A stretch of DNA of 63,929 bases, the filler included, from Hausera hauseri (lineage: Eukaryota), in assembly GCA_046269625.1 (NCBI GenBank). It is 13 parts of 13 records of this genome, joined end to end, with 100 filler letters (N's around TTAATTAATTAA, not from the genome) between each part and the next. Parts side by side here need not be neighbours in the genome. Positions count along the whole stretch, not along the records: positions 13,846 to 18,509 come from JBJURY010484465.1; 12 more parts are not named here. One strand, given 5' to 3'. The notes under the pieces were generated by a model. That model was not told where the DNA came from and did no database searches. It worked only from the letters and a program-made list of their open reading frames with translations. This document shows, piece by piece, positions 1 to 63,929 of the stretch (its first letter is position 1; the number at the start of each line of letters is the position of its first letter). The position numbers and the translations under genes are program-made.

Positions 1-1599
1 GCCTGAAAATACACTGTTGCCAAGAGGACCCTCTTACATGTATACCGGAACTAAATAAAGCAGTTACAATCAAATGAAGCAGCCATTTTCATGCCAATAG
101 TCCTTTTCAGAACTGGCTGCAAGAGCCACTCGCTCGCAGCATAGGGATTCGTAACATCAACAACATGAGTATCTTAAAGGTAGATTATCTGTATTTAACA
201 TCTGTAATTACTAACGACTGTAGAATGTGATCTGGTTTTCTTTGCAAAAAAAAAAAAGTCACATGACCCTCTCGTAAACTTTGGAACGTTCTGGTATTTT
301 CCCCCGTACTCGTCACCTCGGGCGCGTTTCCAATAGAATCATCAAACCTGTGGCACTACGTTTATGTGAGAAAATCATAGTGCCCGGTACCTGGGCTCTG
401 TCTGGAAGCCAAAATTTGCTTGCATCGATTCTTGGTCACCTTTGAAGTAGAGGATGTCAATAATTTAACCCTGTAACTAGAACCCGTCTGTGGCCAGGTC
501 TGACTACTTCTTGGATGGCTGCAAATTATAGTTACTCTTTTTGACTAGTGTTTTTCTTAATGTTATTTTCATTCTTTCTGCCTCTTAATATGCAGTGTTA
601 TTTTTCATTCCTTCATTATTCCGACTTTAAATTGTATTTCCGTTTCTTGCCTTGTGTACCAGCTTTTGCTTGGACGTTGTCTCCAGTTCGCCTTACTCTA
701 TATTGTTTGTGTTTTTATGCTTAATAATTTACAGATTCAATATATTGCATGATACATGTTTTCATAACTGTTCCTTCTTTCTTGTTTTCCGTCCTTCCTT
801 TCTCTTTTCTTTTCCTTTACCGTTTCGTTTCGTTCTTATTTATAAGCGCCTCTCTGTTAAATATTTCGTCTGTGTCTGTCCTTTTTGTTTTATAAATATT
901 ATTTCTTCGTTACTTCTCGACTTCCTTGCATCTGCATGTCTCTGGCTCCTTTCGGTTACTTGTACGTTCATGATTTCCTTGATTTATGTTGTTTCTTCCA
1001 TTCTGTTTTTGTAGCAAGTTTTTTTTTTTGCATTCTTAAAGGTAAATTCATGCAGCCGAAAATCGTGAAACATGCTGTGGAATGGTGTTGCTTCTCCGTA
1101 ACTGACGGAGGGAGTACCTGGATGTTTATTTTTAGATTCAAAGTCCTATGGGTCCTAAGGTGTGATCAAGATAATCAATCGTTTAGCAAAAAGCACCTAC
1201 GTACCATGCCTAGACGAACAGCAAATATGTTTTCGTCTATTCTTGATCACAGAGTCACTAAATCTACTGCGTTTTTACGAGAATCTTTTTTTTTTTTTTG
1301 GGAGAGGGTTACCTCCCGGCACTCAATTTACTCATATCTTTGCCCCGTATTTCAAAGATTTTTATAGGAATTTTTGAAACATTAAAAGAAGTCAACAAAA
1401 TTTGACATTGTAATTTCTTAAAACATTTTTCATTGTTATGATGCAAGTAGAACTCTACAATTTCGGTTATTATTCGTCTTCGTTTATTAAATTTTTAATA
1501 AATGTTTATGTCGGGGGGGGGGGTTGATTTCAGAATATTAATTACGCTGAATATTTCGCTTCTAACAACGATCCAGAAGTTGTAATTTTTAAAGCTCGT

Positions 1600-2940
1600 C
1601 GAATAACAAAATCAAACTTCAGCAGCATTTTGCCGATTCAAAAATCTTGCTTCATCAACCTGCAATTGGAAATGTTTTCTCAATCGGAAAACCCGGACGT
1701 CAGTGAGTTTGTTAGTAGGAAAATTTTACTTTAGGAACGTTAAACCAAACTGAAGATCTAACTTTAGTAGTATTTTGCTGATACAAAAGTCTTACTTTGG
1801 GTACGTATTATCGGACATCGGCAACGTTTTACTGATCAAACATCGGGTATTGAAAGGTTTTAGTAGCGCAATTTTTTTTATTTTATCCCTTCCTAAATAA
1901 CACTATCTCAAACAGTAGAATCGGAGTTCAGCAACGGTTTACGGATCAAAAGATCGGATTTTGAGGGCGTTTGTTACTATAAAAATCGTACTTTAGTGAT
2001 ATTATGCTAAACGGAAAATCGAACTTGGAACAACACTTTGCAGCCCGGAAGATGCATTCTCAGAGTATTTTTCCGAGCAATAAATAACGACATCGTAGAA
2101 TATGAGAAATTTCGCAAAGTGGATTTTGGCTACAAGTTGGTCTTGTACCAGTTTTCTATTGTAGAATATTTCTGCAGTGTTCCCCAAAAGAAATTTTGAA
2201 ATATTTTCGAAAATCATTATAAATTTTAACATTTCCTCATTCTAATGGTGAATCTTCTGTTTTTCTTCCGCGTTTTGAAAAAAAATCTTCCTTTTTTAAA
2301 AAAAAAAAATGCAGCTGTGGAAAAGCCTCGTTTGGGAAACGGAAGTTCGATCTTCAGCAGAAACAGCCTTGGTTGCTGATATAGAAATCTTACTTCGGGA
2401 ACGTGCGATCGGTAAATCGAACTTCAGAAACATTTTATCGATCGGAACATAGGATGTTGAGTGATTTTGCTAGTACGAAATTTTACTTTTAGAACGTTAT
2501 GCCAAACGGGAGATAAATCCCGAGGAACGTTTTGACAAAAGTCTAACTTTAGGAAGTCCGATCCAAAATTCGGACTTTGGCAGTATTTTACCTATCAGGA
2601 CATCGATTGTTGAGGGGTTTTGTTAGTGTGAAAGTCGAATTTTAGGTCTAGTATGCCAAACGGAAAATCGGGCTTGAACAGTGTTAAGCTTCATTTACAC
2701 TGAGCCGCTTTTTCCGCGAATTCCGTACATTCGCTAGTTGCGTCACTCGTTTTTCCTCGTTCATTGGTCGAGCTGGCTTATCACCATGGAGACTAGCCGC
2801 GCGACCGCCTCCACCGGGGTAGTGTAAATGAAGCTTTATGCCATTCGGAAGATGAAATTTCACTAATGGTTTGCTTATCAGAAAATCGGCAGAATTCTCC
2901 GAAGAGACCTTATTCGGCAGCAGCAATTGCTGATTTTAAG
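1600..2940. repeat. Highly degenerate tandem repeat with ~30-bp subunits
   Basis: Recurring motifs such as AAATCGAACTT, TTTTACTTT, ATGCCAAACGGAAAATCG and GTTTTGTTAGT at roughly 30-bp spacing, interrupted by two insertions. Confidence 0.55.
2687..2835. mobile_element. 149-bp PIF/Harbinger-type MITE
   Basis: Perfect 15-bp TIRs AGCTTCATTTACACT / AGTGTAAATGAAGCT, flanked by a TTA duplication (2684-2686 and 2836-2838). Removing it restores the surrounding repeat motif GTTATGCC. Confidence 0.8.
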
Positions 2941-3070
2941 TTTTTGACAAGGTATGATTGTATGTTTTCCCATTTATTTCTTTTAAATTGGCTGATTTGT
3001 CAGTATATGTTGTGCTATTTGGGACAAATTTTTAAAACTGGCCATACAAACAGGTGCTCTGCATTTATTG

Positions 3071-3786
3071 GTTAGATAAAGATGTTGAAGAATTTTCTGA
3101 GGTTTTTACCAAAAATATTGAGACTGAAAGTGAAAATCAATCTATAAAATATGACAGAGTTGATATTTATTGGGCTAAAACGTACTGACACCCACACAGG
3201 AGCTCAGAAATACAAGACATTGCCCAACTTAATAAAAGCATGCCTTTTACTATCACATGGCAATGCAGATGTTGAACAAGGATTCTCTATAAATAATGCT
3301 ATTGTTTCATCAGAAAGAGCAAACTTGGCTGAAAAATCAATTGTTGGGTTGAGGCATGTTAAAGATGCTATTCGAAGGCATGAGAGCATTTTGAACATTA
3401 CAATAACAGCGAAATTATTAAATTCTGTTACAAAATCATATTCAGTGTATAAAGAAGATAAATTGAAAGAAATAGAATGTGCTAGAAAAGAGGCACAAAA
3501 GCGTGCCCAATCTGAGTCACAGCATTAAAAAAAAAAAATAAATAAATAAATTAAAAGTGAAACCAAAGAAAAATTAGTGGATATGCAAAATAATGTAAAG
3601 TCATTAAAAGATGACTTAAATGCAACACAAGCTTTATTAAAAGAAGGCAATGACCGCTTGCAAAATGCAATTCAAACAAAAGACTACAAGGAAATAAATG
3701 TTGTTTCTGCAATGATAGAATGTAGCACAAATAAAGTTAAAACTCTAACTAAAAAACTTTCTGAAGTTGAAAAAAAGTCAAAATAA
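3071..3786 (+). pseudogene. hAT-like transposase C-terminal fragment (dimerization region plus coiled-coil tail), frameshifted
   Basis: YDRVDIYWAK, then a frameshift to KYKTLPNLIKACLLLSHGNADVEQGFSINN...ERANL. This resembles the hAT C-terminal dimerization motif. Confidence 0.7.
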
Positions 3787-4621
3787 AGTTCTGCTGGAGA
3801 TATTTTTTTACTCTTATATTTCATAACACAAAATATAGTAAACAAGTGTATATGCATTTGCATATAAATAATTCCTATAAAATTCCTATATTCTCTCGAA
3901 AAAATTCCTATATTTCCTATAATATTTACTACAAATGTCACTTCTATGCCTGTAATTGTAAATGCCATTTAAATTGCATTTTGATTGGTGATATTAAAAT
4001 GGGCTATTATGTTCTTCGTATGTTATACAGGAAAATGCAATCAAAGAAAAAGTATTTTGAAATTTTAGAGGTCTTGACCCCTTTCAGTAACGTGCACTTC
4101 TCACAGTCCAACTTTGACATTCAGAGAGTCAGAAGCAATCAGACTTCTGTGGCGGTAATAAAAGTTCAAACATCACTCCACCAGTCCTAATTAAAAGTTG
4201 ACCTGGCTTCTATCCTGATGATTAAGTGTGTTGCGTCTCATGTTGGAAAATGATGCATGGCATATATCCAACTCCATTAATTAGTCACTCAAAATCTTTT
4301 GTGCAAAAATTTGTTCATGCAACACCTAAACTTGTATCCAACTCTCAAAGAGCAGCTGGAGCAGAATCTCAATCAGTCTGCAAAGGAAAGTGTGCTCATT
4401 TCTTCACTAGGGTAAGGAAAAATAAAAATTCCTGAAAATATTTGTCTCTGCCAATTTTGGATATTGTATTCTAACAAGCACAAGATATTTGTATAACTGG
4501 GGAAACATGTAAGCCTCTGCAGAAAGGGATGATTAAATGTAAGCATTTCTAAGTTCATTGATTTAAGAGCCAAAATAAAACCAAAGAAACATTTATTCAT
4601 TTGGTTATTATGTGTTCTGAA

Positions 4622-4721
4622 NNNNNNNNNNNNNNNNNNNNNNNNNNNNNNNNNNNNNNNNNNNNTTAATTAATTAANNNNNNNNNNNNNNNNNNNNNNN
4701 NNNNNNNNNNNNNNNNNNNNN
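4622..4721. other. Artificial contig-joining linker (44N-TTAATTAATTAA-44N); first of 12
   Basis: Identical linkers at 4622-4721, 8976-9075, 13746-13845, 18510-18609, 25083-25182, 29795-29894, 34292-34391, 39358-39457, 44740-44839, 49200-49299, 55049-55148 and 59490-59589. The 12-mer gives stops in all six frames. Adjacency across linkers has no biological meaning. Confidence 0.98.
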
Positions 4722-6375
4722 TGATAATCACTAAATGTTTTAGCTGCAGTGTATGAAAAAAATCCTTTTCCCTTAATGATGTCAGATGGGAAAGCCGTTT
4801 CTGTCAAATTGGTATTTATCTAAGTTGCAAGCCAAAGTCTTAAGTGAAGCCGGTAAAAATTGCAACAAGTTTAGAAATCGAATAGAAACGGACTTTTTAA
4901 ATGAACATTGTATATTTGCCCACAAGGTTAAAAATTTCTCTGTCGTTTGTGGAATAACATTTAATTTCCAACTGCGGAATTTACTCAATGCGTGTTTTAA
5001 AATATGATGAAGATCATATCCACACAAATTGTGAAAAATAACAGGTAAATTGTATCTGATCTGTCATGTTAAGTTACATTTGTTACAAGCAGGGCCTAAG
5101 AATTTACCTCTAACATGGCAGTGATCCCTAACAAATTGAGAACCAGTTTCATGACAGAGGTAACATGATGTAGCTTTTTTAAACCTATACCATTTAGCTG
5201 AATTTAACTGGATCATCGGTTTTTTTAGCATTCTCATATCATGGGAAAACTAGGGTTTTAACAATTTCCTCTAAACATGCCAGAAACTCAACTATAGAAT
5301 TTTCACCTCAAAATTGCCTATATTCAATACATGTTGATGAAACTAGTAAAAGACCGGCTGCAGCAGGAAATGAATATGTTTAACCTTATCGTCAGTGCAA
5401 AGAACCAATTCAAAGTCAGTATATACGACAAAAAAAGGACTAATAGATTTTGACCAGTCCTTAAATTCGCAAAACTTATTTTCGGGCATTTTGTATAAAG
5501 TCATACACTTGGAAACAGACATGCACATTGGCAAATGTTTAGTGTAAGCAGTGTCTAGCCTAAAGCCGTGTAAACATTTGTCACACCAATGTATACATTG
5601 AATGCGTAATTTCATACTGTTCATATTTAATAGTCGCTTGAGGTTGGGAAAAGCAACATAGTGAAAGTGATCATTATTCTCCAGAATTAGCAAGTTTACT
5701 ATAGCACCATTCGGATTTTTGCTGCAATACAAAATATCAACAAATGGGTTTTCACTATGTCCTCATTAAAATCCACATCATCCTCCTCATTAAACAAAAG
5801 ACTTTAATTGATAACTGTGGATTCTGCCTCTCAAATTTACCTATGTTGCATATTTTCACCGACATATCATCTACAGAATATTTCAGCTTGCTTAAATAAA
5901 AAATGTAATTGCTAACTCTACACCTATTAATGTCAATAGAAGAATACTTGGCGACTGCAAGAATGGAGTATAAGAAACACAGATTGTCGTTATTCTGTAC
6001 ATTAACAACAGCCGTTGCATTTCGTAAGGCTTCAGGTGTTGGAATTTAGGGCTTATCAGCCAAGTAGGATAGTGGGCTTATTTTAACTATATGAAATCCG
6101 TATTTCAGAATCTTAACTATTTTCCACCCACTACCCATTTTAGCAAAGTTATCTATTTTCTCATGTAAATTATCGGCTACAGATTGTGGAAAAGATTGCT
6201 CATAAGGCACGGCTCGTTGAGAAATATAAGCTTCCTTAGTGTCGCCCTCAGCATTCTCAAACAGAATTTCAATACCGTACTGAACCTTACAAGAAGAAAA
6301 TCGAGAAATGTACAAGTCAAAAGTAGTCAAAATTTCCTCAAGTGGTCGAGTAGAAATAAGAAGTTCGGGTGCCAC
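4722..6375 (-). pseudogene. polB: Polinton/Maverick protein-primed DNA polymerase B, N-terminal half (EndoVII-like insert, exonuclease II motif); truncated by contig end
   Basis: Manual translation across stops and frameshifts: KMGSGWKI; AVVNVQNNDNLCFLYSI; VNLLILENNDHFHYV; HWCDKCLHGF; FVVYTDFE; SCYLCH...VRDHCHVRGKFLGPACNKCNL; VIFHNLCGYDLHHI; IRFLNLLQFLPASLKTLA. Confidence 0.92.
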
Positions 6376-6925
6376 ATCAAAACAAAGATTAACATAATTA
6401 TTGCAAACAACAGATTGTACATCGAGTCTTATCTATTGTCCAATCATTTTAATCATCGATTGATTGTTTCATGACAGTCTTCTTATTTTATTTGATTGTC
6501 CGCTTAATTGGTTGCCGTTGTTGTTGAAGGGATAATGTTGTTGGCAATTGTTGATCTGCTACAAATTGTCTGGCCATGTTTATCATTTCTTTGTGTTCTC
6601 AAACGATAGTTTTTTTCGGTTTCTTGAAGTATAAGATGATGTTGATGTTTTTGCCGAAATTCATGGAATTGTAAACTGGAAAAAACTTCACAGTTTGGAC
6701 ATATAGAAAATTGGCACCCGCTGATTTTTGGGCCATAGTATTTTGACACTGTTTCTTCACATGTTTCTGGCGAATTAACATCAGCAGTACAATAATTGAA
6801 ATTGCAAATCTAAAATGTGTTATTAAATTAAACACAATAATGAATAGTAATATACCATTTTTAGCAAGTTGAATCGCATTTCGAAAAAAAAGTAATTTTA
6901 ACATTTTATTTATAGTAATAATCAG

Positions 6926-6994
6926 CCAATCAAATTTCAGCCAATGAAGTTTTTGCCAATCAAATTATAGCCAATGAAATTTGCAGGGTATAAG
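6926..6994 (+). promoter_or_regulatory. Four CCAAT boxes at exact 15-bp spacing, followed by TATAAG
   Basis: CCAAT at 6926, 6941, 6956 and 6971 (two 30-bp units); TATAAG at 6989. Lies upstream of the Polinton ORFs. Confidence 0.45.
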
Positions 6995-7060
6995 AAGATT
7001 GAAATAACTTATCTAAGTGTTGTAACGGAAAACCTCGTGATACAAGAAACTTCAAACAAT

Positions 7061-7401
7061 TTATATTAAAATGAAATGAGATAAACGAAACAACAACACA
7101 TAAATATATAATAACATTTACTAATTGTTATCTAAAGTATTACTGAAGTATTACTTATATTGTATAAGCAAATGTAGCATGACACAAAGACATTTATTAT
7201 ACAGCAACAACTGAAAACAAACAACTTATATTAAACTGAAATGTGATAAACGAAACAATAGAAAATAAATATCTATTAACAATTACAAATTGTTATCTTA
7301 AGTATTATTGAAGTATTATATTGTATAAGGAAATGCAACATGACACAAATACATTTATTATACAGCAACAACTAAAAAAAAGTATATTAAACTGAAATGT
7401 G
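7061..7401. repeat. ~165-bp AT-rich direct tandem repeat (2.1 copies)
   Basis: TTATATTAAA(A/C)TGAAATG...ACAGCAACAACT units start at 7061 and 7226; a truncated third copy starts at ~7383. Confidence 0.85.
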
Positions 7402-9075
7402 AAAAAGTAGTGAGAAAATGGAGGTTCTGCCGCACCCCCGAGGGTGTGCGAATCGATATTGCACATGTGCCAATCGATAGTGCACCCGGAGCATTATCAA
7501 TCCATAGAGTGCTAGGCAACGGTGCCGCAAGGCACCGTTGCTAGGAACACTTTTGCACTTTTGACAAATCGATCGCTGCATAGTGCAATATTGATTGAAT
7601 CGACCGGAACAAAGTGCTAATCGATACGGCACATCGAGATGCATCGATTGGTGTACAGTGCAGGTGTGCAAAACATGTGCAAGTGTACAAAAATCAATAA
7701 TATCGGATTTCCGGTAAATCTAAAATCGATGATTAGCACTCAGGACCAGGTAAAATTGGTATTACACACGACGGGCTAAGTAAATGTGCAAATAGAATTT
7801 AAATCGGTTGATTGGTTTTCGAATAATTCTCAAGTGAGGCAAAACTGCCACAGGCCTTTCCTCTATAAATTTTAAATCAATAACATCAATATGGCACATG
7901 TAGTGCCGGGTGCAGTACTTGATATAGTATCGTTCAGTGCACAACTCGAGTGTGGTGTGCACTTTTCACTTTTCACACTTTGGTCATTGTGCAGCGCATT
8001 TGTGATGGAAATGATCGGGGTCAAGTGCAAGTGGATAAAGCACATCAAAATGCACTTTGATATATCTCGTGCAGTGCAAAAAGATGTGTGCGAAATATCG
8101 AATTTCCAATATTTCCAATATGGATGATTAGGACATGTGTCCGGGTGCAATCGAAAAGAAACACGGTGTAGTATATGAATGTGCAGTTATAATTTAAATT
8201 TATCTATTAGTTATTGATTAATATCAAACCAAATTGCAAATTGGTAATATATTCAACATGTTTTTAGTGCTAAGGAAGCAAAATTCGATATAACATTGAG
8301 CGGGGACAGATAGGAAATCGGCTATGATGAGTTCGAATGTCGAGTCGAAAGTTCGAAATTCGAAGATTTTCGAGCTTGAATATCGATGTTCGAATTATTC
8401 AAAAAATCTAACAGCGCGAGTCGATTCCCCGTATTCGAAAACGCCAAGCGCACAAAATTTATAATGTGACAATGTATTAGGAAATGCTGTATAATAAACC
8501 ATGTGTAACCACGATTGATTATAGCTTTGAAGCAACTTTGAGTGCAGTGACAGCATCTAATCTGAGCACAGATGTACAATGAGATGTTATGTCTCATTCT
8601 AATCTTCCAATGATCACGAGTTTGTACAAGCCTAAAAGGCTTCTAAGGTCAACAAGGTCCTATTCCACTCTACAAGCAATTACATCTTGTAAATGTCAGC
8701 ACGCACAGAGGGCCGAGAAAAATCAAGAAGGTTGCATGGCCTGCCACTCGTATTCCCAATGCCCACACAAAGCATGTTCAGATCAGATCTGTTTATTTTA
8801 TGCCCTCTGCACTTAAAAATAAATGTTAGAATTATTTAAAGATGCATAAATAGTACGACAAATGTTATGATTTTAAATCTGTTATCTGAAATAATTTGTA
8901 TACTTAGAATTACAAAATAGATTTAGAAGCTGAAATTAAACGGCTCACAAATGAAATATGCAGTGGGAAAATAGANNNNNNNNNNNNNNNNNNNNNNNNN
9001 NNNNNNNNNNNNNNNNNNNTTAATTAATTAANNNNNNNNNNNNNNNNNNNNNNNNNNNNNNNNNNNNNNNNNNNN

Positions 9076-11333
9076 CGTCAGAAGAGGCAAATATCGTATC
9101 TGACCACATTTAATTTTGAAATTAAGCATCTAAACGGAGTCGACAATTTAGTAGCCTACTTTTTGTCGCAATCGGTCAGCTCGATTGATTTTACACAAAT
9201 CTTCCTTCAATCCAAACTTCAACAAAACCAGCCACCTCCTGACATCCATAAATTTTTTAAATCTTGCAAAACCATCGATGGTGTAGCCTTTGCACCTCCA
9301 AACCTAATAATCCTAAAGTCATCCTTTCTGAATCGCTTCAAAAAGAAGCATTCAACAGCATCTATTCGTTGCATCATTCCGGTGCCAAGGCCACTTTTCG
9401 ACTCTTACAACGCCAAGTAGTACGGCCGTCGATGCGCTCTGACGTGCAGGCACGGGTTAGGAAATGTGTGGCATGCCAAAAATACAAAGTTACAAAGCAC
9501 TTAAAGCCACCACTGTATCATTTTTCCTGCACGTCTAGTTTTGAATCTGTTCACATTGATCTTGTAGGCCCATTACCGTTAGACAGAAACCATCAGTTCA
9601 TTCTCACAATGATGGACCGTTCCTCGCGATGGCCAGAGGCTGTCCCGGTTCGGAGCACCAACACAGAAACAATCGCAGAAGTTTTCATCCGCACTTGGAT
9701 CAGCAGCTTTGGATCACCTCGCAACATCATTTCGGACCAAGGCCCACAGTTCAAATCCAACCTGTTTAAAACTCTTGTCAATCGATTGGGAATTAACCAC
9801 ATTCACAAGTCACCATATAATCCTCAATCGAATGGCCTTCTCGAACGCTTTCACCGAACGATGAAAACGTCTCTCAAAATCCTTGCTTAGTCCAATCGCA
9901 GTTGGACTACACTCTTTCCGTACGTTCTGCTTGGCTGGCGGAACACACTATCAATTTCTACAGGCTGTTCGCATGCAGAAGCATTATTTGTTACTTCTAT
10001 TAGATCATTATTCGAGCTGGCTGAGCTGGACAATATTCCTACAGATGAAGCCATACAGACGGCTCAGAGACACTTCATCGACATAAGCAAAGACTCATTT
10101 TGTAGACTATTATACGGAAATAAACCTTACACGCCCGACGATATATATACTGCCAAGTTCGTATGGCTGAACAATCAGATGCCGTGTGGTTTTCAACCTC
10201 AGTATGTTGGCCCTTACAAGGTAATTCGTTTACTCTCTCAAAACATCATCATTCTCAAGGACAACAAAGAAGTAACAGTCCACGTCATCAACGCCAATCC
10301 AGCTTTCTTCATTGACGACCCGTCTCCCATCGAAACCACTTTTCCACTAACATCTTTGCACGACGTGCAGCAATCCAACAAGTCAACTTCCATCGCTGCT
10401 CAATTTCTTAATCAACTTTTACCTACATTTTCTCCCAAAACTTCTGCTTCAATTTCTTCTGACAATTCAGTCTCCTTTTCCCCATCCGATTTTGCACCTT
10501 TAAGCCTTCTAACACCTCCTCCATCCCCTGGTGACAACTTGCTTTCTCCCTTTGCAACACGTCCTCCGCCAAATACCTCTTCGACTTCACCAATCTCTTC
10601 ATTCTCTAGCTGCCTTCCGTTTTGTCCCTCTTCTCCGTCTTCTATCTTTCTTTTTCTCCTTACACGCCTTCCTAATCTTCGGCGCTATCTTCGTCCCTGT
10701 CTTCTCACACATCGTCTTTTACCACTTTCATTTTCGCTTCACAACTTCCTCCTCTCTCTGCTTCTATCCCCATCTCTTTTCCTCTCGCCATTACTACCTC
10801 TGTTTCATCTTCCACTTCCACTCTTTTGCCTGATAAAATTCCAAATTCTACTCCAATATTTGTCTATCCTCTTTTATCCGCCACTACACCTCTTTTCAGC
10901 CCTTTGTCTTCAAACGCTTTGTTAAATACCTTTAACCATCCGTCTCCAACAATCTTTCCTCCTCCTTCACCTTCTTCTTCTCTATATTCTGACTCATCTT
11001 CGCACGACACATAACTCAAAACAAAATCTGATAATTTTTTCCCCATCTTCAAACTCTGCAAGCAAACACAGAGTCACATTTAGCAAATGTAGCAGGGAAA
11101 AATCAGTAGAACACACCCAACGTCTTGTCCACACTAAGACCACCTGACACATACATTTTTCCGTTTAGCGCTTGTTTCTTTCAGTCTGTTTTAATTTTTA
11201 TAGTTTTCTTTTTGTCACGGGAAGAGGGGTGATGTGATGCCCACAGCGGCCGATACCCTTTGGCCCATTTGACTGGGCACGTCCGGGCGTCCGTTGCTGT
11301 CGCGTCGGATACTTAGTCGGGTCAGACTCCCCA
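9076..11333 (+). mobile_element. Ty3/Gypsy LTR retrotransposon 3' part (RNase H end, integrase, long 3' region, PPT, 3' LTR); degenerate; same family as 59590-63370
   Basis: HHSGAKAT...CVACQK zinc finger; VHIDLVGPLP; ISDQGPQF; PYNPQSNGLLERFHR; YVGPYKV; PPT GGGAAGAGGGG at 11219; TG...CA LTR-like segment at 11233-11333. Confidence 0.93.
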
Positions 11334-11675
11334 AAGAAAGTTGGAATTAAAATATCCAGATCTTCTCGTGGCACGTTAAAATCCACATTCTTCATTTCCC
11401 ACATCAAAATCACCACTTTTGAATTGTCGAAACCGAATTGTGCATTTTGGTTCTGCTAGAACATGTTTACCATAAGCTTCGACAAGCACTCGATGAGTCT
11501 CAGCTGTACTTTTCTACAAAGGAAACAAAACGTAATGAAATCCGCAAATCATGATTTTCTGGCACAAAATTTTGACATTTTAACGCTATAAACTGTTCTT
11601 GTTTAATAGTTGGAATATTATTTACATCTACAATCGATAACACCAATTGATTTCATTTTTCATTTAATTTTGCTA

Positions 11676-12324
11676 ATGGCTGGGTTTGATCAAGGAGGAG
11701 TCTATTATTCACAACCAATAAGTGCTGAAAACGATTCAGAAAGTTCTCCACGTTCTATTCTAACTAAGTCAAAGTTTAATAAATTTATTAGAACTTTCAA
11801 ATATGGCTCATTTGACTATGTTTATTTAGATGTATTGAAACGCAATACAAACAAAAAATTACTCGATTCTCATAGATTTGGATGATTTGTGTAAATTTGG
11901 TGATAGGTTGTACAACCGTCTAGTATCTAAACCCGTTGCATATTTGCTTTTTCTGGAGGAAGTCGTCAATGCTATTGTCGATAAAGTAACGAAACCAAGA
12001 TTAGACGACACCAAAATACCGAGTATTCAAATACTTTTGAAATGGAACGCAAAACCCGACAGTTTACGAAATCTTGAATCTAAAAATGTAGCCCGATTAG
12101 TAAAGAGTTCAGGAATCTACATTGCATCATCGGATATTCAATCTAAAGCTGTTACACCAACATTGCAATGCCGTGGTTGTCGACAATATTTACCTAATAT
12201 TAACGTTAAAAGTGGTCTGAACGGTTATGTATTACCACGCAAGTGCACTGCTGCAACTGCTAATGTGAGAGTTGGTGTTCATTCTGCAATAAATCCGTGT
12301 CCGGTGGATCCGTATTTTATGTAA
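11676..12324 (+). pseudogene. MCM5: MCM5 N-terminal fragment with a frameshift near an A-run (~11860)
   Basis: MAGFDQGGVYYS...FNKFIRTF...DLDDLCKF...VTKPR...IQILLK...LRNLES..VARLVK..GI...LQCRGCR...GLNGYVLPRKC...CPVDPYF matches the MCM5 N-domain and Zn finger. No downstream AAA+ exons are recognisable in the contig. Confidence 0.9.
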
Positions 12325-13492
12325 ATATAAATTTATGCACTGTTTAAATATTCAAAAAAAAATTATTCAGGTGAACTTCTTGAATTTATAATCTGCTATT
12401 GTAAAACGATTTCAAAAATTTTAATTATAACAATTTTCGCTTTCATTCTTCATAATGAACAGTTTATTTTCTTTTTGATTTGAAGGATATATTTATTACA
12501 TGCGAAGTTATAAAATGACAGAGGTTTGGGATTATTCATTCTACTATCAAATTCATACCATCCCATCTTTCTTCGTGATTCAACTGAAAACAAGAGGGAT
12601 GGTTCTGATGGTGACAAAATTGTGTGGAACTGAATTATGTGCAGTTGATTTATTTTTCGTAAAAAAGGAAACAAGCAACGTCTGAATCGCGGCCAAAACA
12701 TGATATGGACACTGTCCTTTCTCTTACCTCCTAGCTCAATATCTTGAAACACTAAATGGGACTTCAGAAATTTTTGGAGCCAATAACCCATGCGAAGAAT
12801 CCATAAGATTCCTATTGAGTTTAAGGGACTCAAAGATCGACTGGAATACCATTGAGGAAGTAATATCAAACCATTCACGATCGAACGTTGAAGAAATAGA
12901 TCATGATATAATCCAGCCTTTGTACACAACAGTAAAATAATCATCTGCAATGTCGCCTATCAATTCTGATGCAACATACAACGAAAAAGCATCCTATACT
13001 TCTCCACCATGCTCTACTCCGATTCCAATGACTTCTAATGAATACCAATTACACAGCAATGTAGAACTCAACGAATACCTACCGGAAGATCAACTGATAA
13101 CAACGTACAACTATGCAGCTCAAAACACTGACTGAACAATGTCGTTCAATAGAATTCTTAGGGAAGATGGAAAACGACGTCAGTTTTATATTCTAGAATT
13201 AAAGCAGCCAAAGGAAGTTAGACCGAACTGTTCATACAATGAAATTTATAAAAAAGCGGGCGACATCTTAAAGACGTGTCCAACATCAAAACCCGCATTA
13301 AAGAAATCATTGAAATGACAATACATTGACTCAAGTCGTCTTTACAAGAATATTGCAAAACGATGGTGAAAACGTCAAACGGCGCATAGTTTGAAACAAT
13401 TTCAAGAAATGCGGCTTAAAACGAAGTGCCTAAAGATTAAAGCTAATGTTGTCCTCGCCGATTATCACTAACACGTCACAAAGATATATTGT

Positions 13493-13745
13493 ATGATGAT
13501 ACAAAGTATGAAACATCGGGAGATACTATTTCTTGACGAAACGGGATTCAACTTACAGACGTCAACGTCATACGGTTATGCCAAAGCCAATAAAGCAGAT
13601 ATATCCTACAGACCTGCCAATAGGGGAAAAATGTCTCCGTCTGAGCCATTATTTCTGAAAAGCGGTTGTCATTACCATATGATTATTGGGGCATTCAATG
13701 CTAAGAAGTTTGTCGATTTCTTGGACAATTGTTGCAGCACACATG
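13493..13745 (+). pseudogene. IS630/Tc1-like DDE transposase fragment
   Basis: ILFLDETGFNL...YGYA...PANRGK...IIGAFNAKKFVDFL; truncated by the contig end. Confidence 0.8.
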
Positions 13746-13845
13746 NNNNNNNNNNNNNNNNNNNNNNNNNNNNNNNNNNNNNNNNNNNNTTAATTAATTA
13801 ANNNNNNNNNNNNNNNNNNNNNNNNNNNNNNNNNNNNNNNNNNNN

Positions 13846-14260
13846 GCTTGGCTTATGCAATTTTGTTGAGGCATTCTTATCAATAGATCGGTAATTATAT
13901 AGGCTTGGGCTCCAGGTAGATTGTAATAAAATATTTGAAACTTGTATCGGCAGGTTTGTCCGAAATCCAAATCGCAACATTTTGTATGAATTCCGTACGG
14001 AAAATCGCATGTTCTTATTATGAATCTAGTTACAAATATTATTTGAAATTTTACATGGTTCTGAATAGGTTCCCTCGCTTCGAACCATGCACACGGTTTG
14101 CTCTCATCCATATCTTATACTCTAAGTGATTGCAAATTTTGGATATCCTTTCCTCTTGCCGTATACTGTAATTTTTCGGTTTGAGTTATCGATTTCACAT
14201 TCGGTACATACGAAGCGATTAATGATAAGGCGAGGACTATTTGCACATACGTTACCGGTC
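13846..14260 (-). pseudogene. Putative envelope-like glycoprotein N-terminus, in frame with integrase
   Basis: After RYNLRS comes a hydrophobic signal-like stretch VTYVQIVLALSLIASYVPNVKS, then a Cys-containing region (KPCAW, TCDF, KCCDLDFGQTCR) in the same frame past one TAA at 14115-14117. Confidence 0.5.
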
Positions 14261-17200
14261 TAGCCGTTATGATCGATGTTTTCCTTTCTCTGTTTGTATG
14301 CTCATATTTTGCTCTGCAAGAACGTAAATTGTAGCGTTTACTTGGTCTTATCTCGGTTTTAACTACTCTCTGAATCGATGTGACCTCTTCCTTGCCATTT
14401 TTATTTATATAAACTGTGGTCGGTGTAATTTTAGTAACTTCATACGGCCCTCTACCGGTTCTGGTAAGTTTAATAGATGTACCTTTCTTGGCCACTGAAT
14501 AGTGTACGTAAACCCAACTTCCTGGTTCTAGGTAGTGTGGTTTAGCCTTCTTGTAGTATTGTTTCATAAATTGTTCCTGGTAATCTTTATATAATACCTT
14601 GGCTATTTCCCAACACTTGTATAATCTCAATTGTAATACTTCTACAAAGGTCTGCTCCAAATTTTCCGGTTTTGTTCTGTAGGGAATCCATCCTAAATCT
14701 GTAGGCAGTACAGCTTCTCTGCCGTACATTATAAAAACGGAATGAATCCTGTCACAGGATGTGGGGTAGTGTTAATGGCGAATTGTGTACCTTCTAAGAA
14801 CTTGTCCCAGTCTTGCTGGTCCTTTGCGACAACTGTTGATAAGATTCGTGTAACTGTCACGTTCATCCGTTCAACCATTCCATTGCATTGGGGGTGATAA
14901 GCCGTGGTAGTTAGATGTTCAATTTCGAAAATTTTGGTAATTTTGTCCAACAATTTGCTTGTAAAGTTTCTCCCTCGGTCTGCCAAATTTGTTTTGGCGA
15001 TCCGTATCTGCAATAATCTTCCGGACTACTACTTCTGCCAGAGTCTCGGCCTTTTGGTAAATTAACGCTATTAGTTCAACAAAATAAGTTAATCGATTTA
15101 CACAAGTCAAAATATACTTCTTGTTTTTGTGGGTCGTAGGTAATGGTACTACGATATCCATGGACATTTCCTGCATTTGTCTATCCGGCACGCTGATGGG
15201 TGTAAGTTTGGCGATGTAGTTTTTCACTTTTCTTTGTTTGGTTGCGCATACTTCGCAAGCGTTCACCCAATTCCTCACATCGATGTAAACGGTCGGCCAA
15301 TAATATTTATTTAAGATTCTTTCCAAGGTCTTTTTCCTCGACATGTATCGGGCTAAGTACGAATCATGCTCGGCCATCAGTACCTCTGTACGCAATCCCT
15401 TTAGTATGACTACCAATTTTCGTCCTTTCCGTTTGTAGTACAACACACTTTCATGGTTCAAGTCTCCCGTGAAGTGGTATTTGTGGTTGTATCTTCGTAG
15501 GTGTTTTTGTAACTGTTGACCCTTTAGTGTTTTGCTGGTATCAACGAACTCAATAACTTGTTGTATAACTTTGTCTTTTCTTTGTTGGACTGAAATCTTT
15601 AATGTCTTATCTAAAATAAGGGTCCGTTGCCTCTCCACTAATTCTTCGAAGTGGGTTTTCTTAATTACCTTAGCCGCGTTAATTTTTGTCTTAAGTCTAG
15701 AGTGCATTGACATCGACATTTTTATTTTCAGGTTTGTATTGGAATTCGATATTATACCGTGAGATCTCCTCGATCCTTCTGTTAAGTGTACAGGTTAGAT
15801 TATTTGCCCTACCTTTTAAGGTAGTAACTGCCTTATGATCGGTAACGATCACAATCCTTTGTCCATTAACGTACACGTTCAAATGTCGTAATGCTTCCTT
15901 CACCGCTAGCGTTTCTAACTCCGTAACGGAATAGTTCTTATCTGCTTTCTTCAAGGAGCGTCCTCCATATGCAATCGGGTGTTCCAACTTTTCGTCTTCT
16001 CGTTTTTGGGCCTGTTCATATCCGATGCCTTCCCTAATGGCGTCCGTTTTTATTATGAACGGTAGGTTGAAGTCGGGATATCTTAAAACGGGTTCACCAG
16101 TTAGAATCTTTTTCATTTCATCGACGGCTTTCTGTTCGACATCGGTCCATTTCCATTTGATGCCTTTTTCAGTAAACGATACAAAGATGCATTTATCTTC
16201 GCGTTTTCTGGTACATAGGTAGCATAGTACCCATATAGCCCTAGCCAGTGTCTTAATTCCTTCAGATTCTGAGGTCCCATATAGTCCGATATCTTACTTA
16301 ATAGTGATTTATCCGATTTCGACCCCCCTTCTCCAACTATATGTCCAATGTACGACACGGCATTTTGAGCCCATTTGCACTTCTTTGGATTCAGTTTTAG
16401 TCCAGCTTGCTCCAGTCTCATGAGTGTACCTTCAATATCTTTTAAATGATTCGATTCTGTTTTCTGCGTAATCATGACGTCGTCCAAATAGGCAAATGCG
16501 TGCTCCAGTCCCATTAGCATCTTGTTTATCATGCGAGTAAAAATGACCGGTCCGGTAGTTATCCCAAATGGCATAACATTAAATTCGTATATACCACGTG
16601 TGTCTTAAATGCCGTTTTATAATAATCTTCCTTCTCTATCTCTACTTGCCAATATCCGGATTGTAAATCGTGCATGGTGAACCATTTAGCTCCCGAAAGA
16701 CTATCCAAGGCTTCCTTTACTGGTGGTAATGAGAAGGTGTCTTTCATCATAATTGTGTTTAACGCTTGGTAGTCGATACAAAATCGGTGCTTATCGGTAC
16801 CTTTTTTCTTAAACATAAGTATAAGCGAATACCAAGATTTATAGCTTGATCTTATTATGTCGGCCTTTAACAATTGTTAAACTTGCTTAGTTATTTCTGG
16901 CCTTAACGAGTGTGGAGGGGGTACCATTTCGGCATCTTTTGGTCCTCTAAATCTATTTCATCGTTGGACCCCGGCTTTTTCTTAAGTAGGATAGTGAGTC
17001 TTAAGGTTTTGGCACGGCCAATATCTTCATCTTTCGCGATAATCGAGTTATAGCGACAAAGTAATTCGTAAAATCGACAATATGATTCCGGTGAGAATTT
17101 AGTCTTGACGTGGGGTAAAAATTCGGCATTCTTATACTGTTTCTGTTTGATGGTAATTGATGAAACTCTATACGTGTGTCCCCAAGTGGTATTGGCATAC

Positions 17201-18509
17201 AGTTTGGTTGAAGTGGGCGCATTATTCGCCACTCTGATTGGTACGCGGCCTGTTGATACTCTTGTCAAAACATTGCTGAGTACAAGGTTTGGAATAAGCG
17301 ATTGCTTTGGTTCAAAATATACTGTCTGGTCGTCATCTTGACGTATTTGGGCATATATGAGTACTTCAGTTCTTGGTGGTATGTTTTCATTTACTGGAAT
17401 CCACACTTCTCCGAACTTTCTGTCTTTGGTGGTTTTAACCCATTTTAGTGGGCCAAGTTTTATCAACTTGTCTGCATTGAAATCGATTGCTATATTGGGT
17501 AGTTGTCTCAATAAGTCACATACTCACACTACATCATATCTTAATTGCTCCATTACTGAGAATTCATGATGGAAAGATTATCCCATTATGTAAATTTCCG
17601 GTTTCCAACGGAATTGACTTTTCGATGATTGTACGAAGGCTCCTACGCTTCATGGATCCGTTGTGGGAGGCGGATACAATTGTTTCCGTAGGAACTGTGG
17701 TATTGAATCATATTTTATCAGTGACATTTCAGATCCTGTGTCTATTACCGCATATACTTCCCAGTATTCCAACTGAATTTTTGCAAGTGGTCTTCCTTCG
17801 ATTATCATACCGTAATAATTTGGTGCTACTCGAGAGTGTCGGATCGCGGAAACTTTGTAACCGTTAATGGTAACCTCCATAGTTCCAACGGGATGGTCGA
17901 TTAACTGTCTCAGTTCTCCCATAGGGCACAATTCATTATTCCCACCATTCGTGTTTTATATTCCTTGGTTTCTAACTGGCGGCTGGATATCTTGGTTCCG
18001 GAGATTGTGTGGCTCACGGCTTCTGGCAATTATTGACTGCGTTTCGCTTGGTCTAGGTACTCTAGGTGAATAGATTATACCATGATCGTCGACCGCTGAG
18101 CGACAATGTAAAATAAAGGGTTTTTCTACTTTACAGAACACTCCATAGTGCTTCGTTCTTTCGTAAGAATCCTCTAGACAATCTTCATATACAGGTGCCA
18201 TCGGCGGCAGTATTGGTAATGGTAATTTCACAACAGAATAATTTCTATGTCTGTTCGACTTAGGTATAACGTCTCCTCCTTTAGGCTCGTCATTATCTGA
18301 GTTATTTCTTCGTACTTTAGTATTTATAAAATTTCGCTTGAATAGGTACCTTCTTTTACGATTTCAATTTTGATAGCCTACATGCTGTTCAACCTCAGTT
18401 TTCCATCTACTTTCTTCGTAATCCTTTAAGATTTTGCCGAAGGGCGTGATAATTGCCGTCAAAATTTTGCACGAAAATCCTGTCAAGGTGAATATCTCGT
18501 ATCCATTTA
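13846..18509 (-). mobile_element. Ty3/Gypsy retrotransposon: gag end, protease, RT, RNase H, integrase, env-like ORF; many frameshifts
   Basis: AVIDTGSEMSLI (PR); RFCIDYQALN, DLQSGYWQV, MPFG, AYLDDV (RT); IKTDA, NYSVTELETLAV, VTDHK (RH); YYWP...CEVC, DRGRNF, TAYHPQCNGMVER, GPYEV (IN). Confidence 0.95.
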
Positions 18510-19299
18510 NNNNNNNNNNNNNNNNNNNNNNNNNNNNNNNNNNNNNNNNNNNNTTAATTAATTAANNNNNNNNNNNNNNNNNNNNNNNNNNNNNNNNNNN
18601 NNNNNNNNNACACATGCCTTCTTTGTCATATGTTTTTCAGGGCTGATGAGACGACCACACCTGCAAACTAAAGAGGCCAAAAGCGACACATTTAAGAAAT
18701 TAACCGTGTCAGAATTAAACATTGAATGTAAACATTCAAGCATCTTCATTACTGATTTAAGATGTAATTGTTTGATTTTTTTGGAGATTTTTTTCACGAC
18801 ATGCCAAATGTCATTAATCTCTTTTGTTTTCTTTCTTCACGCCAAATCCAACTAATCTCCTTGCGTCTCCCTTAGTTAGTTCTTGGTGGATCACTTCTGG
18901 GAGGCCACGTGTTCCACTACCGCTGGGATACCTCGGTCCACTTCATAGACAACCACCAGGACCGCAGAAAATCTTTGTGTCCTCTCCGCCAGTCCTTTTT
19001 CGGACTAATTTAGCATGGTTTAGGGCTCGTCAACAAAAGCTGACTCCAAATCATGCGAGGTTCAAAGACAAGATTAGTTAGACGACAGATCGTTATCATT
19101 GCATTCGGAATAAGTCCATAAGAGCTCTCCTCTTCAATAGCTGCCGCAGCATAGGATCACTAACAGTTACAGTTCTGTGTTGATTAATTACATTTCTAAG
19201 GTAACGTCCATTGACACGCCTACAAATGGTGTATTGGGAAATATAGAGTCAGTGTCTACATTTGTTCTTGACACCGGCACATGATTGGGTTATGTTGTC

Positions 19300-19478
19300 A
19301 GCATAACGCCATGCCACGTTTACTATCCCAGAGAAATTCGCCGGTACCCATTTGTGAAGCTGGGTAGGCCCCTAGAGCCGTTATGGTAGAAAAAAATCCA
19401 GTGCCTACAGCTGTGATTGAACCCAAGACCACATGATCGGCAGATGAGCGCAATAACCACTACACCACCGCGGTTCCC
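19300..19478 (-). mobile_element. tRNA-derived SINE
   Basis: Minus strand: A box TGGTGTAGTGG and B box GGTTCAATC, followed by CCCAGCTTCACAAATGGGTACCGG, which resembles a conserved invertebrate SINE body motif. Confidence 0.65.
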
Positions 19479-19584
19479 AAAAAATTGACCCTATCATTGT
19501 GTGGTGCATCAAGGCGACGGCAAGCGGCGCCAACGTTTCAATGACCCCAATAAATATCACAACAGATGGCCAGTCAATCGTGAG

Positions 19585-19661
19585 TGGGATCCTGCATGGT
19601 TTCGAACTGCTACCATCGGATACCGAGGCGAGAATTCTAACCACTGAGTCACAGAGGACCC
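19585..19661 (-). pseudogene. tRNA-Gly-like pseudogene or SINE head
   Basis: TGACTCAGTGGTTAGAATTCTCGCCT resembles the D-arm of eukaryotic tRNA-Gly; B box GTTCGAAACC; the anticodon stem is disrupted. Confidence 0.5.
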
Positions 19662-21150
19662 GTAAACGTCCAAGGCTTCAGCATATGTATTGTATCTGGC
19701 CGCAACTCGCTTCATTCCAAGTGCATATATATATATACTCATTGTTGTAAGAAAGTTCAGTTGCAACAAAGTGTTTCTCGGAACTGTTTACATTTCTATT
19801 TATAGCTGTCTCCAGAGTGATCCCTCTTGAGGATAATTATATGAAACCCAAGAACTGTGTGGAATATAAAGACTTTTATTTGTATCTATTCTTTGATCTT
19901 AACTCCTTGTTTTCGTAGTCTTGTCTATCGTCTTTTGATTATATGTTCGTTGGATTTACATTTGAATTTACACTTTTTTATTGCATTTCATATTGAATAT
20001 TCATGCATTGATATGTGGACTATGGATAAATAAAGACCATCCTTTTGTTAACTATTCTTCTGATAAATTGCATACAGTAAAAAAGGTGTGTTTGGTTGTG
20101 GAATAAAGAGTTGTGAAGGTTGATAGTCTGAGTTAGGTAAAGAAAGAATACGGTTACCAACTATCCATCCCTGGAGAGCCGGTGACTTGCGGCTCGCGTA
20201 CCACGTCATTTCAGTGTCGCACAAAAGGTAATCACCACATCTGAAAGAAAGCAGCTGTCAATTTGAGGCCAACCGTTCCTCCATTCAGCTTGTCCCGGAA
20301 GGTCACTTGGAATAGCCACTGAAGCTTTCTCTCTTTCTCTTTCTCTCTGAAGCTTTCTCTTGAAATATGTCTAGTGGCCGCTGTCCGGAAAAAATTCTAG
20401 GAAAAGTCTACCCCCCCCCCCAGGGCAGAAATGTAAATAGGCAATACTGCCTATTTCTCAACCCTAGTTAAATAACAATTTTATCTTGTCTTAACTTATA
20501 TTATCTTATCTTATCTCTGTTCCTTGTATAATTGTGACAGTTCTGGTGACCGTAGTCAGTAACTATCACGGTACCCCTTTTTACTTCGCATGCTGGAGGT
20601 TGATAAACCCTCCTCACAACCAGCTCTATTAGTATTTCGACTTTTTCTTTGTGTGATAGAACTCGACAAATGGTTCGCTAAGTCCCAAACTACTCTTGGT
20701 GACTCCACACTACATATGGACTTCCTTTGTCCTTAACTGATCAGTAAATGGTTATCACATTTGGTGTGAACCGTATCTATGGTTCTCTAGGGAAGGATTC
20801 CTTAGTATCCCACATAACTTCCTGAGTAGTAATTTGCTCTGTTCCAACCTATCTTCTAGCATCCCCTGCAGCTCTTCCAATTCCCAGTTGTATTGCTTTG
20901 TCTTTCCCTGGGTCAAATCAGTGGAGATGAGAGGGGGATAGTGCAGCGTGGGCATGGCACTTCCTACATCAACACAATTAACATACAATCTCAGCAGCAG
21001 ACATTTACCTAGATACATGCTGTATGCAACCCTCAATTCACTTGATCTCGGGACTTCTTCAATTAATTCATTTGACTATTACGTCTCTTCTTAATAGACT
21101 ATGTCTTGTTCACTCACTTCTTGAGCTTTTACGACAAGCCACTGTCAATT

Positions 21151-21220
21151 TTACTTGATTGTTAAAGACTGCTATGCTGATACACTTACTTGATTGTTAA
21201 AGACTGCTATGCTGAAACAC
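21151..21220. repeat. 35-bp direct duplication
   Basis: TTACTTGATTGTTAAAGACTGCTATGCTGA(T/A)ACAC x2. Confidence 0.9.
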
Positions 21221-21609
21221 TCATGAATTACACGAACTGTCTGTGACAAAGCTGAGATTCTGCCTGTTCAAGATACAAAATATTGACACCGTTGTCTGCA
21301 ACGGCTTCACAAGTTCTACTCACCCAAATCACAGGAGTATCTTCAGGAGTACTGCTCAACCAAACTCAAGTATGGAATATCATCTAGAGTGACATCATAA
21401 TTCTTCTCAAGTGAACAAAGATCACGTTGACAGTTAGAAGTTTGGATCAGGGACTACTGTCTCAAAGATACGTGAAGATATAAAAAAAACTTGGCAAATT
21501 TAATCAACCATGGAAACACTTTGATATTCGTTAAATTTGACATGTAACTTCTTCTTTACTTCATTAAAGATAAACAACAACAAAGTTCTGAAAGTAAGCC
21601 ACCAACTTT

Positions 21610-22127
21610 AAGACATCCAACATGCCCCTTCCATGTCCCGACTTGCTCCCAAAGACATCCTCAAACGTGATGAAGACGAACTAAACCACCGCCAGCACCC
21701 TTAAGAAACACGACTTTAACAGAAAATTTGCCTCTTTCATCTCCGACTTGCTCCCAAAGACATCCTCAACCGCGATGAGGATGACCTAAACCATAACCAG
21801 CACCCTTAAGAAACGCGCCTTTAACAGAAAATATCCCCTTCAATGTCCCAATATGGCTTCAAAGACATCCTCAGACATGATGAAGACGACCTAAACCACC
21901 ACCAACACCCTTAAGAAACGTTCCTTTACCACAAACTATGATCCTTCTATGACCAACATGTCCCCAAAACCATACTAAATTCTGATGAAGACTACCTAAA
22001 CCAGACTTTAACAGAAAATTTGCCTTTTCTATGAGCCGACTTTTGCCCAAAGACATGCCCAACCCTGAGGAATACGACCTAAACTACTTCCAGTACCCTT
22101 AAGAAACGCGACTTTAACAGAAAATTT
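21610..22127. repeat. 105-bp minisatellite, ~5 diverged copies
   Basis: CCGACTTGCTCCCAAAGACATCC...CCCTTAAGAAAC.CG.CTTTAACAGAAAA units near 21638, 21743, 21848, 21953 and 22036. Confidence 0.85.
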
Positions 22128-22800
22128 TGGGCCATATGCGTCCCATCCAGTGAGCGCTTTCTGTGCTGGTCTTGATAGCATCAGTGCGACTCCTTGGATA
22201 TGTGGTGAATGTTCCTCTTCATTACCTGAGTATATTTGTTCCCCTGATCTCAGTCTCTTTTTCTGATCCTATCCGCCTTGTTTCGGAGATTCCTAATACA
22301 CTTATATTGTAGTTTTTTCATGCCCTTTGCTACTTGCCCGCTTCTTTCTGTCACATACATAGTTTTAACATTCCATGTTAAGCCATATATGATTACCCTG
22401 ATTGGTTGTCAGTCAATTGGCTTCCAGAATCTTCTGGCTTTCACCACCAGGCGCCAAACTGATAATAGGAGTTTCCAATTTCCTTCCCAGGGCGGTAGGG
22501 TCTTGAGTTCTCTTCGACGTTTTCGTAGTAATAGTTTCTACGATGCCGGAAGACTAGACCTGCAACCAACTCCCAACCTGGAGGACCAGTGGGTCCCTAT
22601 AAGTCTGGTCTCTACCCGTTGACAAACTCCCAACCTGGAGGACCAGTGAGTCCCTCTAAGTCTGGTCTCTACCTTTTGACCTGTCCGACTTGGTTGAACC
22701 TTGTGGTAGCAAGCTACCGCCGGCATATTTCTCAGAATCACAGGGAGACACAAGCCTCCCAACCACTACACGGTGGAGACACCCACGGGAGGAACCTGTT
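22128..22800 (-). mobile_element. RTE-clade LINE 5' end (5'UTR plus APE endonuclease start), truncated
   Basis: TWNVKTMY...NYNISVLGISETR...YSG...SPHIQGVALMLSRPAQKALTGW. RTE-type UTR motif CCAACCTGGAGGACCAG (plus strand) is duplicated with a 57-bp period (22568 and 22625). Confidence 0.85.
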
Positions 22801-23879
22801 CAGCGACTAACCCTGTTACAGTCTCAATACAAATTCACCGTTCGCCGAAAGTAATTTCCAAATTGGAAATATATTACAAATTGACTTTATAGACAGTGCT
22901 GAGGTTACCGCTGCCGGCCTTTACTGCGCGCCACTGATTGCTAAACATAAATGTACAATCATCGATAAAAATGGCATGACACTACGTCTGTGAATTTGTT
23001 ACTGGTGTTCGCCTTAGTGTCACAGTTCACAGTTTCCGAACTCTTTACAAGATATCACACTCGTTCCGGAAGTTCATAGCCCTTTTTCGCTCGAACTGTG
23101 CATGATTATAATTTTGCTTGTTTGTTTGTCTTCTTTGACATTGGCAATATTTTTTAAGCTCAAATCATGGATCAGAAATTTTGTTTCCTGTACGAAATCT
23201 CGTATTCTGAGGACTCTAGCACTTATTACAGGATAATTTGGGAGACGATTATAAATTTGATTTAATAAAATAAAAGTGAAAAAATATTTGATAAATATCC
23301 TGTAATATTTCCAAGGAAGGTCCGTTCAATACGGGGTTTCGTACATAGGGTTTCATAGGTAGGACTGTATAGCAATTAGTAATAGTTTAAGCTACAACGG
23401 GCTTAAATTACAGAAAAAGAGGCGGTTTGAAATACAAAAGGAAAGGAGAGAAGAAGGGATTAGGAGCAGTATCTTATAGTGGTCACTTCTCTTGATTTAT
23501 TTAGGTTAGTTTAGCATTTAGAAAAGATGGCCCGACGTTTAGTAGTACCCAAACCCCTAACCCCCACATACTTTGTCACTAACCAATAGAGCTCGTTTTT
23601 GATTTTCCCGCAGAGTTTTTTGTCGTTTTGCGAGGAATACTTGCGTATATGTAAGTGGATGGGTGAGAATGAATCTACGAATGTATCTTTGCGTGTATGT
23701 ACATACAAGTATTTCAAGCGTTTGCTGTTTTTTCGCGTTATATCATATTCACATTTTCGCAGAAAAATGACTAAATGTGATGAGCAGATAAAATAAAACG
23801 CAGGCAAACTTTAAATATTAAGGGATATAAAAGAAAAAGAGTGCAGTAACAATGTAAAGTGCAGTAAAGGACAATGGAA

Positions 23880-24182
23880 TAGTGAAAAAAAAATAAAATA
23901 TGGGTGGTGGAGTCTTTCGAGGATGGCGAAAAGAAAAAAAGATAACAATTGTTTAGAGCAACAAGATCTTCATCAGACACATCAAACGCAGAAGACATAA
24001 CACACACTCACGCTACAACAACATCATGACTTTACGCTGGCGATGTAGTTTTAGTGTGTGTTGTCTGTTATGCTTTCTGTGTTTGATGTGTCTGATGAAG
24101 ACCTTTTTGGTCTAAACAGTCGTTGCTTCTTTTCTTTTCGCCAACCTCGTAAGACTCCACCACCCATGTTTTTTTTCTCACT
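23880..24182. repeat. ~140-bp inverted repeat pair, each arm with a hammerhead-like core
   Basis: Arm 23880-24025 is approximately the reverse complement of arm 24040-24182. Each contains CTGATGA-A-stem/loop-TAAAC. Confidence 0.8.
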
Positions 24183-26999
24183 CCTTCGTATTTACTTCTC
24201 GAAAAATCTAATTGTAATGCGTATTGATTGTAATTTTAAATATTTTTGCTTCTTCTTCGTACGCCTTCAGATGTCAACATGAATTTTCTGTGTGGTGAGA
24301 TAACTACGTTGGTCTCCAAATACTCTTGGTTATGTCCCTTTGACCATGGAAATGGCTTTACGAGAATCGAGAGTTTGACTAGGGAATTATGGGAAATACA
24401 CGAAAAACTCATGTATTGTCTGAGCTGAAGGCAGCTTACTAGTCACGAGGATATTGATGAGTCTTTTGCTTGCTGTCGGAGAAGCAAGACGTGTTTTGAT
24501 ATCGTCCGGACAAAGAAAGATGGCTTTTGTCCTGTCCGACGAGAAAGTTATTCAAGTTACCCTGCGATAACGGTGTATTGTCGAAGTGTTTCTGATTCTT
24601 TCATCGTCAAAGAAGGAATCGCTTACGATTCTTTGTGCTGGATGCTGGAAGGTTGATTATACTCGCTCCAGTAGCAGAATTCTTCATTCTGTTTCTAAAG
24701 CCCAAGTCAAGCACTTCAGGGTTCTACAAAGTGTTGATTTCGGGGCACTTGCCATGCCTTGTTGATAAATAAGGTGAAGTCTGATCCGTGCTAGACCATC
24801 TACGCATTCCTGCCTGTTGGTTTGATTCACCTGTCACCTGTTCTGTGTGGCTGGAGAAGAAGTTCTAATCTGCATGTATTGTCCTATCATGCCACCCACT
24901 GAGCATGAGCAGAATTATTGGCTCGTGGCATGATTAAAGTATGTTGTGGTGTAGTGTAGTGTTTAAATAGGATAGTTTATTCGATAACGTCTCTGATGAC
25001 AGAAACATGTGAGTAACAATTGTTTAATTTACATTTGTCAATTGATGGTCTATAACTCTTTATTACCTGCCTGTCTAATGAANNNNNNNNNNNNNNNNNN
25101 NNNNNNNNNNNNNNNNNNNNNNNNNNTTAATTAATTAANNNNNNNNNNNNNNNNNNNNNNNNNNNNNNNNNNNNNNNNNNNNGTTTCGTCCAAATTCGCG
25201 GTAGAGTCCGACGTATTTAAACAAAATTTTTTGTTACAGCAATTTGCGACTAATGCGGATACCACACTGCTATAAACATTTCGGAAAGTCATGAAAATTT
25301 GAAAAAAGGAGAGACTATACTATATGTACAGAGTTATAGAAAGGCATATATTGGAATAAATGTATGTTTATATCTTAGTTTAAGGTATATTTTGTTAGAC
25401 ATTTTATGAAAAAAATATTTTCCTCCAATCGATTGTGGTGTTGATATGTTAGTGATGCATTCAACTTATGAAACACGTATATTTCCTTGATCCAATTTCA
25501 AATGTAAACCATTACATACTGGTGTGTGTGTGTGTGTGCTTCTCATAGAATAATATGCATCCACAATTAAGTAAAACACGTACTACGTTTTTGTGGTCTG
25601 GCATAGAATCCGTGACATGTTTATTGTATCTCCATTCTTCAGATTTGTATCCTCAGCACTTTCAGATTTAAAATGCGAAATCCTGATGACATTATCTATG
25701 TACAAGAATATTTTCCCGATTGGAAATAGGTCACTACAATGAGATTCCTTGTAAGATGAACCAAATTTTAATCCCGTGAGTTTGAAGGCCATTCGTTTTA
25801 GGTGAACAAAATTTAACAATGCCCCTTGGCTGCAAACCGTCTTTAAAGAACATTGGAACGGTCCAATCACTTCAATTTCATTTGAGCGATAGGTAAGCAC
25901 CAATAGCCAATTTTTCAGCTTTGATTCTGGTTTTCTCAGGATTTAGTAAACGGATGGAACTGAAATTCAAGTTGCACGGACCAGTTATCCGGTTGAGTTC
26001 TTTCGAGTTTTTCGATTGCGTCTGAAACGTTGCAAAAGCGTTTACTTATACGTGGATATCCCTTTCCGACTTGGTTGTTGTTGTTTCCAGTTTCTCTGTA
26101 ACGTTTGATGCCTTTTGAAATAACAGAATGAGACTCTGAAAATATTAGCTATCTTGTTAACACAGGGGTTGTATACCAACCTTTGAGAGGTGTCAACATA
26201 TAAAAATCGATTTTTGGGGCAAGCTTAGGAATAGTTTGCTAAATTGCACTCCTTAACATTTATTGTTTGATCTTATAAATACATCAACAGTCAGTGATAT
26301 TCTTCCAATTTCTCTTAAAGAGTATCTTCATATGAATTTTCTATAACTATTGTGAATTTTCTCGACGTCATTTCAGTCTCATCCTGATTCATGAGTTCTT
26401 AGTAATTCTTCGATATCTATCATTGAATTTCAAGAGTAAAGGATGATCATTTAATTCCAAGGGCAAACGTGGATCCTATATCCCATTTGAATAGCATAGA
26501 ATTGAATCGCAAAAGTATACTTCTTGGCCCTCTTTATCTTCTCGATTTCCAACTCGATACTATCCATAAATATCCTTGTTGGCAATACTTATAAGTGTTC
26601 CTCATTCTCATATGTACTAATGACATATGTCTGAGCATAGGGGTTCATTTTCGATAATGACTTGGGTCGGTCCTCGTTGCTCTAATTCACTCTTACCCAA
26701 TCATGGATCGGTATGCACGAGGTACAGATGTTCGTTATTGTACAGGTAGGTTTCTTCCAGTAATTAGTCAACAATTATGGGCAAGAACGACTCTATAGAC
26801 CATACAAACCGACCAAAGACGAGGCAACTCACGTAAAGGTATATGAATATTACTTTTGTGAAAAACTAAATCTCTATTCCTCTGCTGCAAAACACAATTA
26901 TAACCCATAATTAAACGATATTATCTAATTTTCTAAAACTCAAATTTATTGTAGAGAACAACAGCAATATCAACATTGGTTTATTTCTTGTTTAGAAAT

Positions 27000-28300
27000 T
27001 GAGTGACGATATAAAAGGGTCTCGGGTGTATACAATAAAGGAATAGTTCAAGTTTCTAAATCAACATTAGTCCATAAATAATATTCAATATTAAAATTGG
27101 GGTCTGTTGAGATTTTTATTTTTTCGTTTTCATTAATACTTACTATTATCTTTCCATACATTAATCGTCTTGTTCTATTTGTATTTTCAAATAATAACCA
27201 ATTTGCCATAACAATAATTCTCGTATCCTCAATTATTTCTCTTTCCAGACCGTATCAATCCTCATAGAACTTGGTTCATCAGGTTACTAACGCACTTCAT
27301 TTATCTCACCCATATATCCTTTAAAAACTCCCGACTTCATATTTTGCTTCGTCTTATAACTCTATCCATATTCCATTAAAACTTTAGTCCACAATGACAT
27401 CATATAACTTACAATGTAACAATTAGTGGAATCTTATGATTGATGTATGCATCACAACCCTTTGGCAATCACGTAAAATAATAATTCTAATCATAACAAC
27501 TACTCAGCAACGTAAACAGGTTATTAGTATTAATATTAGTATATTCTACATTAGGTTCTATACTCCTTTTTATTTATTAAAATTTTCTCTATCTGATAAC
27601 TGTTTAATGACAACATCATAAAAATGGAAGAGTGGTCAAGAAGAACAATGACAATACCCTCAATTATAATTTTCAGCTTAGCTATTAATAGAATCCCATA
27701 ATGAATGTATACATCATAATTCCTTAATGATCAAATTTAAATACCAATTCCCAATCATGACAACCATTCACCATATATTCAACGATATAGGCAAAATTTT
27801 TGATAATAATATTTTAATGAGTAAAATATATCCCGTATCAGACTAACGTTTTCTTTATTAAGAGTATTCCCGTCCATGACATTAATCATCGAAATATTTG
27901 TACACTATTTCTTACCATCCATGAATATACTATAATTTTGCGTCTTCCATATCAGAAAATTTTTTATCTAATAACTATTTTTATATCTCTGCACATACCG
28001 GGAGAGTATGTATTCCAATGAACATGTTTCTAAACTTCATTGGCATTACCAGAATTCTACGGAATTTTGTTTACATAAGAACCGTAATAACCCTATCTAA
28101 ATAAATTTAAATATTATGGAACAATATTTCATGACAAACTATTATTATAATCCTTTTAAAAAATGTACATTAATTCGTAATCAAACACTACAAATTTAAC
28201 TTTATAATTAATTATTTTACGTCAATCCCACCATTGCAAGTCTTTCCGGTACATTTCCTTTACATGCTCTGATCGGACCGTAACTCTCTTTCACCTTAGG
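27000..28300 (-). pseudogene. Very degraded Gypsy-like RT/RH/IN remnant
   Basis: Scattered motifs RILVMPMKFRN and KYFDD in the expected order; many stops. Confidence 0.3.
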
Positions 28301-29497
28301 TTCTGGCCCTCTTCTCCCCAACACTATTCATATCTCGTGCGGATTGGAATCTGGTGTTGCGTTGGGAATCTCACATCACAATAGGTGATGAGTAGCTTCA
28401 TGCTTCGAGAGCAGGCATAATGAATCTTGTGTCGCAATGAATAGTGATGAATTTATGTTCTGGGAGCAGGTGTTGATAACTCCGTGTTACAACTGACATC
28501 GACGGATTTCTGTTCGCATTATCAAACTAACGTGCATCTGTGAATCCTACATCTGGCATCAACAAACTCGCCTTTGATGTACACAGTTTTTTACCTCATA
28601 AAACTCATTAAATATTATTTATTTATCGTAAACTTTTATTTACAAAAATACATTTGTATAAACTTCACAATTAATTCAAATGACAATTATGGGACAATTA
28701 AATATTTACCGATTGCGTTTTGTTGATCATTTGTATCTTCCACTCGTCTCCCAGCCATGTTAATTTTATCAAGGATTATATTTGTAAGAACGCAGTGATT
28801 AATAATCTGTGATGATCGTCTTTCTCGATGATATTCTTCTTCTTCTGTGATAGTGTCAAATTGTAAATGTTCCAATTGTCTATTCAAACACTCTGTAAAT
28901 AAGTATGAACTAAATTTATACTTAACCTGTTATGGTTATAGGGAATTCTGCAGAATTCTCGAAGACAAAATTTTGTAGCAAGTAAAAGTTGTAAAAAATG
29001 TTGTTCTGTTTCAAATTGTTATTCCTTTTATATGTTATTTTTGATTCTGGAATATGATTTCTAAAATTTGCTTTCCTGTTTGTTTCCTGTATTTTAAATT
29101 CCTAAATGGATTTTTTGAAATCAAATTTTGATTTTCGTTCGCATCACTACATGTTTTCAGAAAATTGCTTTCCTGTTCTTATCCTGTTTTCTAGAATTGA
29201 TTTCAGAATTTGTCAGACACTAATTTCTCGACAGACATTAATTTCCTATCTCTATAATGCTTCATGGAATCACATATCCGTTTTTACCATTACGCTAATG
29301 CTTCGCAAGACCACGTATCCGTTTCAACCAATCTCCGGATGTTTCTGTCTACCTAGTCTCTATTATTTCACAAAAATGTATGTGTCATGAGTGACTGTTT
29401 TAATTAGAATGGTTTTTGTTTAATTAAGATATTTAAAAATATTCAATCATCCCATATTGTCGGCTGTTCATGGTTACAATTTATGTACATGCAGCAG

Positions 29498-29716
29498 TGA
29501 AGGAATAGATACCCATCAAGGGGTTTTAACATAAACTAAGAATCAAGAATTAAGAATTATTTATTAGTTATAAAATTCACACAAGTGTCAACAAGTGTTA
29601 AAGTGGTTTTCAAATTGTTTTTCTGATCATGCGAGGAGTCGGTCGAATCGGTTTCAAGCCTCGGTTCGAATCGGTTTCAAGCCTCGGTTTCAAGCCTCAA
29701 CATTTCTCCCCCTTTT
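29498..29716 (-). mobile_element. LTR retrotransposon 3' end: PPT plus ~205-bp LTR
   Basis: Minus strand AAAAGGGGGAGAAA followed by TGT at 29702; AATAAA inside; probable ...CTTCA end at 29498; internal TCGGTTTCAAGCC x3. Confidence 0.6.
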
Positions 29717-29921
29717 GAAAAGGATTCGGTCCTCCGGATCACTCTGGGTACTGACATCGACGAAACTGAGGTTTCTGGGTTTAATCGTCAAAGTNNNNNN
29801 NNNNNNNNNNNNNNNNNNNNNNNNNNNNNNNNNNNNNNTTAATTAATTAANNNNNNNNNNNNNNNNNNNNNNNNNNNNNNNNNNNNNNNNNNNNTTTACA
29901 CATGAATGATGACATGTTATG

Positions 29922-30153
29922 AGTCAAATATTAGATGGATATTTATTAGGTCGACAAAACATCAACAAAACGCGATTAGTCAAATATTAGACGGATATTT
30001 ATTAGGTCGACAAAACATCAACAAAACGCATTTAGTCAAATATTAGATGGATATTTATTAGGTCGACAAAACATCAAGAAGACACAATTAATCAAATATT
30101 AGATGGATATTTATTAGGTCGACAAAACATCAAGAAGACACAATTAGTCAAAT
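29922..30153. repeat. 56-bp tandem repeat, ~4.1 copies
   Basis: AGTCAAATATTAGATGGATATTTATTAGGTCGACAAAACATCAA... at 29922, 29978, 30034 and 30090; partial copy at 30146. Confidence 0.95.
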
Positions 30154-30326
30154 AATAATGGCCGGAAAAATGGCAATTTTTTAAGGGGGAAAATTAAAGT
30201 AGGAAATGACGTAACATTTAAAGTCCATATTGAATAAATTTCAACCAGCAGTAGCGTGATGTTCCTTGTGAGACACTTATGGAACAATCACGAGAAACCT
30301 ATAAAATATACAACACGAATATTCAC

Positions 30327-30518
30327 CTCGCAGTCCCAACCATCAAAGAGACATTCTTCAGTATTACACTCAGGATCACATCGACCATTCATGAACCAAT
30401 GATGACAAGTTATATTTTTAGTCTGAATTATACTGCAGTTACTCCACGGTGAAGCCAATTTAACATTTCCACCGCCAACACTTTTCGGAACACGGTGTAG
30501 ACATTCGCCACCATCAAA
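30327..30518 (-). CDS. Notch-family LNR (Lin-12/Notch repeat) exon
   Basis: FDGGEC...PWSNC...CHHWFMNGRCDPECNTEECLFDGWDCE, followed by the donor GTGAAT. No canonical AG acceptor immediately upstream, so it may be a pseudo-exon. Confidence 0.75.
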
Positions 30519-33467
30519 TGTAAAGAGAAAGAACAATATTTCATAATGTATCTAGTCACGAGTAATTTAAACTCCAACAAAACTCAATACATGATAATTA
30601 ATGGTTCATTAAAGATAATCCATTGAAAAACCAGATTATCAATTCAAATCTCACGTCGTCGTTTTATTTATTTACCTAGGACTTATTTATTTAATATTTG
30701 TTTGTTTTAAAGTTTTACTGATCGAACTAATTTTATAAAATATGTACACCGAATCAGTTCTCGATACCTGACAATGACGTTATAAAAACAGCATTCTATG
30801 TGAATGCACTAAAATGTTCCAAATACAGGACATCAGTTATATTAAATAATAATCACCTATGTTCAAATTTCATTTCTACGAAAATGAACAGCGGTGAAGT
30901 ATGTATTTGATTTATTATTATTTCATCAGTTTGAATTCGGTTTTTTGACAAAATGTACCTTTCGTATTTTATTGAATTCCATAATTTATTCATCGACACA
31001 ATGAAACTCCATTCCTAGTAGAATAATAATATTGAAAGAAACAGAAATTTTATTATCTCGCAATGTAGAAAATATCTGCAATGGAATTGGAAATTTTAAT
31101 ATTCTAATGTGACTAAGATGTTCAATTTTCATTATGGCAAATAAATTCTCTCTTTACCAGACACAGACAAATTTTGTAAACTACGTTCTTTTAATTAGTC
31201 CATTTAACTGGAAGATATCCTTTGTCCGTGTATAACTTCAACTTGTCGTTGAAATTTTGAATCTTTATTGTCTGTTTAGGCTTCTCTTTTCTGTCTCATA
31301 CGTCTATTAATAACTCTATTTTTTGCAAATCATTAAATTGAAAATTTCGGATTTTTTTCTCCTAAGTCAATTGCTGTCTGAATGAAGCAAAAATGTCAGT
31401 AAAAATCCGTTTAAACTGGATTTAATCTGTCTTTCCTCTTGGGTATTCAGGAAATGAATATATTTTCCATTTTGTTGCATTTTTATCGTCGGGAAAAATT
31501 TTAATTGTATCACTTGAATTTATGTACAAGTATGTTGGGATGCGAAAGTTGGGTTAAAAAGTACCTTTAATTATCAGCATCATGATCACAGGTAGCGATA
31601 TGATTTGGACTAATATTTTTTTAGATGAGAAATCAATGATTTATATATATATATTACGTGAAAAATGGCTTGTTATAAAAATCAATATTCTATATTAATT
31701 TCGGCCCATTATTTGCCATCTTCAGTCAAATGAATTTAAAAATGAGAAAACGGTTATTTAAATCAAAATTTTTTGCACGTTTACAAGGATTATGCAAACA
31801 CGAATTATTTTATTTTTTTTATTTTTTTATGTATTTGATTTATTATTACTATTATTTTTATTTTTATTTCAAATAATGTCAGTTGAGCAATTTACAACAT
31901 TATGAATAGGTTCCGTTTCCAAAATGCTGCATTTTGATACCTCAATAGTAATTGTAGTCATTAATCAACTGCTTTATTATTCAGTAATATGCGATTTGTT
32001 TTATATATATATTAGTCTAATTGTTGTGATGACTAAACATATTTGAGGATTCAATATTTTATTTTGATAATACTTTGTAAATAAGCAGAATTTGAAAATA
32101 AACGGAATGACATACAGTTGACAAATCAATCAAATATTGACAATTCAAATATTCAAAGCATTCTGATTCAAATTGTTATTGTCTGAGATTCAATCAACTT
32201 TTATTGTACTGAAATTTGACTATACTTGTTTAAGCGTAACCGTATTTACTTGGAGTTGGTATTTATAATCAATTTTCTGTGTTCTCACATCACTTGTCAT
32301 TTCCACATCATTTATTTCATTATTACGTTTTAAAAGGTTACCATAAAAACCCAATGAATGACAATCATGAAAAGATAAAAAAGTATTAAAGCTAATGGTT
32401 CACAAATTCAAAGAAACTGTAGAGGATGTCAGATATACCCAATGCAGGCCAAAAAGGAAGAATGTCAATTACACAATAGAAATTGAATTTGTGGATAATT
32501 GTATACAAAAACAGCTCTTCCTATTATTAATTCTAGGCGAAATTCCTCAGAAAAAGTTTGATAAATAATGAAAATATAGCAATTGAAAAATCATTTCTGT
32601 ATTTATCTCAGTTCTGTACACTTGTACACCACAATTATCGTCAATTTTCAACTGACAAAAATGTTCGATTTCGTGAGTAATATACCTATCAAACAGCTAT
32701 CAAATACTTATTGTCAATTACAAATTACGTTGAAAAATTATATCCAACCACGCAGTGTCATGTTCCTTCCAGTTTATGATCCAATGTTCTTAATTTTCTT
32801 GGCTTGAATTCTAATATCCGGAACATTATTGATTATGCGTGTAACAATTCCATGGATAAAATGTGTCTCCCTTTCATCACACTTGCTAAAATCCACGTAG
32901 ACTAAGTGCATTTTAGTGTTTATCAGTGTTGCTACTTTCTTCTGGTTGTGCTCGCTCGTTCATTTAATAGACGATAAATACATTGAGTGTAGACACTACA
33001 CTTGTTGTAAGTTCATTGTTTATTTTGATCAGTATTCACACAACGGTCATATGTTCTAGTTTATATTTCGACCAATTGTGATAATCGAATTGGTAATTAA
33101 TTCTGTTGATTTCAACAATTTTTGAATTGTAATTTCACTTGTTAATTAAAGTGAAATCATTTTTGAATTCGGCCATTGCATTCTTTTGGATTCGTTTTCA
33201 ACAAAATTTCCTTATTTGTTCCCTCTCCTACATCACTCTCCACATTACTGTGATCGTCAAACCTACCTTCAAGTACGGTTTGAAGGAATTTAACCTTTGT
33301 CACTCAGTTTGAATTTGAAATGGAATGTGAATTTTCCATTTGTAAAAATTTGAGTGTATTGTATTACTCAGAAATAGAGAGTAGTATTTCACAAGTATTT
33401 TTTTACTATTCGACAATTTCTAATTTGATCGTCACATTTGTCCACAATTTCGTAAAGAAACAAAAAT

Positions 33468-33896
33468 ATGCGACTATTTCTTAAGGTAAACATGAACTAA
33501 CAAATATTTTCTTGACATAGCCGTGCAGAACGTATCGTATAAATACAATCGACCTGATGATTTTCAGAAAAATCATTGAAGTTGAAAATCATAAAATGCA
33601 TACAGTCACAGTTGAAGTCAGTAAATGCGATGAGCCGGAAACGCATCTAATTCAGCGGATTGTGGTGCATGTTTTTAATGAAAAGTCGAGCTGAGAAAAT
33701 AAAGAATTCATTGGATCAAAAACTGAAAGGAAGTTGGCACTGCTCTGTTGGGAATTAATATTCGACGTAATTTCGAATTAAGTCATATATTTTACGGTTC
33801 TCCTTCAATAGGTATGTCGATCATGAGGCCACGTATTTTTGTAGGTTGAAAGTCGATAATAACTGTGTGGTTCAGGTGTTTCGTTTCACCAAATAA
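33468..33896 (+). pseudogene. Dynein light chain (LC8)-like domain gene with two short introns, a frameshift and an internal stop
   Basis: Introns 33486-33520 (35 nt) and 33767-33811 (45 nt). Spliced: RAEKIKNSLDQKLKGSWHCSVGN*YST|YVDHEATYFCRLKVDNNCVVQVFRFTK*, compared with LC8 WHCIVGRNFGSYVTHE. Confidence 0.7.
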
Positions 33897-35134
33897 TCAA
33901 AGGACTAATTTTATACATTTATTTCATTATATGAATATTATATTAATAAACTTTTTGCTTTTTATATTCAATATCACTATTTTTCAGAACTATTCGATCT
34001 CAGTAAATTGTTAATAATTTATTGATTTGTTCATTACTTTATGAACCATTAGCCAGGGAGTCCAGCTTTTAGTACATATACTTATTAAATGACTCAAGAA
34101 ATCGAATTTTACCGTAAATCTGAATTTTTGTAACAAATATTCAGAGAGATGCAAAGTATAATGCTGATTAATAAAAACAAATCCTTCTTTCATTACTCTT
34201 TTCAACCAACGTTTATCAATTTCCGGTACAAAAAGTCATAATCCTAATATATGTAAAATTTATTAACATGAATAATAATAACGGAAATACANNNNNNNNN
34301 NNNNNNNNNNNNNNNNNNNNNNNNNNNNNNNNNNNTTAATTAATTAANNNNNNNNNNNNNNNNNNNNNNNNNNNNNNNNNNNNNNNNNNNNGAACGTTGA
34401 TAATGGTTTTCTTGATAAGTCCAAATTCTTTTTGGAAGTAACCAACTCTGAAATTTCTATTTTAATTGTAATATATTGTTAATAAAATTAATAAATATTT
34501 TGTAGGGGTCGAATGAATCTACTTTTATGAATCATCATAACATTTTGTATTTGTATCACTGATTTTCATAAAAAGCCTTATTAGAAATAAAATCCCATCC
34601 CTGACAAAGTTTCGATGATTATTGAATGTATCGCATGATGTAGCTGACAAAACGTTTTATTTTAAGACATAATGTATGTACTTTTCTCTTGTAGGGTTCT
34701 GAAATTGTGGATCCAGAACCAGCTAAGGTAAACAGTTTTGTTTCTGCCTCGTTTCATTCCCATTGGAATTTAGTGACAAAATGTTACATCATGGGTTCAA
34801 TGGGGTGAACACCATATACTTTTGTTTTTAAATAAATGAATAAACTTTAAGACTCAATTTAAAGTGGTTGAAACATACCTCTAATGGTGTCACCCGTTTG
34901 CTGTCAAGACTTTTATTGGTGCCGAACACGCTATAAGGCTATTGTTTCCCGACCTACATTTTTTGAAGTTTAATTGAAACTAAATTCAACAATATTGTTG
35001 TGTCACATGAATTTGATCTAGCATCCTAGTGTTAGAGTTTATTAATCAACATATTACTCCCTACAGCCGGAAGACCGGATTTCAAATACTCAATACAATC
35101 CCAGAATATGATATAAATACTGACAGTAAATTGG

Positions 35135-36292
35135 TGATAGTAGGTAGAAGTGAGCTCTCCACCACACTTCTCTGATTGGTCCGCCGACCAGTTTTCCCCA
35201 CTTGATTGGCTATTCTGAACATTTCACTAAGATTTTCGCACGACCCCTCCCCCCAGAAAATGAGGTCGAGCAGAGGTTCGGGTCAGGTGATATCGATAGC
35301 GCGTGACAAGGGGAGCAAAAGTTAACAAAGGTGCGGCTTACAGAAATGTAAGCCAGAGGCGTTAGAAGAGGAAGAAGCAAAACAGGAAATGCTCCACGTG
35401 TAACAAGAAACATGTTGCTGGCACTGCGAAAATGTGTACAAGGGGTAAATCGTTATTAGCGATTGAAATGGCACTGTTGCAAGTCGGTCAGACCATGGGA
35501 ACATGGGGAAAAATTGATGCGAAAATTTCAAACGGGTAAAATTTCCCAATGTTCAAGTCTGCCGATTGTGGAAATTGGTCTAATACATTGCCCATAAACT
35601 GAGGAAATTTTCACATTATAGCCGCCTCACTATCAGACCAATGGATCGGGGTGAAAAATGCAATCAAACGAACGAACGAACCAACCAATCAAAAAAGCGC
35701 AATGTTAAAGTCAAAATCATGATAGTAGGTAGAAGTGTCCTCTCCTAATTACTTCCCAAAAAGTGTTCAGATTGAGCTGGAAACCAGTTTTCCTTACCTA
35801 TCTCGCAATTCTGAGCATTTCATGTTTTGTGGTCGGAGGCCCCCAGCCGGAAGCACATGTCACATGTCGCACATGTCACCGGCGGAAATCGGTGGAACTG
35901 CATGAGGCGAGAAAAATTTTCTAGCGCGGCGAGTCGAAAATACTACTGGGCGGCGATAGAAGCAAAAGAAGCAAAACAGGAAATGTTTTATGAGAAACAA
36001 GACACGCGTTACGAATTGCGCAATGTTTGGTGCAAATGTCAAATCAATGTCTGGGAATCGAATGCGCACAATTTCCACGTTGTCTGACCATAGGAACATG
36101 CGGAAAATTGATGGGGAAATTTCAAATTCTAAAAATTTTCCATTGTTCAAGTCTGCTGGTTGTGTAAATGGGCTGAGCACGTAGCCCATCAGTAGTTGAG
36201 TATTTCCTATTGTAGCCGCCTCACGATCAGACCAATGGATCCCGGTGGAATATGCAAGAAAAAACATTGTTAAAAAGTCAAAATCATGATGA
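35135..36292. repeat. Diverged ~585-bp tandem duplication next to the Polinton capsid module
   Basis: Both units start TGATAGTAGGTAGAAGTG (AGTAGG at 35139 and 35724). They share GAAGCAAAACAGGAAATG, TGTTCAAGTCTGC, TAGCCGCCTCAC, ATCAGACCAATGGATC and AAGTCAAAATCATGAT. Confidence 0.85.
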
Positions 36293-36389
36293 TCATCATA
36301 ATCATAATTATCATTGTTGTAATTGATGATTGCGTTCGTTCGTTCGTTCGTTTTGTAAAAAGTCGTGAATTTTATTTTGTACGATGAAC

Positions 36390-36910
36390 TCATAATTGAG
36401 TACTACTACTCCCAAAGAGAATGATTGTGACATCATAATATTTGTCATGATTTGTTCGCTCTTTGGTACACAAAACAACAGTAATAAAATAATACATATT
36501 TCGCAAAAGTGATTGTAATGTTAGCCACAATAAGAAGTAATGTCCACATAGTATAGCCATTGGATGTTGATAATGAACTCGATTATATTCTGAACGGTAT
36601 GATGATGATTGTCGTTCAATTTGAGAAACTAATGATGACGGATAGTAAAATCCGAGCGGATCGAATTTTCAGACGACGTTGGTCGGATGGTGGACGTACA
36701 CAGCAATCCAATGTTCGCATGGCAACGATGAAGTGTGTGTATTGACAATAAAGCCGCCAGTTTGTCGTGAATCATGCGGCACAAAGTCCAGTGGAAACAC
36801 GCCACGAAATTTCACGCCCAAGAGCAGTTTTCCTTAGTGACTGAGCTCGGTGGAGCTAAATTTGAAAAATGTGATTTAAGTATAATAGTAATAGCAATAA
36901 ATAACTTTAT
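36390..36910 (-). pseudogene. Polinton adenain-like cysteine protease (PRO) with a predicted 50-nt intron at 36856-36905
   Basis: FRGVFPLDFVP...FIVNTHTSSLPCEHWIAVYV...FDPLG...YQHPMAILCGHY carries the His/Asp/Gln/Cys catalytic residues. Start is mutated to ATA; two internal stops. Confidence 0.9.
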
Positions 36911-36938
36911 AGTACGACGGTGAGAAAGCGGATTTTAT

Positions 36939-38154
36939 TTATACAATGACGGTTCCGTTTTTCGTTATTTCAACATCCGCATCAAATACACCGTAAATGT
37001 ATATCACGGTAGATTGCTCCAACGCTTTAACAAAGTCAACCTCCAGTCGTAGGTTTTCCTGCTGAGGTAGTTGAGTCTGTTCAACGTCATAATCCGGAGC
37101 CAGGACAAAAGTGAAGAATGGGTAGGTGGACTTAACCAAATCCATCGATATGCCATTGTTGATGTTTTTGTTCAGCAAACCCATGTTGCGCCCAATAGAT
37201 TGCATATGTGCAAACAATCATTAAACTCAAAGTCTTGTTTGTACATCTCAACGAAATCCGCATTCCGACCCAAACTTATGTAATTCACATTGCTATGGGT
37301 AAACGTTTCCGAATCGGTGGTATAACTGCCCGTTTGTTGAACAGTCGTTTACAATGTAACGAGCACAAATTTTGGCAATCGGATGTCGCCAAACAGTACA
37401 TCTTTATTAAACATAGTTGAAACTTTGGGTATGGTGTAAAAGACGAGTTCTGTGCGTTATATCGGGTAACATGCATTTTGCGTTTCCAAGCCCAATTGGT
37501 GTCCCATGAGCACAGATGGTTCTACCTTTACACGAGGTACGTATAATCGTGCCTCGGTAATTTTCAGTATGGGGTTAAGATTTGCAACTGCAGTTTTCAA
37601 ACAAGACTCGCTGCGTTTGAGCCGAATCATGGCCTTAACACCGGGCAATAGGTATGTCGGCTGACCGAAAGTCAAAGTACAGCGGTCCACACATTTTAAG
37701 TGCTTTTGATTCTGCCACTCGTCTGATGGTTTGCTGCATTGGTGTCAAATCGGATGGTTTTCGTCAAATGAGTCGTTTTCGTGTCAGTACTATAATTCAG
37801 GGCCGTTTCAATGAGTGCTTTGATACTGTATAAACTGGTATTGCCTTTGATTTTGACGCTGTTTAGAGTCAGTGAAGCCTCCTGGAACAGTGAGAGGAAA
37901 AGGTAATTGGTTGGTGTGACAGTGTCTGTTGGAGCGAGAACCGTTGATGCATCCTTTTTAACAATGACTTTTACATGGAGTAGCGTATTGTTCAAATCCA
38001 GGTATTTATTGTCCGATGTTATAATGTTGAATTGAATGTCTGTTATCATCCGTTGAAACCGAATCAACGGGTAGATTTCTTCAAATGCCTCATTGTCAAT
38101 AACGTGTGGCGCGCCTTTGTCAAATATACACAATTCAGATTTTGCAGATGCCAT
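36939..38154 (-). pseudogene. Polinton major capsid protein (PY, double jelly roll), frameshifted
   Basis: KSELCIF...EEIYPL...IQFNI...YLDLNNTLLHVKV...PTNYLFLSLF...IETALNYS; QPTYLLPGV..MIRLKRS...ARLYVPRVKVEP...YPI; FFTFVLAPD...NLRLEVDF...YGVFD. Confidence 0.92.
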
Positions 38155-38177
38155 TTGTCTACAAATCAATCAATTAA

Positions 38178-38498
38178 TCAATCGAAAATCATACGACGAC
38201 GACGTTTGTTTGTAGTTGATGAGCTCGATGATGCTGTATGGTGTTTTCCCATCAAATCACTGCTAGCGAATTGTTTTTTGACTGATTCAACGACTCCCGG
38301 TGCAGCGCTTTTTATTTCCGACAACAGGTACGTCCTGTGCTGTTTTTGCCGCCACGGCTCCAATACGCTTCAACATCGGAAAGGCTAAACGTGCCAATAT
38401 ACGCAACCATCAAGAGCCATACTGTTTACCAACGAAATAGGCAGTTCACCGCCTTGCCGGGGTTTACTGTAAATTGAAACGATTTCAGAATCAATCAT
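38178..38498 (-). pseudogene. Polinton small basic core-like protein (pVII-like), frameshifted
   Basis: MIDSEIVSIYSKPRQGGELP/YFVGKQYGS*WLRILARLAFPMLKRIGAVAAK...KRRRRMIFD; lies between penton and MCP. Confidence 0.7.
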
Positions 38499-38531
38499 GT
38501 TGTTGTTCTAGGATTCGACGGAAATGAAACG

Positions 38532-39357
38532 TTAGACTGGTTGTGGTACCGTACGGAAATTCAATAAGGTAGATCGTGTAACATCGAATATTCACTTGAA
38601 CATTGTTTATAGATGTAGATGCCACAGGTAGGTGACATTGTCGCTAGCAGTATACTTGCTGCTTTCCGGATAAATTGCACGGAGTAACGGTACACGTACT
38701 CCATCGACCAAAATCGGTTCGGTGACGTTCACGTAAATGTACATTTGACTTAGACTAGTTTTCAGTTTGGGTTTAAGTGTTACATGTGCTGCCGCCGCCG
38801 ACGATGCCTCAAACCGCTGTTTTTCAAAACCCTATACCATGGCCAAAGCTTTGTCCAATGAAATGTCGACAATATCCTTAGCCGTTCAAATTTAATATAA
38901 CAATTTGCATCTGACTCGAAAACTGTAAAAATCTTGTACTTTTGATTTGAAGAAGTGTTGACAGAGATGTGCTACAGATTCGTAATAGACATGGTCTCCA
39001 ATCGATGCGTATGACGTTGGCACCCTTTCTGCTGTATAGGTAAATTTCACCGTTGTCTGGTAATATACGGGACTCAATCTTGGACCAACTACATATTCAC
39101 TTTTATTATGTTTACATTTGTACTCTGTATTTTTGAATCCAAATTTCTGCGCCATCTCAGAGGACTCAAAGGTAAATTCAAAATCTGCCATAAAATGTAA
39201 GTTTTCTAAAATAAAAACACCGATTTTGCCGTGTGAACCGTAATTTGCTTCGGTCGTGCAAATGGCCGATTCTCCAACTATTATTTTATTGTTAGTAAGT
39301 GTCAGAGGACAAGAATGTGTTTTGGTTTCAGTAACAGTCTTGTTGTACGTTATTTTC
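38532..39357 (-). pseudogene. Polinton minor capsid/penton (PX), 3' part
   Basis: QMYIYVNVTEPILVDGVRVPLLRAI and terminal LNFR motifs, directly upstream of core and MCP. Confidence 0.75.
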
Positions 39358-39874
39358 NNNNNNNNNNNNNNNNNNNNNNNNNNNNNNNNNNNNNNNNNNN
39401 NTTAATTAATTAANNNNNNNNNNNNNNNNNNNNNNNNNNNNNNNNNNNNNNNNNNNNTTTCTGTTTCCAGTATAATCTGTTGTTTTCGGTTGACTTCTTG
39501 TTCATAATTTGTTGCCTATATAGAAATATTAATAGTTATTGACGAATTTCAATTCATCATAGCATGTTTCTCTATTAGATTACATTTCCTGAAAATCACC
39601 CAACACGTACTACGTACCATGTTTCAATCATACACTGTGTTTCGAAAAGAATTGCTTACAAAGAGCACAAACGGTAGGTCGAATATTAGATTGGTACTTT
39701 TGTATCGGTCCAACATCAAAAAAGCGCTATAAATATTAACTGGAGAAAAGGAACAAAAAATTATTCCATGGTTCAAAATTCTTAAACAGAATGGGAGATA
39801 CTTAAACAAGTGCGAAACTAAGAAGCTAATGCAGTTCTAGATCATTAAAAAACGTATTAAAAATGTACGAATAA

Positions 39875-42562
39875 TTATACGTCACGAGTCTTTTGTAGAT
39901 TATTAATTACGATTGTATTCTTTACGCACATTATATGGAAATTTACCAGAATTTTATATTTTTCCATCTCGTTAAATATTTCTCGGTTCTGAACAGCCAT
40001 TTCTTGAGCATGCTGGGTTTCTTTCGATAAAGCAATGTTCAGTTTTTTCATTTTGAGAATAGCAGTATCATATTGTTCTTTAAATTTCTTCAATTCATCC
40101 AACTGGCACTGGACATTATCCAGAACGAAGATCTGTTTTTCAAGCTTTTCTTTTTGCGCCCGGGTAGAGTCAAATTCAGTTAGAGATTTCTGCCAATCCG
40201 TATGGAGTGATTTGTATTTATTCGTCAATGTTTGGGTCTCTGAGTCTTTATCGAGAACTGCTCTTTCCAATCGAACCTTTTTTTCTCTAATACTTTCAAT
40301 TTCCTTATGCTGATTCTCATTCAATATCCGCAAACGATCAATTGATTTAATTTGCTGTTGTTCGTTGTCATGACAAGTAATCAACTCCACTAAATGAGCA
40401 TTATTCAACATCTGTTCTCGTTCGTCAAATATTCTAACTTTTTACTCCAATTCTTTTAATTGATTCTCCAGTTTCTCTCGTTCGCCATCCGAACATTTCA
40501 GTGTTATATAGTCGTTGGATTTGCTCATTTAAACATTCAATTGATGTCAGGTACTTTTTAATTTCAACATCAGTCGATTCTTTCAGTTCGATCAAACACT
40601 TTTCCGTTTCACTTTTGCTCGATTTGGAATCATTCAATTTGGTTTAAAGACTGTTGTTTGAACATTTTAAATTGGCCACATTTTTGTTGATTTTCTAATT
40701 CGATTCGAAGTCTTACTTTCGGAGAATGAATCACATAACTGTTGTTGGCACGTATTCATATCCATCTCAATTCGGATAAATTTATCACCGAGTTGCTGCA
40801 GTCGCTTTGCCATATTTTTCTCTTCGGTATTTTTCCGTTTAAGTTGTGCACCAAGTTCTGATATTCTCTTCTCCTTCGTTTCCAGCGTAATTTGACAAGA
40901 ATCCAGTTTACTCAACAAATTCTCGCAATCTTTTTCTTTACTTTTCAACTTAGTTTCACAATCGGATAGTTTCTGATTATGAGTTTTTTTATCTTTCACC
41001 AATTTCATCTCGTTTTTCACTTGCCCGTCATCTAATAGTGCACTGGAATATTGATTACGTAAATTTTCGTTTTCATCAGACGGATAGTTCATTTGTTTAC
41101 GTAAGATCCCACTATCATCTTTTCCCAACAAATTCTTGTTTATTCTATCAATAATGTTATCTGTTTCAGCAATTTCATGTTCAAACGAATCTCGACGTTC
41201 AATTTCAATTTCTACTTTACCAATAGCTTCCGAAATTTGTTGAATTTTACGTGTATAACACGATGCATTTGATTCCAATTCGGATAATTTCAAATGAATA
41301 AATCCGACTTTCTCGTCGTATTTTATTGCGGCATGTGAAATCAATTCTCTGAAATCGGCATTCTCATCGCGAATTTCAAATCGTTCTCGAATGAACTCAA
41401 CAAATTCCGATGTAACAAACTGTTGCACTGAATAATCATTCCACCGCAATCATTTCGTTCATAATCTAACAAAGCCGAACACAACTTTTCGATTTCGATT
41501 AATTTCTCTTCGACATCTTTATCACGAATTTGTCGATAGTCTTCAACACCCCATTCGGCTTCTCGACATTCTTCAACTAAATACGTTTCTTTCTCTTCGT
41601 GTCTCTGTCGCCAATCCATTAAATCACTCTGTAATTGATCTCGCTCTTTTTCCAATGCCCGAGAAATATTTCGACTGTCTTCAATCATCTGTTCAAGTCG
41701 CTTAATTTGGTCATCTTTCACCATTAATAAATCGTTCGTTTTTTTTAAATTCGAATGTAAACTTACGTTTTTGTCTTTCTGTTTTTCAACGATACTTTCT
41801 AAATTTTTTACCAATTCCACCCTGAAGAACATTTTTCGACTCAATTTGTAATAACAATAAATCGGCTAATTCGTTTGAAAATGAAGAGATTTTTGACAAT
41901 CGATTAAAAATCTACAGAAACATTGACAGAATAATTACGTTTCATTAATTTTTGACACTTCAAACAGATGATAAGGTAGAGAGAATAAGCATATTTTCGT
42001 CTCGTCAATTAGAAAATAATCCGGCAACTTATTCTCATCAGAATTGACTTTGGCCAATTTATTCTTTAATCCTTCAATTTCAATTGTCAGACGATTGTCT
42101 TTCTCTTTTCTTACGGACAGAATTTGAAATCACATTTAAATCCATAGTTCCATCAATAGACAAACTCAAATCAACATAAGAATCATTCGTATCAATAGAA
42201 ACAATGCCAGATACTAATGATTCCAATTCATTTATTCGTTTGGATAAATTGTCCACAGTAACATTTTTGCTATTATTTGACTCCTGTAAACAACCAATAT
42301 TTTCCGATAATTCAATTTGTCTATCATAGGCGATTTTACAATTATCAACCTTTTCATGGAGCATATGTAGCTGTTTTTCATAGTACGGACTACATTCCTT
42401 TTTAACAATAGGTCGTTCTGAGGGTGGATCGAGCATGTACATCGTTTTGAAATATCCTATTATGTTCAATAATGTTTTGAGTGAATGTAAAATAACAGCG
42501 GTTGATCGATTCAGAAATTCATTAAACGCATCGTAAAATCTACCATAATTGAACAAGAGAAA
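39875..42562 (-). pseudogene. Long coiled-coil protein coding region, broken by frameshifts and stops
   Basis: Consecutive E/K/L/Q-rich heptad ORFs: 42080.., 41341-41844, 40667-41449, 40434-40637, 39875-40411. Confidence 0.7.
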
Positions 42563-44739
42563 ATTGGAAGCAATGCAGCTGCATTGACCCGCATCGTCAG
42601 GCGTAATATCCATTATTGTTAAATAATAGTTTGGAAAATCATTTATTATTTTCATTCGTTTTCTTGAGTCTTTTTGACTAAGTGTTTCCCCATTCCGTGT
42701 CCATAGGATTTTTGGTTCAGGTTCAGTGACAAGTCTACAATTAAATCGAATACTGTCGCCTGAGCATAAGTTAGCAGGTTTCGGCTTTTTGATGAACATC
42801 GGTGCAATGCAGCAGGATTCTTCCAATTGGTCTAATGAAACTTGGCTGGATGGAATAGCACTCGCTTGTTTTATATGAAGTCTACCGTCACTCTTTACGT
42901 AGCCCATATCGTTCGCCACTTTAATTGAATACTTTCCAACATGTTTTATTGAAACAGACGGAATTGTTAGCGCGAAGAAAGTCTCATGTGACCACTGAAT
43001 AAATTCCGAATCTTCTATCGGTATTTCTTGATCTTCAAAGTACCAAACCGATTTGGTAACACCACACTTTTCAATTTCATTTTCAAATTTACGAGTCATC
43101 TTCCTTTTCTATAGTTATATCTCGTAATGGATTGACCATTCTTGGTGATATTAAACACTGAAATATATCTTTCGATTGGACCTTAACAATTCTTTCTCTG
43201 ACATGAACATCAATATCGACAGTCTCATTATCTACTTGAATAGAATATGTACCACAATCCTTTAGTTGAATATTTGACAATAACAAATTATAACATTTCG
43301 GTTGCGTTACTAATGTCAAATTCGATTGATCTTCATTAATAGGCACACCATCTCGTAGCCATATTGGTTTACCAAGGGAATTAGTAGGAATTTCTGTTGA
43401 CACAGATAATTGTAATTCTTCGCCTTCAACAAGATCTACTTCTTCCACAGTACATGATAATAAGTTCCATTTCTTTCCATCTTCCTTCTCGTCTTCAATA
43501 AATGATACCATAACATCAATCGAATTCTTTTCACCATTTTCATTCACTACATTGCAGGTATACATACCTTTATGTAAGTTAGGAATAATATTTTCGATAT
43601 ATAAATCGGTAAAAGAACTCTCTGGATTATACGGACCTTCACATAATTTTCCATTATGTAACCATTCGATCGTGGGATTTTTGGGATTAATAATCTCTAC
43701 GGTAATTATCAAAGGTTTAGCCGACGATGCTTTGATATTTGTCGAAGAAACAATCAGCTTCAACACGTCATCATGGTCTTTTTCTGAAGACTGTTCAGAA
43801 ACATTCGATTCAACTGTCAGAACAAACTCCACAACACGAGATGATTTGTCGCTAACGTACATACAACATTTATACACTGGGCTATCATTGAGTTCCGCAG
43901 TATCCTTTTGAAAAATAAATGTACCGTCAACAAAACTTGACTTAAATTTAAAATTTGTGTCTACCAGTTTGTTGTCAATTGACCATAAGGCATGAGTTTC
44001 CTGTGGTTTTGCAGAAACGTTTAAACACAGTTTTTGCCCTTCTTTAACCGTTACGACAACTGTCTCAATTGATGCCGTTTCCATAGCTTTTGATTGAATA
44101 TCTAAGGTAGTTTTTGCATAGAGGACGTTTCCATTTTTACATTCAATTTTGCACTCATATATCCCTTTGCGTTTCGCACTGCAGTTGAAAATTTTAAGTT
44201 CAGCAATACGCCCATTTTCTACAATATCTGTAATAATTTCACGAGACATTTCAAGTATTTCAGAATTATACCACCAGGTAATGCTGAAGTGAGTGAGAGG
44301 ACACTGGACAAAAGCTCTTAAAATAACCGATTCACCTTCTTTAACGGAGTAGAGCTCTTTTTCGAACTTGATACTACCTTTTGCCGAATCATTGATTCCA
44401 ACTACTTTAATCTGAATTCCAACTTCCACAGATAATTCCTTATTAACAAAACCCTTGCACAGGTAAGAACCCTCATCTTGTTTGACTATTTTATCTATCA
44501 ATAACATTGAAATGTTGTTGTTAAATTTTTCAATCATTCTAATATCTCGAATTAGCTTTTCATCATCGGCGGTTTTCATCGTCCACTTAATATCCTTTTC
44601 CAAAAATCCCTCAACTTCCACACATAACGTCACGCAATCGCCTTCTGACGCAACTATGTTACTTTCTAAAGGATATAAATTTCTTTTAATTTTTTTGACG
44701 TTCAAAAAACATTTTCCCAAAACGGCGGCTAATCCAGAT
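42563..44739 (-). pseudogene. Titin/obscurin-like tandem I-set immunoglobulin domains (~7), frameshift near 43095
   Basis: Repeated V.EG..V.L.C / W..NG / D.G.Y.C patterns: DEGSYLC, KGIYEC, KGMYTC, DCGTYSI, VGKYSIKVAN, APMFIKKP...PEPKILWTRNG...DAGQCSCIASN. Confidence 0.85.
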
Positions 44740-45049
44740 NNNNNNNNNNNNNNNNNNNNNNNNNNNNNNNNNNNNNNNNNNNNTTAATTAATTAANNNNN
44801 NNNNNNNNNNNNNNNNNNNNNNNNNNNNNNNNNNNNNNNGTTTCAATTCATCCCTCCACACGCTCAAGCTAACTTCCACTCTGCTGTAAGAAAGATGGTG
44901 GGATGGAGGTTTTGATCGCTAAAGAAGGATGGGAGTGGGAGCTCTCCGTCTCTCCTGCTGCCTTTTTTCACATCCCAACCGCACTCTCAGGTGTGTAAAC
45001 TTTACCACGTTTGGCTCCATGCAACAGGAACCACAAGGGGCTACAGTGC

Positions 45050-45662
45050 TGTTGTGTGGCAGTAGAGTAAGAAACAAAGATCCAAATACATTTTAGATTT
45101 TGGCCAGATTTCTGTAAATAGTAGGATCTCTGTTTATTTGTAGCTTTTGTTCACCCATTGAATTGTCGTTAAAGAAACGCTGGATGATTGAGTCTATTGA
45201 AGGTTCTGTAACTTTGAGAAATGTATTACAAAGTTGTGTGTAAGGATCAGAATGTAGAAAATATCGAGAAGATTATGGATGTTTTTATGGAGTTTGGAAG
45301 TAAGAGGAGTAAATTATTTGCTTTTGCCAAGGATTCATTAATACCACAATACCGAATCCATAGTTGGTGGAATTGTAACCACGTTTTACAGGAATTTTGA
45401 TTGGCAATGAAATATTCGGTGCATTGAAACAGTACAAAAGGACTAAGAGGTAAAGAAAACAAAGGATGTTTGTTTTGCCAGATAAGCTACTCTTTTGAAC
45501 AGACGTGCCAGTAGTTTCATCCGTTGTGTCCATGGTGAGAAGCGGCTGCGTGCCACCACAAATTCTGGAATGAATGTGATAGCCGACCTTAAATGATGAA
45601 GTTAGAATTCCGAAAGTAGGAAGTGTAGATCCGTTATTGGTAATGTAAAAATCTGTTATCAA
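45050..45662 (-). pseudogene. Degraded Gypsy gag/protease-like remnant
   Basis: TNNGSTLPTFG (protease-adjacent motif) and KTWLQF..LW...GI....K....LLLLP (gag-like). Confidence 0.3.
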
Positions 45663-48600
45663 TAAATGCCGTTTGACTTTGAGACTCTAATAACATTGTT
45701 TCAATCGTTTAAACATTGTACATAATTATTATTAAATAAACATTATTTACCTTTATCTTGTATTTCATGTCGAACCCTTGATTCGGGTGTCTCTATAGTG
45801 CTGTTTTGTGTACCATCAGTGTTAACCAATTATGCGGCTGTTTAGTAGATTAACAATAATAAATTAATAATATCATTTCGGAAAGCACTTTGAATACTCA
45901 CATTTACAGTTATATTATAATTAGGAAATAATCACAAATTAGAATACAATTTTGTAGAAATCACTACCGAATTTAAATTATTAAGGTAGAACAAAGAAAT
46001 CTACGAATTATCCGATTTAATAAATCAAAAGTCAATATTTAAAATCTTCATCATTGAATTGACAGAGACTCCGGTATGGATCTAATGTGATTTATGAAAT
46101 CGATACTGTAAATATTTGTAATTACAACATTGAATTTGTGATTTGTGAAGTCATTTCGGTACTGAATTGACGGGTTTAATTTACAATATGAAATCAATAT
46201 TTGAAATGTCGGCAGCAGTGTTTTGTGAAATCATTAAGTAAATTAATAAATCAAGAACATAGTTCTGCAAGGAGTATAAAAACTCGAATGGGAATTAACA
46301 AAAACACAAATTTGAACAAAACAAGTTAACGATCAACAAATTAACGACAATATCCTTTACGAAGAGTACACTTGCCGATTGGTAAGTGTTATTGGTATAG
46401 TGGACCTATTATCATTATCCTACAGTTGATAGAATAAACGCCAACACAATTGCTGCATATCGATAGACTTTTGGAACTCGTTGCTTGTTACAAGAGCTGC
46501 AGCCAATCTAAGTGGATATCGAACTGAAGAATTGATAAATATTACTAAGGACATTTATAATCGGAAACAGTATCATCAGAAGTTTAACATATGGAGGAAC
46601 AACGAAATACCCAACTAGAACTACAAAATGAAGTAAATAGTAGTTGGTTTGTACAATTTTGTTTTGTGCATTAAATATTGGAAAGGTAGGAATAAATAAT
46701 AAAATAACTTTGCCGCTACAGTTTTTGTACAACTTTGTTCATATAATAAATGTTGGCTTCGTATAATACTCAGAACCATCTCGGACAATAGATTGGTCAC
46801 CATAACTGGCGATCTGACGACAGAGATGGATGATTGTCATAAAGAATTACCCTGTATTTATAATTTAGTGTACATACGAATACTCAGGAGAAATTATACG
46901 TCGAGAACGCCATAGATGAATAACCCGCGGCTTATTAACCTAAGTAGACGGTTTAAGAAGTGAACCTACTCTGTCATGATGACGTTTACGATAAATTGGT
47001 TCGAAAGGGTTACGCCATTATGATCATGTGGTTATCGTAGTGTTGGCAGAAAATATTTACGTTAATTGGAGTCGATTCAAATTGATAGTGAAATAATTGT
47101 TATGAAAGTCTGATATCGAGTTTGTGTGAGGAAAGACCGAATTAACTTGCATTTTAGATTGAGGTTAACAAGTAATCCACATATGAAGAAAAGACAGAAT
47201 GGAAAGTTGAAGTTATGGTTGGAGATCCACAGGAATTGACGATATTAGTGTAAAGTAAGCGGATCCATAGAATCAAAGTCGATTAACTGTCACTGGACCC
47301 AGTAACAATGGACATCGGTCACTGCCTCTGATATCGTTTGGGGCGTAGTATAAAGATACAATTACAATGGGTTGAGGAGTAGTTGCTTATCCTGTGTAAA
47401 TGTAAAATAATTATGATTTGGTAATATTATAAACGCATATTTTTATCGTGCTGATAGCCGGATACTTTTATTATTATTTATGTAAATGAGTAGGTGAGCA
47501 CGTTTCCCATAGTAAAGCAAAATTATAAAGGAAGATAAATTGATATCCATTAATAGAGGATATCCATCATGGTTTATTTTATCCATTACAACAAAGGATC
47601 CTATAGAGTAGAACTTTATTCAAACGAAGTTATAAATATTAACGAATACATGAATGAAATTCAATTTGTGGAAGAATGGCGTTAAAGTAGCACAACATTT
47701 TACATTAAATGATTAATAGATTCTTAATCTTTGCGGAGTGCCTTAATAATAGGTTAATGATACTATAAAGCAGCTGTTTGTTGCGACATATCTTAAAGGG
47801 TTCAAAGAAAGAGGGTCAGTCTCTTTCACGAAGGTTAATTATGAAGAAGAGGGGAATTATACCTTATGATAGTAATAATGAGGATTTATTATTATCCCCT
47901 TATGTCTGTAACAATAATGACATCCTTATTTGTGATTGTATTTTCGGAATAAGTGCGTAAAGAAACGGACTTAGATTACAAGAAATGGATTTAGGTCCGA
48001 TACCTAGAATCATACACCGTAAAATATCGACACATCATCGAGTGCCAAAATAAAACCTTGTTGTGGAACTGATGGTAAAGGTATATTTAAATGTAGTCTT
48101 GATAGAGAACACTATAGAATTATATACAATTCAACAATCGAGCGAGGGTTTAAAACAATCGTATTCTGACAAAGTTATTTATGTATGTATAGTATGACGA
48201 AATTATACAAGTAGCGATATACAAGCCATTCGATAATTTGATTCTGAAGAAGACACTAGTTTCTCAGGATAGACTAATTCTCCTAACGACACTATATGCA
48301 GCCTACTACTATTATATGTTTACATAAAATAAATGTTGGGTGTTTGATTACACACGACCCCGGTGCTAACAGAACTATTAAATCTAAATTAGCTCTAAAA
48401 TAGTCAAAGGGGCGGACAACATCAGATTTATACACGCCCATAAAATGACTCTAACAAGGTGAAAATGTCAAAATGTTTAGTGTGATTGAAGACTAGAAGT
48501 AATTTCATCATATAAGTTATGAAAAGTCTGGATATGATCCTCAATACTATCACCTGGCGCTTGGCATACCGTATAAATCTATCATATTTTATAAGGACCA

Positions 48601-49299
48601 CGAGACCTACGTCGTTTCACTTTCATATCATCCGCTATTTCATCAGCGGTATTCGCATCGTTGCGTTTAAGACCAAAAGTATAAGCAACAGTACCATTTG
48701 CTTGCGAAGAAGTCTTACAAAATAAAACTAAATAAACAAGAAAAGCATATATAATCATGACGAGTAATAGCCTTATAGGCAACATCATTCGTTTTATTAA
48801 AATCAGATGCATGAACATTATTGTTCAGATTATATTTCCGTTCCTTATGTGTTTCCTCAGCAGCACTGTCGTCAATAAATACCTTAACAGCGTGGTTAAT
48901 CAGTTTCTTACGCCCATTTTAAATTTTGCAATGAAATTAGATGAATTATTAAAACAAATTTCTTTATTAAATAGCTTTATTAAAAACACACGGGATTTGT
49001 TTAAATTTTAGTCATCAGGTGATGTCTTTATTAACCTTTTTTCATATAGCATAAATATTGAGCATCGATTCTCTCGATGGTGGTTCGTTAATACGTAGTG
49101 TGTAGGTTACCCTGCTCAACATTCTGCATTCTTATTGGACAATTACTAGATATAGTATAATAATAATATAATATAGTATAATATTGTAATTAATCAATTN
49201 NNNNNNNNNNNNNNNNNNNNNNNNNNNNNNNNNNNNNNNNNNNTTAATTAATTAANNNNNNNNNNNNNNNNNNNNNNNNNNNNNNNNNNNNNNNNNNNN

Positions 49300-49532
49300 A
49301 TAAAAATCGTAACAACGGCATAACGATGGATGATTTCAAAAAGAAATACCCGTTTTTCACCTTTCTTCGGGCTATAGATTTTGATATTGAACAGACTCAG
49401 CTTCCAAAAACCGGTAATCTCAAATTGGACGGCCGGTTCCACAAAGAGTTGGCTGAATCCATCAGCATGTATGTATACGGTATATTTGATTCAACAGTGA
49501 AAATAACCAACATTAGTCAAATTATTGTATAA
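49300..49532 (+). pseudogene. Polinton major capsid protein C-terminus (second, divergent family)
   Basis: YPFFTFLRAIDFDIEQTQLPKTGNLKLDGRF...YVYGIFDSTVKIT aligns with the 36939-37217 product YPFFTFVLAPDYDVEQTQLPQQENLRLEVDF...YIYGVFDADVEIT. Confidence 0.9.
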
Positions 49533-49558
49533 ACAGGAATATATATAATCAGCTTTAT

Positions 49559-49762
49559 ATGAAGTAATCACATAATCTATCATGTTAAATTATTATTAGT
49601 TGCAGTACATTTCAGATTGAACGGCAACTAACTCATTTACTCGGACTTGCGAATTTTAAAGGTGTTTATGCATTGGAACATCATCCGGATTACTTGACGC
49701 AAGGAGCATATGTTGTATACACACATACATCAAATTTACCAGGAGAGCATTAGATTGCAATA
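49559..49762 (+). pseudogene. Polinton adenain protease N-terminal part with a predicted 42-nt intron at 49564-49605
   Basis: Spliced: MN|TFQIERQL...NFKGVYALEHHP...AYVVYTHTSNLPGEH*IAI; the C-terminal half is deleted. Confidence 0.85.
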
Positions 49763-50179
49763 TGTTTCATCGATTTTGAGGCTCTCTATCATAATGATGG
49801 ACAATATATTGTGAAAGTGATGTGTATTATGAATGTTGACAATATGTTTTATCCGCTGCATTATGTTTTCAAACCGATATTGACGTGGAATAATTTGGTA
49901 AAAAGGCACAAAACATAAATTTGTATCTAATGAGTCATCGGGTTAAACTGGCTTGGGAAGATGGATGTATTGGATGATGTATCTTATTTTATTAATATGA
50001 AAAAAACACTGTTTTATGTGAAAGACCACACCAATGGACAGAAAATCAACACACTTAAATCGTATTTTCCATCATTACGAATTGCGAACTATTTTGCACA
50101 TGAGTTGAAGACAATACCAGATAATATTTTATGTCCATATACCGATCATGGATCAAAATGTGCCTATAAAAATGTTTAG
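49763..50179 (+). pseudogene. Polinton-associated DEDD-exonuclease-like gene remnant
   Basis: FIDFEAL...YIVK.MCI...HYVFKP...W..L; LAWEDG; FYVK...QKINTL; CPYTDHGSKCAYKNV. Confidence 0.6.
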
Positions 50180-51559
50180 TGTTGTCTCAGTACTATTTGC
50201 CCTGTAAATAAGTTTTGGGGTTTATACATATCTTTGACTAGTTTGACTTTTTTTAAACATGTATATTTTGGAATGTAATGTTTAAATTAAAGAACTTGAA
50301 CGCTTTAATGAAAGTGTTGTTTACTTTTACAACGCTGTATAAATATCTTGTCTTTCCTGTCTACGTTTATAAAATTTTTAATTCATTTACATGTGCACAG
50401 ATTCTTCTACTTTCTCCATATTAATTAAAATACTATAAACGTCTAAATTATGATTTAACTCCTTTAAAACTCTCTTAATATATAATGATAGATGGTTAAA
50501 GAAAGAGAGAACACCATTTACATAAATTTGCAATATTTTTGGAGGAACAACATCCAAAATGCAAACCTTAGTCATTCAAAATGCTACTAATAATCTCAAT
50601 TTATTTGACCAGCATTTTCTGTTGTTATCAGTAATAGTTTATTATGGCAATTTTTATGTATCGCTACATTATTAACCTGTATAATTTGAATTTACAATAG
50701 GAATCGGTGTGTGCATTTCCTAATAATCGAAGGCCACAAATCGACGAAAATATCAAGTGATTCGCAAATATAGGTACTATTTGCAAATGTGTCATCATCA
50801 TCATTACATTTATTTTAAAATAAAGATTTGAAGCACGTTTTAGTCGTTTCAAATACGATGTAGTGTTAAAATATCTTAAATTTCATTGCCCTATAACTTT
50901 TGGCCATGCACATAAGTGAACACAAACTATATTCGATAGTATTTTACTTATGTCGGATTTTCAGTTTGTCGTTCATGTTATGTCTAATTCGTCTAATTAT
51001 CAGTTACATCACTAACATTTCTTCATTCTATATAAATATTAACATTACACATGAATGATAACATGCTATGACTCAAATATTAAACATATTTTCAGTATGA
51101 AAAATTTTGCTTCGTTATTATTTTTATTACCATCAATTAATTTATTAAAACTTATAACGTTAAATGAAAACAACTAGAAACATTGAAATTGAATAGAGCC
51201 ACTGTCCAAATAATCATTTTCACAAAAATAACAGAAGTTGATGTGACTGACCCAGTTATTTCCTTCACTGGTACTATTGCTATCAAATCGTACAATTAAT
51301 GATAGCAAACACAACTCGATGTGAGAGAAAACGAATAAAACCAATATCATATATAAAAATAATTTACACTGTTTCAAATTATTAAAAATTCAAAACCTCT
51401 AATGGCAAGTAGAGATGTAAGCATTTTTTGTATTATTATTATTTTATTATTATTACCTTTTTACATTCATTGAATGAAACCACTCACTTATATTTCAAAG
51501 AAACTCGCTGGAGAACTAATTGTTATACATAAAGTGTTTATATACAAAACACACCTAAT

Positions 51560-51795
51560 GAATATGGATAGGTCCTAATTCATGATGGAAAATGTTCAGA
51601 ATGTGTGTTCCATTATTTTCCATACATTCATGGCATCGTTTAATGAAATTTTGGAAGCATCTTTGAAGGGTGTCTATCAATTTTAAAATTTTCATTGGTA
51701 ATTTTAGTTTTCAGTTCTGCTATTGTTAAGGGTGATCTTTCGAAATAAACCTTATCCTTTAATGCACCTCACAAAAAGTAGTCACAAACGGACAA
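51560..51795 (-). pseudogene. Tc1/mariner transposase C-terminal fragment
   Basis: DYFL*GALKDKVYF...TIAELKTKI; shares DNA sequence with 52175-52250. Confidence 0.7.
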
Positions 51796-52046
51796 ATCGG
51801 TTCTACAAATGACGTTTAATTAGAGATACTGTTGAATTCTGAGTTCAATTTTATAAAGTGTATTCGGGATTTAGTGGAACATACATTCATTATTTTTATA
51901 TTACAGTACTATTGTGAGAAGTATTAGAGTTCTCTGAGATAGGTATGAAGATGATGAGCTAGGTGAGTGGGTATTTATCTTTTATGTATTTGTTTTGACA
52001 TTTAATGAAAATATTAATTTAGTTATATGCTATGGTTGTGTTTGTA

Positions 52047-52875
52047 CAGGTTGGCGGTGAAATAAAGTGATTTTTCGATCCTGATGTTGTAACTATCAAT
52101 TTTATTAGTAAAATTTTACTTTAGTAGTAAAAAACATACTTTATTAATAAGAACAAACAATATATAAACTTGAATGTGGATAGATCCTAATTCATGATGG
52201 AAAATGTGTTCAATTATTTTCCATACATTCATGGCATCGATTAATGAAATTTAATTTTATAAGCATTAAATTCCTCTTTGTGTAGGATTTTCTGAATTTA
52301 GAGGCGATTAATATGTCATTTTCGGGCTGCTTTGCGTGTACTCTGTGTTGGGTTGGCTGTGAATTCCAGATAATAGCGCGTACGTTACCAAGGGACGATT
52401 TTCGTCCACACTTTATTTTCAGATTATCAACTCTACCAGTTTCTTCATATTTTGCAATATTGTTCTTGATAACATTAACAGCAGGTGGTCCTTTTCTGAT
52501 TTGGTTACGAAACTTCTCTCGAAGATCAGAAGTGCTATAATTACCTTGACGGTTTATTTTGCATGATTTATAATTTAACATCAGAAACATTTTTCATCTT
52601 TATTAAGGAGAATCATACTTCCCTAATGATGGCAAATAAAATTACTTGAATAATGATCTGAAAAGAGCAATAATTTTTTGGTTGATGCAAAATGAACGAC
52701 TGTGTTTATTGACTCTTATTTAAGTCATAATAAATAATTAGACGGAGTTCAAAAAATATATGAGAAAAAGAGTACATACATTCGGTATGTTTTTGCACGT
52801 CTATGTAATTTTGAAAAATTTTTAGATTTAAACAATTTCAAAATCGAAAAATCTGTTTATTTCGTCGCCACTATG
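52047..52875 (-). mobile_element. Internally deleted Tc1/mariner element, 829 bp
   Basis: TA-flanked imperfect TIRs CAGGTTGGCGGTGAAATAAAGTGATTTTTCGAT / ATCGAAAAATCTGTTTATTTCGTCGCCACTATG; HTH ORF (IAKYEETGRV...CGRK) at 52210-52590. Confidence 0.8.
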
Positions 52876-52889
52876 TATAACGTTTGTCC

Positions 52890-53620
52890 TTTTGTTACAG
52901 AAATACGTTGTGTCAAAAACAAAAAACTTTCACTACGGGAACCAAAACGGATAGTTTGTGTACAATCTCCAGACATTTTCGAAATTTACATGGGTTTTAG
53001 TGGACTGTTTAGTAGAACTGAAATAAGCAATACTCTATGACCCAGCAAGACTAAAAGACAGCTGTTGATGTTATTTTAAAGCAATAGATCCTTAAATATG
53101 CATCTCCTTAAAGAATATATGCATATCACGATAATGTTTTGGAATACAAGCTCTTTCGAGGTTTCACAGACAACCAAAAATTGAAATAAAATAAGCTAGC
53201 CTCAATCATCACCATAGTAGATTTTAATTATTCAGAGACGATATAGAACGATTAGAGATTGCGTTTCGATTTCAACTAGTGATAAGACTCACGAAAATGG
53301 CTAGGTGCATTACCTTTAGTTGAATGTATGGTGAACAATATGATACAAAGAGCCCTCAGAGTTACACCATCCGAAATAGTATTTGGAATGCGTTTATGCA
53401 ACCAGTACAAAGTTTTCTGAAATTTTGATTTTGACAGTAAAGTGTTAATAAAAAGTTAACCAAAATAATCTCGATATCCGGTCCGAAGGACATTATACAG
53501 TGGTAAAATATTGCATGACAGATTGAAGAGAAATTAGAGGAAGTGATTGATACATAACATAAAATGTTTCGCCATTTTAAAGAGGAGGATGTGAAGATAT
53601 TCAGTGTCGAACATAATTTC
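52890..53620 (+). pseudogene. Degraded Gypsy integrase end with PPT and LTR start
   Basis: QRALRVTPSEIVFGMR, EGHYTVVK, then AAAGAGGAGGA followed by TGT at 53590. Confidence 0.55.
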
Positions 53621-54001
53621 CCTTACATATTAATTGGATTGTGTAATTTGCAAAATAAGTATTTACGTTTTATTGATGATATTTTATCCATGGTAAACAA
53701 AACCAAAAAATTGTCAACTTTAAGTAGTTTGTAAACAACAAACCAATTTGCATGTTGACATTAAAGACACTAAACATTGAACTTATAATTTGATTTATTA
53801 TCTGTAATGATGACTTTGTAAATTGCTTTCCTGTTACAACTGATTGACGAATAATTTGATTTACATATTCTATGTTAGCGCGGTAATTGAAATTTGATTA
53901 TTTATATTTCACATTTCGATAAAACTACTATGCTGATCGAAACTGCTTCCACTTGAGTCAATATTCTAATTTTGATTTAATGTCTTCTTTTATTATTCCT
54001 T

Positions 54002-54154
54002 CACGTTTCTATGGCATGATTCGATGAACGTTAGTTGAAAAGAGTAATGAAAGAAGGATTTGTTTATGTTTAGTCTTCAAAACTAAATTGAAACAAATCC
54101 TTCTTTCATTACTCTTTTCAACTAACGTTTATTCAATCATGCCATAGAAACGTG
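54002..54154. repeat. Foldback palindrome (64-bp arms)
   Basis: 54002-54065 is a near-perfect reverse complement of 54091-54154; a partial copy lies at ~34175-34250. Confidence 0.9.
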
Positions 54155-55870
54155 GATGTTTGTAGGTTACAAAAAGTCATAACCCTAATTTATGTATTTA
54201 TGTATGTGTGCATCTCATGACAATATGCTATTGAGAATTCCACGAAATGTATTATCATGAAGAATGAGAAGAGAATATATTAAACATCAATGTATGTAAA
54301 TCTATGCAGAACACTGTCCGAAACACATTCAATTGTGACAGCGTCAATTCGGTTTCGCTAGGAAACATTTGTCAAATTATTAATCATTATAAAATTCCAT
54401 ACTTGCATTCCAAATTTCTTAAAATAGTTCTCTTTTGTCAAAAAGTGAAAATGTAGCACAAAAATAAAGCATTTTCAAAACTATTTAAAGTACAAAATAT
54501 TTCATTATTGAGATAATACACACATATGACAAGTTCAATAATTATTCCATTAGACAAGTATTTATAATAAAATGACTCACCGTCAAAACAAATTCGAAAT
54601 TTTTGTCTAATTTCGTTTACTTTTCCAGTCATCATTTTAAGTAGTATTTCACTCTGAGACAAATCACAAAAATACTGGACATCGTGTCTTTATACTGATT
54701 AGAGACATTTCAAATCATACTTCGCTTTTTTATTATGGTTAAAACAGAAATAAATATCTTAATTAATCAGTAGTTGACAAATCAATTCGTTTATCTACTG
54801 TTTAATCATAATTTTCCAACCGAAATTTTTTTAATTAAGCATTTAAAATTTCCAAAATGTTCGAGTATCTGAATGGCCTATATATGTTGCATTAAATTTG
54901 AGAAAATATATCTAATAAAATCAATAAAGGTACTAAATGTACATTTTTTGTTCATACAACATAGGTCCTCAACTTCAAGCAGCGAGGCTGTGTGAAATGT
55001 CTGTCTAGGCATAATACACAAAACTACTTGATATAATAAAAACTGAATNNNNNNNNNNNNNNNNNNNNNNNNNNNNNNNNNNNNNNNNNNNNTTAATTAA
55101 TTAANNNNNNNNNNNNNNNNNNNNNNNNNNNNNNNNNNNNNNNNNNNNCCCCGGGACGGAAGGAGAACCCTGCGAATCCCCGTGAAGGTGGGCCCCATGC
55201 TCGGGGACCGGGATGCATCAAAGCCTTCACAGCCAAGCCTCAAGCCAACAAGGTGAATGCGTCCGTCTGCACAGTCAAGAAAAACGACCATGCGCCTGCT
55301 GCCAAGAGACCACCAACTCGCAGTTACAGAGGCATCAACCAACCAACCAACCAAGGGTGCACTCAAAACGGCTGTGCAACGCATGGGATCGGACCCCATT
55401 TGGATAAGCCTCGTGACTTGCCTAGTACCCGTGCTTCGGGAAGGAAACCGCAACATGCGAGGTGGAACTGTCGAAATGCCAAACATAACAGCCTTAGTTT
55501 GTGGTATATAGATTCCCTCGTGCATAGATTCCATTTAATTCAATTTTCTTCCCAGGTAAGCTGTTTGAAGGGAAGGCCAAAGGCAGGAATAAATGGGGAA
55601 GACAACCCATGCCATATGAAGGAGTTACAGGGATAAGTAACTAGTACAAGAAAATATAGGCATCAGATACTGTAGCTATCAATAATAAAACCAACAAGGC
55701 TAGAATGTTGGATTTATAATTTTCAAAAAAACTTAACAGTTTACAAAACTGAAATTATTTATTAAAAAAAAACTAATTGTGTGCACCACATGACAAAAAG
55801 CTGCAGAGCAAAATGATGCATTTAACAAGTGAACTTCGATTTGGGTTTGTCATTTGCCTGCAGTGTCATT

Positions 55871-55980
55871 ATTAACTAACTGATCCTGTAAACTCTAAGC
55901 TAAAATCCACATTAACTAAATGAACCTGTAAACTTTAAGCTGAAGTCCACATTAACTAACTGATCCTGTAGACTCTAAGT
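55871..55980. repeat. 40-bp tandem repeat, 2.75 copies
   Basis: ATTAACTAACTGATCCTGTAAACTCTAAGC... at 55871, 55911 and 55951. Confidence 0.9.
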
Positions 55981-58602
55981 CAAAACATTTTGTACACAAA
56001 GCTGCTTACAGCAGACTGTAGTATATGCAGTTCATTACTGGCCCTTCTGTTTCAGTGGGCTACATGGAAAGCTTTTCGAATAGCATAAATTTGATTTTTC
56101 ATCATTGCCTTTTAATTGTCGTTTTCTATTATTGTTGATAATTTGTGATATAAAATGACTCAAGCGATGAAGAAATGTTGCATTATATATATGCTGTTGT
56201 AAATGAAGCTCAAAGAAACAAAAAAAGACAGGCGATATTCCGAAGCTTCATATTACTTGAAATAGTATGCCCAATTTTGAACAGTAGGATTCTTAAATAT
56301 TCATCCTTATTAACGCTAGCTGGATTACGACTACTTGAAAATAGAAGTAAGAAATACATTCTGTTTCAAAGTCGCGATCTCGCTGGTATGTATATGCACA
56401 AAATAAATGAAATAAGAAGCTGAGAATGACTGTATCTGTGTTTAAACTATTGTAAAAGGTATGTATTTAAAATAGATTTGTAAGAGAAAAATGTATTCAT
56501 TTTTGTTTAGATTGTGATATGATATGCATTAGAAAAAAAATATGCTTGCAGATACTTGTGTATGTGTGTGAATGTAGCTACATTTTTAAAAATTCAGTAA
56601 CACAACAATGTTTAAATTGTATAATTTCTGTTTAAAGTTCGTTAAAATAACTGAAAAGTTAACCAAATAGAAAGCTAGTTAGATGAGTTCAACATATTTA
56701 TGATTTTTATTACAAAATTTTATAGATTCCTCTCATAACAAATGTATAAAAATATAGTACAATGGTAAATGACTTGTATTCTATATCCTGTTTTTTATCA
56801 TTGGTTTGAGACTATTATTAGATCACTTCGTAAAGTTTTTTCACCAGTGTATTTTTTCACATCGATTCATACTATAAATGACTTCATTGTTTTTGGAATT
56901 TTAAAATAGTTATGGTGCTGTATTGTAGTAATTTTTAATAAACATTCTAAAGTCTCTGTACAGTTATGAAATTTATGTGCAAATAATATGTATACAAGGT
57001 AAATTATACATGCATTTAGTTTTTGATAAATAATTTAATAAGTAGTAAAACATGATGAGTGACTTCAGTGCATAAAAAATTTCGACTTTACTTTTATTTT
57101 TTTTTAGTTTTCAGCATTATTTACTTGAGCTCTGACTGCAGATTGAGAACATAATATTTTATGACAAAAAGATTTGACTAAAAATGTAGAACACGATAGT
57201 CTCATGTCAAATCATTTTCCTATCAGTGACTTGGAATATTCAAGTTCGCTTACAATAGGTTTGCCATAAAATGAATGTTTATTGATGACTGCATTCAACA
57301 AATTAAAATATAAATAAACTGGAGCAATATATTGAACATAAAATAAGATTCTACACTTAAAAATATACTGATACGTTTCTATTAGTAGAACCCCAGTGAT
57401 TGCCCAACATAAATGTTGTCATGAAAGCAAGCTAATGACACGAATGACAACCCTAATGATATACACAGCTTTGTTAACTTTAGTGAAATACACAGATTAT
57501 GACATTTGGCTTTTTGTCGCACAATTTGACTAGGACCTTGCTAATGGAAAAGTACCAATATATTTTGAGCAGTAATATTTAACCATTATAATGGTAAGAA
57601 AAAAAGACTTTATCATGAATGGCACACAAAGTTTTAATATAAATTTTATAAATTGTCAAAACAAGTCAAAATTAAAATCTTCATCACTGAATAAATAAAC
57701 TGCTGCAACTATATACATTTTATGAATCTCCAATACTGATTTTAAAAGTTGGCAGCAAGTCAGAATAATTTTTAAATGTTTGTCCTTAATGCTATTGCCC
57801 TTATTAAATTTACATTCATCCATTACATTCTTTATCTACATCAAGACACATCACTACAACATGGTAACCATATCATGCTCTTCATATTAAGAAGTATGCG
57901 TCCCGCATTTAGGAAAAAAAGTATTGTTCTATATGAACTTTCTTTTCCAAAACATCCTTTATTTTTAATTCTTCCTTTGTCCATCAAGAAATGGATATGA
58001 TATACTGCCAGATTGTTTGTAAAGTACTGGAAGTTTGTGATTAACTAGGTTGCAGAGGAATTTCTCACTATCACATTGAGGAAGGTTACAACAATTTGTT
58101 CTAAAAGACCATGACAATAAAACACAGTAGACATCGGAGTAAAACTCTTTAACCCCTTACATTTTCCTAATCTAAATCTGAAATGGATTTCGACAATTCA
58201 GTGATACAGACTATCCATGGGGATGGTATTTTTCTATTCCAAAGTTTTCTCCTATTTACATGAAATGTTTTACCATAGGTGCTAGTTCACAACTGAACGA
58301 CATTTTTTACTCAAATGATTACAGTCGACCCTCTTCCAACTGCCACCATCAATCCAAAGACTTTTTTGACAATAAGCAAGGGTGGTGGTTTTAACAAGGG
58401 ATTCCTTTTTAAATTACATTTAGTGAGACTGATTTTGTTACTGAATATTGACTTGAAAGATATATTGGAAATTTATTTTGCATTAAATTCGCGTGAAAAA
58501 TCATACTTGAATAAAATATGTAATGGATTCACATACCTGTTTTAAATAATTTTAAGTGAAAAAGTTATCAGAAGTATTCTATTTTGGTTTGCAACACTAA
58601 CT

Positions 58603-58744
58603 GTCGTATTCACCACTGCAGGTAATTCGTAGATCAACTGTAACACTCCGATTGGCCCAATCAGATTTGATCATGGTCAAATCTGATTGGATCAATCAGA
58701 GTGTTACAGCTAATTCTCACGTTACCTGCGATGGTGAATACGGC
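58603..58744. mobile_element. Palindromic ~142-bp MITE (Harbinger-like termini)
   Basis: GTCGTATTCACCA...TGGTGAATACGGC; self-complementary about a CATG centre at ~58671. Confidence 0.7.
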
Positions 58745-59589
58745 CATAAATGAATCAACACATTTTCCAAGACTAAATACCATGTTTATAGTCTCTCTGT
58801 GAATTCTATTCTGCCATTCAAAATAACGTTTTAGTTTGCACATGCATTTTTGTCTACGGGCTTTCTTACTTGTAATTTTCTTTTCTTCAGTTTCCTTATT
58901 TTCTGACTCAATCTCCTCTATTTCTGTGGAGGACGATGATTAAAAAATTGCACATTTTCATCGGTTGCCATATCAGTTCTGAGAATGTACAGGAAACCAA
59001 AAAGAAGCATGCTGAAAAGTTACTTTTAATATTTGTACACTATCTCTAATGTTGCTTTTGTCCTTGTATATCAAGCTAGTGTAAGCGTAGATGCAAAACT
59101 CAGCGATCAATATTTTTGTATAGTTTCCTGACTATTACAATCACAAGCTTTCTTAGCTAAGTAAAGCCGTGTTTGTTGTGACAGACCATTCCTTTAGGGC
59201 AAAATTAATGGTATTGAAAATTGAATTTAATCATTTGAGAATTGAAACTACCTTTCTTGAATTCTGCTGTATCAAAACAAATATTATTTAGTTCTCAAGA
59301 AAACTTCAAAAATAAATAATAATAGTTGCAAGTGTGCAAGCAATGACTGGTAGTTTACATAGCAATAGTGTGGTGGGAAGCTGTGAAATTCTAGTTTTGT
59401 CAGAATTTCAAGAGTATGCTCTTTTGATGAAATTTAATTTTAAAAAATGATAACTCAAAGCACTATTTAACATTCTTGATTTTGGGAGCNNNNNNNNNNN
59501 NNNNNNNNNNNNNNNNNNNNNNNNNNNNNNNNNTTAATTAATTAANNNNNNNNNNNNNNNNNNNNNNNNNNNNNNNNNNNNNNNNNNNN

Positions 59590-62500
59590 AATTTTTACTA
59601 CGGCAACAAATACGATATTGCCAACTGCGTGGCACCTATTACTAATAGCACAGCTGCCAACACCATATTTAACACAAACATTTTGCATCAAATACCACCT
59701 AGTCACAACAACTTTTCTATAACTTATACCTCAACTGCATCCAGTCACGATACATCGACACCATCGGATAATTTTTCATCCTTGTCTTCTGATCTAGAAC
59801 AATACATTTCGTCTTCCTGCACGCGTCTGTTGCAGAAGGATAAATCATTTGCACCTCCTCAATCCACCTTTCGTCACATAGTAACTGCACATAAAAGACC
59901 AATACGGCAAAAGGTTCGCCCGATGTCGCCTCGACGCAGACAAGCAGTGGGGGCTGAGTTTCTCGACCTTGAAATATCAGGCATAATCAGAAAATCCAAT
60001 TCCCCCCGGTCTTCACCATTGCATGTAGTTCCAAAAAATGGCACCTTTCGCCCATGCGGTAATTACCGACAAATAACACCATGACAACAATGGATGCCTA
60101 CTCTTTACCATTAATCAACGATATTCTACACAGACTTCATGCTTTGACCATCTTTTCCTGCATTGATCTACACAAAGCATACTACCAAATTCCGGTGGCC
60201 ACAGAAAACATTCCAAAAACGGCTGTCATTACACCTTTTGGCCTTTTTGAATACCTCTTCATGCCTTTTAAACTCCGTAGCGCGTCCCAGATCTTCTAAA
60301 GGCATATCGATACAGTCCTATCAGGCTTAAACTTCGCCTATCCCTACATCGATGATATCTTAATCGCATCATCTTCGTCCAAACAACACTCTGAACACTT
60401 ACGTTTAATCATCCAGCGCTTACACCAAAACAATTTGCAAATTAACTTCTCCAAATGCTCCTTTTTCAACATAAGGCCAACTTCCTAGGACATGTTATTA
60501 GCTCCTCCGGACATTCACCTCAGCCAAACCACATCACACAGCTAAAATCATACAACTACCATGTACATAAACAGAGATGCGTTCTTTCCTCGGAACCTTG
60601 CACTTTATTCATAATGTCGTTCCGCACTGTTCTACTCTAACCGCCCCATTTGCATCACTAAGCTCTGGCAAGAAGAAACAGCCTATTTAGTGGACCGGCA
60701 ATTTAGTCAATGTTTTCGATCGTCTCAAAAACAATTTGAAAACTGTGGAAATACTGGCCTATCCAGACTCCCATGCAGAACTTTTCTTAACTACCGACGC
60801 ATCTACAACAGCTGCAAGTGCTGTCCTCCATCAAGTTAAAAATGGATCCAATGAGCCATTGGAATCCATTTCTCGAAAATTCACAGCACAAGAGCAAAGA
60901 TATTTTACCATTAATGGAGAATTGTTTGCAATGGTCCTTGCCGTCAAACACTTCAAACGTCTGCTAACTGCACGAACTTTCACAACACAAACAGACCACA
61001 AGCCCTTGCTCCAAATTCTCACCATGAAATCGCCTTCTCCGTGTCAGGAGAGGCAAATATCGCATTTGTCAACGTTTAATTTTGTAACTAAATATCTAAA
61101 TGGATTCGACAATTTAGTAGTTGACTTTTTGTTCCGATCGGTCAGCTCGATTAACTTTACACCAATTTTTCCTCAATCCAAATTTCAGCAAAACCAGCTA
61201 TCTCCTGACATCCTTAAATCATTTAAGTCGTGCTAAACCATCGACGGTGTGGTCTTCGACACCTCCAAACCTAATAATCTCAAATCATTCTTTCTGAGTC
61301 GCTTCAAAAGGAAGCCTTCTACAGCGTACATTCGTTTCATCACCGTGGTGCCAAGTCCACTGTTCGACTCTTGCAACGCCAAGTAGTATGACCGTCGATG
61401 CGCTCTGACGTGCCCTCATGGGTTAGGCAGTGTGTGGCATGCCAAAAATACAAAGTTACTAAGCATCTAAAGCCACCACTATTTTATTTTCCTGCACGTC
61501 TCGTTTCGAATCTGTTCACATTGATCTTGTAGGCCCATTACCCTTAGACAACGGTCATTAGTTCATCCTTACAATGATGGACCGTTCCTCGCGATGGCCA
61601 GAGGCTGTCCCGCTTCGGAGCACCAACATAGAAACCATTGCAGATGTTTTCATCCGCACTTGGATCAGCAGGTTTGGATCACCTCGGCACATCATTTCGG
61701 ACTAAGGCCCACAGTTCGAATCCAACCTGTTTAAAGCTCCTGCTAATCGATTGGGAATTAACCACATTCACACACCCGTATATCATCCCCAGTCAAACGG
61801 CCTTCTTTAACGCTTTCATCGAATAATAAAAACGTCTCTTAAAATTCTTGCTGAGTCCAATCGCAATTGGACTACACTCCTTCCTTGCGTTCTGCTTGGC
61901 TGACGGAACACACCATTTACTTCTACAGGCTGTTCGTCTGCAGAAGCATTATTTGGCACTTCCATCAGATCATTATTCGAGCTAACTGAGCTGGACAATA
62001 CTCCTACAGACAAAACCATACAAGCGGCACACAGACACTTCGTTGAGATTAGCAAAGACTCATTTCGCAGATTGTTACACGCAAATAAACCCTACATACC
62101 CGACGATTTATATACTGACAAGTTTATTTGGTTAAAGAATCAGACGCCGTGTAGATTTCAACCACAGTATGTCGGCCCTTACAAAGTAATTCGCTTACAC
62201 TCCAATAACATCATTCTCAAAGACGAGAAAGAAGTAACCGTTCACATCAATAATGCTAAACCGGCCTTTTTTATTGACGACACGTCTCCCGTTGAAACTA
62301 CGTCGCCACCAACATCTCTGGGCAACGCGCAGCAATCCAACAACTCACCTTCCATCTCTGCTCAATGTCTTAAGCCACTCTCCCTTACGTCTTCTCCCAA
62401 AACTTCCACTTCAATTTCTTCTCACAATTCAGCCTCTTTCTCCCCATCCGATTCTGCACCTTTAATCCTTTCACCACCTCCTTCGTCTCCTCACAACAAC

Positions 62501-63370
62501 CTGCTTTATCCTTTTACAGTACTTCCTCCACAAAACACCATTTCGACTTTACCAATCTCTTCATCTACAACTTTCATCACTCTAACCTCTTGCACACCAC
62601 CCTCCAACTACTTTCCTTTGCCATTTTCTCGCTGTCTTTCGCCTTGTACCTCTTCGCCGTCTCCTCTTTCTCTCTGTCCCTCTGTTTCCACACCTTCCTC
62701 ATCCTCGGCGCTTTCTTCCTGCCTTTCTTATCACACATCATCTTTTCTCCTTTCGCTTCCACTTCGCAACTTCCTCCTCTCTTTACCTCTTTTCCTATTC
62801 CTTTTACTCTCTCTACTACAACTTCCCTTTTATCTTCCACTTCCACTCTCTCACATAATTCAATTCCAATTTCTACTCCAACTTCTTTTTCTCTTTCTTT
62901 ATCCTCCACTACACCTGTTATCATCCCTCCATCTTCTAATACTTTCTTGAGTGCCTTTAACCATCTGTCTTCAATAATCTCACTTCCTCTTTCACCTTCT
63001 TCTTCTATTCTTTTTGACTCGTCTTAGCATCACACAACAATAACAACAAAATCTGACTATTTTTCCCCAACCTCAAACTCTGAAAATAAACACACAGCAC
63101 AAAGACAAAACACGCAGAGTCGCATTCAGCAAGTATAGCAGGGAAAAATCACTGGAAGGAACCAAACGTCTTGTCCACACTAAGACCGACTGACACAGAC
63201 ACTTTTTCGTTTTACAATTTTTTCTCTTTTTTTTACCCTTCATAGTTTTCACTTTGCCACGGCGGGTGATGTGGTGCCTACAGCGGACGGCGCCCTCTAG
63301 CCAATTTGTTTGGACACGGCCGAGCGTCCGTTGCCGCCGCGTCGGGCCCATAATCGGGCCCAGATTTCCA
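59590..63370 (+). mobile_element. Ty3/Gypsy retrotransposon (RT, RNase H, integrase, long 3' region, 3' LTR); degenerate
   Basis: SSPLHVVPK...RPCGNYR; IDLHKAYYQIP...KTAVITPFGLFEYLFMPF; YIDDILI; LTTDAS; TDHKPL; VHIDLVGPLP; YVGPYKV; LTR-like segment at 63270-63370. Confidence 0.95.
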
Positions 63371-63385
63371 GCTTTACGAATTTAG

Positions 63386-63929
63386 CTACAAAGACTGACA
63401 CAAATAGAACCATTACTGGATTCCAACGGTGATACCGTTGTTCATTTAGCCCTTAAGAACAAAGATTATCAGATGATCATTGATAAAGTATTAACGTTTC
63501 CCGTTGATTTATCAATCTACAATAACAATGGATTTAATCCTCTCAATTTGGCCATAAATGAAGGAAAATTAGAAGCCTTTCAAATGCTTTTAAAGTCAGC
63601 ACAAAAAGCCCAATATTTCGAAGCCGAAAACGGCGAGTCAAACTTGCAGTTATCCATTCCTTATAAGCAATTGGAAATATCGGAATTCATTTTGAGTAAA
63701 AGTCCGACCGTAAGCTGTGCAATTGACAGAACGTACGGTTTTATATCTCTTCATTGGGCTGTTTTTCAAAAGAATTCCGTTATAATGAAAAAACTTTTGA
63801 GATTAAATCCGAAGTTGATAAATGTGAAAGACAGTACTGGAAAGACCGCGTTGGAACATTTGATTTATATGCACGAATTTTCTAAAGTGCTTAAAGAGGA
63901 TATAATCTGTATTGGAATAAAGTTGATTG
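63386..63929 (+). CDS. Ankyrin-repeat protein fragment (open to the window end; absent from the ORF track)
   Basis: DSNGDTVVHLALKNK...NNNGFNPLNLAINEGKLEAFQMLL...YGFISLHWAVFQKNSVIMKKLL...NVKDSTGKTALEH. Confidence 0.85.

Follow-up and report, generated by a model that had tools for sequence, protein, structure and literature searches.

A decayed Gypsy element of Hausera hauseri carries, behind its integrase, a predicted tandem-FN3 membrane protein that is probably a captured attachment or decoy protein rather than a fusogen

Background

The retrotransposons closest to the locus described here combine pol with genes for membrane proteins or with host-like genes, and are outlined below as far as the available parts of the cited papers describe them. 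Errantiviruses possess a Gypsy pol followed by a gene that encodes a signal, an ectodomain and a transmembrane (TM) segment, and a survey of env genes in invertebrate Ty3/gypsy elements, seeded with F-type and gB-type baits, reports these two types only (PMC13524379). In nematode belpaoviruses, such as Atlas virus, the membrane protein ends a single Gag-Pol-Env frame (PMC9094657). Bdelloid LTR elements have captured host-like genes downstream of pol, and their non-env ORF3 cargo includes a GDSL esterase, a DEDDy exonuclease and small TM ORFs (PMC5408684). Planarian Burro combines host-like domains and env within one Gypsy polyprotein and is given as the exception to the rule that env of Gypsy elements is a separate ORF (PMC6431247). 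Atypical membrane proteins of Gypsy elements, linked to soma-to-germline transfer, are Env of Oikopleura Tor (PMC4402516) and sORF2 of the MDG1 group (PMC11952523).

Here we describe a locus in a window (the whole stretch of DNA that was analysed, 63,929 nucleotides with filler, from assembly GCA_046269625.1) that consists of short contigs of an AT-rich genome joined by N spacers. The locus lies on the minus strand, at the low-coordinate end of the contig at 13846-18509 (JBJURY010484465.1). Behind the integrase of a decayed Gypsy copy, the contig encodes the beginning of a protein that, judging from structural models and with a probability of about 0.68, we take to be a tandem-FN3 type I membrane protein, likely captured from a host gene for a receptor or an adhesion protein and likely involved in attachment or acting as a decoy, and not a fusogen.

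Results

A decayed Gypsy element

The features of the contig are, in the 5' to 3' order of the minus strand:

17650..17955, minus strand: aspartyl protease remnant with an IDTGS motif (Pfam RVP, E 0.0021, 18.7 bits where the curated cut-off is 20.7)
16113..16876, minus strand: reverse transcriptase with YLDD, in two frames separated by a frame change (Pfam RVT_1, E 5.3e-09 and 9.7e-20)
15697..16293, minus strand: RNase H (Pfam RT_RNaseH_2, E 1.8e-28)
14735..15794, minus strand: integrase H2C2 zinc finger and core, with frame changes (Pfam Integrase_H2C2, E 4.3e-15; three-frame reading; tblastn with the Gypsy pol protein P0002)
14319..14771, minus strand: C-terminal part of the integrase (GPY at 14450-14442, RYNLRS at 14336-14319; tblastn with P0002 spans the region)
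14265..14345, minus strand: in-frame linker, free of stops and of Met (28 open codons, a run with a chance of 0.13; about 5-7 other contigs span it)
14190..14264, minus strand: predicted cleavable signal peptide (hydrophobic core KD 2.55; 16 of 21 residues identical to residues 11-31 of the homolog P0003)
14115..14117, minus strand: TAA, a lesion of the window copy (non-stop codon in 34 contigs; P0003 open there)
13848..14132, minus strand: first predicted FN3-like beta-sandwich, reaching the contig end (31% identical to domain 1 of P0003; seven strands in a model of pLDDT 59.5; FN3 matches)

One end of the contig lies inside a gag-like region and the other inside the extra ORF. The domains follow the Gypsy order PR-RT-RH-IN, the protease match falling below the Pfam cut-off, and the H2C2 finger is accompanied by the GPY/F motif, which is a trait of Gypsy elements. 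BEL/Pao features are absent: the reverse transcriptase has YLDD, not YVDN, and none of the 9 pieces that were searched matches a Pao-type Pfam family.

Upstream of the extra ORF, pol contains several stops and shifts frame at least 4 times, and position 15011 in the integrase is a one-letter indel of the window copy relative to 6 of 6 contigs. The copy in the window is dead and decayed, and because pol is broken by these stops and frame changes, it yields no polyprotein today. No further copy of the same Gypsy family was found elsewhere within the window.

Between protease and reverse transcriptase, at 16903-17523 (minus strand), there is a 206-aa beta-rich stretch with no Pfam match, which we find reminiscent of the dUTPase-like insert in some Gypsy pol genes. 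Two copies of another Gypsy family are present at 9076-11320 and 61043-63358 (plus strand; 84% and 74% alike), in which the integrase frame continues into a long, low-complexity tail rich in Ser, Pro, Thr and Leu, with a purine tract behind it at about 11219-11230. The window also contains an MCM5-like N-terminal fragment at 11680-12330 (plus strand; MCM_N, MCM_OB), a pseudogene or an assembly error whose frame changes close to a run of A and which does not clearly continue, a DDE_3 transposase fragment at 13472-13744 (plus strand), and a titin-like gene at 39875-44738 (minus strand) that has I-set repeats and exons for coiled coils. The MCM fragment and, above all, the titin-like gene indicate an animal genome. 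ORF pieces at 5343-6432 and 35860-39356 (minus strand) have no Pfam match at E 0.001; by eye, we would liken them to Polinton/Maverick polymerase and capsid genes.

The extra ORF and its single stop

A single minus-strand frame, 14771-13848, runs through the integrase C-terminus, GPY, RYNLRS, the linker, the signal-like stretch VTYVQIVLALSLIASYVPNVKS and the TAA at 14115-14117 into 89 open codons that extend to the contig end. This continuity, including the single TAA and the Cys-rich region behind it, was described in the first-pass annotation and is borne out here: the 89 residues past the TAA include 6 Cys, 4 of which align with Cys of P0003. The interval given for the feature, 13846..14400, encloses the ORF, although GPY falls just outside it. 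From 14261 onwards, the frame contains 1 stop in 138 codons, which has a chance of 0.0005 at this base composition, compared with 14 and 3 stops in the remaining two frames over the same 138 codons. These other two frames are rejected as the main frame past the signal because the homology and the third-position bias described below both belong to the integrase frame.

No other 11-mer among the 308 residues of the frame is as hydrophobic as the signal-like stretch, and the putative signal has Pro at -5 and small residues at -3 and -1 in the window ORF and in P0003 alike. Small residues at the latter two positions are what the -3/-1 rule for signal cleavage describes.

The first-pass annotation had raised the question whether the TAA is a sense codon in other copies or a conserved readthrough site. 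The former is the case: 34 contigs, accounting for 573.5 of 619.3 in summed depth, carry a non-stop codon at this position, and P0003 is open there, so that a conserved, programmed readthrough site is ruled out. The purine runs at 14291-14279 and 14157-14146 were considered as a 3' PPT and rejected because they lie inside the conserved ORF.

A single homolog with the layout of a type I membrane protein

The search of 1.84 billion representatives returned a single match, P0003 (479 aa, E 1.3e-18, 31% identity), aligned across the TAA; P0003 is a singleton encoded on a 4,939-base contig. When used as a query, P0003 retrieved only itself among 3340 candidates. Searches for short homologs (30-90 aa) gave 0 of 12 candidates, metagenome contigs 0 loci from 130 and 197 pattern matches, and viral contigs 0 loci from 101 pattern matches. 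The PDB sequence search gave no match and PHROG no informative one, and a search for long fused forms, which is weak evidence against a fusion of the extra ORF to pol, gave 1 weak, integrase-only match among 589 candidates of 540-2000 aa.

P0003 consists of a signal stretch directly preceded by Met at 1, 6 and 10, a predicted long helix, three beta domains of about 90 aa, a Thr-rich spacer (11 of 23 residues Ser or Thr), one TM helix and a short tail. The TM helix corresponds to one strong hydropathy window (KD19 up to 2.26 at 424-435), and the tail of 25 residues includes 8 K/R and ends in YDRI. Four N-glycosylation sites are present. With a signal, one C-terminal TM helix and a basic tail, P0003 is predicted to be a type I membrane protein, an assignment that uses its hydropathy and structural model; the window itself holds the first domain, and the anchor is taken from P0003. 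The C-terminal TM anchor expected in the first-pass annotation is thus present in the homolog. The furin site R-x-K/R-R is absent from P0003, the sole RxxR being in the tail, and its ectodomain contains no internal hydrophobic stretch that could be a fusion peptide (KD15 maximum 0.65).

Domains 1 and 2 of P0003 repeat each other (z 9.8) and share a four-Cys pattern, and the window domain matches both, with z 31 for domain 1 and z 5.8 for domain 2. Domain 3 weakly matches domain 2 (z 2.7) and has no significant similarity to domain 1 (z -0.4) or the window domain (z -0.9).

Fold prediction points to FN3

The window domain was modelled with X at the stop and with P0003 as the only other alignment row. 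The resulting model is a seven-strand sandwich (pLDDT 59.5) which, although of low confidence, superposes on FN3-like domains over seven strands. In VIA, 29 of 50 rows are named FN3, fibronectin or monobody and 14 more are cytokine-receptor complexes. The FN3 matches have Z 6.9-8.3 over 77-92 residues, the best ones (Z 8.3, rmsd 3.2, 92 aligned; Z 8.1, rmsd 2.1, 77 aligned) being tied with many others, and Z of about 8 is near the level that the tool calls common. In Foldseek, too, the first rank goes to an FN3 domain (E 0.008, TMq 0.65; 0.59-0.66 for the best-fitting FN3 domains), with no match at E 0.001 for either the window domain or the whole of P0003. With the whole P0003 model (pLDDT 46), tandem FN3 or cytokine-receptor chains make up 8 of the 10 highest Foldseek rows; VIA gives this model Z at most 6.5. 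Atlas, which uses sequence features, also places the FN3 clan in the lead, with low recognition and with scores of 0.83-0.88, which lie below 0.9. The Pfam fn3 profile does not match the window pieces or P0003 at E up to 1, and the WSxWS motif of class I cytokine receptors is absent. The FN3 fold is put forward as a prediction that several weak lines share.

The similarity to fusogens anticipated in the first-pass annotation did not emerge: none of the fold searches with these weak models (pLDDT 46 and 59.5) lists a fusogen. The F-protein fold is absent from the listed matches, class II and III (gB, G) folds are absent from the top rows, and in BFVD no match reaches E 0.001 and the leading rows contain no fusogen. 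The repeats of about 90 aa argue against a class II or class III fusogen.

A multicopy family with a probably constrained ORF

The comparison contigs come from one public run, X1, which contains 46% of the sampled words of the contig and may be the source sample, and is therefore not independent of the window. The element is matched by 9,346 of the 15.5 million X1 contigs, 7,987 of them less than 95% alike; the Gypsy family is large, diverged and multicopy. To the 485 bp of 13846-14330, 450 contigs align, 227 of which are less than 90% alike. No indel occurs among the variable places listed for this stretch (best 40 of 53); in the comparison over the whole element, one-letter losses are listed at 13918 (2 contigs) and at 14283 (1 contig).

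Past the TAA, third codon positions of the integrase frame account for 13 of 22 variable places (p 0.012), and in the mature part, with the stop codon excluded, for 17 of 28 (p 0.003), compared with 4 of 11 in the signal and linker; all these counts cover the best 40 of the 53 variable places in 13846-14330, and the test is rough because the places mix private changes of the window copy with subfamily differences. Thus, in agreement with the expectation that the ORF would be conserved among copies, the family is multicopy, with a third-position bias and no indel among the best 40 of 53 places, and our best reading is that the FN3 cargo ORF is kept under selection.

Two further observations concern this region. 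On the minus strand of 13846-14261, another frame has merely 3 stops per 138 codons, and the variable places past the TAA are distributed 1:8:13 over codon positions 1:2:3, an unusual excess of second over first positions. The excess could hint at an overlapping frame, but this is a post hoc test on small numbers. Within the extra ORF, conservation is highest in the signal-coding stretch, 14203-14253 (minus strand), where 16 of 21 residues are common to the window and P0003, as against about 30% identity overall. Summed contig depth, which is no copy number, is 9,700-30,800 over the signal stretch, 400-2,100 over the domain and 28-58 over the linker. A conserved signal could possibly reflect an RNA-level role or a fixed leader combined with a variable ectodomain.

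Fused to pol or a separate ORF

We lean towards the extra ORF being fused to pol in the subfamily of the window copy. This copy has no Met from residue 69 to the signal. The few other contigs noted above that span the linker keep its register, with one exception, and the differences listed at or near it (best 40 of 53 variable places) do not create a stop. One divergent contig extends at least 93 letters on either side of 14272 and would therefore bridge the integrase end and the signal. The pol-env polyprotein of the first-pass annotation accordingly holds as an in-frame arrangement in the window copy, and likely in its subfamily, whereas the evidence for it stops short of the family as a whole.

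A serious competitor, to which we would give somewhat less than even odds, is that the same FN3 cargo forms an independently started third ORF, expressed from a spliced or internally promoted mRNA, the in-frame junction being due to chance or local decay. The three Met right ahead of the P0003 signal fit this arrangement, but that start is a gene caller's choice on an unseen contig, and the window copy has no Met in the corresponding interval. Most contigs stop aligning at about 14263, with the depth falling from 385 to 28-58 in the linker, where an open run of 28 codons is not improbable by chance (0.13) and 1 contig lacks the letter at 14283. Furthermore, the kinds of change found among the 13 places beyond the 40 listed would turn 10 linker codons into a stop in one step. 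Against this, the 6 differences listed at or near the linker make no stop, and a stop common to the linker contigs should outrank a listed row that rests on 2 contigs. Precedent is on the side of a separate ORF, at least in the available parts of the sources: env of Gypsy elements is usually an ORF of its own (PMC6431247), and env of Tor is expressed by splicing or from an internal promoter (PMC4402516). Subfamilies may differ, and the two modes, polyprotein and separate start, can coexist. At about 14320-14334 (minus strand), within the RYNLRSC codons, there is a pyrimidine-rich run ending in CAG that could act as the splice acceptor of an ORF3 mRNA of its own, or may just reflect the codons.

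The strongest version of the fusion, namely that a single Pol-ORF3 polyprotein yields a signal-cleaved, host-derived triple-FN3 adhesin or decoy that replaces the envelope and steers particles between cells without a class I-III fusogen, we regard as doubtful.

Discussion

What the extra protein could be and do

The attachment or decoy function that we propose would likely aid spread or persistence of the element rather than membrane fusion. In a subfamily with the fusion, the ORF would form the tail of pol; the internal signal would thread the ectodomain into the ER, where signal peptidase would free the ectodomain, and the protease of the element would free the integrase. Otherwise, the extra ORF would be translated from its own start. 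The protein would reach the surface of the cell or of vesicles, with recycling through its YxxPhi tail, a motif that serves in recycling, and would bind a host surface molecule or ligand, helping particles to reach, or persist in, germ-line cells.

It is unlikely that the ORF encodes part of a true envelope, that is, a subunit of Ig/FN3 domains that binds a receptor, comparable to alphavirus E2 or phlebovirus Gn, the fusogen being encoded further downstream. Alphavirus E2 has three Ig-like domains, and the env-like position, type I topology and YxxPhi tail would all suit such a subunit; moreover, the contig ends at 13846, so that a later downstream ORF is possible. However, P0003 ends 25 residues past its anchor, with no second signal or fusogen, the best structural matches are cellular FN3 chains, and the faint alphavirus rows (prob 0.10 and 0.12) rank 31 and 48 with rmsd of about 30. 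Equally to be weighed is that a fragment of a host FN3 gene joined a dead element and has been copied passively, with no function for the element. The window copy is indeed dead, and P0003 could be a host gene, but the hundreds of divergent contigs, the gap-free alignments and the third-position bias make this quite unlikely, and the uninterrupted 479-codon frame of P0003 is what one expects of a retro-borne gene. The captured viral fusogen, of class I, II or III, that the first-pass annotation envisaged shares with our protein a signal, Cys pairs, an anchor and the position, and env genes of the F and gB types occur widely among invertebrate Ty3/gypsy elements as far as the available text goes (PMC13524379). 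Such a fusogen is nevertheless highly improbable given that P0003 has neither furin site nor fusion peptide, that its domains of about 90 aa are repeated, that there is no Pfam or PDB sequence match, and that P0003 and the window domain resemble tandem FN3.

Comparison with known systems

The tandem-FN3 reading sets this element apart from each of the systems outlined at the beginning. Compared with errantiviruses, the ectodomain is predicted tandem FN3, is devoid of furin site and fusion peptide, and is in frame with the integrase in the window copy; the word 'fibronectin' has 0 occurrences in the available text of the errantivirus survey (PMC13524379). Belpaoviruses differ in being BEL/Pao elements with YVDN in the reverse transcriptase and a class II Gn-Gc env, according to the available part of the description (PMC9094657), whereas here we find YLDD, GPY, Gypsy-type Pfam domains and an FN3-like cargo. 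Bdelloid ORF3 cargo is a different class of protein, 'fibronectin' occurring 0 times in the available text (PMC5408684). In Burro, env is F-like and located between gag and pol, with no FN3 named in the accessible portion of the report (PMC6431247). Tor Env is furin-cut and has a putative fusion motif (PMC4402516), and MDG1 sORF2 is a short FAST-like protein (PMC11952523); neither is described as FN3 in the parts of these papers that are available. Cleavage of a fused pol tail by signal peptidase is described, again within the available parts of the sources, for BEL/Pao-type frames and not behind a Gypsy integrase.

We found no report of an FN3 ORF in LTR elements in the literature, subscription papers, Repbase and supplements (including that of PMC13524379) aside, and FN3-type cargo in Gypsy elements is likely a new kind of retrotransposon cargo. 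If so, a receptor-like FN3 cargo would escape env surveys of Ty3/gypsy elements that seek F-type and gB-type proteins. The case also calls for caution, in that a signal, Cys residues and a TM segment behind pol need not mean a fusogen.

The predicted fold and the type I layout are those of FN3 receptors and adhesion proteins, such as cytokine receptors, LAR, DCC, NCAM and FNDC5. The C-x-W in strand B is a further feature that the extra ORF has in common with these proteins, from which it differs in an identity of only 10-15%, the missing WSxWS and a short tail without a signalling domain. If the tandem-FN3 reading is correct and the cargo is held under selection, the element would add a class of surface protein to those of retrotransposons. 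It would also suggest that they take receptor-type genes from their hosts, as large DNA viruses do, for use in attachment or as immune decoys.

Follow-up and report, generated by a model that had tools for sequence, protein, structure and literature searches.

The comparison of two Polinton copies with their relatives points to a real, old intron in one core gene, the adenain-type protease gene, of a clade of intact elements. With a probability of roughly 0.88, this is a true spliceosomal intron in a protease mRNA, which host polymerase II would transcribe from a promoter located where the capsid gene ends. The new aspect is the single intron in codon 2 of the protease, together with a promoter-like motif, in Polintons, whose core genes are usually called intron-free and on whose transcription there is little in the literature searched. 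The families within the intron clade are 46-69% identical, and the retention of the intron across them would imply that a virion gene depends on the host nucleus and spliceosome. The predicted junction is an RNA-testable marker of late, virion-type expression.

Two copies of the split gene

The window, i.e., the whole stretch of 63,929 nucleotides of Hausera hauseri DNA that was analysed, is made up of 13 short contigs (4-6.5 kb each) with N spacers between them. Copy B of the protease gene lies within a decayed Polinton tail on the minus strand of contig 34392-39357, and copy A on the plus strand of a separate contig (49300-55048).

In copy B, a 50-nt GT-AG intron at 36856-36905 (GC 18%) interrupts codon 2 in phase 2, as an earlier, sequence-only reading had proposed. 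Exon 1 (36906-36910) spans codon 1, which does not read as a start here, together with two bases of codon 2; it occupies the same position in the relatives L001-L007 and L010. Exon 2 (36390-36855) opens S-T-E-L directly after the interval and is of the adenain type, with the His, Asp, Gln, and Cys residues present; in-frame stops break it twice, at residues 7 and 62 of P0001, and its frame overruns the end found in relatives. On the minus strand, no ATG occurs between the stop of the major capsid gene (MCP) and the FRGVF motif. The MCP itself (36939-38154) is decayed and aligns in four pieces with three frame changes and two stops in one piece. Its stop codon (36939-36941) is separated from exon 1 by a 28-nt spacer and is overlapped by an ATAAA(T) motif, a candidate promoter element, at 36937-36942, 32 nt before codon 1. 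Copy B is a dead fossil. A direct repeat of ~305 nt (35358-35663 and 35952-36257, 72% identical) lies just downstream of its protease.

Before the MCP, alignment with the relatives outlines a small conserved ORF (38178-38498, minus strand), which is frameshifted and presumably core-protein-like. It is preceded by the remains of one or two genes of ~340-350 aa (38512-39357, minus strand, the contig ending at 39357), which have no family match and are, from their position, probably of minor capsid type. Two tandem genes of that size, of probable minor capsid type, stand before the small ORF in L006 and L007, and one in L048.

Copy A has its intron, as had likewise been claimed, at the same phase-2 position of codon 2. 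Its contig begins within the MCP, of which the 3' end is present (49302-49532, stop 49530-49532), and an ATAAA(C) motif at 49529-49534 overlaps this stop, 30 nt before the start codon. Exon 1 (49559-49563) is the start codon, at 49559 and 26 nt after the MCP stop, plus two bases. The GT-AG intron follows at 49564-49605 (42 nt), and an alternative in-frame acceptor AG at 49599 (36 nt) fits too. Exon 2 (49606-49765) opens T-F-Q-I, has one stop, and comprises the N-terminal half only; in place of the missing C-terminal half, the frame continues into the adjoining gene (49766-50191, plus strand). The latter is the gene that follows the protease in relatives; it has an IDxEG motif and no Pfam match, and we take it to be exonuclease-like. 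A deletion has fused the front half of the protease to it. The divergence noted between the two copies was borne out, as their proteins are 49% identical over shared columns and their intron interiors 51% alike, against 52% for shuffles.

The intron among relatives

The survey covered 47 loci, 43 from a metagenome scan and four distant ones from a viral scan. A script anchored 35 of these, and two of the anchored loci (L011 and L012) start inside the gene, which leaves 33 informative loci; these two and the 12 unanchored loci, 14 in all, are excluded from the counts. By eye, five unanchored loci (L026, L036, L037, L041, and L042) have an in-frame Met, and the other seven are cut, shifted or distant. 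Scans of viral contigs gave only the four distant proteases (27-30%), and further such scans were empty. The contigs of genome bins gave no match when searched with the protease; the capsid found three, L048-L050, which are Polinton contigs misbinned in bacterial genome bins and of which only L048 extends to the protease.

The intron is found at the position of copies A and B in eight of the 33 informative loci (L001-L007 and L010), which represent six families and five assemblies by contig prefix. All eight follow the pattern start-NN|GTAA...[CT]AG|Y, with a length of 37-43 nt and a GC content of 9-22%. When both window copies are included, GT..[CT]AG is present in all ten intron-bearing elements and a GTAA donor in nine, and the lengths across relatives fall in all three phases. 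Removal of the interval puts the start 17 residues before the FxGV motif in nine of the ten elements and 18 residues before it in copy A, and hence the frame is colinear with the intronless homologues. The remaining 25 loci are intronless and have an unsplit in-frame ATG 15-24 residues before FxGV, the distance being also 17 residues in L008 and L009. The one base after the AG completes codon 2, as Asn in nine of the ten elements and as Tyr in L010. The loci L006 and L007 are 99% identical, and their introns differ by 2 nt in length.

When the stretch from the MCP stop to exon 2 was shuffled, the start-NN-GT...AG pattern arose in 31 of 20000 shuffles for copy B, 24 of 20000 for copy A, and 1-15 of 20000 for each of the eight relatives. 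The same search produced two false intron models among the 25 intronless loci (L039/L040; 76 nt, 38-41% GC, beside a good ATG). Compared between families, the intron interiors show no resemblance beyond that of shuffled sequence (43 pairs, z -2.2 to 2.9), and TNAY words (2-6 per intron), looked for as branch points, are too common in AT-rich introns to discriminate.

Exon 2 is open and conserved, with a dN of 0.02 vs a dS of 0.25 between L003 and L004 and a dN of 0.21-0.50 vs a dS of 1.37 to saturated between families; the protease of the relatives is under purifying selection, and these relatives are intact. In L001, L002, L006, L007, and L010, the MCP and the genes around it each form one long ORF, and in L007 the protease alone is split beside five neighbouring single ORFs. 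Hence, the intron is a property of intact elements, and there is no second one in the parts covered.

The products of gene callers carry traces of the same arrangement. For example, P0003, P0007, and P0014 read E-V ... F-S, as expected from reading through start-AA|GT ... AG|, and the read-through signature is seen in P0010, P0012, P0014, and P0037 too. Due to the intron in codon 2, annotation based on ORFs mis-starts or truncates the protease, and ORF callers have mis-started P0003, P0005, P0006, and P0014.

Family B was also followed in run X1, which may be the source sample and is then not independent of the window; 18874 of its contigs aligned at 80% likeness. Where the sequence-only reading had supposed a lost ATG at codon 1, the other family B copies do have a start codon (131265.5 of 132179.5 summed depth, 48 contigs). 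Since ~99% of the depth from other copies has this start codon, the missing start of copy B is private decay. The donor of the family in X1 is like that of the other nine elements (133421 of 133458 summed depth, 59 contigs). Among the 15 joints listed, of 41 in X1 contigs of the DNA type, none skips exactly 36856-36905, which is uninformative on RNA. The proteins P0003, P0005, and P0007 are 75% identical to copy B, and in them the gene caller read through the interval.

The protease and its elements

In adenovirus, the adenain coding sequence is uninterrupted. The protease described here shares with the adenovirus proteinase (PDB 1NLN/1AVP) the fold, the His-acid-Gln-Cys arrangement, and the location of the gene directly after the major capsid gene, but has about half its length. 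A profile of the relatives' proteases (A2) matches 1AVP (E 4.7e-7). The L048 protease passes PF00770, whereas P0001 alone scores 13.7, below the cut-off of 21.3. The model of P0041, a natural unsplit relative, has a pLDDT of 96.5, includes a helix at residues 3-17 (pLDDT 95-98), and matches 1NLN with a TM of 0.79. The MCP of copy B matches the L007 MCP at 47-58%, and the model of the latter (P0174) matches the double-jelly-roll capsids of PBCV-1, iridovirus, and mavirus (E 1e-15 to 1e-12).

The contigs of these elements are 1-14 kb long. The intronless L048 combines in one contig a long polymerase-like ORF, an A32 ATPase, an rve-chromo integrase, the capsid, and the protease, and its integrase and A32-type ATPase pass Pfam. 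Within the intron clade, the integrase is represented only by its chromodomain end, in L007, and the contig of copy B ends before the integrase and ATPase. The ORFs of >1070 aa in L007, L010, and L048 match endonuclease VII only, with none matching in NCBIfam or PDB sequences, and the putative label pPolB2 is taken from size, position and papers. A third Polinton fragment in the window (4780-6333, minus strand) has a decayed pPolB2-like gene with an endonuclease VII domain, at 36-43% to L003/L007/L010. Core genes without introns, a phrase that is descriptive and not a formal criterion, does not describe these elements, as the protease is split in ten of them and the other covered genes are single ORFs. 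Among the 120 capsid clusters listed, 62 have at least 51% identity to L007 over nearly the full length, none of them informatively named; by these clusters, the intron clade looks large.

History of the intron

The tree of capsid plus protease (35 rows, rooted on L032/L039/L040) places the ten intron-bearing elements and the intronless L008 and L009 in one clade (100/99), in which the rows of A and B have long branches and under half of their columns filled. The mapping of the intron onto an MCP/protease phylogeny, which the sequence-only reading had called for, thus leads to one clade. The intron-bearing rows as such are held together in 0% of 200 bootstrap trees, and the AU test does not reject a tree in which they are (p 0.22). 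The protease-only tree of 63 rows likewise has one clade (88/81), consisting of seven DNA-confirmed rows, six with the signature, four truncated, and four unsplit (L008 and the protein-only P0015, P0039, and P0041); the intron signature is found in 0 of the 42 rows outside this clade.

The family of L008 and L009 (L008:1506 and L009:344) is intronless within the intron clade, and its protease starts right after the capsid stop, colinear with the spliced form. The intron is dispensable, since L008/L009, P0015, P0039, and P0041 are unsplit within the clade. These intronless members reflect either precise loss or early branching, and for L008/L009 a precise intron loss is possible from the sequence. 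A single gain with some losses is the simplest reading, and the intron was probably gained once. The claim of an old, conserved intron of a virus-like clade, as opposed to a chance insertion, is therefore supported, with the addition that some members of the clade, namely L008/L009, do not have it.

The capsid-protease junction and its motif

The distance of about 30 nt between the MCP stop and the protease, which had been remarked on for both copies, is correct for B (28) and A (26). The idea of such a spacer as a trait of the clade was rejected, as the gap is +1 to +4 nt in the eight other intron-bearing loci. In all 21 measured intronless loci (of 25), the protease start overlaps or directly adjoins the MCP stop (gap 0 to -14), which it does in none of the ten intron-bearing elements.

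The motif ATAAA(C/T) is present 30-34 nt before the start in L008/L009 and in nine of the ten intron-bearing elements. In A and B it shares bases with the MCP stop, and elsewhere it lies within the last capsid codons. In the outgroup, it is at -68 to -80 in 19 of 23 loci. Taken over a range of 25-82 nt, which was picked after seeing the data, ATAAA[CT] is found ahead of 21 of 25 protease starts and also ahead of 17 of 24 starts of other genes, compared with a background of 11% in random windows. It was also observed 30-80 nt before the starts of the capsid, the small ORF, the protease, and the following genes (L001-L030, L048, and both window copies). The motif is a candidate for an element-wide promoter motif; since it usually lies well inside the upstream ORF, a promoter function is more likely than a role as a poly(A) signal. 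In our view, it resembles a TATA box and a forkhead site; as a TATA box, it would leave a leader of no more than 0-5 nt.

A TBP-like gene (PF00352, E 2e-10 to 7e-13) is encoded in eleven outgroup loci (e.g., L048:10246-10698, L013:3766-4206, and L020:2435-2914); the loci of the intron clade, five of which span protease to polymerase, gave no match to it. The literature search found no study of a Polinton TBP. It is conceivable, though unlikely, that these elements form a widespread, so far undescribed Polinton clade in which protease expression has been rewired. Such a clade would have given up the stop/start overlap and the element-encoded TBP-like factor that its relatives have and moved ATAAA(C) to 30-34 nt before the start, and host splicing of a cap-proximal intron would license the protease, and with it virion maturation, only in the cells or stages in which splicing occurs.

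Proposed expression and alternative readings

In the favoured reading, a Polinton lineage of the Maverick/adintovirus type would have gained one short U2-type intron in codon 2 of its protease and carried it along through element replication while the families diverged to about 50% protein identity. The protease would have its own host polymerase II transcript, initiated from ATAAA[C/T] as a promoter element within the capsid gene or at its 3' end, and the host spliceosome would join the five-base coding exon to exon 2. The spliced product would be an adenain-fold protease of 111-118 aa with codon 2 preceding helix 1, whereas translation of the unspliced RNA would end after Met-Lys or after Met. 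The low cost of the intron, its place at the 5' end, and a possible benefit to export or expression probably account for its persistence. Nonsense-mediated decay is not triggered within a zone of 50-55 nt; in a read-through capsid mRNA, the junction would be 6-33 nt after the capsid stop, so that the RNA would be spared and the intron tolerated.

It is barely credible that no splicing takes place and that the AT-rich stretch acts as a spacer between the genes or as an unspliced N-terminal extension, with translation starting at an in-frame or downstream Met or at a non-AUG codon. An in-frame ATG that needs no splicing is available in L001 (27 residues before F) and L006 (38), where a hydrophobic leader is possible, but is missing in the six other loci and in both window copies, and the 2-nt change in length removes the L006 extension in L007. 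The N-termini of the read-through forms are open in P0003, P0007, P0012, and P0014, which would suit an extension, and copy B has no start codon; against this, the places of start-NN-GT and AG are fixed, and chance would produce the pattern with a probability of 5e-5 to 1.6e-3 per element. In 8/8 intact intron-bearing relatives, exon 2 has its first Met downstream of the catalytic His, and hence a downstream start cannot yield the enzyme in them. The expectation that no start follows the AG is accordingly upheld for these eight. In family B alone, a downstream start is conceivable, at an internal Met that precedes FRGV by four residues (P0006 and P0008); a start there would keep the catalytic residues and lose helix 1. 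A different and still doubtful proposal accepts the intron as real and has it kept as a regulatory valve, in which retention gives Met-Lys-stop and the efficiency of splicing sets the timing and amount of protease, replacing the coupling by stop/start overlap. The restriction of the split to the protease, with five single-ORF neighbours in L007, and the loss of the MCP stop overlap in 10/10 intron-bearing elements are in line with this. So is the stop at codon 2 or 3 of unspliced RNA in 9/9 elements with a start codon, yet AA plus the GTAA donor produce such an early stop by themselves, with no extra selection shown; moreover, the intron interiors are not conserved and some members of the clade manage without the intron.

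The common position of the intron in 10/10 elements of one clade also speaks against the idea that introners or chance insertions entered separate copies independently, after integration, at one site, which is scarcely probable at all. Introners do colonise eupolintoviral elements of dinoflagellates (excerpts of PMC12166617), and the intron interiors here are unalignable. However, the intron is common to the high-copy family B (18874 X1 contigs) and to intact elements with saturated dS, and there is no shared intron sequence of the kind that a young introner family would leave; between families, the interiors are unrelated and not members of one repeat family. It is very improbable, too, that the acceptor mainly serves an upstream donor, as in an adenovirus-like late leader, a capsid-protease fusion or a trans-spliced leader, with the local donor being secondary. 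The adenovirus protease mRNA is made by alternative splicing next to hexon, which counts for this possibility. Fusions of hexon and adenain have also been suggested for adintoviruses, via frameshift (excerpts of bioRxiv 10.1101/2024.03.25.586562). The last 40 MCP codons, however, have no shared phase-2 GT (1 site in 1/6 elements), and a spliced capsid-protease fusion was rejected for want of a shared donor. The spliced leader of flatworms ends in AUG, and a leader with this end would be out of frame at the acceptor, whereas the local start-NN-GT is kept everywhere.

Comparison with known elements

The comparison draws on partial texts of the papers cited in this section, to which the statements apply. 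Intact vertebrate Mavericks are reported to be without introns (Barreat and Katzourakis, 2021; PMC8097293). The vertebrate Mavericks/Polintons have the same set of capsid, adenain-type protease, integrase, ATPase, and polymerase as the elements described here, most copies being decayed, and no viral particles are reported for them (PMC8097293). In nematode Mavericks, the core genes are described as intronless, with introns only in host-derived cargo (Widen et al., bioRxiv 10.1101/2022.07.12.499685), unlike the relatives described here, which have the intron in a core morphogenesis gene (compare also PMC10748475). The core genes are the same, and the nematode pPolB2 class has an HNH-type nuclease domain (Widen et al.; Jeong et al., PMC10748475), comparable to the endonuclease VII domain inside the long polymerase-like ORF of our relatives. 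The genes of EMALE virophages are likewise reported to be intronless (PMC8547959).

Adintoviruses/Eupolintoviridae share the order of a hexon-like capsid followed by adenain, and the chromodomain integrase (Starrett et al., PMC8502044; Buck et al., bioRxiv 10.1101/2024.03.25.586562). They were detected by tblastn and by arrays of ORFs >100 aa (same sources), and the partial texts mention no splicing of adenain; the protease here is very short (about 112 aa) and is mis-started by ORF callers. The introners in eupolintoviral elements of dinoflagellates are similar in being spliceosomal introns inside Polinton-like elements, and are described as mobile repeats, mostly post-integration and scarce in coding regions (PMC12166617); the protease intron, in contrast, appears as one old, sequence-saturated intron at a fixed codon. 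Group I introns are found in cryptophyte PLVs (PMC12220804). A spliced protease goes unmentioned in the partial texts of PMC8502044, PMC11296320, PMC10748475, PMC6431247, PMC5803895, and bioRxiv 10.1101/2024.03.25.586562. No earlier report of the protease codon-2 intron, or of the motif, turned up in the literature searched, which did not extend to subscription papers, Repbase, supplements or Kapitonov and Jurka (2006); the last three may contain a prior annotation.

Other contents of the window

A titin-like gene of the Ig I-set type and, after it, coiled-coil ORFs whose frames shift, with no clear introns, occupy 39875-44783 (minus strand). Host intron sizes were sought for comparison, and the junctions in this titin-like contig gave no clear intron. 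An N-terminal piece of MCM5 (11610-12324, plus strand), with one frame change and no evident intron, adjoins an LTR element and is possibly a processed or captured copy; its named matches are two only, both from cestodes (44-52%), a weak hint at the host lineage. From the titin-like gene, the MCM5 piece, and the LTR-retrotransposon pieces, the host is probably an animal, though the contigs may come from more than one organism. The remains of LTR retrotransposons lie at 9077-11321, 61043-63358, and 13846-18509, with a likeness of 74-84% between the first two. Three further places (23891-24176, 54002-54154, and 58605-58742) have long inverted repeats, 140-290 nt in size, which may be MITE-like.

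Follow-up and report, generated by a model that had tools for sequence, protein, structure and literature searches.

Do Polinton (Maverick) elements always carry their core genes as uninterrupted reading frames, or can the protease that matures their virions depend on the host spliceosome? The question is raised by a protease gene (copy A) in the DNA analyzed here, a stretch of 63,929 nucleotides from Hausera hauseri (the window) that consists of short contigs joined by N spacers. Its host is an animal, as indicated by Ig I-set, Notch LNR and MCM frames. An intronless core is a common premise in this field. In passages of the relevant papers, intact vertebrate Mavericks are defined by intronless ORFs and their core genes are called intronless (PMC8097293), the core of a Caenorhabditis Maverick is intronless, introns being a sign of cargo (bioRxiv 10.1101/2022.07.12.499685), and a large protist survey justifies its prokaryotic gene caller on the grounds that endogenous viruses contain no introns (PMC10120064).

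Comparison with related loci pointed to a genuine U2-type spliceosomal intron, which would have been gained once in the ancestor of one animal Polinton clade and inherited since; we give this reading a probability of about 0.8. The position of the intron follows from comparison; that it is spliced we infer.

The protease gene and its intron in the window

Inspection of copy A gave the arrangement ATG-AA/GT...AG/T at positions 49559-49606, as described in the initial annotation, with donor GTAATC at 49564, acceptor TTGCAG ending at 49605 and an intron GC content of 0.24 (Table 1). Without splicing, the frame stops after two codons, in agreement with the immediate stop reported earlier. An alternative in-frame AG at 49598-49599, six bases earlier, would make a 36-nt intron possible. 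The 42-nt acceptor was chosen because its register equals that of the closest relative, locus L015; it agrees with the length first reported.

The contig that contains copy A, 49300-55048, starts part-way through the 3′ portion of a Polinton capsid gene; of the element it retains only this capsid end, the protease and the next gene. It is a dead relic, with a premature stop and an internal deletion near 49765 that fuses the first protease half to the next gene. With this stop and the 3′ half lost, the set of His, Asp and Cys motifs is not intact. Thirteen contigs of run X1 depart from the window sequence at 49765 and, by a reading of their letters, run on into the missing part of the protease. 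Run X1 contributed 984 contig pieces on the stretch 49300-50600 and run X2 contributed 97; over 49300-50200 they match at 80% or more, so the family is highly repeated in those runs. Two joints were listed among these pieces, neither of them across the intron, and they have no bearing on splicing; other contigs had deletions of 2 and 3 nt inside the intron. Copy B, on the opposite strand, is also decayed, and both copies are relics that probably inherited the intron.

Table 1. Coordinates of Polinton features at copies A and B (positions along the window)
Feature	Position	Strand	Remarks
Copy A, 3′ end of major capsid gene	49302..49532	+	tblastn with L024 capsid ORF, 51% over 76 aa, E 1e-19; stop 49530-49532
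Copy A, exon 1	49559..49563	+	ATG 49559-49561 plus AA 49562-49563; layout common to 12 related loci
Copy A, intron	49564..49605	+	42 nt, phase 2, GT-AG; after codon 2
Copy A, surviving 5′ half of protease exon 2	49606..49765	+	FxGV motif to just past catalytic His; tblastn 42% to L024 exon 2, E 3e-8
Copy A, premature in-frame stop	49751..49753	+	
Copy A, decayed next gene	49766..50191	+	L024 homolog matches from residue 5 at 49766, E 2e-16; L015 homolog 61%
Copy B, major capsid gene, frameshifted	36939..38154	-	E 3e-93 in four pieces
Copy B, exon 1 position	36906..36910	-	start codon gone
Copy B, intron	36856..36905	-	50 nt, GT-AG, same phase and register; donor degenerate
Copy B, protease exon 2	36390..36855	-	premature stops at 36836 and 36671; 46% to L024, E 1e-24

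The label "major capsid" in copy A, where there was no Pfam match, and the capsid labels of L024 are our assumption from gene order and likeness; the gene behind the copy A protease is presumably DEDD-exonuclease-like, judging by a motif.

Identification of the gene as a Polinton adenain was upheld by structural and motif evidence. The six top structure matches of a model of the homolog P0030 (pLDDT 87) were all adenovirus proteases (best E 4.9e-5), and the His, Asp and Gln..Cys motifs were kept in 11 of the 12 related loci with the intron, the remaining one (L032) being cut by its contig end. An intronless homolog, P0002, matched PF00770 (E 1.7e-4). P0030, P0038 and the window protease fragments had no Pfam match, and a PDB sequence search with copy B returned nothing significant. 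Copy A grouped with P0030 (SH-aLRT 90) in a quick protease tree of 152 rows, with 6 atypical rows left out, that was poorly resolved.

Host introns of 35 and 45 nt in the window had been cited as matching the protease intron in size, but they were not confirmed. A loose scan of the window gave candidates of 35, 45 and 46 nt, but Pfam scans of 30 and 134 window frames tied none of them to a recognizable gene; a strict scan gave one donor with two acceptors, in a retroelement region.

Conservation and history of the intron in related loci

A search with P0002 against 1.84 billion representatives yielded 150 proteins among the matches listed. The FxGV motif was present in 134 of these: 115 had a Met 14-28 residues upstream, 2 carried the signature of read-through into the intron and 17 started otherwise. 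We fetched 41 metagenome loci, with an alignment of 10 suspect proteins, and scored 34 after dropping 7 (2 ended just upstream of the motif, 4 had no motif match and 1 was misplaced). One fixed rule was applied to all 34, written after the loci had been viewed, so the counts below are a consistency check and not a blind test. Scans of viral contigs gave nothing close (0 loci, or 14 and 44 loci at 25-38% identity).

Twelve of the 34 loci had the arrangement ATG-NN/GT...AG, with an intron of 37-43 nt at the same phase-2 position after codon 2. The other 22 had an ordinary in-frame ATG, and a splice candidate was present in none of them. The alignment of relatives around the ATG thus placed GT and AG at a fixed register in intact elements as well as in copy B. 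The 12 loci represent 8 lineages with proteases 48-71% identical (about 10 lineages overall). All 12 distinct introns were GT-AG, with donor positions +1 to +6 (G12 T12 A10 A12 G8 T10) near GTRAGT. Intron lengths, copies A and B included, ranged from 37 to 50 nt and spanned all three frames, and removal of the intron restored the reading frame of intronless homologs. Position was conserved and the interior was free: interiors of 10 representatives were 59% identical versus 58% for shuffles, and the branch-point motif YTRAY occurred in 5 of 10 introns versus 5.8 expected, i.e., without enrichment.

Could insertions or decay have produced chance GT-AG ends? Copies A and B are decayed, and AT-rich DNA does yield chance GT-AG pairs. 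However, the background of the pattern was 0.9% (433 of 46,791 positions taken arbitrarily from 9 related loci; in the window, 989 of 127,438), the lengths span all frames, and the register was fixed in 12 of 34 loci and copy B and absent from the 22 loci with a normal ATG, which argues that the intron is not a product of chance. Downstream of it, exon 2 is, on the substitution rates, under purifying selection. dN was well below dS in most of 7 pairs (L018/L020, 0.022 versus 0.25; L016/L018, 0.21 versus 1.42), with one pair saturated and one, L022/L032, giving a weak signal (dN 0.028, dS 0.049, few changes). We consider a chance origin extremely improbable.

The predicted protein start also agrees with splicing. 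After removal of the intron, 17 residues precede the motif in 11 of the 12 loci, 15 in L015 and 18 in copy A, compared with 17 in the intronless loci L021 and L025. An in-frame ATG that would bypass the intron was absent from 10 of the 12 loci. The exceptions are L017, with an in-frame Met further downstream, and L023, whose intron contains an in-frame ATG; these two could therefore make an altered protease from unspliced RNA. The distance from capsid stop to protease ATG was -1 to +4 nt in 11 of the 12 loci, 42 nt in L015, 26 nt in copy A and 28 nt in copy B, and intronless relatives were as compact at this boundary.

Such spacing would also suit an AG that serves mainly as acceptor for an upstream leader, joined to a polycistronic late RNA either by alternative cis-splicing or by trans-splicing of a spliced leader, with ATG-NN-GT secondary. 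Trans-splicing occurs in flatworms, and the host may be a flatworm, since the best match of an MCM5-like frame was a tapeworm protein (45%, one of three hits). Nevertheless, a usable ATG is missing from exon 2 in 10 of the 12 loci, and in all 12 the ATG and donor are kept 37-43 nt upstream of the AG and restore an N-terminus as long as that of the intronless sister. Use of the AG chiefly for a leader is thus very unlikely, and an intron that separates the start codon from the protease body is the reading we follow below.

The intron also affects gene calling. P0038 matches L017 at 100% identity, yet its start is placed at a downstream Met, a direct case of a gene caller mis-starting the protease; P0001, P0020 and P0030 read through the intron. 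The initial annotation suggested that ORF callers would miss this gene; callers do mishandle it, but by mis-starting it rather than missing it. Filters that demand intronless ORFs would score this clade as broken or, as with P0038, mis-start its protease.

Which element carries the intron is best seen in L024, which is nearly complete at 14 kb and has its other core ORFs open. Its packaging ATPase matched Pox_A32 (E 5e-6), a 1304-aa ORF matched a window relic that itself matches PF03175 (protein-primed PolB), and a further ORF matched the rve integrases of the window (E 5e-12). ATPase, integrase, PolB, capsid genes and protease, i.e., the Polinton/Maverick core set, are thus present in one element. 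L024 also has, at 225-2866, an accessory ubiquitin-conjugating enzyme and a TATA-binding-protein-like gene (by Pfam; the latter also in L030). Two tandem, mutually similar minor-capsid-like ORFs occupy L024 positions 5610-7684; L019 likewise has two, and L017 and L026 have one. A window segment at 38512-38846 (-) belongs with these minor-capsid-like ORFs.

In capsid trees, all intron-bearing rows fell in one clade (support 100/100), in which copy A was placed beside L015 (98/93). The intronless L021 lay inside this clade, grouped with L017 (81/92), and Asp is residue 2 in both; intronless L025 was placed with L021 by its protease (92% identical). Intron-bearing rows formed a clade of their own in 0 of 200 bootstrap trees in one analysis and in 12% in another, and an AU test did not reject an intron-only clade (p = 0.355). 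The history we favor, which these trees suggest without showing it, is a single gain followed by exact loss, probably once, in L021/L025.

Candidate introns were read from the sequence in other genes as well. Five candidate GT-AG introns of 41-46 nt interrupt a Cys/His-rich leader upstream of the polymerase ORF in L018 (1687-2243), and four, also of 41-46 nt, the same leader in L020 (1580-1993); the matching leader is unbroken in L024. Further candidates are a 43-nt intron in the exonuclease-like gene behind the protease in L015 (3029-3071), which copy A and L024 lack at this site, and one of 46 nt in a dual-specificity phosphatase in L017 (873-918). These candidates suggest that the clade gains short introns in several genes; the protease intron was the most widely shared among the loci seen. 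A third Polinton relic in the window, at 4803-6804 (-), contains polymerase pieces and a similar Cys/His-rich leader.

The intron does not behave as an introner: its interiors are no more alike than shuffles, and it was absent among window repeat families of at least 40 nt. An old introner may still have been its source. Passages on dinoflagellate maverick-polinton-like elements describe intron-forming sequences inside Polinton-like proviruses (PMC11957031), indicating that introns in this virus group are not unheard of. However, those introners are repeated transposon families, mostly acquired after integration, whereas the protease intron occupies one inherited site and has interiors at shuffle level.

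Probable splicing, possible control and known systems

This lineage appears to use host splicing for its protease. The host would transcribe the element in the nucleus, and the spliceosome would remove some 40 AT-rich bases, joining the start codon to the protease body. The product would begin with Met-Asn/Asp-Ser/Thr, as is usual, and 15-18 residues would precede its FxGV motif, whereas unspliced RNA would give a two-codon product. The intron is probably removed constitutively, in a step that is needed without acting as a dedicated switch. The intron may persist because only exact loss is tolerated, and a start-proximal intron perhaps aids expression. The initial claim that the lineage needs host splicing for its protease therefore holds in part: comparison supports the intron, and bypass is unavailable in 10 of 12 loci, but L017 and L023 could bypass it and L021/L025 do without it.

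Gating of capsid maturation by this splicing step, also proposed initially, fared less well. In its fullest form, retention or removal of the intron would time or limit protease output, possibly on a transcript shared by capsid and protease, and would so gate particle maturation. The intron is the sole one at a fixed place across the clade, with the ATPase, integrase, capsid and minor-capsid ORFs open in L017, L024 and L026, and unspliced RNA would yield only two codons in 13 of 14 rows. An ATG -1 to +4 nt from the capsid stop leaves no intergenic promoter space and implies either a promoter inside the capsid gene or a shared RNA. In adenovirus, hexon and protease mRNAs arise from one unit by alternative splicing, as passages of PMC7851563 state. 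Against this, L021 and L025, in the same clade and with intact proteases, are intronless and have an N-terminus of the same length, which argues against the need for a gate. Donors are near consensus and interiors unconserved, compactness is equal in intronless relatives and introns occur in other genes too. The early stop needs no special explanation, since a GTRA donor placed in phase 2 creates a stop codon by its own sequence. A regulated switch is therefore distinctly unlikely, and a special gate on capsid maturation is not supported.

A broader, tentative proposal, which we regard as rather unlikely, would make this intron at the start codon a conserved means of control. Capsid and protease would share an RNA, and its splicing by the host would decide when and where particles mature, or would label the RNA of the element as self and so shield it from silencing. 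A benefit of the latter kind would hold by analogy only: in human cells, introns act against HUSH repression (PMC8770142), and planarian Polintons are repressed by piRNAs and become de-repressed when smedwi-2 is knocked down (passages of PMC8532177). Were a control device present, it would offer an RNA-level readout for the cells in which animal Polintons make virions. Constitutive splicing of an inherited intron has implications of its own. Its inheritance while the proteases diverged to roughly 50-70% identity implies that a virion-maturation gene has long been expressed in the nucleus and has depended on the host spliceosome. In addition, the splice junction is a marker, one that DNA cannot mimic, that the morphogenesis module is really transcribed; it is therefore relevant to whether particles are formed by animal Polintons, an open question.

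The adenovirus polymerase and pTP genes have a short first exon that bears the ATG. The adenovirus L3 unit (hexon and the L3-23K protease) has the same protease fold, neighboring capsid and protease genes and a spliced protease mRNA, but passages of PMC7851563 describe alternative 3′ splice sites and no intron that cuts the start codon off from the remainder of the protease, as the one found here does. Animal Polintons and Mavericks, including adintoviruses, share the core gene set, the capsid-then-protease order and the adenovirus-like protease (PMC8097293; bioRxiv 10.1101/2022.07.12.499685; PMC8502044); in passages of these papers, however, core ORFs are intronless and introns are confined to cargo, whereas in the present clade a start-proximal protease intron is widely shared and some members have further introns. 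We found no description of an intron in a Polinton protease in the literature searched; annotations of such exons may exist in Repbase or in supplements. Passages of bioRxiv 10.1101/2023.08.22.554363, PMC8502044, PMC12220804, PMC5718144, PMC6431247, PMC11296320, PMC8532177 and bioRxiv 10.64898/2026.07.28.741278 likewise do not describe it.

Other features of the window

Several further features were observed outside the Polinton relics. The MCM5-like frame (best match, among 3 hits, the tapeworm protein at 45%) is a 5′ fragment at 11677-12321 (+), without introns and frameshifted. At 39600-44783 (-), long open frames rich in Ig I-set domains precede coiled-coil-like frames, and few introns are apparent. 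Related LTR-retrotransposon pol copies (75-89% identity) are present at 9077-11179 and 61043-63225, and a further RT/RNase H/integrase relic at 14115-16604. Long near-perfect palindromes or inverted repeats were detected at 54002-54154, 23891-24176 and 58605-58742.
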